Below the pieces are notes generated by a model, which was given only the letters and a program-made list of their open reading frames with translations, had not been told where the DNA came from and ran no database searches. Below, piece by piece: positions 1 to 64,000 of a DNA stretch of 64,000 bases. The position numbers and the translations under genes were made by a program. Positions within the stretch are counted from its first letter, which is position 1, and each line of letters opens with the position of its first letter. The stretch is taken from NCBI GenBank assembly GCA_973895155.1, contig OZ316892.1, positions 26,621,233 to 26,685,232 on the forward strand, read 5' to 3'. The stretch comes from Marsupella aquatica. Lineage: Eukaryota; Plantae; Marchantiophyta.

Positions 1-561
1 TAGATGTCCAGAAGAGTATCTATAAGTAAATCTCCAAACAATGTAATTCGCAAATTCACATGTTTAATTCCTTTAGCCAAGAAACACTGCACGGCTAGCA
101 AGCACGTTCGAGACCGTACCATATTTGGATGGCGCGACACATCCTCGCCTACTAAAGGCTGTCAAGAGGAGCTCAGTGAAAGTAGACATGGCCAATAATC
201 TTACTCACATCAGCAGACTGTACTTTGTAAAACAGTCCGAGTCCCGCAGGGTATTCCTCGACAGGCTGTGGCATGCTAGTTTTACATATGAGAACAAATA
301 GGTCCAAGTGCACAGTAGTAGGTACTCTAAACTCCGGACGATTGAGGTGTCACCGAAGAGGCAAAAATCCACACCATTTCTTTTTACATCCACTAGTTCA
401 TTCCATGTGACTCCAGAATAAAAGGAAACTTGAGCCGAGGCACCAGAGATAATCCGGTAGAGTGACCACAAGCCAGACACAGCTGCAAATAAATCACTGT
501 CCTGAAAGAAATCGAACATGTCCTCGCCAGAGCGGTAAATGGGTTCTAACCGGTCACATAC

Positions 562-2905
562 CTCATCAATCACCTCTTTGATCAGCTCATGAGCCATATC
601 CGTCTGCTTCTTGCTCCCAATCAAAGTAACCATCCTTTCTGTCGCACCTGGTTCAGTCTCTCCATCATTTTGAACCTGCAGGGGAACAAGCTATACACCA
701 CATTAGGAAAAGTATTAGTAAGTAGCTGTATCCCTCAATAGCCGTAAATCAAGTACAACTACATTATCACAGTAGGGTCGCATATCAAATTTAAAAAGCA
801 ACGTTTCTACACGTAAAAATGAATGAACACACCTGTATACGGGCTCCGGAACGTCCCTGCAAATTCTTAATCGTTTCGCCGCCCCGTCCAATAATAAGCC
901 CAACCTGAAATAGTCCTCACCATTTTAAGTCAAAAGACCGTTCGGACGGCTTGAGAAACTAGCGACGGAATCAGTGCAGGTACACATTCTCCTCGACAGT
1001 CAGGAACTCACCTTGTTGTTTGGAACCTTGATTTGAACTTGATCTCCAGGAGGAGCGAGTCCTCCAAATCCACGAGCCACGAGCGCACCTGATCCTCCAG
1101 CAGCGGCCTGCTGTGTGTCTCCCCACAACACGTAACTATATAAATACTTTAACCAAAGTGCTTGAATACAGACCAAAACCAAAATGTGCGAAAAGCATGA
1201 TCGCGTGGAATCCCCGAAACATGCAGTGTACGGTTTAGTGGACACGGTGGTTACCATATCTATCACGTACAGCAACGCAGAAAGTAACGCAGATAGGAAC
1301 AGTGTACGGTACAGACCTCAGCAATGACATCCTTGATGAGCTGTTCCGCACGAGTTATTTGGTCTGGGGAGCCCATGAGTTCGACTTGCCGGGTTGGAGC
1401 GCGAGGGTCTGAATCGGCATCTCTTGCCACTTGTATCCTCGCTCCGGATTGATGTTGCAAATACTTAATAGTTTCCCCTCCTTTTCCAATCACAAGACCG
1501 ACCTTGGAGTTCGGCACGTCAATTTTCCGAGACTGGTTTCCTTGCTGGTTGTAATATGATGGCGCTTGATGGTAAGAATCTTGAGATTGGTTGTGCTGTG
1601 AATGGTCTTCTTGTTGTAGCTCCTGCCGCTGGATGTTGTGGTTGTGGTCTGCTCCAGCAAAATGTGAAAGACACAGATGGTCATGGCGGGCCACTTTGCA
1701 AAAACGATCCCACAGCCAACACTACTACATGGTAGTCTCTAAGGACCCTTTGTACTTAACCATGTCAATCTGTCAGTGACACAACAATGCGAAGCCCCCA
1801 CCTCTTACAACAAGATCTGAGAACTCTTTCATCCAAAATGCATCATCTTGTTGCCTCTACATGCGGTCAGAGTGCGTCTCTTTGCAAGCCCCGTGCACAT
1901 AACTCTTTGCCCTATAGCCATCGTTGTGTCAAATGAGTCCTTATTCGTGCTCAAATAGGACTTTCATTGATCCAGAGCAAAGCTCGCTTTCCGCGCCAAT
2001 CGTGTCCAGACACATTTCTCTTCCACTACGAAGTACATATCTCACGATCTTCACAGATGACCCTACCTTTAATGCCACGAGAAAATCCTTCGTCCGGCTC
2101 CACTGAGTTTCTTTTCTTGCCCAAAATATGTCTCTCTCTCCGCAGACATCGCCTATTCTACCAAAATGAAACTCTCGTCGTTCCCAAAAGCATCTCTAAT
2201 TCTGCTTCAGTACATATCTCCTTCCACCCAATACGCACCTCATGGTGAAAGACCACATGGCTTGAACAATTGCGTAATGTCTAAGCGCTCTTCTATCGAG
2301 TTGCACTACCGAATACGTCAACCTCCGGTGGACAACGGGAACGCCCAACGACGAAAGAGGAAGACGGTTCTAATTTTCAGCCCTACTGCAGGGTACATGG
2401 ATAACTACATGCAAGGGAAGGTGTTGCTACAATGAAGAGAACTGTCATAGCACTCCAGATCGTTTCTTTCCATACCACAGGCAACACACATTGCCTTCAA
2501 CAGCAGGAAGCCTCAAACACACATAAGTCACTTCGTCTGGCAGACCAAAGAGAGGAGCAAAAGAGGGCACTCACCAGGATACCCTTGGTCGCTATCCGCT
2601 GCCCGGTGTGGTAGAATGTGCTGATCATCATTGCTCTCCTCAGTTCGAGGGCGTTTGAGACCATCACCTCCAACCAACCGTGCCGCTATTTGCTGCACCC
2701 TCTCCTTCGCAAGCTGAAACTCGGTCATCGGTGGCGGGACATTGTTGTAAGTCACAGGAGCGATATCTCCTCCTCCATCCGTCGCTCCTCCTCCGGTAAA
2801 CGACGTCGGCTCCTCTGGCGGGACGTCTTCAAACTTCCTCTTGTTCTCTAATGAACGGGGACCTTCGTATTCGTCGACAACTCGGTGACCACCATCATCA
2901 GCCAT
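562..2905 (-). CDS. KH-domain RNA-binding protein (FUBP/KHSRP-like), 5' part; gene continues beyond the left edge
   Basis: In-frame GT-AG exons 2905-2575, 1648-1317, 1107-1012, 904-833 and 675-562. Two KH domains with GxxG loops (VGLVIGKGGETIK, VGLIIGRGGETIK). Plant-type N-terminus (KRKFED...YNNVPPP...AKERVQQIAARL). Confidence 0.93.
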
Positions 2906-2930
2906 CGGAGCACCTCCAACGACTGTAAAC

Positions 2931-2932
<2 letters not shown>

Positions 2933-2966
<34 letters not shown>
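2933..2966. repeat. (CT)n microsatellite just upstream of the KH gene ATG
   Basis: About 17 CT units, seen directly. Confidence 0.95.
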
Positions 2967-2971
<5 letters not shown>

Positions 2972-5900
2972 CACCGACTACAACCCCTATTAAACAAACA
3001 GCACTACACCAAGAAGAAAAGCGACGACAAAGTCGACACTCGCAAATACAGAGCCACACCCTCGTAAACCCTAAAAGCTCTCCAAGGCGAACAAACTACA
3101 GTAATCTCTATCGCCTCCTCGACAAACTAAACCCTCTTCTTTCGTGATCGCTTCGCCTCGAAGCGAACGCCCGTCACAGCAACAACAACAACAACCAGTC
3201 AGCTACGATAGACTCCCCCAACTCAACGTGCACTGACCAACCTACTAAAAAAGCGGGAGGCGAAAACCACAAAAACCGAACCTCTCTTTTCCCTTTCCTT
3301 GCTCCCAACTTCGCTCGGAAGCGAACGCCGTCACAATAATAATCTCAACAATACTCAGGAGCTACGATTGACTTCCCGACCCCGACGTATCGCCTCGAAA
3401 AAAACTACGCAGAGAAGCGGGAGACGAAATCCACAATACCAAACTCCAGAATCCCCCCGACCGTCCTCTCGTCTCGCTCTCGCTCTCCTTTTCACCTTTC
3501 TCTTTTCTCTTTTCTCTTTCTTGCCTGCCTGCCTGCCCGCCCTCACCTCACCCTACCCTCCCGCTATCCTCAATCAATCAGACAAACATCAATCTCGTCC
3601 TCTCTCCGCACTCGCCATCGACCGATCTCTATCCTCAGTCAAATAACGAGAGGGAAATGAGATCGAGAACGCGTCCGCGATTCGGACCGACGGAATACGA
3701 CGAAAAGTGAAGAAAAGGAAGCAGAAGAAAAGAGGAACGAAAGGAGTTCTCTCCCCTCCGTGTCTTCATCGCTGGGTCGTGGGCTGCGAATGGGAGGATG
3801 GCTCTAGAGAGGGCGGGGGGTCGAATGGGAGCGCTAGAACCGACCCCAACGGGCCGATCGGGGGGGGCGGGGAGGGGCGGGAGCCGTGAGACGGACCGCA
3901 CCCAGTCTACAGAACACAAAGCGACTGAGACCACAGAAACCGTGACCGCACTCTCTCTGTCTGCCCGACCTCCGGCCGCTCCTCCGCGGCGCCTACCGCA
4001 CCACCACCACTCCTCAGGCCGGTGGGTCGGGCTGCTGCCCAGTCCAGTCCGGTCCGGTCCCGCCCCTCCCCGCCGCGCGCGATCACTTGGTTCGGATGGA
4101 TGGATGGATGGATACAAACGTTGGAGAGTGTTATTTGGACGAGGCGACAATCTTATGTGTCGAAATAGGGCAATAGGGCCTCTCAAATATTGACAAAAAA
4201 AAACCCACCCCATGGACATCCCACAATGAGCTAGGGTGCACCCAAACTGGGTATAACAGGCTGTGATCTTTTCGCGCACTCAGATTTGAGAGGGGTCATG
4301 GCACTGTGTGTAAATGGCAACCTGAGTCAATGAATACACTCAAATCGGGTCATCTTCCTCGTAGGAGTAGGGCCTCCATTTCAATCACAACTCGTTGGCG
4401 TCACATTTTTATGCCCAACCGGTCCTTTTGCTGCCCCACGCCACAAGGTGGGCGGGTCACGCATGAAAAATTGATTGTGTTTGAGATGCCCTAGTAAGGT
4501 GTGTCAAAGCAAATCCCTAACTGAGTTATGGTCAAGGACATAAGGTGCTTTTTTGGGTAGGATAAAAAATGCTACAGGCTACCTAAATATGTTCTGCATA
4601 AAGATGGATGGTACATCCAAAAAGTCTCAACCATAAGACCTTGCTATCGGCAATGCTCTGACAAACCCTAGTAAGTGAGGTATCACCAGGACATGAACTG
4701 ATTATATAAAGAACATAAAATGTATGGGCTACCTAAATGCATGCTCCATAAGGACTGAACGTCCACAATATAAAAACCATAAGATTCTGCTTATGACAGT
4801 GCTTTGACACACAGTAATGGTGGTGTGTTACATGACTAGTGAAGGCAAGGTCCGGAGGGCAAGGGGGCACTCACGGGGAAGCGTTTTTGGTCGATCGAAT
4901 AAACAGTTTTCAATTGAACCCCTAGGGCTGACTCATAGAGTGGTGATAAAAAATGGTTTTTGCAGAGCATGCCCAGGATTTCTTCTGGGCCAGATGACAT
5001 TTCAGAAATTAAGAGACAGTTAGCAGGATGTTGGTCTGTCAATCATTCCAATCTAAGCTTAGTTACTTTGCTTAATTAATCAGCAGTGGAAAAAGGTGGC
5101 AACATAATAATTAACCAAAAAGAGAGGCAAACCATGTAATCCCGGAAAAAAGTTAGAGTGAAATTGTAATAAATTTCAGAACCTTGTGAAAAACCTTTAC
5201 ACAACCTTGTGAAAAAGTTATGGCCATGCCTCCATGGCCGAATACCATCATCCATAAATTTGAAGCTTTGAGACACCTTATTTGTCTCAGTCAGGGTTTT
5301 GTGTGTTTATCGAGGCATAATGGCAAACCTGTGTGCTTACCTCACCCTGTCCCATGCAATCACATCACTTGGACCAATACTCTAGACTACCTTGCAATAG
5401 TTCACAAAACTAAGGTCCCCATGGCATTCACTCTTGGCTACTATGGATCATATGGATTCAGTTTGTAAGAGTGACTAAGGTGTAATCTTAAGCACTTTCC
5501 CTACCAAAAGGAACCCCAGTCCAATCCAGTGCAGCCTTGCCCTGCCCCACCCAATCACATTGTTTGGACCAAATTTCCATACTACTATTTGTATGATCAA
5601 GTTTATAAAGAAATTCTCAAGCTAGTGAGGGCTAGACAGTTCCTTCCTATCAGTCTGTCCATAGAGACAAGTATCAAGTGACCAAGAGAAATAGAGTTTG
5701 CCATGTTGATAGCATAGCATCTTTGGGTTATTATTGTTGTTGGGAACATAGCTTCACCAAAACCTAGTGAGGGATGAAAGCCACCCAAGCAAAGGGACAC
5801 AAGGCACAAGCACCTAAACTGGTAAGGACAAGCCCAACCCCCAAAAAAGTGAGCACAAAAAGAACTCACAAATATTTCAGTCAAGCCATGAGACCTGGAA

Positions 5901-7048
5901 AAGCTACAGAAGAAAGCACGGCTCTCATTTAGACCCAACATGACATCAACAACATATCTAGCCTGATTACCTATTCCTTGAACATAAATAGAGATGAGTA
6001 GAAAAGAAGACCTTCCATTAGAAAAAATGATTCCATGTTTTTTCTTGTTCACATTTGTCCCCGTCCTTTAATTGTCTGCACCTTCACTTTTAGTTATGCC
6101 CTTATTTAGAGTCATTGTATAGAGACCCTCACTTTCAATCATGCTCTCAATTAGAGTCACGGTCTAGAGGCTTCCTCTAGGCCCGGTCCTAAGGAGTAGC
6201 TTTTAATTGCAATTTATTAGTTGCATAGCCTGTGTAGCATATGTACATGTAATAAACAAAAACTATAATAAGAGTTCCCGCGCGCCACGTTTTAGAGTGG
6301 TTATCTTTTTTAAAATTTAAAGGGCAGAAGGCCTGCACCTATTAGAGTGGTTGTCTTACAAACTTTAATGTTTTCTGTGCCAATAAAATCAGGAGGACAG
6401 AGTTGGAAAAGAAAATAAGGGACATTAAATCAACAGAAAAACATTCCAAGGAAATCAACAGAAAAACAAGCCACGACAAAAAGTGGAGAGGGGATGGATC
6501 CTTGGCCACTGCCTCCTTTGTATGCACTCCTACCCCATTGTACACCCAATCATGTGCTGTGCAATATAAAGTGTACTCGAGTGTCTCTTTGGTACTCCCA
6601 TGAAATGAGTACACTCTATGAAAATACTTGGCAAAATCGAATATCAATTTGAATGAAATAGCAATTGGTTGGGGGCCAAACTACTGGTCCAAAGTTGGGA
6701 GGGGGTCGGAGGGCTCAGGGATGCATATATGAGAATATATTTTACAGAACATCACCTTTTTGTTTAAAGACATCTTTTACACAATGATATCTTCTGTGCA
6801 GTGACATCTTTTACATAGCCACATCTTTTGTTCAATGATATATTTTCAGCCTTAGGTGATGTCTTTTTTGCAAATGATGTCTTGTACATAATGCCATCTT
6901 TTGAGAAACAAAATCTTGTGTGCAACACACAGGTATTGAGCTAGTAAGGCATACTGTTTGGGTAACCAGACTACAAGCTTAGGTTTGAACACATAGCAAC
7001 GCATGATGTTTGGATTCAGGGTTATTCCACAACTGTTTTTCACTTCCT

Positions 7049-7582
7049 GTCCCCCAAACTAGTTTAATTACTAACTTGCCCTCAAAAGTAATTTTATTCT
7101 CTGCTTGTCCCCCAATTTGTATGTGGGTTGGCTTCACCAGCCTAGACTAACCCAAGATGAAATGTACTTGGTGGGGCATGTAGAGGCTTTATATTTGTCC
7201 AAGCTAACAATGAGGCCTATGAGGGGACCAAAACACAAGAATTTTAGCCCATAGAGAGTAGTTGACACCCATCTTCTGATGAGTGTTGGATGGGGGGAAT
7301 GTACTTGGTCCAGGGTGAATGTACAGTTGGAGGGAGTTTGCATGAGAGAATTCCAAGCCTCCATGCATCCACAAATCAATCACATGTCATCTTGAGTTAG
7401 TACAATGGAGATAAGCCAACCCAAACATGAGATCTCACATAAGATGAGGGGCAACCTGATAAAATGTCATCTTGAGTTAGTACAATGAAGATAAGCCAAC
7501 CCATCTATGAGAGGGGCAGCAACCTGATAAAAAAATTAGTTTGGGGGCAGACGTTAGTAATTATTTTGACCAGTTTGGGGGA
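7049..7582. mobile_element. Degenerate MITE/Mutator-like element with ~60-70 bp imperfect TIRs
   Basis: tcccccaaactagtttaattactaac... (~7050) is the imperfect reverse complement of ...gttagtaattattttgaccagtttggggga (~7553-7582). No TSD resolved. Confidence 0.45.
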
Positions 7583-7993
7583 TACTATAGTAGAACAGGT
7601 AACAATCTAGATAATAATTATGACAAACACAATCATTAAAACTAATAGACAAGGGCCCATATAGGTATGGGTGTGTGGTAGCTCACTTGAGTTGAGTCAC
7701 AAGTCTAGAATTCAAATATTGTGACTGATTGTCCTGTTCCATTTTAGTGAGGCTTCACAGCTTCCCCCTTTAGAAAAACAAAACAAAAAAACAAAACTAA
7801 TAGACAAGGGTCCCTTGTTCGTAGGTGTTGTGGAGTCTAATACATAATTTTTTTTGGAATTTCAGGGTTTCAGTGTCAAAGTTGTAGTAGATAACTTTTG
7901 GGGAAGCAAGAGAAAAATTTCTGATGAGTATTTGAAAGAAAATATTCTAACTGAGTTCTTGATGTAAACACTGACTTAGAGCAATGGGTCACT

Positions 7994-8166
7994 CAGATGC
8001 CAACCTTAGCATTTTGGGCACTGTACTCCAAAAAGTACCTTAGTATTTTGGCAGTGTACTCCAAAAAGTTGAGCCCCACGAGCATGTATTGTGTTTGTGA
8101 GCCGGCCACTCTGCTTTGCCCGGCAGATGCCAACCTTAGCATTTTGGGCACTGTACTCCAAAAAAC
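7994..8166. repeat. Short direct duplication (cagatgccaaccttagcattttgggcactgtactccaaaaa x2 plus a partial copy)
   Basis: Identical ~41-nt blocks at ~7994 and ~8124, with a partial unit at ~8038. Confidence 0.8.
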
Positions 8167-9481
8167 TGATCCCCAGCAGATGTATTGTATTCTAAGTTTG
8201 AGCCACTCTGGTTTCTTCACCGTCTCCGACCCCCCTTCAACTCCCTTGGAAACTTTTTCACTCCAAAAGCCCTTGCATTTATTTGGTTGTTCAGAAGCCA
8301 AAATCCTGAGAAGGACGTCGCCATGCACCTTGCTCAAACCTGGGCTCTTCTCACAAAATGTTTTTTTGTAACACAAACCAGATGTCACAGATTCAGGTCT
8401 GTACAGAACCATATATCCCCGACATCACAGGACAATGTTTTAAAGCCAAATTTTTCGCTTTGACTACAAAACGTCATTTCAGACAGTTGAGCATATACGA
8501 ATATGAAGACCTCTCTTTCAGAAATTTGTCTGTCTTTTAAATCACCTCTATATACTCCTCCGGTTCTCAAGGTCTGGCTATGGAGCACAAACATAAAGGG
8601 CAGATGGGATCCAAGATGCCTCTAGCTGCACGTCATCACAAGCATTTCGGTTGATAACTATGGCCACTGACAGAATCAACTGGACGTTGATAGTTTATTA
8701 AACACTGGTCACTAACATGCTCCACATTTAGTCCACTTTCTGTGTTTTCTAAGCAAAGTTACAACCATTTCCCTGAGATTACTGCTCTGACAATTGTGGA
8801 CAAGCAACCACTTGTCGATGTACCAACACACGACAAAGGACACAGATCGGATCACTACTTTAAAGTGTGATAAACAACATTCTTTGATTGACTGTTCCTA
8901 GCATGCGGCAAGAGATGAACCTTTGTGGCCACCCTCAGACCTCTGGAGGGTAGCAACATGATCATGTGCAATGCGGACTGCGAGCTTGAAGAAGCACTGT
9001 AACATTGTAATGCCAGGCATGTGGATAGCATGACCATGAAGCTCTGAAGAGAAGGACAAATGGCCCAAGTACTGGATACTTGGAAAGAATTCACAAATTT
9101 CTTTGTGGACAACCTAAATGTTGAGTGAAGGGGGTGTGAGTGAGAGCATGATATCCTCAAGACCTCAATTGTTCACCTAACAACATGGCTAAAATAGGAA
9201 GGGGAATTATACAACTAATCTTGCCCTAGAGACTATCTCTACCTATAGCTACTTAACTTCTCAACAGACAGCTGAGTTCCTAAAGTCAAGATTCCTGCAA
9301 CATGATTGACCTGCCATCATCCCTATGGGGAGTATGATAGCATGAACCCGGTCATTAGCCAATAGCATTTCCCATGGAGTTTAAGGAGAATGCATGGAAG
9401 GGAAATGAGTAATTAAATTTGCATCCAAATGCCAAAGCTGTAGAACGATCAGAGCATGTTAAGCGTCGGTAACTAGTCACG

Positions 9482-12400
9482 CTAGTTCAGTAAAAGAGAA
9501 TATGCAGGCAAGTCTTCCACCCGGGTGACATCATCCAACTGTAACTCTCGTTCAATTTGTGTTCGTGTTGCACGCAAAACATCCTGCGCAAAGTCCATGA
9601 ACCAACAACAAATCAGAGAGACTCACCCATCTGTAACAACCTCTTCGCAAGAATTGTAGGGAAAAAATCTTTACAAACCGAGGTATAGCAGTCACTCTTT
9701 GAAAACGCGTGGCGTTCACCGCTGCTCTTTAAATATATAGCTGTGAAGAAGTACTGTAAGTACCAAATTGACCCATTGATATGGCTCTTCGCCTGGTCCA
9801 AAGCATTCTTAAACAAAGAATAAATCAGTTCTGTGTGACCCTATCGGTGTCTAATCGAGGATAAAACGAGACAGAGATGCAGGCCAAACATCTCACATTA
9901 AATTCCATGTAGGATGCCCGCATAGCCAGCCACTGTGCATCCATCATCTCAAACGCCACACAATAGAGCATGTCAAATGCCATTTCATCTTCTGCAAAAG
10001 CACAACAACTGATCAACTCAACAACGAACAAGAAAAAGCTCGGATCCTGACTGGCAATTACCCTGCTTTGTTTTATATACAGAGCAAAAAATAACTTCCA
10101 AAACTTTAATTGAAACCTTCGTGAAACTCAACAACAGTTTCATCCTAAACTGTTTTTCAAGGGCCACCCAATTTCCATCCTGATTAATAATCAAGCGAAA
10201 ATCAGTCACAAAAGTATCTAGTGAAGAAATATTGCTTTGGCCGAGCAATTCAAATTCCAGAGATGGACCAATTGATACTTCGGTTGAAATTGGATATTGT
10301 GCCAGATATGAGAACGTGCTTTCACGGACAACACTTACCAGCAAGAATTTTGATAAAAGTTACACCTGCTGTAGACGTGGGGGACGCTGAAATGAACATG
10401 CCAAAAAGTGCACAGCACCGTCCACATTAGCAAGATTAACAAGGTTTCTGCACCGCTACCTTACCGAACAAGAATGTTTCCAAATAACTGACGAGGTCTC
10501 CTAGATATCTTCCTCCAAGACCTGCCTACAGAAACAGACATAAATTTGTCCTGGATGCTGGCAAAAGAGTTCAAACAGCTCATGACCAGCCCAAATTTCC
10601 AGCGCAAGAAAGTAGGGGTTGGCGTGTTAGTGCGGTGGATAGAAAACTTAAGAAATTCCTGAACTGAGCTTCCAAGTTTACACTTTGTCCATCACAGAGT
10701 CAACTGTATACGGGCACTTTCAAGTGTCAACAGTTAAGACTAGGCACATACCTGCTCGAAGGTCCAGCATCTGAATAAGCATAAAAGTGATATTCAGGCC
10801 CGCCACCGCGAACGGGTACTCCCAAGTGGCTCTCTTGCCCTCTTGCTTGTGGAGCAACCTTGCGAATGAGCGCTGCATCCACGTCCCACAAGCAAACAAG
10901 CATATCATGGTATGTTTTAAGGGATACCATGACGAACACTTCATGAACGAAGAGAGTAGCAGCATAATAGTTTTTAAGACAACTCGCAGACATGCAAATG
11001 AGACCCTAGATTCACTTACTGGAAAATTCTGGGCTAAAAAGAGTAGATTCTCCAGTGAAACAAATCCTCCACCCCTGCATATGACCAAGTAATTATCAGA
11101 ACAAGAGATGATAATCAGTAGTTTGTCACTGGCTTTGATGAGAGCATGTAAGAGTCGTGTGGTGTGAAAGATGCTGGCAGATCCAAAGGTCAGGGCTAAG
11201 CGTAGGATTTCTCTGACCCATTCGCAGCCTTTTACTGTATCCATCTACAAACGACGGAACCCTACAATTTTCCTTATTGCAACTGGTATATCTTTCAACT
11301 AATAAAGATGATTAGAGAACCGATAGATCGCCTGTCTATTCCTCAAATAAAGGTCAGGAAAGAGGATCTGGGAGTACAAACCGGAAATCTGTTGAGGGAT
11401 CAACTCCTTGCCAGCCCATCTCTTTCCATTCCTCACAGACAAGGCCAGGAAGCTCACGATTTCTAAAGGCGGCTCGCCAAAGGGCTTTCAAGGCTTCCTG
11501 CATTACAGTAACACAATGTAAATCCAAAGAGACCATCAAAAGATAAAGGGCCAACAGGAACGTAAATCGATCTGCGACGATGCAGTGGGAGCTTATGAAA
11601 AATTGGGAGTATATGTTTGCAGAATTTAACAATATGAGCAATTGGGTGATGCTTGCCTGATGGTCAGGACGAGTCCCATCAAAGGGGACAGAGAGCCGTT
11701 CTTGAAGCCGTTGCAATCTCGCTTCCTGCCTCACGCAAGAAAGTGGGAGAAGTTAAAAACCACACCTCAAAAAGTGGTCCAGTCAACCGAGGATTAGCTG
11801 ACAAAGCACAACACACTCAGAGGAGCACAGCCACGTTCTTTAGGACGTTAGAAAATAGTGGGAAGCCAACAGCTGGTAAACGACAACGATTTGCCAAGGG
11901 AGAAGTAGGATGTAGTTTAGGGTGTCTCATGGGACAGTAAATGAAAGGTGAAGACTGGTACCATCTCTACAGTGATGAAAGCCTTCTGTGCTTGTAGATT
12001 CTTCAACCACTTTTTAGCTCTCTTGTGACATTTCTTCCTTGATCTTCCACGACCCTAAGAGGGTTTAGGGTTGTCCAGAATTATGCTTACAACCAAATTA
12101 GTTTACTGAACTAAATCATCATTTCTGCCTATCACCACTTTACTTGCACGGCGTAATTAGGTTTTGATTCCAAGCCATTCTCTCTTAATTTGTTGAAATC
12201 CAGGACCGATTTCCTTACACATCCTGCCATAAATAACGATGCTGCTGTCCAATGAACCTACTTATCTTTCTTTGTCCTCTTGGACTTTTTCTAGGTAATT
12301 GGGTTCGTTAAGACGAAAGTGTTTGTAGCACTAATGGCTTGCTTTTCAAGCAGGGATCACACTCGTTATTTAGCATAACAAAAGACACGATAAGTAATCG

Positions 12401-14365
12401 AGTGACCTACAAGTACGTCTCATAGTTTGCAATCTGACCACTACATGCTTAACATATTGGCAAGTACAGCATTTGCATCTTGGAAAACTTTCTAAAATGT
12501 GCCACACCACAATAGTATGTTTCAATCAAAAGTCTAGTAGATTATAAACCGCTTGATAAGAATTGGAAACATGACCAAGGAAACAACAACGGTTATGTGA
12601 TCTCACCTCAGCGGGGGTCAGCTGAGCAGCAATTCGATCACCAACAGTCCCTGGCCGCCGTAGGACTCGGAAAACGACGTTGCCTAGCAGGGAACCGGAC
12701 CCAACAACTACGTTTGCTGCATTCATCAATGAGCAATGTTATCGAGAAATTCTAAACTGGATTTAGTATAACGGGAAAGTCTACCGTGTCAAGAGCAGGA
12801 AGACAACCTTCTATAGCATTGATTAAGATTAACACCACAAGACAATTTACAGCACACGATTTAAGCGATGACATCTCAGACACAGACGGCCTACGCCTTA
12901 GGGATTACCTTTTCGACCCGTGCCTTTGGGCACACAAAAACTCATCTTTGCCTTTGAGCACAGTAGACATTTCTTATAAGATACGAAGTGTAGAACTTAC
13001 TAAACCATTGGGCCCACTGCGCAAGCAAGCGAGAGAAGATGTTTGACCACACTGCTTCTTCCTTGGTCCTTCTTAAATCATCCTCATCATCGCTTTCCTG
13101 CAGACAGGCGGCGCCCATTTAGTGCATTTCCAATCGCTAACATGTAACACAACACAAGATGCAAAGTCAGGTAGGAGAATTGCAACAGCGTGATTAACAT
13201 CCCAATTCTTACTGCAACCATTAGTTGCAAAGACAAGTACATTGTAATCTTCCAGGATCAGACTGTTACAAAGCTACGGGTTTAGTCAGTTCCAAAAGCA
13301 GCAACGTTCTTCATTGAAAATATCCCTGGAATCACGAACACAGGATCAAGACCTTACACTTCGCAAACAAGGACACCATCTGGCAGCGTAGCTGCATATT
13401 CCATGTGCCTGTCAAGCCTCTTACCACACATCCCGCCACGTATATGAATGCATGCTCGAGAAACTAATGCCTTAGTATGTAAGCACGCATAGTGCAGAGA
13501 TCAGAGTCCTCTGTAAGAATTCATTGTAGAGAACTGTATTTCTATGTAATAATGCATGCTCAGTCCTATCTGTCTAAAATTGCATACTCAAGACAAACGA
13601 CTTTCAGTCTAAGAAGCAGTCTCGAGGAGTCTTTCTGTCTTACAATGCGACAATGACTATCATGATTATCACCAAACGCATCCAATGAGCTCAGATATAG
13701 TCTGAACCCAGCGCGTGCAATGTAAAGTTTCACCATCCAGTACAGGATTTTGCAGAACTCTTGGAATTCACGGATCGCAGCGTGTGCCACGCGAATTCCG
13801 TACACTATGTATTGCAAGTAACGGACGTGGGTCTGATGACTGGTTGGACGCACAGGGTATCGGAACCAAAGCAGAGATCTTTGGTCCCGATGAAGGGATA
13901 ACTTGATAAAAGATTCATGAAATACGGCAGAGCCTTCGCTGCAGATCTAATAATGATCCGACATGAGAGGAGCAGAAAGACCGATGTCGACTAAGGCAAC
14001 AGCCTGCTGTTCGAGGACGCGGGCGCAGAGCAATTTATTCCGTCGAGACCTAACTTGCTGATCGGTTAACGGATTTCCACAGTACACAGTTTCAGAGCCC
14101 TCAAGCACAGTATCTTCATTCTACAATTGCTTCTCATGAAGTGTGAAAGAAGTAAGCGAGAAGCCCAAGAGGGAGAGGAGGAGGAGTAACAGAAGGAAAG
14201 GGACCAACTCACATAATAAGCTTGGCGGGACTTCTGTTCGTAGAAATCGCTTGTTCCCAAAAGTGGCTCGTTCAAGCCGTCAGACTCCTCAGCACCCACG
14301 CGGTCGTATCTTCCCCCTCCCACATCCTCATGATGGACACGCCTCCGCAATGCTCCCGAACTCAT
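9482..14365 (-). CDS. ELMO/CED-12 domain-containing protein (ELMOD family), 10 coding exons
   Basis: Exons 14365-14213, 13097-13001, 12716-12607, 11725-11657, 11497-11382, 11074-11020, 10872-10752, 10386-10339, 9991-9897 and 9583-9482 join in phase. ELMO motifs WKEMGWQGVDPSTDFRGGG, WEYPFAVAGLNIT, AFDMLYC...SYMEFN. Stop TAG at 9482-9484. Confidence 0.94.
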
Positions 14366-15521
14366 AATCTTCCAATCCACCTCTCTTCAATTAGGGTCCC
14401 TCCTACCGAAGAAGCTGCTGATGCTGTTCCTGTTCCTTCTGCTCCTGTCCTGCATGGATCTCTACTCCTCCCTCTTCTCCTAGTAAGTTTGCTTCATCCA
14501 GAGCCACGCGCAACCCACCACTATCACGATTCCGGCAATATCAAGATCGAAGGCAAAGGCAATCCTCGCCAAATCTCGTGCCCGGATAGATCGATAACCT
14601 ATCAGCCGACAAGTCCGCCTCTCGCCTTCATCGATTGGTCATACAGAGCAAGCTCAAGATGCGACCAAGTGCACAGATCTGTCCTCACACAGACAAACGC
14701 CCCTCCCTTTCCACGCCAAATCTTCAAACTCCGCTTTCGATCGATCCACCACAGATGATTCCCACACAATGAATCAACAAGCCGGCACGGAAGCTAACCA
14801 GAGTCCAAGACAGTGTCCGAAGTCCCAAGTGTCCAAAGTCCAGACACGGGAGAGGCGGCCGCAGCACCACTCCGCTACTCGTTAGTCGTAGGACACACCT
14901 CGCCTAAAATTAGGCCCCGCGAACCCGCGACGGTGTTGCCAGACACAGCTCCAGCAGACCACGACACAACAATAATGAAGCTCCACGTCAAGAAGTCTAA
15001 TAAAGGCCAATCGATCTCCAGAAACCCACAAACAATCCTGCAAGCTGCAAAAAGTCCTAGTCCGTCGCGCGTCTCCAGATCTACAGGTCAATCGATCTCC
15101 GAACTCCAAACCTACACGCAATCCAGCACGTCACAGGCAACACTGCGTACATCATTCCGCCATTCGAAACTCCTGCGTCATGCGATTCAAGGCTACTGAA
15201 CGTCGAGACGCCTCACTCGCTGGGTCAACACAAATCAGATCGAAGTATGAAACCAAACTACTCTCCTAGAACAGACGAACGAGAAGAGAAGAGAGGGAAC
15301 CGAAGAAACCTGAACAACGACTTGCAATGTAGAATTGATCATCGATCTCTCGACTCCATTTCTCGATCTATCGACTGACAGACAGAGAAATGATGCAGAG
15401 CTTTTGGTGCTTGCTCAGGAAATTGGTCATCTACACGAGAAGAGGAAAAAACACACAAGCGAAAAAGTTACCCCACTGTAGCGCCATGGAACCCGCATGA
15501 CGCGTGCTCATGGGAAGTAAA

Positions 15522-15775
15522 CTAACCTTGGTTAGAGTTGATGCGGTCAGGTTTGCACTACACTACAGAACAGTCAGTCTAACCTTTTGGTTAGAGTTGT
15601 CAGGTTTGCATTACAGAACAGTCAGTCTAACCTTTGGTTAGAGTGGTCAGGTTTGCACTACAGAACAGTCAGTCTAACCTTTGGTTAGAGTTGTCCGTTT
15701 TGCACTACAGAACAGTCAGTCTAACCTTGGTTAGAGTTGATGCGGTCAGGTTTGCACTACAGAACAGTCAGTCTA
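15522..15775. repeat. Minisatellite, 5 units of ~47-57 bp, each with a ctaacc-(t)n-ggttag palindrome
   Basis: Units ctaacc(t)nggttagagt...tttgcactacagaacagtcagt repeated head to tail upstream of the ELMO gene. Confidence 0.9.
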
Positions 15776-15961
15776 CGTGTCTAAGTACAGGTTCCCTGGA
15801 AGACACCCCAAAGCTGCACTTATCCATGGTATGCACCATATCACAAGTGCATGGGCATCAGTTATGCACTTATTCAAATGTGCATGTTGCATTTTCTAAA
15901 AAAGTGCATGTGAAATGGCAAACTCTCTGACTAACTTAAGCAAGTGTCTTGTCCAGTCATG

Positions 15962-16040
15962 CCCTGAATCCTCATAGTGCACTCCTCGTCTCCTGAATCC
16001 TCATAGTGCACTCCTCGTCTCCTGAATCCTCATAGTGCAC
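15962..16040. repeat. ~29-bp tandem repeat, about 2.7 copies
   Basis: cctgaatcctcatagtgcactcctcgtct repeated. Confidence 0.9.
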
Positions 16041-17673
16041 GATTTGGCCTGGATAAGTGCATGAAACTACCATGTGTAATTGTCTGTTGCACTTATCAAC
16101 AAATGCTTCTAACATAGGTGTTAAAATAATTGATCAATTGGTGTCCACTTCACTTACAAACCGTGCATGTTTTGGGTACATTTACAAAGAAACATGTTGT
16201 AATATTAGGGGACTACGTGACCCACCTGCAGCTACCCACAGAATGCACTTATACACGGTAGACTGCATACAGAGGCCTCATTCACAGGAGAAAAATAGAA
16301 TCCATGAGAGTGACAAACTCAAGTGATGGTCCAGATCAGGGACTGGATGGTACTGGGAAGCTGGAGGACTAAATAAATTAAATCTTATTTGGAAGGAAAT
16401 TAGAGCCCTCGCTTGTAGGGCTAGAGCATAGTCACCCTTGCAGTACACCCGAGTCAGGTTAGGTCAGGTAAATAGCTTCCTGGCTTCTGCTGTCAGCTTG
16501 TTCCCACATTCCGCAGCCATGATTAAAGTGGCCGTCACAGCCTATAAACCCCCCCACCCCCCAGACCTCGGTTATCCTAACTTATGGGAGGGTTGTGTTG
16601 GGTCAGGACAGGGGGCAGGGCCTGGTCTGAGGGTCTCATGTGTGTGCTTGTTCTTGAGGCACCAAACAGCGAGTGATGGTTCATGCGATGGTAGACATTA
16701 TATGTTTGAAACACAAGTAAGTTGCTTGAAATTCACAGTCATGAGTTTGGGTTTCATGGGATAAGGGAAGACCTGACCCTAAAGCAATGGCTGCAATTTG
16801 GAGATGAGCAAACCAAATGCTCAAATGATGATGTTGCTGAGCTACCAGAGACTATCTGCATTATTTGTTTTGCTATTTTCACTCTTCAAATTTAGGGAAG
16901 AAACATGTTCCCAAGAATTTTGCCAGATCGAACACCTCTTCGAGATATCAGCAAAGTAGGAAAAATGTTGAGTTGACTAACTCATGCCTGGGACTCATGA
17001 TAAACATCTTGAACTAAAATTTTCATTACATTGACTAGGAGTAAGACATTAAACTTTAAGGGCTGTCAACCAAAGTAGGGTGAAAAAAATGGATTCAAAG
17101 TTGACACCCCAAATATTTGGTCCTCAGCCCCATAGCTCACTTTTCAGACTGCAAGGGTCCTTACTTTGTGGTGGGCAGTTTTTGGGCCCCAGGTGGCGAG
17201 GTCATGTTGCTTTTTGTCCTTTTTTCTTTGTCGATGCTAACTTGACTCCTTGAAAATTAGCAAGATTAGAGGAACCTACAAGTTTCTATTTATACACTAG
17301 GTCACTTCCGTTTACAACAATGTGCCTGCAATGTTCTACAGGTACATTAGTTGATAATTCAGATTGTATACTAGTTGCCTTTGGTGCTGGCCCTTCGGTT
17401 ACTTAGTTCTCCTGAGGATCTCCCACCTTTGGCTGGTTTCCCTCCTTTGGCCTGCTCTGTCGTGACATATAGTATCGTAGCCATGTAGTGTATCAAAAAC
17501 ATACAAGTCACCGGCAATGCATATGTGCAAGTTGCTAGCAACCAACATGCATAGAAAAAGTCCAATCACATTCACAAGTGCCAAGAAAAAACAACTGAGG
17601 TGGTATGTACGGAGTGGAGGTGTAAACCTCTGTATCCCCCCAGACCACAGCCAAAAGGAGGGCTGAAGAAAAG

Positions 17674-17830
17674 TCAGGTAGCACGTGGAGCACAGGAAGG
17701 GCAAAACCATAACCCTTCTGGCACCTGGGTAAGTTTAGGCCGAAGGCAGAAAAGATGGTACCCTCCATTACAATTATCACATAGCAGCATCTGGTCAACA
17801 TCATCAATTCGCAAACACACTTTGCAAGGG
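17674..17830 (-). pseudogene. PHD finger at the C-terminus of the retrotransposon Pol
   Basis: CKVC...LLCDNCNGGYHLFCLRPKLTQVPEGLWFCPSC matches the C4-H-C3 PHD pattern with the conserved W. Confidence 0.92.
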
Positions 17831-18055
17831 TAGTCCACAGGTGGAATCCAGGTAGAAGTCACAATGGTGGGATCCAGGTTGGGCAGATGACAAGGGGCGC
17901 AATTCTTGGCATTGTCAGCAATTGTGCGCCCATCTGCCCCTTGCAACTCTAGCACTCCAGACGGTCGAATAGCCTTAACCCTGAGAATGGTACGACTGGT
18001 AGAGGTGTCCAGGGTGTCGTTAGCTTGCCACTGCTAGTACACAAAATCTCCCACA

Positions 18056-19132
18056 TCAAACTTCCTGACCTTGGGCTGAAAAGTGCCCCCTCATGTGTGT
18101 GCATAACGCAGTGTGTCCAGGGCTGTGTTGTGCAATGGCCAAATTCTCCATGGCCATGGACATAACCCTCCTAAATAGGGCAGCCCTCTCAGAGATCACA
18201 TCAGACCAAGTCACAGCTGAATCCAAGTCCACCACCTGAAGCATGTGAGCAGCAATAGCAGAAGGTGGAACTGGGTGACGACCAAACAACAAGAAGTAGG
18301 GAGAAAAGTTAGATAGTGATGCATGTCTGGACATCCTATACCCCATGGCAATGTAGGGTAAGGCCAAGTCCCAATCCTCCTTGTTTTTGGTGAGGCAAAT
18401 CTTCCAGAGACCCTTCTTGCATGTCTGAACCATGCGCTCTGCCAAACCATCTGCCTATGGGTGATCTCGTGATGTCCGGCGATGATCAATGAGGGCCTGA
18501 TCAAGCAGCTCCTGGAACTCTCCTCTAAACTTTGAGCCCTGGTCAGTGAGACATTCTGCACAAGCTCCAAAGCGGCTGAGAACTTGTTGCAAGAATGCCT
18601 GGCTGGTGCTACGGGAGGTCTTATCCGGCAATGCCACAAGTTCTATCCACTTGGAGAAATGCTCTATCATGATCATGATGTAGAGATTACCCCGAGATGT
18701 GAGGGGTAATTCTCCAGCCAAATCACATGACCAACGATAAAACATGCCCTGAATAGGGAGTGGATGAGGTGTGGGTTGCCGAGACGTGAAAGAAGTCCTT
18801 ACCCTATCACACTGCTCACACTGGGCAATAACATCTTGAACTTGGCCATGCATGCCTCTCCAATGATAATGAGGGACCAAGAGGCTGTAAGTCCTCTTAA
18901 CGCCAAAATGACCAAGCTCAGAATGTACCTTACGAATAAGGCCAACCCTCTCATGAATGGGTGGAACCACCAGTTCCCTGTCTGGCAAGCAGCGCACGAG
19001 ATGATCTCCCTTCCACAAGTAGCGCTTGGACCTTTGCTGAATTCGGTCTCTCTGGGCAGCAGTAACATGTGTGGGGTACTCCCCATGCTGCAAAAATCTC
19101 AGAGTGTCGTTGTCCTCCCATATGTCCACCAC
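18056..19132 (-). pseudogene. Retroviral-type integrase (HHCC zinc finger + DDE core)
   Basis: HSELGHFG...CEQC; WSCDLAG; CLTDQG; AERMVQTCKKGL; in-frame stop near 18455. Confidence 0.93.
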
Positions 19133-19249
19133 AGATTGGTCAACAACATAGCATGCAGCAAAGCAAGATAGGTCGATGCATGAAATGTAGGTAGGATGGA
19201 AACCTGGTCAAAATCTTGCCGTGCATCTGAGGAATCATCAGAGGTAATC

Positions 19250-19620
19250 AAAGGGTTGCGGGACATAGTGTCAGCATTCTGATGTGTCAAACCAGGCCTA
19301 TGAATTACCTCAAAGTCATACTCCTGGAGGATGAGTGCCCAACAAGCAAGCTTGCCAGTAAGCTTGTCGTTAGTCATCAACCACTTCAAGGGCTGGTGGT
19401 CAGTGTAGAGAGTAAACCTGGTCCCATAGAGGTAGGGCCTGTAATGTATGACAGCCCACACAACAGCAAGGCATTCACCTTCATAAGAAGAATAATGACT
19501 CTCTGCCTGATTGTTGCTCTTGGATGCATAGGCAATGACGTACTCTTTACCTTCCTCATCATGCTGGCCCAGAATGGCACCAATCCCAAGGGCACTCCAA
19601 TCTGTGTGTAGCACAAAGAC
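19250..19620 (-). pseudogene. Ty3/Gypsy RNase H
   Basis: LHTDWSALGIGAILGQ...YEGECLAVVWAV...YTDHQPLKWL...NADTMSR. Confidence 0.93.
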
Positions 19621-19859
19621 CGTGCTGAAATTCTCAGCACCGGGTATTCTGAGAGCTTCTCCTTCAAAGTGGCAAATGCTGCCTCAGCATCTGTACTCCA
19701 TGTCCAAGTCACATTCTTTTTCAACAAAGCATACAATGGGTGTGCAATGGTACTGAAATCTTTGATGTAGATCCGATAGTAATTGCACAACCCAATAAAA
19801 CTCCTCAAAGTGTGAACATCAGTAGGAGTGGGCATTTCCAAGATGGATACCACCTTGGC

Positions 19860-20602
19860 CTAGTGAGCCATGGTTCCATTTGGAAGAATGCGATGCCCAA
19901 GATATACTACTGATCTGACAGCAAATTCACACTTCTTGGGGTGTATCTTTAGGTTCACCTTCTTAAGCCTCATGAATAGCTCCTCAAGGTCAAGTAGATG
20001 CTGGTCAAATCCTTTGCTGTGGACCAACACATCATCAATGTAGCATTCAGAAACTTAGCACCTTGAAGAACCTGGTCCATGACTCTTTGAAAGAATATGG
20101 GCGCATTCTTCAAGCCAAATGGCATCACCAACCACTCCCATAGTTGGTTACTACCATGGAAAGCTGTTTTCTTGCGATCCTTTGCAAGCAGCAAAATCTG
20201 GTTGAAGCCTTGCCTTAGATCCACAAGAGTGAAGATGTCTGAGTCTCCAATGCTGTCAAATAGCTCCTATGGCCGTGGCATGGGGTACCTGTCCTGGGGT
20301 GTGACCAAGTTCAGTGGCCTGTAGTCCCCACACATGCGCTTCTCTGTCCACAATCCACTCGAATCCTTCTTTGCTGGCATCATTGTAGCTGCTGCAAAAT
20401 CTGATGTAGATGGCTGAATAAGACCAGCTTCATAGAGCTCTTGGCACCTCTCATCCACCAGCTGCCACTCATGCTTACTCAAATGGTGTCTTCGCCTGAA
20501 GATAGGTGTTTCATCAGCCAACTCAATGGAGAACTGCATAGTCTTGCACTTACCCAAGTCCTTCATAGAGAAAGCAAACACGTTCTCATGCTTGAGGAGC
20601 AA
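19860..20602 (-). pseudogene. Ty3/Gypsy reverse transcriptase
   Basis: RMCGDYRPLNLVT, DLRQGFNQI, KTAF, MPFGLKNAP and (after a frameshift) CYIDDVLVH at ~20020-20045. Confidence 0.94.
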
Positions 20603-21029
20603 ATTCTGCAGCTGGTACGTCCTTCTATCTTTTACTCAGGTGGTTGCCCATGATGAATGTGTAGTTGGCAACACTAGGAACAGGACCTGATGTACTCGTG
20701 CTAAGTGAAGAGCCAGAAGTGCCAGCCTCTCCACTATCCAAGCTGCTAGCATGCTGCTGATAAGGTGATGAGGCCTCTCCAAGGCCTATTGTACCTGCTG
20801 ATCTGAGTTGGTCCACACCATATATGAAACTCAGAAATATTGTCAGCCACGTTACAAGGGACCTCCTCCCCCCCAACACTTGGACTGAAGCGGTGAGTGT
20901 TGAATAGAGGTAAGTGCACCTGGTCTGGATGCCATGTAGCAACACCATGGAGTGGGAGAGTTGGAACTCCAGATGCTGGATGAATGTACATCTGAAAAAG
21001 GATGCAAGTGACCAGAAGCCAAGTGAGAG

Positions 21030-21955
21030 CATTAAGATCCATTACCCTACCAAGTAAAGCATTCCTGGCCAGTCTGGTGATCTTGGTGTGACCTGTAGTA
21101 CCGGATTGGAAGCCCATAGCCCGTTCTCTCTCCTCAGGACTAGGTTCATCCCATGTACCGGTAGAATGTCGATAAACCAGGCCAGGACCATCACCCTGAA
21201 AGGCATGTGCACCTGGAAAGGATACAAATATAGGCCAAGCAGCACGGGGCTGTCCAATGGTATTGGCTGGATACCAAGGTGCTGGCTCTTGCCAGGTAAC
21301 TGGTTGGCAAGAACTGTCAGGATCCAAAATCTGGTCCACTATGAGGTTAGTATCCCTGGATGTGTGGTGAAGAGCTAACTCCAGCAAGGAAGGTGGTGCA
21401 AGGTTAGTCCAAAAGTTACGAAGACGATGATTGTGCATAAGAACCACAGTGCACTGCATCAATGAGAAGGGGTGGTCCCAAGTAGTGCTGGACCACACTG
21501 AAATCCTCTTTGACCTGTGGACGCTGGTCAAACTGAGATGGAGTATTCTCAACATTTGATATAACCAACAGCAGGATAAAGGGATTGAGCCTAGGTGAGA
21601 ATCTGACCCAATGCGGCCAGAACGAGAATCATGCAGTCCTGCACCATGACCAGCAGCTGAAAACCCTTGGCATTCCCAACCAGCTATGATCAAATCAAGG
21701 GAGCCAAGAAGGGTTAAGTGCCGGTGCTGGACAACTGGATATCTGGAGGAAAGAAAGAAAATGCAGACTTCCATGCACTGTGTGGAAACTGCTGGGGAAA
21801 TCGCTCTGAAAATTCCAGTAGACGGGATTCAGCCACTTGCCTTGCACTTGGATCAATGTCCACGTAGATGTACTGCTTCACCACCATGCCGGACTGTAGG
21901 AGAGCTTCCAGGCCTGTAGAAATGCCACCAAAAAGCTCAAGCAATGTAAGGCCAT
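21030..21955 (-). pseudogene. C5 cytosine DNA methyltransferase domain (DNMT3/Dcm-like), frameshifted
   Basis: Motifs in canonical order: I LLELFGGISTG; II YVDID; IV DLIIAGWECQGFSAAG; VI VENT (alternate frame, ~21543-21554); VIII DAVHCGSYA/HRLRNFWTNL; IX PEERERAMGF; X RNALLGRVMD. Confidence 0.88.
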
Positions 21956-22937
21956 CCGGAGGAGGAGTCCATGTAACTGGTGCGCTCCAGATTGGGGCTA
22001 TTGGTTGTCCATTGTGCTGCCCAAGGTCCTCAAATTTGCGCAATGCAGCCACCAAAGGTCCATGGGCTGCTTGGAGCCGTTGTACCACCTCTGGTTGACG
22101 ATCCACGTTGATGATAGTCAAGAAAGATGGAGCAGCATGACCAGAGTCCAGTGTAGCTCTAGTCACACAATGCTGCAGCAATACTGTCATCTCTACCACT
22201 GGAAATTGATACTGGGATAGCCAAACCAATGGAAGCATGTAATGGAGAAGAAGAAGGTCCAGTATGTACATGAGATTGGACCTCCAAAACCGATGTCACA
22301 GGGGCTGATGAAGAATGAAGTGAGCCCTCTAGCGCTCTGATGACAGCTCTAGCATCCAGTTGTAAATCATGGCAACTAAAAAGTGGAGTTGTAAGAATCC
22401 TTTGTGCCATACCGGGGGAGACAAGCTCAAGCAGCTCAGGAGAAACAACTCCCTGTAAATGTCAGCAGCACCTGGTGGTGGAATGGATGTAGCTGCAGCT
22501 CCCTCCCCTCTCACCAACAAGGTGCGCTCTTCAGCAAGTGTGAGTGGCTGAAAAGATTGGGGCATGATAGCCCGAGCTCCCCTGGCTCTAGTCATAGGAC
22601 CGGCAGCAAGACCATCAGCCTGTACAATGCAGCGTGTGGGAGCAATACGGGAGGCAGCACTGGTCTGCTGGTAAGCAAAATAGGAAGGACAGAATGAATC
22701 TGAAAATTCTACTGTAAGGCCAGGCTGTGTAGCAGAGGACAACACACACTCACCCATATGAGCATCAAATGGCAAGCCATAGAAAGAGCGGGGTAGAGAT
22801 GCTGAACTGTCAGTGGTGCCTGGGCCAGGGATGGGTTGCACGTGACCAGCCGGTTGAGAAGGACCAGCAGAGGCAGGTGACTTGCCTTTGATGTTGGCAA
22901 GTTGGGCACGCAGGGACTCAACCTCATGAGTCAGAGA

Positions 22938-24310
22938 CTAGAGTTGAGTTGCCTGGGCATTGTGAGCCTCCTTCTGAGCTGGTTGCTTCTGTTGCTGCTT
23001 GGGCAATTTGTTGGCATTGGGTGCTTTGCCACTGGAAGGAGGAGCAACTGATGCAGTAGGAGCCCTCCTAGCTGGTGGGGGAGTGAAAATAGGAGCAGGA
23101 TGAGGGGCCTGCTGTTGTTGCTGCTTCCTCTTTGGGAATTTGGCAAAACAAACTGCCTCCAAGTGACCCACTTTTCCGCAAAAATCACAAGACAGGTCCT
23201 CACCAACAATATCACATTCATTAGCCTTGTGATTGGGGTTACCACAATAATTGCAAGATGGCAGCATGAAAGCAGCATGGGCTGGCTTGGTCTTGGAACC
23301 ATACTGTGGCACACGGGAAGGGGTGGCCAGTGTAGGGGCAGCAGCTTGGTACCTGGATTGCGGTGGATGCGCAATACTGGCCTCATAATGTGCATGGGCC
23401 AACTCAAGTTTTTCAGCAGTGTCATAGACATTGAGCAGGGTGTAGCTATCTCCAAACTCTGAGAATACTTGTTGCAACACTTGCGAATGGAGAGCTGGTG
23501 TGCCCTCCAATGCGCGAAGATAGCGATGAGCAGCTTCCAGGTCAGTGATACTCTGGGTGTCCTCCTTCAACTTGAGAAGCCGACGATACATCATCTTTAA
23601 GGTTTCATCGCGCTGCCTCACAAAGGTGGCCAACTGCATGATTTTGTCAACACTCTTGATTGGGAATTCCAATTCAAGAACCTGGAAAAACTTAGCCACT
23701 AGATCAGCAAAGGCAGGAGAATCAATGGTGGGAGAAATGCCTGATGTAGCCTGTGCCAAGACAGTGGGAGTAATTGGTGCAGTGGTAGGAACTGGAGTAG
23801 GAGGGGAAGTGGCAGGAGCAACAGCATGGGCTGCAATGGCATTCTGTAAGGCCAATTGTGAGGCTGCCACAATTGCACTGGCATAGGTAGGGTTAGGCAA
23901 TTGTGTGACAGCAAGCAGCCATTGAGAATGCTGCTCATACAATCCAAAGCCTCATGGTGCAATACCTGGCTAGCTGTTGCAAAAGCATTTGTGAAATTGC
24001 TGCCATACTTCAATTCCAATTCGTAAACGACAGTGTAGAAAGTGGATTTGAACTCACGTAAAGAGACAATGCCTGGCCGCCCGCTGAAGCGCTCAATGCG
24101 GCCAGATGAGTGGCTGGCATCCATGCTGTATGTCGGTGAAGCAGGAACAACCACTAATGCAGAAGGGGTAAATGGCAATGAAGTGATAGCAGGCTTCGGA
24201 GTAGTGGTGAAGCGACCGCCAAATGTAGCAGGAGGATTGCGTGGTGTGGGTGCTGCTGCTGTCTGTGGACATCGTCGAAATTTCCGAGACTCCAATGAAA
24301 TTGGCACCAA
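22938..24310 (-). pseudogene. Gag with two CCHC zinc knuckles (frameshift near 23945)
   Basis: Capsid-like IERFSG...LREFKSTF and RQRDETLKMMYRRLLKL; CNYCGNPNHKANEC and CDFCGKVGHLEAVC. Confidence 0.85.
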
Positions 24311-25184
24311 TGGTCATGGATCACTCCGTAAATGGTACCTGGGTGTCTTTGGCGATGTGCTGCTACAACTTGGCTCCTCTGTTGACATGCTGCATGCTCA
24401 CTCGGGGTGCCTAAATAAAAAATGTCCCCCTTCTAGGTGGTACGAGGTGCCAATGGGAAAGAAACTGACAAGAAAAATGAGTGGTAGCCCCAAGGCTAGG
24501 AATAAAACCCACAGTGCGAGGCAGAAATGTGTAGACCGGCCCTGCCGAAAATATACTCACAAAAAAATGAATGGAAAGAAAACAAGAGGAAACGGTGAAA
24601 AGGGTTCTCCGTTATGCGTATACACAGGGGTCTGTGTATACACATAAAGGGCACCGGTCGGTGCCCAATGTGGATACATCATCGGGATCCCTGGAAGAAA
24701 AAGAGGCCGGAAAGAAGCAGGTGTATGCACACTCGGGAGGCACGGTACCCTATGCTGCAAGGCACGGCGAGGCGAGGCTCGGTGACAACTTAATGGCTAG
24801 GGCCTGCATAGGGCTTCGTGCCCCACTATGAGCTCCCGAAAAGATGGGGCTACAAGCTCCCCCTATCCCCCTTTTGAGCCTTGTGCCCTGGCAGCGAGTG
24901 ACTCCCTAGAGAGGAGTCGAGTGTACTCCCGTGTGAGGGAGTTCGAATTGAACTTCCCTCCCCTCCTTTAATGCAGCTTGGGCCTTGTGCCCTCTCCTGG
25001 CACTCTCGCTCCCCCTCCTGGCCTCCTTTTATTGCAGCATAGGGCCTCGTGCCCACTCCTTACGCTCCTGCTCCCCTCCTCCTGGCTTTAATGCTGCTGA
25101 AGGGCTTCATGCCCTGCAAGAGAACTCCCGAAAGGAGTCTACGTTTACTCCCCCCCTCTTCAATGCTGATAGTGGGCTCCGTGC

Positions 25185-25512
25185 CTCGGGGGGGTCACTT
25201 CCACGGAAGTGACACATCACGTGCGACGAAGTATAGGCCCATTTAAATGGGTGTGACGGAAGACTCCCAAAGTTTGGTGGAAGAACACATAGGGCATGTT
25301 TTATTGATTGGTCGACTTTAAAGAACACATAGGCCTATTTAATTGCAAAAAATACTTTCTATAAAGTTTTTAGGGGTTTTTTAATAAAAAATGACAAAAT
25401 TTTAAGAAAGAAAGGGCTTTGCAAAAAAATATTTTTCACTTTAAAGTTAGGGGGGTCAAACCCTAAAACGTCGCACGCGATGTATGACCCTCCATATAGT
25501 GACCCCCCCGAG
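25185..25512. mobile_element. Non-autonomous DNA transposon (MITE), 15-bp TIR CTCGGGGGGGTCACT, 8-bp TSD ctccgtgc
   Basis: Perfect TIRs. TSD at 25177-25184 and 25513-25520. AT-rich core. Inserted in the retrotransposon 5' region. Confidence 0.92.
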
Positions 25513-26693
25513 CTCCGTGCCCTGCAGAAGGACTCCCGAAGGGGGTCGACGTTAACTCCCCCTCCCTCTTTAAATCTTCATAGGGCCTCGTGCCCTCTCC
25601 TTGCGCTTGTGCTCCTGGTCGGCTCCCCCTCCTCGCGCTTAATTAAATGCTGGCCGAGATGCTGGCAACGGGCGCGGGAGGAAGAAAAACGCCGAAGGGA
25701 GGGCGCGCGGCCCTATGCGCGACCCAGGGGCAATGATGAGCCCTGCATGTGTATACACAGGCAGGACTGGGAGACACCTCGCGACGGTAGCTGCGAGGGG
25801 AGGCGAAATGAAACAACGGCCGGTGAGAGAAAAGAAAGAACGGGACCCCAAAGGGTCGTGAAAACGTAAGGCGAAGGGAAGGTGGTCGCGCTGTGACCGG
25901 AAAACACCGAATATGGCCCGAAAAAGGTTGTGGCAGTCAGCAACTGGCAGCCATAGTCGAAAGCAGCAAAGGGTCCCCAGATGCAACCGGAAGCAAAAAT
26001 CGGGCTCCAACGGGAGCGTTATGTGTATACTTATGTTAAGTATACACATAACACCATATTGAACCCATAATTTCAACTCGTCCCTCCGATGTCCGTCAAA
26101 GAAATGGCAATGGCTTCACCAGAAATTGTCGAAATCGTCACGAGCAATCTTCTTCCCCTCACCGCTATCTCAGCAGTTCTTCTTGAATAAAAGGCGTAAG
26201 AGAAACAATTGTACTGAAATCGAATCGAAAACCGGCAGGATGCCAAGATCGGCCGGGAGCATCTAACGAATCACTGTGTGAATCCCTTGTACGGAATCGA
26301 CGAGCACTGTCTGAGCTCTGTCAACAGCGATTCAAGAAGAACTAAAAACCAACAAAGAAAGACATGCCCTAAGTAAACAAAGTCCTGTCGTCACACTAAC
26401 AAGCATGTTTGCTTCAAGAACGCCTGAAATTTGCTATAAGAACATGTCGCTAACTCAAGTAGTACACTAGCCCTAACTACATACCTAGCGGGCATGCGAG
26501 GGACATGCCGATGTGCATAAGAGGCACTGTCCCTCGGCATGACAGCTCTGCTAAGTGTGGGCTTCTCTGGTTATATGCTGCTTTCTAAGGTTATTATTTT
26601 GTTTGTGGGAAGTACAGCTAAGGGTGGCTTTCTATTTGCCCCTGTTTTCACCCAGGACCCACCTAGGCCTGTACTTGCAAAAGAGGGCAGTGC

Positions 26694-26974
26694 CAGTGCA
26701 AGTTTGAAGGAGTTCACTTTTTTGCCAGAGTGGCAAACTTAAAGTGTGTGAAGGCTAGGAGAAGATGCTCAAAATATTCTCTATTCAATTATTTTCCTGA
26801 CCGTCAGATCTCCCTAGATTTAAGGCTGACCGTTAGATTCTGGCTATGGGGCGTGGGATTAGGTGGAACACTGGCTAATGAGACAGCAAAGAAGTAGCGA
26901 ATTTTGCCAAAAGTGGCAAAAGATTTCTGGGGAGGTGGAATCTAGTGAATTTTAGCCACTAAAAAAAAACACTG
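26694..26974. mobile_element. hAT-like non-autonomous element, CAGTG...CACTG termini, 8-bp TSD ggcagtgc
   Basis: TSD at 26686-26693 and 26975-26982. Related fragments (gggaggtggaatctag, aagatgctca) recur at ~52240-52340. Confidence 0.75.
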
Positions 26975-29679
26975 GGCAGTGCATAGCACTTTGTGGGTCC
27001 AAAGTACACTGAACAAATTGGGTCAATTATGCCTATTGGGTAGTGCATCCCTTGTACCTGTTGAGAGGGGTTGCAACATACTACCTGTCAATAGAGGATT
27101 TGTTATTTCAACTTGACGAGCCATAATTATATGTAAATGATAATGACGGTCTGGTCTGAGGTTACTAGCCTGTAATCCTGTGACTAGAAAATAAAAAAAC
27201 CTTCATTGCCCCCAGGAAACTTTTATGAGCGTTTTGGAGTAGGGTTCAAGCTAGAACCCCGACCTCCAGTATTGTCTGGAAAATGGTTACTTTCGGACAA
27301 GAGATTATCAGAATAATGGTACCTCCAAAATTAATGATTATACTTCAGTCAAGTGCAGCATTCCCTTTACCTGAGTCAGTACATACAATCCAGGGCCAAA
27401 TGATGGAACCCAGCCTAAGAGCATCACCTGGCTGATTAGGGATACATATTACTCGATACAATGCACTTTATTGGGGCAAATGGAATATCAGCCAAAGAGC
27501 ATTACCTGGTGATTAGGGTTGACTCACTCCTAAAACCAAAATTTTGCCCATCATTTGGAGGCATGGAACTTAAGAAAGCCCCAATATTGCATTGATTCAC
27601 TCAGCAGGGGTTCTCCCTCAGTCTTCTTTGACTTGGATTCCCTCCTCAGTTATGCCTTGTCATATTTAATTTAGGTTCAAAATCTCAAGCATATATCCAC
27701 AATTTTGTGACATGTGATGGAATCTCCAAGTGAGATGGGGCTAGAGGCCAAGGATAGCGAGACTTCTGACAGCCATTTCTACCAAATAAAGCAATTGGGG
27801 TTCTGAAGATAGAGCCTGGCTGCCATTATTTAGGGGCCAGCCTCTCATTTGATTCCACTACGAGAGATGCTCTCAGAGTGCTTCTTTCTCTTCTCCAGCA
27901 ATACTAAACAAATTGCCCAACATACACATCAAAGAAAACATCACAACCAGAGCACAACGGAAGCAATGCAATTTAGAATAAAATCTTGAAGTAAAAGTAT
28001 TATATACAGGACCACCTTAATTTGTCCCAAGGATTCATAACCAGGATATTTTCTTAAGTAAACAACAAATATACTGGATCGTCGACGTTTATCAGGATTT
28101 CTGCAAACTGGCAAACAAGCGATATCTGCGCGCACGATGTAATTAGATTCCTTCTTGCTACTTAACAATTTTGTTTACACACAATTTTACCATAAGAATT
28201 CAAACTGTAAGCTACCTTTGATCCGACTGACAGTGATATGGCTCTCCACCAAGTCCTGACCAGTGCGATGTAGATGATGAGTGCATCCACAATCTTCATT
28301 AATGGTACTAGTGGCGGTGCTTTGCAAATCTCCTTGGTGGGGCATTACGATTAATAGTATAGATACTGGTGCTCTTACATTATGGATCTTCGCATATATG
28401 GGTCCCGGTCTTAGATCTACCAGATACTATAATGCCTCTATCGACCAGATACCAATCCGTGATATCTCTCCTCATCAAACGGATTGATCCGTCGGCCCCG
28501 CATCATTATTGGAGAACTGGTCGTTTTTTTTAGTATTGAGAGTCCTTCGTACTGATTGCTGAAGAATTGGGAGATTTTGTAAGAATCGAAATTGTTGGCC
28601 TGTACCGTGAAATGAACATCTTTCAATTGACATAATCATTCCATGCTCAGTTGGCTTGCTTGTGCTGGAACATGGATAATAGTTGTGGAAAAAACTATTG
28701 TCGACAGACAGCGTAAATCTGATTGATATTTCCAAGCACAAGACAGATCTTCACAGCAAATGAGTGGAAGTTAAGCTAGCTTCCTTTTTCCAAAGGCCAA
28801 AGGCGAGTGACTGTCTATATTGCTACCAGGAATTCTGCTCGTAACTGGATTCTATATAAACCATGGGCATAACTCGTCCCCCAGGGCTCCGTCAGGATAC
28901 AACTCCTGAACGGACCAAGCCTATAATGACATACTCGTTCGCGCTAACGATACTTCCATTGGAACATTCCTAATCTTCAACGAGTCAAAAGCAATTATAC
29001 AAGAGAACAATCGATTTCATGCAGATCGAGCTCTTTCAATGTAGATCGTATCGATCGGGAGCAGTAGCACGTACCAGCTCACCGTAGGAGATTGTTATGA
29101 TGTCGCAATCGATAGCAAAGTTGATTGATATAGAAAGTATCCGCCATAAACTAATTAAGGTCGAAGATGCGCGAAACAAAACTTCGGAAGGTTGAAAGAG
29201 TACTGGAGTCACATCAATTTGTTAAGTGAGCAAACCTTGTCCATCATTTCTGTAACGAAAAGTACTTTCAAGAATCTAAATTCCTGTCGGGAGGAATCCC
29301 GTTTCATCAGGTTTGAGACGAAAGTTAGCCTATTCGTTCAGTGCCTTCTAGAAACAAATTGAACATCTGTGAAAAGGTTTCAGCGAGGGTTTTAGCCACT
29401 TTGACAGATTAATTAAACCAATATTGTTGGATCTGTATTCAATTGTTCAATCCTCTATACATGAAACTTTAGGTTTAAGCCACTTCGACAATTATGTTGC
29501 ATGCATGGACCGTTGAAGCGCGCGAGGCCTAGAAACCACGATATTTGAACATGAGCTAGCTCCGATAAACTATAGCTTGCGTGTCGTATATACCAACGAG
29601 GACCAGGTCCAAGAATAGTCCCACGTAACCATCAAAACAATTGTATTGTTGTGCCGGGTCCAAGTTGACTAAATTGTGC

Positions 29680-32130
29680 CATCGAAACGGTTTAGCGCTC
29701 CGACTGGCCATATCCTGAAAGGATTGTTCCTCATGTATAGGCAAATGATTTTTAGTTCAGATCCAATGTACGATTCAAACTTACTAACGTCCCCTAGCCT
29801 CCAATAGCGTACGCCTCCTGAACCGATCCCCAAACTGATCAAGCCATAGCGTACTCGTTGACGTTAACGAAGCATCGATCCAATACTTTCAATGACTCAA
29901 CAGCAGTTTATACAAATGAACGAGAACCTACCGATTTGGAAGCTCCGCCACTATCGTATCGAGAGTGAGTAAATGCACAGCACGGATAGATACATGCAGC
30001 CAGCTAATTATGTCATTGTAAAGGAGGATGCTGTGTAGCTAGCTGCACTGTAGAGGAAAATTACTCATCGATCCTATTCGAGAGAAGAGAACTGATCCAA
30101 TTCAAGCAAAAATTGGCTTGCATACTGTCCCGATGATGAGTAAAAGTCCCGATGATGAGTAAAATAATGCACCCTGTAGTAGAAGTACGTACAACTATAT
30201 ATGTCATTAAGGCGCCAAAGGAGGATGGGGTGCTGCTGCAATACATAAAAAAGTTGCAGATCGATACAGAAAACGTCAAGCCGGAAACAACTAGTGCAGA
30301 TGGGACTTTCCTGAAGACGCAGCGTATAATGACAATCATGCATTTGCAGCACACCACAGGCTGGTCAGGATCCACCTGAAGCGACATATCGAACTCGAAT
30401 CCAGGTAAATGCCTTGCCTTATTCCTTGCTCATGAGACTCCAGCTAGCGAAGAAACCTCAAGGAGGGAAGCTGCTGCAAAACCTTCTTTCGACCACCACA
30501 AGTCCCCGAACGAGTCCCAGTAGCAGCTGCTCAGATACTCGATCAACTGATCGCAGCTGGAGGAATTGATCCGCTATCGCAGCAACAACAGACCGTCCAT
30601 CTTCATTTCCTGGCAGTCGAGTTGGGAGTCCATGATGTCACATCGCCAAACTGATCCAGGAGTTCCTGAATAATCGTTGTGTAGATGCGATATTAGCAAT
30701 GATCATCGTGATGCAAGCACTGTACAAAGCACAAGGGGTGGTGAGCATCGTACCGCCAAGCGACAGGAAGCAACGGCTACTTTTGCAGCTGTCTTTGCAT
30801 AAGCAGAAATTGAGTGACTCTGGGTTGAAAAGTTCATCAAGAATGTTAAGGATCGATCAGGCGACCAGAACCACAAGACGAGACTTATAACAGGATTCTT
30901 AGGAGGCCAGCCAAGCCAAGCCCACGGTGGACGGTTTGGAGCAAGGTTTCGAGGAGCATCTACAAAGTACGTTAGTCAGTAGCATCCATGCTATTTCGAT
31001 GAACACCTAGAGGGTACTGGCTAGCAAAGCGGGGCTTACCGATGCCGATCGATGTCATGGAGGAGACGACTAGAGGATTCAATCCATCCAACAATGTCAT
31101 AATCCCTCGGTCAAGTGAGTAGAATTGTTTTTCAGACTTATTACATGAGACATCATAATTGTCGCTTTGCATCATCATGTATATGAGGTCCTGCATATAT
31201 TCTTTGAACCTAATATATAAACCGTCCAATACGTGTGTTGACCACTAAAGCATAGAAGTTTGCCCCGTTACCATCGAAGCCACTGTAGCTAGAGAATGCC
31301 GGAATGGAGTTCTGTTCATGGCGTGCGCGGAGGTTTACAATGTACTACCCTTCAACGTGCGAAAAGGGACTTGGGAAGACATCACACTGACACCACCAGT
31401 CGCTGACAAATCAATGCCGAGATGCTTGGTAGTTTCCAATGCAAGTCATAGACTCTAATCATCATCAAAGCGACATGTGCAAGAGCACGTTTGTGCTGAA
31501 GATCATTGATCCTCATTTAAACACAGGGTTTGGAGGTTGCAAGTTTCCTTGTGGTATAACTCGTGTTTCAGACTTTCAGGTAACGAATCTGTCGTTCCTA
31601 CAGTGAACAGGATGGTAACCTGCATTGCAAACTACCAAGCATCGATCTCCTCCTTCATGACAAATGTCATTCTGCTTTTCTCCCAAGTCCATTCTCGCAC
31701 GTCACAGGGGAGTACATCGTCAACCTCAGCGCACGCCATGAACAGAGTTCCATTCCTGCATGTTTCTCTAGCTACGGTAGCTTCGATGGGAACGAGGCGA
31801 ACTTCCATGCTTTAGTGACGGATTGCAACCTCGAGTATATATATTGTAAACTCGATTGCAATGTTCTAAAGCCATATTCTCAGTTTTGATTAGTGCTCAG
31901 AAACTCAGACAATGAATCCCCCGTCCCAAGGTGTCCCAAGGTGTCCCACTACTTAATTAATATTAGTCTCCAGTTCTATTTCTGCGAAGTCATCTACAGT
32001 AGTCTTTTAAGTCTCTCACTTGCTTGTTCAACCTGGCTTGCACTATGGAGTCAAAACAAGCAACCGTCCTCGCTGTACATTTGTTTTTGTGAATGGACTT
32101 CTCCAAAGGGAATGTGCTTGGCCTAAAGAG
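29680..32130 (+). repeat. Diverged copy of the duplicated unit (upstream region, decayed repeat-protein gene, 3' region, long hairpin)
   Basis: Collinear with 61930-62500, 58000-60690 and 51030-51790. Examples: aaact/cctac(t/c)aacgtcccc and cgcagctgga(c/g)gaattgatccg. Confidence 0.8.
31243..31817 (+). ncRNA. Long imperfect foldback (candidate hpRNA/MIRNA precursor, or foldback element)
   Basis: 31243-31392 pairs with 31665-31817, and 31418-31445 pairs with 31618-31645. TATATAAA at 31214-31221. Paralogous foldbacks at ~46740-47235 and ~51030-51550. Strand is inferred from the TATA box only. Confidence 0.5.
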
Positions 32131-34565
32131 CATACTAATATTAGCCAAACACACTGGTTGAAACTAATTTGGATATGGCTTGTGTTTAGTAGAGGGTCTA
32201 TCAACAACCAAATAAATTGTCGCAGTGGCAAGTTAAACTGTCTGTTTCTGGAAAACATGTTTTTTTCATCTGTGTTCAATCAGCCAAAATTAATGTTTCT
32301 GTGCATGCCTCCCTGGATGGCCCCTGCTTCACCCTCCATGTATTGGCTTTCTATCCTGCACTGGCCCATGGGGAATCACTCGACGTTAGATTATTAAAAT
32401 GGGGTGCAAGCAAATGAAGATTAGTTTTTATCTTGTGGGGTTAATAATTATAATCAAAATCTTACACTAAAGACATTTAAACTCCAATTTTAGTAATAAT
32501 ATTAATTTTTATATTTAGCAAGGTTATAAAAATTTGGCAAGTTAGTATAATAAAGGGTACAAGAGTTTCAGGGGTTTTACTCTAAGTGATTCCCAATGGA
32601 CATTGGCATTGTGTTTGTATAACTATAAAACTGCAATGGAAAGCTATTTTCAGGACCTACCATCTAGAATGAGGGTTCTTGATCGTTCTATAGGGCATAA
32701 TTAAGTTGAATTGGGGCAAATGAAGGTGAATTTCTGAAAATAAATGGTTTGAATGTATCTTGGAATGCACTCAGTCATCTCTATTCAATCATGTTCAAAT
32801 GACCCAGACTCAAGTCTATATATATGTTCAGAGAGACCACACATTGAGTTTGGAAATGTGCCTATCACTTTCCAGATTCAGTCATGCATTAATCAGCAAA
32901 GAATGGTCAAGCTAAGTATGGAATACGTGGCTACAGTGCATGCAGTGCAAGGCCCCGTCTTGCACCTTATAGATGGTTTGGTATATGTCATCATAAGTGC
33001 AAATCCAAGTGAACTTGCAGTATAGATGAAAAGTACTGGAGATAAATTCCTTAAGCATGGCCCCATTCTTGCAATTCTAGATGGTTAATCTGCACTACAT
33101 CATAAGTGCAATTAAAACCCTATGGATCTTGCACTTAGAGATCAAACTAGAGACATTTGCTTGGTGCAACAAACTTTTTGATTGCAATACTTTTTTGGTG
33201 GGTAGCAAAGAGTCACAACGTTCCTGTGTGGTGCAAGGGGTGGCAGTGTATTGCGTACTCAACACCAAATGCTGCTGCAAATCAACCAAGCGAGAGGACC
33301 TGGAGGGAAAAACGTTGCAAGCTAGGTTGAGGCACTTAATCTTGGGGCATTAACTTTATTGAGCAGGATGATAGAGAGCTAACCATTGCGATGCAGCTCA
33401 GGCTAGGCCCTGGTTCAGGTCTCTCCCTCTTCCAATGTACTGACTTATTGCTGGTTAATATACGCATTGCCTGCACTCTGAACCTGGCAACCAATAAAGA
33501 AACTAGCATGGCATGATTGCACAATCATAATAAACTAAGGCACCTCACCATGCAAGCAGGTGTTTGAACAGTCTAGGCTAGGCCACTTCCCCTATTATAT
33601 GGCCAGTGCATATTGGTGGTTTAATGGCAAGGAGTACACCAGGAGTAGACTTTTGTCATGATTTGAGAGAGGACAACATGCCCCAAACGCTACATTCCTT
33701 TCAACTGTATTTTCAAATCTGGTGAATGTTTAACCATAGGAAACTATAGGAGGGCATTAAGATAATTTGTTTAATAATTGAAGGTTTATCGCCAACAAAA
33801 ATGGCCTGTCAATCCGAAAAACAAATCCTTGATCATGTATGATTGAAACCTAAGTAATTGGCTTGCTAGACTCTAGTTTTTGCAGCTTGATCCAAGATTG
33901 CCTTTGGCCCACCATGTCTCCTCCATTCTGGTGAGAAAGCTGTATTTTCTTTCTTGCTTGGAGTGAATTCAAAGCTCAATACCCATGGACTTAGTTTCTC
34001 AATATAGACCCAGCTGTAACCAATAATCATAATGCCCAATGAGTCTGAAATGCGAGCATGGCAGTCCACTCCTCTACCCAGCCATGCAGCAACATAACTT
34101 CTTGCATAGCTTAACTTTGGGTACCTTTGATTAATGATTATTTGGATAAATGGCCAAACTCATTCCATTTGTAAATGTTTGTTAGGGTCAGGGTCAGCTT
34201 TGAATCCCGCTGCAAATGTGTACGCCATGGGCGCAAATACCTAGAATTTGAGGCATCCATGGTGGAGTCCAATAGTGTTCATTCACTGAGAGTTTCAAAT
34301 TGATCAAGAACTTACTAGACAGATCAATAGATGTAATTATTTAGATGTGCCTGGCCATGCCATGTGTATCTGCTTGAATAAGCTGAAAAGAAAACATGGA
34401 TATAAGCAGTGGTAACCTTGGTTGCACCAACTACTCATGTAAGGGCCTTTGTGCCTCTTCTGCCTCTCAGGCCTTTCCCTCTCGTTATTGAATGGGTGTT
34501 TTTGCCGGTGGGATCCTGTCTCCCAGTATCTGGTTGTAAGTAAAGAAGAGAGTTACTCTAAACCC

Positions 34566-36280
34566 CTAAACGTGGCAAGATAATACCTGAATACAACATG
34601 ACCCGCCGACACTAGAACCAAGGATGGATCTTGTACACGGAGTAGCGGACTTGACAAATCGGTTGATAATGAATTTGACCTTGCTGACTACTTTCTCCTT
34701 CCCTTTGTTGTTGTTGTTGTTTTTGTTCTTCTTCTTCTGATTATTGTGAAGGTACTCTGTCTCCCACTTTGATGCTTGCAAAATGCCTAGGTTCTGCGCC
34801 ACCTCCAGATCAAAAGCTCCAGACAGAAGCCCTGCTTGTGAAGAAACCGTGCCCCACTCTTGTGGTGCCATTGACTTACCAAGGAATTCCGCAGGTGCCA
34901 CTAGCGAATAGTTAATTTTCCATTGAAACTGCCCAAATTAGGATGCCTTCTTGGATACTTAGATGGTCGAGACTGAGTGGAATTAACCCCTCCTACATTC
35001 ACAAAGCACCTCTCCGAGAGATGTGTCAGGGAGAAACAGAACAGACACCGAGGTTGCTTATCAATAGTCACACAAGTAATCAAAATCTCTTCTGAATCAT
35101 TCATTGATCTTAAAAACGATCCAAGGCTTCCACTGCCGAACCTGAGTCGATCTGCACCAGTATAATAATACTGTGTTTATCGTGACCAATATGTCTCCGG
35201 ATGACCTTACCAAATCTTAGGAAAACCGGATCAAGAACAAAAAAGATGACTGGGCTAGCCTTGACTATCTGAATAGTCACCAAGAAGACTTTAAACGCCA
35301 CAGGTTTTTCCGGATCAAAACCTGGTAGGTAGGCGTTAACCAAAACCTGTCTATCTTCAATAAGTAGGGGTTTGCCAAGTAAATTGCCGTATAAGCTCGC
35401 ACCACTTGGTGCTCTACCAAAATAAGAGGCGAGGACAGGATCAACGCCTGAATCGAATTCACATCAACCACCTTAATCATATACAGTGCATTTGCAATAG
35501 GTTTGAAGATGGCCAGTTGATGGGAGTGCGGGTGAGAGTGTTGTTAATTGTACAAATTCACCCAGATCTCCGCCTACTGAATATTCACCACCCCTCAAAA
35601 CAAAGGACAACTTTATCTTCAAAGAATTGTATCTGCAGAGATTCAATAATCCCTGGAGCCAAGGATGCTTTGGGGGATGCTCTAGTAACCTCCGACTCCG
35701 GAACAGAAATGGGACCAGCATAAGTCTTTGATTGATTCTGCTCACGATTATTAGAAACAAATTTCCCGCTGATTACAATGAAAGGAATCTCTATTCCAAT
35801 CCAGATAACTATGAGAATCCTGTTGATTCCGAGCCCTTTGACGCCTGGAATCCTCCGAGTTCCAATGGCTATCACCCCGACGAGCCATGACCAATAGCCG
35901 ACCAGGCCATACAAAATAAAGCACCGAACCACACCCAGATTCACAACTGAATTACACGTCAATGAGTATACCACTCTAGACGGATCACCGAAGTACACAG
36001 CAACTCAATCCCACAAAAAACCCCACCAAAAGTGATGATTCGGAGGGAATTTCTCCCAAAAATCCAACTAACTCCGATGTCGCGCCAAAACTCAAAAATT
36101 TGAATGGCTACCAGGGTAATGAAACCACTACATTCTGCTCATCACTTCGCATATTTGCGAAGGAAAGCCATCCTCCCCGCACATGAACCACGCCGCTCAC
36201 CCCGCTCCCCTCCGCTCCGCTCTCCGCTCTCCGCTCAGCCCTCCGCCTCCTAGCTAGGATTCGATTTTTTGTTTCCACCA
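34566..36280 (-). pseudogene. Decayed LINE (L1-like) ORF1 with CCHC knuckle and GC-rich 5' leader, opposite in orientation to the adjacent ORF2
   Basis: RCLFCFSLTHLSERC (CX2CX4HX4C) at ~35010-35051, preceded by FLRFGKVI-type ORF1 sequence; broken frames. Confidence 0.6.
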
Positions 36281-37170
36281 CTCGGCTAATGTCAATTTAT
36301 TCTAGCCTGTAGTGGACCATGAATTGTCATGAATATCCACCGTCCTGCAATAAATATATCATGGGGCCTAAAAGACAAGGAAAGCATACCTACTATTGAT
36401 CGACTGGAGCCAGATCAGGTTATTAAGCAGTGGCAGAAACTGCAAGAAGCTAAGATTTATCGGAGAAAAGCTCATTTAACTGTGGTAGAGGTGAAGCGAA
36501 AAAAGGCTCAAAAACTTCAGGAGGAATAGGAGTGTTTTGCTTCGTAAGATTCAACCTCTTCTGAAGAAAGTGATTATCCCTAGTGTTGGTGTTTGTGACA
36601 GTCCTATGAACCTAGATCTTGCAATCACACCAGAGGCACAGATTGGCTTCAAGGGATTATCAAGCCCTGATAAGCAGCGGAAATCTCACTTCCGTGAGTG
36701 GCAATCAACTTTATCTGAGCAATTGCTAGACATTGCTTATCCAGAGGTTGAAGTGAAGAGGACTGATTCTCATCTGGAAGGGTCTAATAAGGTTGTTCAC
36801 CAAGTCATCAAGCAGTGGGAGAAGTCTCAAACTGTTGCTTCAGAGATCATTTGGTTCGACAAAACGTAAAGGAGGGTTAAATTTTGGTATTGAATTCGGA
36901 TATTTCGAATAAGGCGTGCAAGGGCTTGTTCAAACAGCCGGAGTGCAAAGAGTCAATCAATCCTACATCTGCTTTAATAGTACCGGTTGTGAAGCTTGGA
37001 GAAGCTTTGCATACCTAACAGGTTTACAACCTGTAATAGTGACTGAGGGAGTTTCACAACTTCCCGGAATCACTGCTCTAAAAGGATTTGCTGGTTGTGA
37101 GGGTTGTGATGGAGGACGGTCCGAAATAATCTTGTAAGCTGGTTTTCAGGCTATTGGTTGGTGAGATAAG

Positions 37171-40100
37171 ATGAAATTACATATTGTTTCTCATAATGTT
37201 CAAGGTTTGTACGGGATGGACCGAATAGCTAAAATCCGGTTGTTCATAAGGGAGACTCGTCCTCACATTGATATTCTTTGTGGTCAGGAACATCATTTGA
37301 GAATAGGTTGGCTTCCTTTGCTTCCATATCAAATTTGGCAAGAGGCTGAATTCTTTTGTTGTCCTGCGTTGGATGGCTGTATTGCGACAAGAGACCCAGA
37401 AGCTGATTCAGGGAAGGGTGGATTGTTCATAGTTATGGGCCCTGGCATGAAGAATTTGATCAGTTCGGTCGGCTACCTCTTTAGTGGGAGAGGTCTTTGG
37501 TGTACATTCAATCATCTGAAGCTAGGCTCGGGGGTTTCACTTCCACAAAAATGGCATATCACGTGCGACGAAGGATAGGGTCATTTTATTGGTTGTAAGG
37601 GAAGACTTAAGAATTTTTGTAGAAGAACAATAGGGTCTTTTAAATTCAATTTTGAGACTTATAAAAACATTAGGCCTTTTTGATCCAATTTTTGGAATAT
37701 TCCAAGAATATTCTAACTTTATAGGGATTAAAAAATAATAATTTTTTCTTACATTTTAGGGGGTCCGAGGCCTAAAAACATCGCAGGTGATGGGGAGGTC
37801 CCCATATAGTGAGACCCCTGAGAAGCTAGGTATCTTTTGGATAATCAACATTTATGCTCCAACTGGGGCAGAACGAGAGTTGGAACGGTCGAATCTCTGG
37901 AATGAGATTTTTCGGGTTGTTCCTAAGTAAATAATGATATAGCTTGGTTGATTACGGGTGATTTTAATATGATTGAGTTGAAGGATCAAATTAGTGGTCG
38001 TCCTCATATCATTGGAGGTTGTGAGAAGAGACCATGGACTCATTTGAAACTCGATTTGGAAAGGAAAATGAAATGGGTTGATTCCTTTAAGGAGATTCCA
38101 GGGCAACTTCATTTTTCCTGGAGTAATAGGAGATCAGCAGGATTTCCTGGTGAGGGTGATCGTATTTTATGAAGACTAGATAGGTGTTATGCTCCTCTGG
38201 TTTCCCCTCTTATTCCATTCACTATCACATCTAAGATATTCCTGCTCAACACCTGTCTGATCATCATTCGATCAGTATTTACTGTTCTTAATTTGGGATC
38301 TATCAATTCATTTCCTTCTTGGCTTAAAATGAATACTTCCCATTTCAAGGAGGTGTTATTCAGACAACAAATGATTGGGTTGTTAGAGGCGGAAACTAGC
38401 AAGCTACAGAGAAGGAAGGTTCCCCTGATAAGAGCCTGGAAATTTGTCTTAAAAGGGCCACTAATTTTGCTAGGGCATGGAGCAAATGAAAAGCGTTGAA
38501 TAAAGCGGCTCATGGAAAGTTTTTGACGGAACAACTTGCTAAGGCATAGGTGGAATTGGAATCCTCTCCACAGGAAAGCTTTCTTCAGGCCGGCTAATCA
38601 CTCTGCATGTCAAAGTCTTCTCAGGCAGCAGGAGGATAAAAAAAAATGGATCCAAGATGCTATGAGAATGAATTGGATACAGAATGGTGATAAATGTACG
38701 AAGTTGTAGTTTAATTCATTCAAATCAAAGGCATCAGCGATTGAATTGAAAGGGCTTTATGATGAAGCTGGTCAGGTGCAAGAGGAGTGGGGTGATATGG
38801 CTAAGATCGCGATTCGTAGACGTTTGTAGCGATCTTAGCCATATCATCTAAGCCTAATTCTGGATAATTAAGGTTCATTTCAGATTACGCAGGAGGAAAA
38901 GAAAGGGTTAGAGGCAGAATTAACTCTTGATGAGATCCTATGTGCGACGAAAGCGCTTGGGTCTTTTAAAGCGCCTGGCCATAATGACATACCGGCTGAA
39001 TTCTTCTTAGCCTTTTGGGAGCAATTGGCGCCGATGTTGCTTGAGGCCATTCAATGCAGCATTCAAAAAGGGAGGTTCAGTAAGAATTTTTTTAAAGGGC
39101 TCATTGTGTTGCTTTGGAGAAAAGGGGATGAAATGATGATTGAAAATAATCGTCCTATTGTACGTGCTATTGACCGGTAAGCTACAAGATCGGAACTAAG
39201 ACATTTTAGCTACGTCTTATCCGGATCTTGACTTGGAATGTATTGGATCAACAGTATGCTTATCTCCCTAGCAGATCTATCCATCATTCGATGCTCCTTA
39301 TGAATTAGATGGTGGATCAGGCCATGTCATCATCTGATCCCTTTGTCTAGCTTAAATTGGATGTTATTAAGGCTTTTGACAGTGTGGAATGGATTTTCAT
39401 GGTTTGTATGACGGAGAGGATGGGATTAGGGGAATTCTTCTTGAATTTCTTTCGTTCCATGACGGTCAACGCTTCATCAGCACTTTTGATAAATGGAAAG
39501 GTTACGGCTCCATTTAACATTTCGGGTTCTGTTAGGCAAGGGTGCCCGATCTCACCTCTTTTCTTCATTATCGCTAGGGAATGGTAAAGACTGTCTCTTA
39601 ACAGAGAAGCTTTTTGGTGGAGGTTTAGAGGGTGTTTGTTTTCAGGAAGCAGGGCTACACTTAGCAACAGTTCTATGCTGACAATACCACTGTGATACTG
39701 AAGGGGGATAAAAAAATATTGATTCATGCAAAGCAGTATTTGACATATTTACAGCGGCTTCAGGTTTGACTTGTATCTGGGAGATTGTAAATGCAATTAT
39801 GCTTAGTTATGTCCTGCTCCCAGGATGATCTTCACTGGATATGGGAGGGCCCGAGACAATACTCAAAACTTCTCGGTTTTGTCTTTGGGGCTCGTGGTAT
39901 TGATCATGGGTGTACATTGAGTCATGTAAAGGAGGTGCTACACAAAAAGCTGGTGCTCGCGAAGAGAAGACCTCTCTCATTTATAGCTAGAGTGTTGTTG
40001 GTTAATCACATTGTGATGGGATCACTTTGGTATCTCCTTATCCTATGGAGTGGTACCAATCAGGAATTACACGCTGTGTATATGATTTTGGTTAATTTCC

Positions 40101-42220
40101 CATGGGAGGGATAGGCTATTTCAGCGAGCTGTAGAATTAACTCTCGTCTGTTGGCTCTGAAGAAAAATGAAGGAGGTGTAGTAAGGGTTAATATCTTTTG
40201 AGCACCAGGTTGCTGCTATGGCTGCTTGGTTTATTTAATTTGCTATATATATCAGATGGTCATCACCCGTTACAGCTACTACTTCGTGCCAGAATCCAAG
40301 ATCTCTTGGCTCATAAAATAATGGGGGGTGGATGATTTCTCATGGGTCTTTAACAAAAATGCAGAACTCTACCGTCTTCTGGCTCTGTTATTTGGAAAGT
40401 TATCCGTAGATCCTGGAACAAATTAAAAGTGTTTCTGGAGTTTGTAGTTCCAAATAATGTACAGGATGTCCTTGAAAGGTCGTTGTGGTCACCATCAGTT
40501 AATCCTAAGTTTATTTCCTCTATCGGGTGTAAGTCAGTGCAACAACGTCATTTGAAAGAGTTGGGGATTAAGTGCTGGAAAGATGTGATGTCTAATACAA
40601 TGACCCCTATTGAGCGGGAGGAGATGGACTCAACCTTGCAGCCACATGGCATTCAATGCGTTGCTGGATAATTCCAAATTTGTTGATGCTCAAAAATCAA
40701 AATGCGGAAAGTAAAGTGTTGGCTTCTCAGATCCCGGTGAAAGAAGGAAATCTGGTTTGGGAAATTACGGTGTCAAATGGTTCCTTTGAGAAGATGTGGA
40801 GGCCGAGAGAGATTCTATAGGATTCACTTTCATCCTTTGTTATTTGTAACGGTGTTCTTAAAAAGATTGAATGTAGTCCTCTGATCTAGAGGTTCCTCTG
40901 TTCAAAATGACCACTGGAAGAATGAAGAATTGGGTTACTTACAGATACGGGATTAGCATAATAGGAAAGTCGTGCTCTACGCTGGGTCTTGCTGATTGTT
41001 TTCAATGGACAAGTGGTAACAAATTCTTCCATGCATCTATGGCTTGTTTTCAAAAACTTCTACAAAAACGGGATTTGTCAGAGAATATTGGTCTTTGCAA
41101 ATGGCGAATGGAACTTCATGCTGTTCCCGAGGATTCTTTCATTTGGGGAAGTATTTGGAAGTCATCCAGGGAAGAAAAGGTGAACTTTTTCTTATGGCAA
41201 GTGGCACAGAGAATTATTGCTACCAAACACTATATTGGGAGACGCTCGGTGCGCAGAGATGACACTTGTGCTACCATTCCCTTTGTACATAATGATGTTG
41301 CATGGTGGTGTTTGAGATGTGATAATAATGCTCATGAAGATCTACTTCATTGTTTATGGTTGTGTCCTGATTCACAAAGGGTTTGGAGATGGATTGAGAG
41401 TCATCCTCCAGGCTGTTGGAACCAGGGAAATCAGTTTCCACCTTGATCCAAGTCAGGCAATTTTGGGATCTCCTCTTATCATTCGTAAGGACTTTCCTTC
41501 GAAGCTGTGGCACCTTGCTCGAGGGATTACATGTTGGCAGATTTGGAAAGCTCGGTGTTCTTTGGAAAAAGAACAACTGCATATCTCAAGCGTCGGGATT
41601 CAATTCAGAATCTGGCATGAGATCCGGATGAGTATGAAAATTCCTTGGAATAAGGGTTGGGCCCTGGCTTTGAATGAGGGGTGATGCAGAATGGAGTTGA
41701 TGGGACAGATGCAGTGTGATTTTGGGCGTAATGGAGGTCTTTACTGTTTACAGGATGGACAGTTTGTGGTCTATGTTAGGCCACTATGGTTCTTTAATCC
41801 TCAATGATGTGTTTTCTCTGTCTCTGGCTAGGCTTCGCTGTTTGGCGATTGTCTCGTACTTAGTCTGGTAGTTAGGGATCTGTGCATCCTTTCTGTGAAT
41901 TTTTGTTCAAGTTCAGTGCTTCAGATTTCAGTTGTTTCTGGCTGTCTCTCTGCCTGGCCTTGGGTGTGAGTTGGCCCTCATGTTTGTGTTGGATCGTAGT
42001 CTTTTTTGTTTGTGGTGGGTGATCGTTCCCGTGATCGTTGTTGGATTACTTTTCGCTGTCACCTTTAGCCTTTGCCCTCCTGACTGGATGTGTCTGGTCT
42101 TTGACTGGTTGTTGGTCTTTGTCCCTTGTTTGAGTCTGACCAGTGGTTCCCTGTTTTTTATTGTTGGATTTTACTTCCTGATGAGTAAAGTGCTCCTTTC
42201 AAAAAACAAAAATAAATAAA
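37171..42220 (+). mobile_element. Decayed L1-clade LINE ORF2 (APE endonuclease - RT - zf-RVT) with 3' UTR and A-rich tail
   Basis: SHNVQG, GQEH, NIYAP, ITGDFN, LDR, SDH; KAPG, LDVIKAFDSVEW, RQGCPISP, YADN; IWKS...KVNFFLWQ...CLRC...EDLLHCLWLC; A-rich end at ~42201-42220. Confidence 0.92.
37527..37822. mobile_element. Second copy of the CTCGGGG-TIR MITE family, 8-bp TSD aagctagg
   Basis: TIRs CTCGGGGGTTTCACT / AGTGAGACCCCTGAG. TSD at 37519-37526 and 37823-37830. Removing it rejoins the LINE frame (NHLKLG-IFWIINIYAP). Confidence 0.92.
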
Positions 42221-42922
42221 TTAAATGCACAACTTTTTACACACACTTGATTGAGATGCAATTTAGGACGTTTGAAGTAAGTTTTTTATTAGAGGTATAG
42301 TCACCAAGGATGCTAAAAATATGGCTGCAACAATGCAATAAGGCACCAATGAGAGTAGCTAGACTTCATTTTTGGTGTGGAGTTTATGATTGATACGTAA
42401 GTAGTGTACAACATTAAGGAAACATGTAGTGTACAGTATTGAACAATAACCCATGAACAAAGGCTAAACGAGTTGGCAAAGTGTCGAGCTCTTCGAATAG
42501 ATGATGGCTCTCCCAAATCCGAGAATGATAAATTATTGAATATCCTAGCTATGAACGAACTCAAAGGCAACGAGATCTCGTTCTCATTCGTTTGTTGCGC
42601 GGAAGAAGGGATGGATGGCCGGAGGTGTCACTATTGGTATCTCACTTTAAAGTTGGACCAGGGCTTGGCAATATAAATGTTAGTATACTTTTTTACAGAG
42701 CTTGGGTTTGCAGTCGTCATCGAAGCCTTCGAATCAAGCTGTAGCTTTCACCTAATAGATGATCATGAAGATTTTACTGTTAAAAGCACTCGATGTACAT
42801 ATTCAGAACAGTTTCACCTAGTGTCAATTGGTGGGCGAAATGATTTAATGGTAGCAGACATCAAACCCAATGCTAAGTAAATCAAATGTGTTATTGACCT
42901 TCAAGTTTGGTCGTCAATATTC

Positions 42923-43015
42923 AAGTAAATGTTCTGGATTACAAACCTACTGTGTCTTAACTCGTCCGGTCCGCTAGTTAAGACACAGTACGTTTGGAAT
43001 CCAGAACATTTACTT
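42923..43015. ncRNA. Short hairpin, 40-bp arms with 2 mismatches and a 13-nt loop (candidate pre-miRNA)
   Basis: aagtaaatgttctggattacaaacctactgtgtcttaact / agttaagacacagtacgtttggaatccagaacatttactt. Paralog at 49371-49465. Confidence 0.45.
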
Positions 43016-43659
43016 CATTGTTTCCAATCCGCACCAAAATCTAACTCAAAACCTACTAAGCTCAGAAATCTGGTTCATTGTGCCAGATCTTGGCAGAAGT
43101 AGTACAGTGCAGAAATTCACAGAATGGAATTTGGACTCACCAATGACTTCACAGTGTCACTGCTCCAAAGAACACAAGGCCTGCAATTGATTCAATGAAC
43201 AGGAGGAAATATGAGTGAGACAGTAACGACTACAGTATGACGTACATTGGCTCATACCCTATCAGAATTCATAGGAAGTACAACATATATAAAAGAGAGA
43301 GAATTGCGGCCACGAGATTGTAAAAACTGAAAGGACAACAACGGAAAAACGGCAACGGACAACAAATCTGTCAATGACTGAGATACAATGACCCCGGAAA
43401 AATACCCTATGTTTAAGCGGGACCGCTCCTGTGAAGGCTCAAACTTCGCAGCAAACACTGAAATCTTCAGAAGTAAAGGAATTCCCCGCGGCCCCCCTCT
43501 GAAAAAAGTCAGAGAAACTGTCCCACACGAGAGATTTACCACTTGAGCAAAGTAAAGATAATTAAACATGTGTTTCAGCTGAGATGGTAGGAATCCATAA
43601 CTATGCCCTATAACTTCTGTAAAGTAGATAAAAGAAATGATTGAATAGTAATGATCCAC

Positions 43660-44000
43660 ACCTGAGCTTGCCAAATGTAAGCAATGCGATCGCAACAAGA
43701 AACAGCATGTTTCACTCCTTCACAGATCAAAGCTCAGATTGTAACACAAAGAAAAGAATGATTGCAGGCAGGTCACATTCCTCAAACAGACGGATGGCTC
43801 TAAATCAAGAAGCGGAAAAGATAATTGCGCACCTGAGCTTGCCAAATTTAAGCAATGCGATCGCAACAAGAAACAGCATGTTTCACCCCTTCAAAGATCG
43901 AAGCTCAGATTGTAACACAAAGAAAAGAATGATTGCATGCAGGTCACATTCCTCAAACAGACGGACGGCTCTAAATCAAGAAGGGGAAAAGATAATTGCG
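43660..44000. repeat. ~170-bp tandem duplication
   Basis: cacctgagcttgccaaat...aaagataattgcg twice, near identical. Confidence 0.9.
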
Positions 44001-45862
44001 CATGAGTTGCATTGAAATACTAAATGTAGTACCTGTGTGCAGTTGACAGTGAGTAACGTACAAGAGTAATAATTGCAATAGGGCACATACGACGTGTATC
44101 GGAAAAAAGTAAAGTAGAGATATGTCAGATCAATTGACCTGAGAAGATTTGTGTGAGACTTAGATTGAAGTCACCTCAGGAGATCTGTAAAAGGTAACGT
44201 CTATCATGAGATGTTGAAGCGAGTTAATGCCAGCTTAATTATGGTACAAGTGCACGGGAGGTGAAATTCAAAAAATTATTAAAATGAGTGATCATGCGAA
44301 GATCCTTATATAGACAACGCGGTCCTAAGTCTCATGTGTCTCAATTCACCTTCAATAAGTTGAGCATTTGAATGAAAATCACAATAGTACCAACTGTGCC
44401 GGACTCAAAATTTAATGTTGCAGGAATGCAAAGCAGTTGACTGTGGTCTACAGCTAGTGATATTTCACAGAAACAAGAGAGAAATTTTGCGTATGTGGAG
44501 GTGGTTCGCTGGGGAAAAGGATGGAAGTTCATTGGTCTCGGATACAGTTCACTTAGGCATTTCAATTCAAAGATAACGGGAAAGAGACTGCAGCAGTATT
44601 TTAATTTGGGTAGCATTTTAATTCAAAAAGACCTTCAGTCGCTTGATGATGACTGCATGCACGCATTGTTGTTAGAAAATGTATACAGATTGCAGAGAAC
44701 AAGCACCTCGTTCGACTCCCTTGTTCAAAACTGAAGGTAGCAATTGGGGCCTAGGCCATCGACTCTGGATCAATTGTGAAACAACCGGTATCGGCAATAC
44801 GCAAGCATCCATCATTGCCGATCCAGACAATGGCTTCCTAAAGAGTTCATGCGCGCAGGTATTGTTACTTTTAATGAGCATCGAGTGGATTTCTAAAATA
44901 CAAATTTCAGTCACGGCTACTGTATAAATCTAGTTCAAATAACATTCAAATTAACATGAACTTCACATGGTTCACAGACGTCACAGTTACAGGTCCAATC
45001 AGACTAATTGCAGACATCATACACATCAAAATTGAATAACATTCACGGTTTTTCCAGGGTTCAGCACCGAGGCGACCGAGAGCGACCGAGACTCACTCTT
45101 GCAAGGATTCCTATCAAGATGGAAGAAATCTTTCGCGGCCCGGCAACAATCTCGGTGGAGACAGCAGAGGAACCATTTACCTGAAATTAATTCAATACTT
45201 GGGATAACCCGTCCGTGGGATTAAGTGCAGAAACGGACAATTATACTCCCCGATACAGGACACCTATATAGACAGGCTCAACAGAAGAGGGGAAACATGT
45301 ACTCACTTGGAAAAAGAGGAGTAGTGAACGAGTCTGCTAGTCGATTCGAAAGCGACCGAAACGGCTATCGTTTATCCAAGCAGTAGTTTCACTGTAAGAA
45401 GCCAGGACCTCAATCCTGAAAAGCTTGATGACTCTCAAATTGTTCCGGTAAGAGACAGGACTTCCAAAAATATCAAAACATAAGTAGGTGCCAGCAAATG
45501 CTTGATGTTGTCATGCTGCTGCTGCAATAGATAGAAAAGCTTGAATGGCATCATAGGCTTCGACTTCAGGGAAGACTATGGAATACAGTGACTGAGCTAC
45601 AGAGCGTTGGAAAGTCGGCGGGAAAGTGACATCGCGCGAGGAGTACATGATCCGTGATCAGCTGCACTTGTAGCTTCTGGCGTGACTTTTTTTTTATCTG
45701 CAACTTTTCAATCTATCACAACACCAGCAGAACAACATCAAGCGTTTGCAGCACACGTACCGCAGGCTGTTCGACTATCCACCTGACGCCACATCGAATC
45801 CAGTGAAATTCTTTGCCCGATTACTTGTGCACGAGTCTCCAGCGAAGAAACCTCAGGAAGTA

Positions 45863-48800
45863 AAGCCTACTAAGCTGAGAAATCTTGGTTCATTGTACGT
45901 GCAGGTAATGAGTCCACCCACGTTGTCAACCTTGGTTTCAACTTCTTTCGATCACCACGAGTCCCAGTAGCAGGTGCTCAGATGACGGATCAACCAATCG
46001 CAGCTGGACGAAATAATCCGATATCGCAGCGCGCAACAGCATGGTGCCCATCATCATTTCGAGCTGGGAGTCCGAGGACGTCACTTCGCCAAACCGATCC
46101 AAGAGGCCTTGAAAAATCGTCGTGTAGATGGGATATTAGCGATGATCATGCATCGTGATGAGAGCGCTGTACATTTCAAAGCACAGGAGGTGCTGAGCAT
46201 CGTATGCCAAGAAAAAGGACGAGAACGGCTACTTTGAAACTCTTTGCAAAAGCAGAAGATGAGTGACTTTGGGTTGCACAGTTCACTTACCCAGAATCCT
46301 ACGGATCAGACGACTAGAAGCAGTAGACAAGACATATAACAAGATTCTGCGGAGTCCAGCCAAGCTAGTCCACGGTGAACGGTTTGGGGTAAGGTTTCGC
46401 GGAGTACTAGCTAGCTCAAGAATTGATCTAGATACTAGCTAACGCAAGAATTGTACATATATTTAAGTTGCATTCGCGTGAATCTAGCCTACCTCCCTAT
46501 CTCCAGGAGGAACCAAACGAACTTAAAATAATGTCTAATTTTGAATCCTTTGCTTTACGAAATCGCATGAGACTTGTAGCTATAGCTCATCAGATTTTGA
46601 TTCAACAAAACAATAGTAACGGAGATAATGCGCACAACATATTGAACGCATTGGCAGGAACTTGAAAGTCTACTCACACCGGCACACCGGCGTTGCCATT
46701 AGGCCTTTAGTTCTTAATTAACTGTATGGTGAAGTGTATCCAGAGAAAAATACATGAATGGAGTTGAGTACATCGCGTGCGTTGAGGTTGGAGATGTCCT
46801 CGCCTTCAACGTGCAAGAAGGGACTCGGAAAAGAACCATACACCATTTGCTGACAAATCTATAACGAGATGCCTGGTAGTTTTCAGTGAAAGTCTGCTCA
46901 GGATAGACACTAATCATCAAAGGCTCCATGTGCAAGAGTATGATTGTGCTAGACATCATTGATCATGTGTCAATACAGGTTTTCGATCGAGGTTGCAATT
47001 TTCCTTGTTGGATACCTCGAGTTGACTTGCCTGCACATAACGAAAGTATCGTTGCAGCGAACAGGATGGTAACCTGCATTGCAAAACTACAAGCACGTCG
47101 TTCTCCATGAAAGGTGACTGTCATTCTGATGTCCTCCCGAGTCTCTTCCTGCACGTTGAAGGACGATTAATCGTCAACTTGAACGCAAGCCATGTACAGA
47201 ACCCCATTCAGCTATGCGTCCCTAGCTGCGATGGTAACTGGCCGGATCTCGGGGGATATGTTCTAAAGCCTTATTCTCAGCTTTGATTAGTGTTCCAAGA
47301 CTCACATTGCAAAATCCCCCGTCCCAAGGTATCCCGTCCACTACTTAATATTACTCTGCAATGCTGTTTATATATGCGCGGAGATGTACAGTAATCCCTT
47401 TAAGTCTCTGACTGAGGTTTGTAGAGTCTATCTTATCTACCCAAAAGGTCCAGTGTTGGCCAGTTACCCTGGCCTGAACAGTTTGATTCTCTTTGATAGT
47501 TTTGCAAACATGACGGGTTGCTGTTATCTTACTAATAATTCGCAGAGGGAAGTAACTTTTAAAGTCTGAAGCCTAGACAGTAACTCTCAATAAGAACAAA
47601 GGTGACAAAACTTAGAATGAGGGTGCTTCAAAGGGACATAACAAAGATGAACAAAATTGATAGCCAAAACTGACATGAAGGTGGACAAATATAAGATGAA
47701 CTAGCTCTAGATAAAGATCAAAACTGAAATGAAGATCAGGAATGGTGCAAAATGAGCAGGAAATATATTTTTTGTGTGTATCTAACAAGTAATCGTGCTT
47801 GTCAAATAATTAATACAATACAACATCCGATAGCTCCGTTCTAAAATGTCGCTCGCGCGCGTCCTACAAACCAACGTGCAGCAGGTTAACGATTCAGACT
47901 AAGTACATCCGATCAGTTGAGCCTCAATATCGATCAAGGCAACTTCATTCTTCGCCCTTGAAGCTTTGTTCGTTGATACATTGAACTACTAGCGCACGAA
48001 CTGCATGCATGTTAAATCGCGATCTCTCATCTTGCGCTCGCGCAGTGCAAAACTTGAGAAGGATATATCCACGACTGTATCTGCACAAGGAGTCAAGCAA
48101 AACCGGAAATGGATACACAACTCCATCTGCACAAGGAGTCATGACAAGCAAAACTTCAAATGGATCCACAACTCTATCTAGCTGCACAAGGAGTCAAGCT
48201 TCTTAGCCGGTAATATATAGGTGATGATGCAAATCCAAACAGTGCAGGTTCAGAATTAAAATATAATGAACTCGTCCGGGCTGCTAGTGTAGTTGAGCGT
48301 TGACGAGCAAAGCTAGGTGAAGGTCAACAACCCCATGGAGTTCAACTATGCACTCGACAGTTTGATGATCTGATGCCATTGAGTCGTTTCCCCGATGAAG
48401 TGGCATTAGATGAACCTGTCCTGATGTACATCAATTCATCGTTACGGTCGCGGGAGATCAAGGCCTGTGTTGGCCAAACTGGCTAAAACTGGAAGTCGCT
48501 ACGTACAGAGCGTGTTATGGTTTTGAGAACCCAAACCTACCAACGTCCCCTGAATGAGCGTATGCATCCTGAACAGATGCATGAACGAATCAAGCCCGTA
48601 TCGTACCCTTTGGCGTCAAATGAAACAGTCACCGCCTCTAACCACTCAACTGACAACTAATCTACTTGATACAATCGAACTCCAATACTAAGTTATCGAT
48701 CTTGAGGAATTCATGCACCTACAACAGATACGCACTAGCCACCACCTAAACAGGCCCTACTGAAGCCAGGAATTTGTTATACTTCTGCAATGTGCATTCA

Positions 48801-51790
48801 CAAAGACAGTACCGATTGATTTGACACAAGAGAACTAATTAATCGAGCTCATGCATCTCGTATCGATGGTGAGTAAATATATGGACCTGTAGCAGAAGCT
48901 AGTACGTACCAGTTACACCGCACAAAGAGGTGGTGAGCGGTGGTGAGCGGTGGTGAGCGTATACGTCAAGCGACAGGAAGATCGAGAACGGGTACTTTGC
49001 AGCTCTTTGCATAAGCAAAAAGATGAGTGACTTGGTGTTGAACAGTTCACGTACCAACAATCCTACGGATCAGGCGACCAGAACAACTAGACGAGACATA
49101 TAACAAGATTCTTCGGAGTATACTCTTTTACAGAGCTTGAATGGGTTTGCAGGTGTCATTGCGAAGCCTTGAAGTTTTCACCTGTCAGTTTTCACCCAAT
49201 AGATGAAGATTTTACTGTTAAAAACATCAATGCATGTACTGTATAATCAGAACAGTCTCACCTAGTGCCAATTGATTGAGGAAATGATTGAATGGTAGCA
49301 GATCATCAAACCCAACGCTAGCTAAATAAATCACATCTATCATCTATTTCAAGTTTGGTCGTCAACATTCAAATAAATGTTCTTGATTCCATACTGGCTA
49401 TATATCTTAACGTGCCCGGTCCGCTAGTTAAGAGACAGCCAATATGGAATTACGAACATTTACTTGATTGTTTCCAATCCGCACCGATATTTAACTTTAA
49501 AACCTACTAAGCTGAAAAATTTTCGTTCAGTGTACGCGCAGGTAATGAGTCCACCCACGTTGTCAAGGTATCGACTACTTTCGATCACCACGAGTCCTAG
49601 TAGCAGGTGCTCAGATGACCGATCAACCGATCGCAGCTGGACGAATTAATCCTATATCGCAGCGCGCAACAGCATGGTGGTCCATCATCATTCATCATTT
49701 GGAGCTGGGAGTCCGAGGACGTCACATCGCCAAACCGATCCAGGAGGTCCTGAAAAATCGTCGTGTAGATGGGATATTAGCGATGATCATGCATCGTGAT
49801 GAAAGCACTTTACATTTCAAAGCACAGGAGGTGTTGATCATATATCGTATGCCAAGAAAAAGGAAGAGAATGGGTTTGCAGTTGTCATTGCGAAGCCTTG
49901 AAGCTTTCACCTGTCAGCTTTCACCCAATAGATGAAGATTTTACTGTTAAAGCATCAATGCACGTACTGTATAATCCGAACAGTTTCACCTAGTACCAAT
50001 TGATTGACGAAATGATTCAATGGTAGCAGATCATCAAACCGAATGCTAAATAAATCCTATCTGTCATCTACCTTCAAGTTTGGTCGTCAACATTCAAATA
50101 AATGTTCTTGATTACATCGTCCGCTAGTTAAGACACAGCCAATATATATGGAATCACGAACATTTACTTGATTGTTTCCAATCCGCACCGAAATTTAACT
50201 TTAAAACCTACTAAGCTGAGAAATCTTGGTTCATTGTACGTGGAGGTAATGAATCCACCCACGTTGTCAAGGTTTCAACTTCTTTCGATCACCATGAGTC
50301 CTAGTAGCAGGTGCTCAGAAGGCCGATCAACCGATCGCAGCTGGACGAATTAATTCTATATCGCAGCGCGCAGCAGCTTAGTGGCCCATCATCATTCGGA
50401 GCTGGGAGTCCGAGGATGTCACATCGCCAAACCGATCCAGGAGGTCCTGAAAATTCGTCATGTCGATGGGATATTAGCGATCAATAATCATGTATAGTGA
50501 TGAGAACACTGTACATATATATACACAGGAGGTGCTGAGCATCGTATTCCAAGAAACAGGAAGAGAACGGCTACTTTGCAACTCTTTGCAAAAGCAGAAG
50601 ATGAGTGACTTGGGGTTGCACAAGTAACTTACCGAGAATGCTAAGGATATATCAGGCGACCAGAACCACTAGACGAGACATATAACAAGATTCTTCGGAG
50701 TCCAGCCAAGCCCACGGCGAACGGTTTGGAGCAAGGTTTTGCGGAGTACTAGTACATATGTTAAGTTGCATTCGCGTGAATCTGGCCCACCTCCCATCTC
50801 CAGGCGGAAACAAACGAACTATAAATAATGTCTAATTTTGAATCCTCTGCTTTACGACATTGCATTAGACGTGTAGCTATAGCTCATCAGATTTTGATCC
50901 AACAAAACAATAGTAACTGAGTCATGCGCACAACATATTGAACTCTACATTGGCAGGAACTTGAAAGTCTACATACACGTACCGGCGTTGGGACTAGACC
51001 TTTAGTTCTTCATTAACTATATTGTGAAGTGTATCTAGAGAAAAATACATGAACGGAGTTGAGTACATCGCATACGTTGAGGTTGGAGATGTCCTCGCCT
51101 TCAACGTGCAAGAAGGGACTCGGAAAAGAACCATACTGACACCATTTGCTGACAAATCTATAACGAGATGCTAGGTAGTTTTCAATGCAAGTCTGCTGAG
51201 GATAGACACTAATCATCAAAGGCTCCATGTGCAAGAGGTACGTATGATTGTGCTAGACATCATTGATCATGTGCCAATACAGGTTTTCGATCGAGGTTGC
51301 AATTTTCCTCGTTCAATACCTGGTGTTTCAGACTTGCAAGCACATAACGAAAGTGTCGTTCCTACATGCAGCGAACAGTATGACCTGAATTGCAAACTAC
51401 AGCAACTCGTTCTTCATGAAAGGCGACTGTCATTCTGATGTTCTCCCGAGTCTCTTCCTGCACGTTGAAGGACGAGTAAATAGTCAGCTTGAACGCAAGC
51501 CATGTATAGAACTCCATTCAGATATCCTTCCCTAGCTTCGATGGTAACAGGCCGGACCTCGAGAGATATGTTCTAAAGCCTTATTCTCAGTTTTGTTTAG
51601 TGTTCCGAGACTTACATTGCAAAAATCCCCCGTCCCAAGGTATCCCGTCCACTACTTAATATACTCTCCAGTGCTGTTTATATATGCCCATAGATCTACA
51701 CTAATCCCTTTAAGTTTCTGACTTAGTTAAATCAAGCAACCGTCCTCTCTGTATATTGTTTTTGTGAATGGACTTCGCAAAAGAAAGTAG
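45863..51790 (+). repeat. Nested local segmental duplications
   Basis: 45863-47410 ~ 50205-51725; 49135-49870 ~ 49870-50560; 42695-43080 ~ 49125-49530; 47430-48910 ~ 56898-58390. Confidence 0.88.
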
Positions 51791-54700
51791 CAGTTCACCA
51801 AGCTGGTTTTTGTCTTGGCTGTGGCGTCCAACCATGCTATTAACTCTCAAAACCATGCTATAAGTGCAAGTAGAAAAGATTTTGCATGAACCAAAAATAT
51901 TATGTGAGCCCTTGTCTCATGGGATGCCTTGTCCACTAGCACTAGTGATATGGATTAGTGCATTTATTACTCTATATATGTACAAAAATATGGTCTTATC
52001 AGTATAAAGTATTTTATTACTCTGTAAACATGAAGGCCCTTATCATTATCGACAGGTCAATAGTACAAATTATGTATACATGATGCACTTAATATCTATG
52101 GTTTGGTTTTACTTCTTTGTTGTAACTTGTTGACTCACAAAAACAAATTCAATTGACATATACAGTTAGGTGGGGAATTAGCTAAAGGACAACCCCATAA
52201 AATGTAGTAAATTCTTCCCCAAAGTGAGTACAGCCTTTTAGGGAGGTGGAATCTAGCCAAAATTTTCACCACCATAAAAATGCACATCTTTGTTTCTCAT
52301 CACTCCCAATCAAGTGTTTACCACAAGATGCTCAGAACATTCTTGAAATTTAAGTCAGGTCCAAATTTGCTATTATTGTGATGCGGCAAGACATATTGTC
52401 TATACATGGTGTTGTGAAACCTAACCCTAAACCCCTAAACCCAAATGGTAACAAGGGCTACAATCATTTTTCAGCGTTAACTGTATAAAAGCAAGAGGTT
52501 ACCAGTGATAAGCCTCTCTATTCTCCTATAATTGGTAAAAGCACAAAACCATGAAATTGCATTTACCAAAAAATGCATGGGTTGCCTGATCTTGGCAAGG
52601 TTCTTGGTAGAGTTAAGAGTGCATAAATTAGGTACGGAAATGTAATGTTGATGAAAGGGGGGGGGGGGGTGTTCCACCTTAACCCATGATGTCATCTGTA
52701 CTGAGGAAGGGGGGGTTCCACCTTAACCCATGATGTCATCTGTACTGAGGAAGTTGCATAGTGTGGACATACTATGGTAAGTCCACTTCTTCATTTTACA
52801 AAGCATTGGACAGTAACATCACTTGTAACGTGCAATTTTCTCATTTTGTAATAAACTTGCTTTGTTTTTGGGATTCTATGTGTGATCTGGGTATATATAT
52901 TATTTATATCATTTACCAAGTGCACGGGGAGTTTTTACTCCTACTATTGTTCATTCACTTTCAAATTGTGGTGCTCAATCTGCCATCCTCAACACAACTT
53001 GGTATCAACAACTTGGTATCAATCCCTGTGACCCTCGGATACCTACACATACATTAAACAAAGGGATTGATAAGTGCAGTTTTTAGGGGGTGTGCGCTTA
53101 TGAAGGAATGAAACACCTGTCTAATGCATGCCAGTTCAGACTTCCCAATTGCGGTGCACTTAGAGAGAGTTAAATGTTTTGAGTGCAAAGTCAAGCATGT
53201 CCCAGATAAAGGGGACCTCAGAAGGCCATTGGCATCCCATGAGGGACTTGTCTGGCGTCCACTCCTTTTGCCTGGAAAGATGCTTGACTTTGGTCCTTTT
53301 GGTCTGACCTCAAACTTCTCTTGGTATGCATGAAAGGCTGTACGTCCATGTATATATGGCCATAAATTTCAACATATTGTGACTTCCCAAACCCTGTTTC
53401 AAACCAACAACTGATACACTAATTAACCATTTGTTATTGAAACCAAATTATATAGCATTCCGGGATAGCATTTTTCAGTGAAGGAGACTACAACCAAACT
53501 AGCCAAAAAAAATTAATCTCAGTTAAACTTGCTTAGTATTTATATTCTAGCTTATATCCAGAAAGCAAGAGAAAAGAGAAAAACCAAGCAGTTTACATTA
53601 CGCTACTCAAAATTAATGTTCTTGAGGTGGAGAACCTAGATCTTTTTAAAGTTTAAAAGAAAAATTTAGAGGCAACCTTTTAGGTCATAATTATAAAAAT
53701 GTAGGTCACCCCTGCCTATCATACAAGGGTTGTGCAAGCAAGATTATACCTCTACTTATTCCTAGCAGCTACAATTTTTCATATTCCAAATGTAGCAATC
53801 CATCTGTTTGACTTGTTTCATTGAGCAGCATGCATGGGACTCCTACTGTAGCTGCATGGGCCTGAACTGCGGGTGGTTTTGTTTAGCAACATAAATAAAT
53901 AATTCGATTTTACCTTTTGAGTTCAGATAAATCGATCCCAATAAGATCGATCTTCATTAATTTATGAAAGGAAGTTTGGTTACACGTAATGTTTGTCATC
54001 CTGGATGGTTCAAATGCAATCAATGTTCTCATGGATCCCATGGAAGCCTAATTAGAAATCCTAACCATTGATTTAGAGCATCAGAACTATCCAATCGAGC
54101 ATGTGAAGGCAGCTTAGAAATTCTATTTTGATCAGAGCTGCATACTAAGGTCTAGTCATTTCTTGACTCTACTTTTAATACGCAACGTAATTTGTCTAAT
54201 TACACAATAAAGAGTCACTTTGACGTTGTAAGTTGAGTGAGCTCCAATGGTTCACAAAAAAGTAACCAATAGACTTCCTCTTAAAGAATGAGTGGCAAAC
54301 GTCGTAACTCCCTGTTCCCAATTGCAAAAAACCCAATAAAGGGGGAAAATAAAGGAGAAACCAGAAAAAGGCAAGAGCCAAAAAGACTAGGGGGCAAAAT
54401 TATGCTGAAAAGCCTACATGGCCAGAGAACAAAGGCCCCACCAAACAGACAAAGAACAAGAGCCCTATGAAACCATGTACTGAAACTGTTGGTAGAGCTC
54501 CAGGGTGAATAACATAGGAGGGTCATGAAGAGGAAGTTGACTAGAAGCCCTAAATCCAAGAGCCTCAGCCAATCAACGATGGTGAAGGTCAGGGCAAACT
54601 ACCTAAACTAACTGCCTAAAACCTAGTGATCCCAATCAAACACCTCCTTATAACTCACGTTGGGAGCACAGAAGAAAATATTGTGCTATACAACTAAAAT

Positions 54701-55066
54701 CACAAGTTTGGATTGTGTGTGTCCGGGATAAGCTGTCCATCCAGGCTTGTGGTCAAAGTTCTGTGTCCAGCTGGACTTTAAGTTCCCTTGTGACATGCTC
54801 ATCATGGAACAGGCTTCACTTTTTGACTTGTAGTAATTTGTGAATGATTTCATAGTGTCTTAGAAAAGTAGATTTCCAACTTTCATTATTCTTTTTACAT
54901 TTTTGTGACTTGATAAAGGTACGATAACACACGTAGATTGAGCGAATTCAGCGTCCACGTCATACACATCCTACTAATACTAATGACAAAGTTTTTGAAA
55001 TTCCCAAGGCTCAACTTGAGTACTCAATTTCTTCCTACTTCGTAATAAGTGAAAACCCTTGATAAG

Positions 55067-56708
55067 AAAAAAATATACACATACTTTATACAGAAAAAGG
55101 CCAAATAGAGTACAAAAGAATAAACAAGAGAGGTCCCAAGTGGACAAAACCAAACGCAAAAGAAGTGAGCAAAAGGAAACCCTAAAAACCAAGAAAGAGG
55201 AACTAAAAGAAGTGAGCAAAAAGAAACCCCTAAAAACCAAGAAAGAGTAACTAAAACTACCGCAAATGGACCGAGGTCCTCATCATACCTAGCAAATGTG
55301 GCAACAAGCTAGTGGTCTACATCAAATGTCGAAACTAGATCGGCAAGTGGGACAGGAATGTCCTCTAGGGGGGCTAGCCGGTGCGGAGTCACACTAGCAC
55401 CCACTGTCAGAGATCGACGATAGACGGCCCGAGCTTGAGCACGCTGTAAGGTGACTGAAATGCGTTGGCGAAAGTGCGTGGTCAAAACAGATAGCGGGGG
55501 CCCGGTGGGACCCATCCGGCCGTGAACATCCCGAGCAGCTTGGCGAAGAAGCCCGTCGAACTGATGATGGAGACGCCCAAATATCTCAAGAGCAAGGGGC
55601 AAGAAGCTATCAGATGAAGCTCGTGCAGCATATTTGGCCTCCTTCGTTGTTGCTGCTCGTGATGCTGCTGCCCCTGCCGTTGTTGCCGCTGTCCCAATGA
55701 TGTCTTGGCGCAATGGGTTTGCCACCACTACATCTGCCAAAGTATGGTGACCGTCACGGACCATGGTAAGATCCACCCGTAACCGCTGTGATGGAGGACC
55801 AGGTAACTCGAGCACCACCTCCCGCCGCGCGCAGACCAAAGAGCCAGAGAGAACCTGAGCAGTCGCATCTCTCACAGCGTCATGAACAAAAATGGTTTCG
55901 CCGCCCAAACTGCATCGAAGAAGATGGACACCTGTGGCATCACAAGGCTTCCCACAACTGCAAGTAGGAGGTAAACCAGCAAGAAGTGGGTGGGGCAAGC
56001 CCATACGAAGACGCATGGCTGTCACAAACTCCGCTAAAGACATCCGCAGGTGAGGAATGACTGGATTGGCCTGAAGCCAGCCTCCTGCGCCTTTCCCCCC
56101 GGAAGAAAGAATCCGAGCTCGGTCCGTGGCAGGTGCCTCGGTGAGGATGCTGGAAAGGGTGAAAGCGTGCATACGCCCAGCAAGGTATGCCTGAAGACGG
56201 ACGGGGTCCAAGGATAAAAACTCTTGGAATGAAGGTAACGCAGCTCGAACAGGATCGGGTAATGATGACCGCGCCGTGCGCAAATGAACCTGAAATGGGA
56301 GGGAACCCTCCTCGACCTCCATGAGGGATGAAAGTAAAAAAGGTCGATCCTCAGTAAGGAAACGATCAGCCAACAATGAGAAGGCGGCCGCCCACGCGCC
56401 CAAGAAGGCCAAAGGTGCAAGGCGCTCAGTGGAAGTAAGCCCAAAACCACCGTGAGAAATAGGAAGACTGAGCTGTCGATGAAGCCATGGAGATGAGAGT
56501 AAAGTACCTGGCCCTAAAAGAGAGGCCAAAGTCTCACGAATGGAGACATCAAACGCTTGGAGGTGTAGATAAAGATCCTCGGTAGGGGGATGTGTCCGAG
56601 CCAAATAGGATGCACGAGGGTGGATGCATCTCAACAACAACCCAAATGCTGCCTGAGAGTCTGCTAACTTAGGGAGCATAGGAGTAGGGGCTAAGCCAGC
56701 CTGGAGAG
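55067..56708 (-). mobile_element. 5'-truncated non-LTR retrotransposon with restriction-like endonuclease (CRE-like clade)
   Basis: Open frame to the stop at 55309: RT thumb QLSLPISHGGFGL, CSCG...HLLRC..HDAVRD, RVD...DV, KEAKY, PLALEIFG. T-rich 3' UTR with a ~45-bp duplication. Flanking direct repeat ccttgataag at 55057-55066 and 56709-56718. Confidence 0.88.
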
Positions 56709-58429
56709 CCTTGATAAGTGTCCATATACACTGAATCCTGATAAGCGCAGAAATCCCATCACTCACTCAAAGGCATTTAGGAAGATATAATTATGTTTCA
56801 TGAAACCAGTAGCTAGAAAACTTTTCTAAACATATGGACCCAGGAAACTTTTCTTAGAGTTTGGACCCCATGAAAATGTCATTTGAAGAAAACATCCATC
56901 TAATCTACCCAAAGGTCCATTGTTGGCCAGTTACCCTGGCCTGAACGGGTTCTCTGATGGTTTTGCAAACATCACGGGTTGCTGTTATCCTACTAATAAT
57001 TAGCAAAGGGAAGCTATTTTATAGTCTGAAGCCTAGACACTAACTCTCAATAAGAACATAAGTGACAAAACTTAAAATGAGGGTGCTTCAAAAAGACACA
57101 GCAAAGATTAAGGTGGACAAATCTAAGATTGACTCAGATAAATAGATAAAACTGAAATCAAGATGGACAAACACAAGAATGGGGCAAACAAAATGAACAG
57201 TACTTTTTTTTGCAATATTGTTTGTTTGTCTATCGAGCGAGTAATACTGCTAGTCAAATAATTAATACTCGACAACATCCGATAGCTCCGTTCTAAAATG
57301 TCGCTCGCGCGCGTCCTACAAACCAACGTGCAGCAGATCCTTATTCAGACTAATTAAGTACATCCGATCAGTTGAGTCTCAATGTCGATCAAGGATTCAA
57401 GGCAACTTCATTCTTCGCCCTTGAAGCTTTGTTCGTTGAATGATACATTGAACTTACTAGCGCACAAACTGCATACACGCATATTAAATCGCGATCTCTC
57501 ATCTTGCGCTCGCGCAGTGCAAAACTTGAGTTGGATATATCCACGGCTCTAATCTGCACAAGGAGCAAAACTTGAGATGGATATATCCACGACTCTAATC
57601 TGCACAAGGAGCAAAACTTGAAATGGATTACACAACCATACCTGCACAACGAAACAGCCCTTCTTAGCCGGTAATAGGTGAATGATGATACAAATTCCAA
57701 ACAGCGAAGGTTCCTGGCATGTAATTAATGAAGTCGTCCTGGCTGCTAGTGTAGTTGAGCATTGACGACCAAAGTTGAACGTCAATAGCGTACCCACAGT
57801 CATGGACTACAATTATGCACTCCACAGTTTGATGATCGATCTGCGCCCATTGAGTCGTTTCCCTGATGAATTGGCATTAGATGAAACTGTCCTGATGTAC
57901 ATCGACGTTACGTTCGCGGGAGATCAAGACCTGTGTTTGTGGCCAAACTAGCTCAAACGGGAAGTAGCTCAAGAGCGTGTTATGGTTTTGAGAAATTCAA
58001 ACCTACCAACGTCCCTTGATCGAATGAGCGTATGCATCCTGAACGGATGCATCAACGAATCAAGCCCGCATCGTACCCTTTGACGTCAAATGAAAGTGTC
58101 ACCGCTTCTAACGACTCAACTAACAACTAATCTACTTGATGCAAATCGAACTCGATTACTATTTTATCGATCGTGAGGAAGTCATGCACCTAGAACAGAT
58201 ACGCACTAGCCACCCAATCAGGCCCCATTGAAGCTAGCCAGGAAACCATTTGTTATACTTCTGCAATGTGCATTCACAAAGTACCGATCGATTTGACCCA
58301 AGAGAACTGATCGACCTCACGCAAATCGAGCTCATGCATCTCGTATTGATGGTGAGTAAATGGACCTGTAGCAGAATTACGTACGAGTTACGACGTTAAG
58401 CCGCCGCACGACGATGTTTTGCTGCTGCA

Positions 58430-59635
58430 ATGGATAGGAAAGTTGCACACAAAGAAAACATCACATCGGAGACAACGAGTGCGGCTGATCATGATGAAGC
58501 GGCCATATCAACGAGTACCCTTCCGGTCAAAAAGAGATACCGAGGAGTCCTCGAGCCGTGGTCATCACGCTCCACATCTCAGTCGCTTGATTCCATCAAC
58601 TTCTCTGAAGCGGGCTCTGAAGCTGCCATATCAGCAAGTACGCTTCCGGTCAAGAAGAGATACCGAGGAGTCCTCGAGCAGTGGGCATCACGCTCCACAG
58701 CTCAGTCGCTTGATTCCATCAACTTCTCTGAAGCGGGCTCTGAAGCTGCCATATCAGCAAGTACGCTTCCGGTAAAAAAGAGATACCGAGGAGTCCTCGA
58801 GCAGTGGTCATCACGCTCCACAGCCCAGTCGCTTGATTCCATCAACTTCTCTGAAGTGGGCTCTGAAGCGGCTTCTACCGCGTCCTATGATGAATATGGA
58901 GCACATGTAGCACACGGCAGCCTGTGTCATCGTTTACCTCGAGACAAATCGAACGCGAATCCAGGGAAACTCCTTGCTCATGAGCCTCTAGCGCAGAAAC
59001 CCTGGGGAGCAAACCTGCTGCAGGGGAAGTTCTCTCGAACTACACCAGTCCCAAGAGCAGCTGTACAGATAACGGAGCAACCGATCGCAGCTGGACGGAT
59101 TGATCCGATATCGCAGCAACAACATGGTGGTCCATCTTCATTTCCGGGAGCCAGATCGAACTCGGATCAAGGGAAATTTCTCGCTCATAAACCTCCAGCG
59201 CGACAGCCCTGGGGAGCAAACGTACTGCACGGGAAGTTCTCTCGAACTCCACGAGTCCCAAGAGCAGCTGCACAGACATCGGATCAACCGATCGCAGCTG
59301 GACGAATTGATCCGATATTGCAGCAACACCATGCTGCTCCATCTAAGTCATTTTCAGGAACCAAATTAATCTCGAATTCCGGGAAGTTGCTTGCTTATGA
59401 GACTGCACCGCAGAAACCTCGGGGAGTAAAGCTGCTGCAGGGGAAGTTCTTTCGAACTCCACGAGTCCCAAAAGCAGGTGCACAGATAACGGATCAACCG
59501 ATCACAGCTGAACAAACTGGTCCGATATCGCAGCAACACCACGGTAGTCCATCTTCGTTTTTGAAGCCATATCGAACTCCAATCCAGGGAAATACGTTGC
59601 TCATGAGCCTCCAGCGCAGAAGCCTTGGGGAGTAA
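58430..59635 (+). CDS. Orphan repeat protein: 3x 41-aa LPVKKRYR repeats + ~70-aa GK..AH/GKFSRTP/QPIAAG repeats
   Basis: 401-aa ATG-initiated ORF whose repeat lengths keep frame. Further repeat units continue to ~60120 after frameshifts. No family recognised and expression is unknown. Confidence 0.55.
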   Translation: MDRKVAHKENITSETTSAADHDEAAISTSTLPVKKRYRGVLEPWSSRSTSQSLDSINFSEAGSEAAISASTLPVKKRYRGVLEQWASRSTAQSLDSINFSEAGSEAAISASTLPVKKRYRGVLEQWSSRSTAQSLDSINFSEVGSEAASTASYDEYGAHVAHGSLCHRLPRDKSNANPGKLLAHEPLAQKPWGANLLQGKFSRTTPVPRAAVQITEQPIAAGRIDPISQQQHGGPSSFPGARSNSDQGKFLAHKPPARQPWGANVLHGKFSRTPRVPRAAAQTSDQPIAAGRIDPILQQHHAAPSKSFSGTKLISNSGKLLAYETAPQKPRGVKLLQGKFFRTPRVPKAGAQITDQPITAEQTGPISQQHHGSPSSFLKPYRTPIQGNTLLMSLQRRSLGE

Positions 59636-62432
59636 AGCTGTCGCAGAGAAAGTTCTCTCGAGCACCAGAAGTCCCATTAGCAGCTGCTCAGATAACAGAT
59701 CAACCGCTCGCAGCTGGACGATATGATCGGATATCGCAGCAACACCATGGTGTTCCATCTTCATTTCCCCCACCCAAATGGAACTCGTATCGAGGGAATT
59801 TCTTTGCCCATCAGCCTCCAGCGCAGAAACCTCGCGGAGAGGGCTGCCTCAGGGGAAGTTCTACCAAACACCACGAGTCCCAATAGCAGCTGCTCAGATA
59901 GCCGGTCGACCGGTTTATCGTAGCTGCACATATGATCAGATATCGCAGCAACAGTACGGTGGTCCATCTTCATTTAGTATAAGGGGGCTGCCTCAGGGGA
60001 AGTTCTACCAAACACCACGAGTCCCAATAGCAGCTGCTCAGATAGCCGATCGACCGGTTTATCGTAGCTGCACATATGATCAGATATCGCAGCAACAGTA
60101 CGGTGGTCCATCGATCTTCATTTAGTCCAAGGACGTCACACCGCCAAATCAATCCAGCCTTCCTGAAAGCATCGCACCTTAGGTCGTTGTGAGGATACGA
60201 TGCTCATCGTGATGCGAGGACTGTGCACAGCTCAAGAGGTGGCAAGCATCGTACGCCAAGTGACAGGAAGCAACAGCTACTGTGTTGGCATAATTCACCA
60301 GAAGATGAGTGACTTGAAGTGACCACCGGGAATACTACGGAGGCGACCAGAACCACTGGACGAGAATTATAACAAGATGCTTGGAAGGCCAGCCAGCCCA
60401 CGTACGGTGGGCCGTCTCGAGCAAGGTTTCCAGGAGTAGAAAGTAGGTTAGTTAGTGGCATCCATTCAGTTTAGGATGCACACCTAGGGTACTAGCGAGC
60501 AAAGCGGTGCTTTCCGATGCCGATCGATGTCCTGGTAGAAATGACTAGAGCATTCAATCCATTCAAAAGATTGCGTGATGATTCTTAGATCAAGTTGGTA
60601 CAGATCTTATAAGGTCATATGAGGCATTCTGAATGCCTCTATGGATCATCGTGTATATGAAATATTGTATATATTCTTTGAACTGTTATAAAATGCTGTA
60701 TATATTCTCTGAACCTGTTATCTAAAGAGATTTCCCGCACTGGACCTGGAGAAAGGATCGGGCCAGTGCAAGGCCCTCCATGTCCACCTAGGCAAACTCA
60801 GTCTGGGCCTTTCATTTAGAGTTTTACGCCTTGGATAGATCGAGATAGTAGCGCAGAACTTGTACGTATTTTAAATTGTGATTTCTCATCTTGGGCTCGC
60901 ACTGCATCTGCGAAACCTGACAAGGTGGGTGGACTCATTAATTGCCTGCACATGCACATGCAGGGAACCAGGATATTTGAGCTTAATCATTTTTCAGTTG
61001 GATTTAGGTGCGAATCGGAAACAGTGAACTAAATGTTCTGGATTACAATTGAAACTGTGTCTGGAACTCGTCCGGGCCGCTAGTGTAGTTGAATATTGAT
61101 GACCAATTAAGCTTGTAGGTCGTTAACTACCGACCTAAAGGTTACTTAGCACGGGGTTTGACGATCTGCTACGAATGGGTCATTCCGCCAATCAATTGGC
61201 GTGAGGTGAAACTGTTCTGACCATGTTCATCGGTGCTTTTCAAAGTAAGATCTTCATCGACATGGTGAAAGTCTGAAAGCTTCGTAATGTCAACTGCAAA
61301 CCCCAGTGTTGTGAAAGAGTCAACTAGCAATAATAATTGTCATGCCCCTACTAAAATTTAAACCGAGATCCCAACAGTGGGCCTCTTCGGAATTTCCAAT
61401 ATTTACTTGAAGACCTCGATCAGTTTTGAACTCTAGCTACTTAACAGTATCCTCCGAGGCCCTAAGTTACTCATATAATTAATCGCAGCTCGGAGTACTG
61501 AGTGGACAGTTCTGATATAGTACGTAGACAAGTTTGACACCAGGCACCTCCATCGATCCCTGCTTCCGCGCAACAAACGAATGTGCAAGAGATCTAGTTG
61601 CCCTTGAGCTGGTTTGTAGCTCAGATATTCAATGAGCAATCATTATCGGGTTTGGGCGAGCCATGATCTATTCGGAGAGCTTGATAAGTTGCAAACGCGT
61701 GAGCCAAAAGTTTGGCCAGATGTTCTCCAGGAAGTTCTATACGAAGGGCCATATCGTGAGTCGATGAGCCAGATCGTTCACGGAAGATATTGTACCAATA
61801 GACGTACCGGTTATTTACTCAAGTCTTGTAACGTTTCGACTACTCCGATCAAAAACATGAACGAATCGGATTTCTTTCACTCTCTACGGTGGTTTCGGAG
61901 AACCGACTGGGCTGTGACGGGTCCACGTGAAGTCGAAACTGTCTAGCGCTCCAACTGGCCCATCCGCAAAAATTGTTCGTCATAGTCAAATGACTTCAAT
62001 TCAGATTGAATGTATAATTTAAACCTACCAACGTCCCCTCCATTAGCGTCCGCTTCCTGAACGGATCCACGAACTGATCAAACCTGTAGAGTAAACTAAA
62101 CCTTCAATACCTTCAACGACTCAATGAATAGCACTTGATCCGATTGATTCGGCTCAACTAGAGGTCCACCCATATCGTATGAAGAGTGAGGAAATGCACC
62201 GCACAGATACGTACATCCAGCCATCTAGTCAGGTCTCTGTCCATGGAGGACGTTGCGCTGCCTGCCGCAATGTATACCAAAATTACTCATCGATTCGATT
62301 TAAGAGAGAAGAGAACCGATTCACTTCACGCAAATCGAGCTTGCATATCGTATTCATAATGCACCCTGTAGCAGAAGTACATACTAGCTATGTCATTAAG
62401 CCGCCAAAGGAGGATGACGGTTGTGCTGCTGC

Positions 62433-62760
62433 AATGGATAGAAAAGTTGCAGATAAATAAGGAAACGTCACGCCGGAAACCTCTAGTTCAGCTGATCACG
62501 GATCAAGACTGTACTCCTGGATATCTCTTTCTCACTGGTAGTACTGCTGTATGTAGCAGGGACCTCACTGGTAGTCCTGCTGTTGATGCAGCTAGCAGCG
62601 CTACCGGTCAAAAAGAGACATCGGGGAGCGTTTGATCCATGGTCACCACCCTGAACAGCTCAGTAGCTGTCCGATACCATGGACTTCCTTGAACTTACGC
62701 GAGGTGCAACGTATGATGCCAATCAAGCATTTGTAGCACATAAGTTTGGTGTCACACCAT
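62433..62760 (+). pseudogene. Decayed paralog of the repeat-protein gene
   Basis: MDRKVADK then a stop, followed by LPVKKRHRGAFDPWS (~62601-62645). Confidence 0.65.
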
Positions 62761-64000
62761 GGAGTTCCATGAAGACGCAAGTGATGATGGCAATCAAGCA
62801 TTTGTAGCACGTAAGCTTAAGGGTTTGCACTTAAATTACCAAAGGTGCAAAAAAAGTGCAAACTTCGTGTAAACAAAAGGTAGGAAACCTTGTACGTATC
62901 CAGGGTTTGCAGTTATTAATTTTCCCTTAGAGAGTGCCGACTGTATACTGAACCTGTTGCAGAGACATATATATCACGAGGCAAAATGGACACATTCCCA
63001 TGTTGGTGACACTACCACTTAGGTACAAACTCACGTTCAATTATACTTAGAGAAATTTAACTAAGGAGAAAAATTAATATCTAGTAGAAAAACTAATGAG
63101 CATAAATAATGTTCATTAACTTAGTTCAGATTTTGATTTCTTTTGTTTGACAATACATCTTGTAAATAGAGTACAAGGATTTGAGTCATGCATCAATGTT
63201 ACCCATCTAGAACTCTTTGTCACTACTAAGCACCCCAAAATTGATGCTTGGTAAAATGTGTATGGGAGGTTCTCATGTTTGTATATCAACATAAGAGATT
63301 TGGCAACACCCACTTGTTACAAGGGGAAATGGATTTTTTTGGTCTAAGTAGGATTTAAGGATACCAACATCAACTGGGTAAACAAGCGGTAACATAAATC
63401 TGATTTCCTACTTGGGGTGGTGATAATTTTGCCAAGTGAAACATACTTGAATATAATGCTTTATTTCTATTAGTGAGAGGTTGTATTTCTTGTTTTTCTG
63501 TAAAGTGCTGATTCCTTAGACCACAAGTTCCCTTATAAGAGCTACAGATAACTCTCATTACATTACAGTAATCTATAAAACATTGCAAAAATCACCTGCA
63601 GTACAGGTAACTCTCTCTAAGTGCACTTGGAAGCAGGATCTATATTGTGGCACACTAAACCAGTTTTTGCATCCTTCAGATAATTATGCAAATCCCTTAA
63701 AATTTTAACTTATGTATATATAGCATGCTCATCCTGGAACATGCTTCATTTTTGTTTTTTTTGTGATATACAGGTGTTCTAATTAAAATATAAACAGGAC
63801 ATTAGGAAGACGTAGAGTCTATGATATTGAAATTGGTGCACATAAGGTAGAAAAATAATAATGAACAGGAAATTTTAAGTTTATGGTATTGGGATGTGCA
63901 CATAATGTAGATGAGTACAGAGATACTTATGTACTTAGTTTAGGTAATGACACTCAAAATAATTAAAACCATAAATTTAGGACACAAAACCATGAGTAGC

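Follow-up and report, generated by a model that had tools for sequence, protein, structure and literature searches.

The window, a 64,000 nt stretch of the genome of the liverwort Marsupella aquatica, contains a degenerate retrotransposon that seems to encode both a cytosine methyltransferase and a PHD finger. The locus raises the question whether the methyltransferase is a regular part of such an element, and how an element of this type copies and inserts itself. The element is located at positions 17458-26544 on the minus strand. It shows TG...CA termini and a 4-bp target-site duplication (17454-17457 and 26545-26548, identical, without strand). An earlier note, made from the sequence alone, had placed it at 17458-26395. 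Its left end stands, whereas the duplication moves the 5' end to 26544. Position 26395 was rejected as an end as it lacks a target duplication and is located inside a repeat (repeat A, see below).

The domains are collinear on the minus strand in the order Gag, DNMT3-like methyltransferase, RT, RNase H, integrase and PHD, and the methyltransferase lies between Gag and RT as the earlier note had read it. The long 5' leader (24125-26186) has short repeats within it and probably holds a nested insert; none of the eight frames scanned matches a Pfam domain. It is followed by Gag and a linker (22250-24124) with two zinc knuckles (about 23139-23258, PF00098), frameshifts and one stop, the main stretches being 55-70% identical to P0037/P0003. 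The methyltransferase domain (20977-22010) with motifs I-X is broken by three frameshifts. RT (19860-20524, YIDD, PF00078) is 81-85% identical to P0001 and carries one stop and one frameshift. RNase H (19318-19629, PF17917) precedes the integrase (18086-19126), which consists of an HHCC zinc finger and a D,D(35)E core (PF17921, PF00665, alignment with P0006 and P0007) interrupted by in-frame stops and a frameshift. A Pfam scan of 12 window frames returned zf-CCHC (E 0.0018), RVT_1 (1.7e-12), RT_RNaseH (2e-37), Integrase_H2C2 and rve (5e-14, 1.4e-13) and PHD (1.9e-12). The PHD finger (17692-17826, PF00628) indeed forms the C-terminus of the integrase. Its closest solved relatives are those of WSTF, CHD4, BAZ2B, KDM5 (PHD1) and ATXR5, which we take to be readers of unmethylated H3K4, and the element PHD is predicted to read the same mark. 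A PHD finger is also present in the green-lineage Gypsy element REM1 of Chlamydomonas.

In relatives an aspartic protease is located between Gag and the methyltransferase. The window has no match to P0037 residues ~626-878, and the deletion site maps to 22110-22125 (minus strand), where a gap appears against P0037 and P0018. Other copies diverge from the window sequence at 22110-22114, with loose ends at 22110 and 22114. A protease-like stretch near 22150 turned out to be merely the deletion joint.

The assignment to Ty3/Gypsy is confirmed by the order RT-RH-INT, the D,D(35)E integrase and the Pfam matches. Moreover, TG...CA ends with a short duplication are found in the window (4 bp, exact) and, with at most one mismatch, in 9/12 distinct loci (five exact, four with one mismatch, three worse). 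No pair of complete identical LTRs surrounds the coding region within the window, because the repeats of the family are split and the window copy represents an A-coding-B form. Neither a chromodomain nor a tyrosine recombinase was matched in the window frames or in the relatives scanned by Pfam; a PHD finger is present in place of the former. DIRS/Ngaro elements are defined by a tyrosine recombinase and lack a target duplication, which is present here. The window copy is a dead, protease-deleted member of a multicopy liverwort Ty3/Gypsy family.

Relatives were found in Calypogeia, Marchantia, Sphagnum and Closterium, and a sister layout in Scenedesmus. Upstream of the methyltransferase 74 of 80 related loci have a protease, 31 of the 80 extend to the PHD, and Calypogeia CAM6101866.1 comprises Gag, protease, methyltransferase and the start of RT within one predicted protein. 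Summed contig depth in sequencing run X1, which is not a copy number, reaches 85,000-147,000 in methyltransferase bins and 95,000-164,000 in RT/IN compared to 81-107 in the adjacent left flank. Among 62 distinct, decayed copies the median dN/dS is 0.35 for the methyltransferase, 0.35 for RT and 0.36 for IN; the window methyltransferase against the loci gives 0.10, at saturated dS. The methyltransferase is a family trait kept under purifying selection, as the earlier note had suspected from its place in the element.

That this copy alone captured an exon of a host DNMT3, or that algal DNA contaminates the assembly, is hardly credible. Either would be in line with the broken window frame, which on its own scores 14.1 bits against PF00145 (cut-off 22 bits), but unbroken relatives pass (L011 40.4 bits, Calypogeia P0037 27.1 bits), so that the methyltransferase assignment fails this test in the window frame and holds in the family. 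Against capture, the domain is free of introns, its position is shared by the liverwort, moss and Closterium relatives, and both trees set the window layout apart on one side of a branch. The methyltransferase tree was built with a quick method, lacks host DNMT3 rows and has 38 residues of the window row in a wrong frame, and therefore shows grouping by layout, not origin. Contamination is contradicted by the flanks, which are liverwort-like, in agreement with the land-plant context proposed before: a KH gene shares 83% identity with Calypogeia, and contigs of single-copy depth from run X1 match without differences. A search of viral contigs yielded nine loci, all Pro-Cys phage-type methyltransferases covering 39-130 of 335 query residues, and no matches with a chlorophyte-layout protein.

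The methyltransferase domain is of the DNMT3 type. The family profile matches DNMT3A (E 4e-25), DRM2 (9e-11) and M.HhaI (3e-8) in the PDB. The predicted structure of L011 (pLDDT 95) folds like DNMT3A with unpermuted motifs I-X, and all 31 Foldseek rows among the matches listed are DNMT3A/B/C. This model supersedes a poor earlier fold (eight sequences, shortened query, pLDDT 59). Motifs I, II, IV, VIII, IX and X are readable in the window; motif VI (ENT) lies in a different frame between two frameshifts. Motif IV reads GWECQ: the Cys is kept, and the Pro of the Pro-Cys typical for active C5 methyltransferases is replaced by Glu (ECQ, not PCQ).

This replacement bears on whether the domain is an enzyme at all. 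It might be a DNMT3-derived pseudo-enzyme or a DNA/RNA-binding module that binds or shields the cDNA or titrates host methylation factors without catalysis. Glu instead of Pro in 14/17 distinct proteins of the window layout and EC in 40/56 of the other layout would fit, as would the fact that related loci show no element-specific CpG loss. On the other hand PC and EC variants occur in both layouts, and conservation extends to the catalytic Cys, the arginines of motif VIII and the SAM-binding motif I (90% conserved columns) as well as to the Glu-Asn of motif VI (E in 55/62, N in 62/62 distinct copies). Since loci were chosen by methyltransferase motifs, the choice itself accounts for part of the motif IV conservation, and any copy lacking the domain would have escaped notice. 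The related Klebsormidium domain did not methylate in yeast, a result its authors call inconclusive, whereas the likewise related SymbioDIRS-Dnmt3 domains are active on CG (PMC5890265). On balance we regard loss of catalysis as unlikely and favour an active enzyme. CpG depletion was also considered as a sign of self-methylation and discarded, as it does not discriminate: the window coding region (0.26) is more depleted than two adjacent elements (0.52 and 0.73), and in seven loci the flanks are equally or more depleted.

The repeats are arranged in an unusual manner. Repeat B (17458-17635, minus strand, 178 bp) ends in the CA attachment end and is the putative 5' part of U3, judged by contig joints and the position of B1 in related loci. 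Repeat A (26187-26544, minus strand, 358 bp) begins with the TG attachment end and probably holds promoter, R and U5, as suggested by contig joints and sequence. Contigs from sequencing runs X1 and X2 contain the joints 26545 to 17458 and 17635 to 26187. In the family the arrangement is A-coding-B-A-B, and the TG/CA attachment sites meet at an internal CA-nn-TG junction. This splitting, together with priming signals that put the attachment sites within the replicated LTR, is the most unusual trait of the family and was absent from the earlier note.

Twelve distinct loci have both ends visible, eight of them A-B-A-B and four A-B. The B1|A2 spacer measures 2 nt in 15/16 distinct copies (the remaining one is unread), while the A2|B2 junction is full in ten and lacks 2 nt in five. 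A1/A2 (84-92%) and B1/B2 (88-96%) are similarly diverged in eight loci. A permuted A-B-A-coding-B form was seen at 0/23 distinct 5' ends. The duplications do not fit the NCGN preference reported for Phygy (PMC6317226).

Two priming signals were recognised, both on the minus strand. A G-run at 17636-17641, directly before B, is the likely plus-strand primer site (PPT); it precedes B1, not B2, in 15 of the 16 distinct loci listed. Where A ends (26175-26188), a predicted primer-binding site for self-priming forms a perfect 14-nt complement of 26330-26343, the predicted RNA 5' end, whereas 300 random internal 22-mers gave at most 8 nt. The stretch equivalent to 26330-26343 is located ~32 nt below TATAAA in 18/20 locus rows; the window copy itself has no clear TATA. 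Across loci 88.5% of the cells in the primer helix are paired versus 38-62% when slid, and two compensatory changes separate the window from L011. Covariation within loci was not above shuffles (191/500) in a test with a misaligned window row. At the end of B no primer site was found.

From this arrangement we infer a replicated LTR of the form B-nn-A that the integrase opens internally, unusual behaviour for a DDE enzyme. RNA would start in A1 and end in A2. Its first 11-12 nt would serve as minus-strand primer at the end of A1, with the G-run as plus-strand primer where B1 begins. The methyltransferase, likely packaged with RT, would methylate CpG of the new cDNA. The product would be a linear DNA with B-nn-A LTRs whose outer ends lack conserved TG/CA. 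The integrase would then nick twice, behind each CA of the near-palindromic CA-nn-TG, to generate normal processed ends with 2-nt overhangs, and joining of the outer ends, as a circle or after insertion, would move B to the right end. A-coding-B copies like that in the window may derive from one-LTR products or B1/B2 recombination and could not supply a 3' R. For the whole account, i.e. a dead copy of a DNMT3/PHD split-repeat family with cDNA CpG methylation, H3K4me0-type PHD reading and internal-junction integration, we estimate a probability of roughly 0.6.

If a circle could be opened at either junction, the permuted form would be expected; it was not seen, and therefore an extra asymmetry is needed. 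Which of the two junctions opens might depend on CpG methylation at the attachment site, a rather improbable idea. The missing permuted form is accounted for directly if replication follows the DIRS/Ngaro style instead: RNA would run into B2, the internal B1-A2 junction would template both ends, and the integrase would use free TG/CA ends, with hairpin and G-run serving otherwise. The repeat layout is the same as in PAT/Ngaro/VIPER (A1-B1-A2-B2; PMC4157794, PMC6681497). Moreover the junction types show some clustering by subfamily, albeit three changes on the tree are weakly informative (47/500 shuffles as low) and a single clade with 100% support contains both types. The priming signals argue against this route: the complement lies exactly at the end of A1, no site is seen at the end of B, and the G-run stands exactly before B1 instead of B2. 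We consider DIRS/Ngaro-style replication possible but doubtful and prefer self-priming with internal opening.

Both steps have precedents. A primer-binding site complementary to the element's own predicted RNA 5' end is known from Tf1/Tj1 and plant Tcn1, whose paired LTRs are however of the ordinary kind, with attachment sites at the termini, and of which Tcn1 carries a chromodomain (PMC4600332, PMC6317226), unlike the liverwort family with split repeats, PHD and DNMT3-like domain. In foamy virus and HIV-1 2-LTR circles a DDE integrase is able to cut a palindromic CA/TG junction internally (PMC1180852, PMC1905944). There the junction is formed from cDNA ends, whereas in the liverwort family it is encoded within the LTR and would be the sole attachment site. 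PAT/Ngaro/VIPER have a tyrosine recombinase and no target duplication (PMC4157794, PMC6681497), in contrast to DDE integrase, TG/CA ends and 4-bp duplications here; the methyltransferase of PAT is Dam-like, that of the liverwort family C5-type.

What the element gains from the methyltransferase can be read in another way. The enzyme may be active and yet host-benefiting or self-limiting, such that insertions arrive pre-silenced and do less harm. A PHD like those of presumed unmethylated-H3K4 readers would favour inactive chromatin, and the possibility is raised in the discussion of PMC5890265. The abundance of the family in the sequencing runs examined speaks against pre-silencing, which seems to us less likely still than the loss of catalysis. 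The preferred reading remains that the element likely methylates its own cDNA.

Among published elements, KnitGypsy-Dnmt3 of Klebsormidium nitens (de Mendoza et al. 2018, PMC5890265) comes closest. By its published description it shares an intronless Dnmt3-related domain in a Gypsy Pol, purifying selection and, according to the legend of Fig. 4c, a DIRS-like repeat layout. Reported dN/dS is <0.2, compared to the values for decayed copies given above. The host here is an embryophyte, whereas capture was deemed specific to the K. nitens lineage, and the accessible text mentions neither a PHD nor an analysis of priming or integration. Since Dnmt3-type domain, Gypsy Pol and DIRS-like repeats are shared, our element is most likely of the KnitGypsy-Dnmt3 kind, extended into land plants, and not a new kind. 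The earlier claim that no such family is characterised in embryophytes agrees with the literature searched, which covered few subscription papers and neither Repbase nor theses, and which yielded no description there and no account of how a Gypsy element with split repeats integrates; but the kind to which it most likely belongs was already published.

Other systems share single traits. Gypsy-7a_cRei of Chlamydomonas has a PHD and prefers intergenic sites, but has paired LTRs and no DNMT among its domains in the accessible text (PMC9940879). EpiLTRs of Cymbomonas and Euglena combine cytosine methyltransferase and chromatin reader, though as DNMT4-related domain, Dam and chromodomain; the preprint names 'streptophytes (Gypsy-DNMT3)' as a separate capture and in its accessible parts no bryophyte element (bioRxiv 10.64898/2026.05.21.726589).

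On the evolutionary scale we lean, by a small measure, towards an ancient Ty3 lineage of green plants that spans zygnematophyte algae, liverworts and mosses, with a self-primed permuted LTR, obligatory integration through an integrase cut at the internal palindromic junction, and its own DNMT3-type writer and PHD reader. We know of no earlier obligate junction integration by a DDE retroelement. If the junction model is true, a DDE integrase of this family would, in nature and as a rule, cut at an attachment site within the LTR, long argued to be a side reaction of retroviral integrases. Moreover it would offer a direct route to ask what a retroelement gains from methylating its own cDNA. With this family, DNMT3-bearing retrotransposons turn from an algal oddity into an abundant part of bryophyte genomes. 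Surveys that demand two full LTRs, e.g. REXdb (PMC6317226), are expected to miss the family. In bryophytes de novo methylation is carried out by host DNMT3 (PMC10952607), and methyltransferase inventories of liverworts and mosses may count such copies as host genes. Marchantia MARPO_0008s0049, which looks like a copy of the family, is an apparent example.

The element lies on the minus strand, where Gag with zinc knuckles, a C5 methyltransferase (MT), reverse transcriptase (RT), RNase H, integrase and a PHD finger follow one another. Pfam and the reading of frames thus bear out the collinearity of Gag, MT, RT, integrase and PHD on one strand claimed in the earlier note. Stops or frameshifts break every domain. 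The MT frame alone reaches 14.1 bits against PF00145 and stays under the cut-off of 22 bits, its motifs being scattered by three frameshifts, with motif VI in a third frame. Contigs of other copies are free of these frameshifts and the MT domains of unbroken relatives pass Pfam, so that the PF00145 assignment holds for the relatives, but not for the broken window frame by itself. The protease is absent from this copy: about 250 residues of P0037, the Calypogeia relative, are unmatched, and contigs of other copies diverge from the window sequence at 22110-22114, where it is missing. An exact 4-bp duplication flanks 17458 and 26544; of the limits 17458..26395 proposed before, the first is kept and the second corrected accordingly. 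The leader of the element contains a ~330-bp stretch (25185-25512) with inverted ends of ~44 bp, which matches 37527-37684 outside the element at 74%, shows its own depth profile and is probably a nested miniature transposon. Another multicopy stretch (26545-26950) adjoins the 5' end, hence the element inserted into or beside another repeat.

The window element is a real, decayed member of a family which represents a land-plant variant of an already known kind, most likely that of KnitGypsy-Dnmt3 from Klebsormidium nitens (PMC5890265). In both, Gypsy Pol includes a Dnmt3-related domain and the repeats have a DIRS-like layout, which for KnitGypsy-Dnmt3 is given in a figure legend of that paper. 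In contrast to the family described here, neither a PHD finger nor a land-plant element appears in the text on KnitGypsy-Dnmt3. The 2026 EpiLTR preprint (bioRxiv 10.64898/2026.05.21.726589) mentions "streptophytes (Gypsy-DNMT3)" in its accessible part and names no bryophyte element there. Our search of openly accessible papers turned up nothing on this family in embryophytes, nor on how it replicates. Within this scope the claim of novelty stands for embryophytes, but not for a DNMT3-bearing Gypsy as such, KnitGypsy-Dnmt3 being already known.

Judging from its gene sequences the host is a liverwort, probably nearer Calypogeia. The first exon of the neighbouring gene for a far-upstream-element-binding KH protein (541-2905, minus strand; 84-94% to Calypogeia per exon) shows 83% identity with Calypogeia fissa, against 72% with Marchantia and 45-47% with proteins of Sphagnum (7 hits out of 166 candidates). 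The flanks of the element are matched with zero differences by contigs of single-copy depth from sequencing run X1, therefore algal contamination is not indicated. Exon and flanks agree with the land-plant host assumed earlier.

Summed over contigs of run X1, depth (which does not equal copy number) is 85,000-147,000 for the MT, similar to RT and integrase (95,000-164,000); the left flank, at 81-107, lies roughly a thousandfold lower. Of 596 pattern matches in a metagenome scan, 448 encode a relative. The best 80 of the 448 form our set of loci and resemble named Sphagnum proteins; they were picked by methyltransferase motifs, so that MT-less copies could not turn up. The protease is located upstream of the MT in 74/80 loci and the PHD finger is reached in 31/80, most others being ended by a contig edge. 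In locus L016 the matched copy is accompanied by another at 778-6010, which is more diverged (82% DNA identity) and has the same domain order.

Named relatives come from Calypogeia fissa, Sphagnum magellanicum, S. compactum, Marchantia polymorpha and Closterium. When the whole library was searched, 641 representatives passed E <=0.001, of which 150 were listed. Two layouts occur: protease-MT-RT takes in all named streptophytes, while RH-MT-INT has Scenedesmus (sp. PABB004) as its sole named member. The latter sister group (P0004, P0069, P0123/P0307 and others) is larger and has the same DNMT3-like domain and a PHD finger, too. Seemingly the MT domain moved position, or was captured twice, in green algae. 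In a quick MT tree, built without host DNMT3 rows and with the window row partly out of frame, the protease-MT-RT layout forms one side of a branch (19/62 rows, support 100), as it does in the RT tree (7/38 rows, support 94). With host DNMT3 rows left out, these trees are compatible with one capture as well as with two. The annotated Marchantia polymorpha gene P0220 (MARPO_0008s0049 / MARPO_0009s0240) is a fragment with Gag, protease and methyltransferase; it belongs to a second subgroup, of Pro-Cys type, apart from the window's clade.

No LTR pair is present in the window because the terminal repeats of the family are split into parts A and B, related loci being arranged as A-coding-B-A-B. 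Contigs of other copies (runs X1 and X2) join 26545 to 17458, and 17635 to 26187. Among 12 distinct loci with both ends (L050/L056 entered as one), eight are A-B-A-B and four A-B as in the window; five carry an exact 4-bp duplication, four one with a single mismatch and three a worse one. The junction between the first B and the second A (B1|A2) reads CA, two bases, TG in 15/16 distinct copies, one being unread. Its spacers are GC (5), AC (5), GT (4) and AT (1); GC renders the junction palindromic, and the other three may derive from GC through cytosine deamination. A G-run directly precedes B1 and is absent ahead of B2. The A1 end is the reverse complement of a 14-15-nt stretch within A, and this self-complementary stretch is located ~32 nt below TATAAA in 18/20 locus rows; the window copy has no clear TATA. 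The self-complement of the window measures 14 nt versus a maximum of 8 among 300 random internal 22-mers. Two compensatory pairs differ between its primer helix and that of the related locus L011, and 88.5% of cells are paired versus 38-62% when the helix is slid. Covariation of the helix among loci was not above shuffles.

These priming signals would fit self-priming of the Tf1 type (PMC4600332), and the end structure would predict an unusual integration route. With a minus-strand primer at the A end and a plus-strand primer at the B start, ordinary reverse transcription would produce an LTR of B-nn-A. Its outer ends would carry no conserved TG/CA, the integrated ends corresponding instead to the TG and CA at the inner junction. 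If each strand were nicked after CA, processed ends of the normal kind would result, with overhangs of 2 nt; joining of the outer ends, before or after insertion, would follow and carry B to the right end. Divergence of A1/A2 and B1/B2 is alike (8 loci), as expected if each insertion renews both pairs. Palindromic LTR junctions are cleavable by retroviral integrases (PMC1180852, PMC1905944). The weak point of the junction route is its asymmetry: among 23 distinct 5' ends, 0 permuted copies (A-B-A-coding-B) were found. The simplest reason would be timing, the left LTR being completed by strand displacement well ahead of its right counterpart. More boldly, the CpG retained in the B end might be methylated in a strand-specific way. 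A DIRS-like route, with B2 copied from RNA, remains a rival. Of the A2|B2 junctions, 10 are full and 5 lack 2 nt; the two types require 3 changes on the tree and 47/500 shuffles are equally low, a result that decides nothing.

Among solved structures, a profile of 50 MT sequences matches DNMT3A (E 4e-25) much better than DRM2 (9e-11) and M.HhaI (3e-8). All 31 Foldseek matches listed for the predicted model of L011's unbroken domain (pLDDT 95) are DNMT3A, B or C. Across 62 distinct copies from the 80 loci, MT and RT share a median dN/dS of 0.35, with 0.36 for integrase; between window and loci it is 0.10, at saturated dS. We infer, at roughly two to one over a pseudo-enzyme, that the MT is co-packaged and methylates cDNA de novo at CpG. 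Motif IV is ECQ in 14/17 distinct proteins of the protease-MT-RT layout and in 40/56 of the RH-MT-INT layout, which speaks against activity. In yeast the Klebsormidium domain showed no activity, which its authors regard as inconclusive (PMC5890265). Both points argue for a pseudo-enzyme, yet the catalytic Cys, the motif VI Glu-Asn and the motif VIII arginines are retained, and we consider it the less probable reading. The window element is more CpG-depleted (0.26) than two neighbouring elements (0.52 and 0.73). In 7 loci, however, the flanks are equally depleted or more, therefore depletion is no evidence of self-methylation.

The closest solved relatives of the PHD finger are WSTF, CHD4, BAZ2B, KDM5 PHD1 and ATXR5, which read unmethylated H3K4. 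H3K4me3 readers carry a Trp two residues ahead of His, which the PHD of the element lacks. We predict that it may direct insertion away from active promoters.

In the surroundings, CpG is almost absent from 5001-8000 (o/e 0.05-0.3). An ELMO/CED-12 gene of the host (~9800-14400, minus strand) is separated from the element by a tandem array of ~47-bp units (15522-15780), multicopy in runs X1 and X2. A decayed LINE-like element occupies 36495-41684 on the plus strand (zf-RVT hit at 40877-41446). A 485-codon open frame (55309-56766, minus strand) has zero Pfam hits; its motifs resemble those of CRE/R2-type non-LTR elements, namely their zinc knuckle at the C-terminus and their restriction-like endonuclease. 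One repeat family, both dispersed and in tandem and likewise with zero Pfam hits, is found at 30500-31800, 45800-51600 and 57900-62700, and repeat units of 123 bp and ~207 bp lie within a 411-codon open frame (58400-59635).
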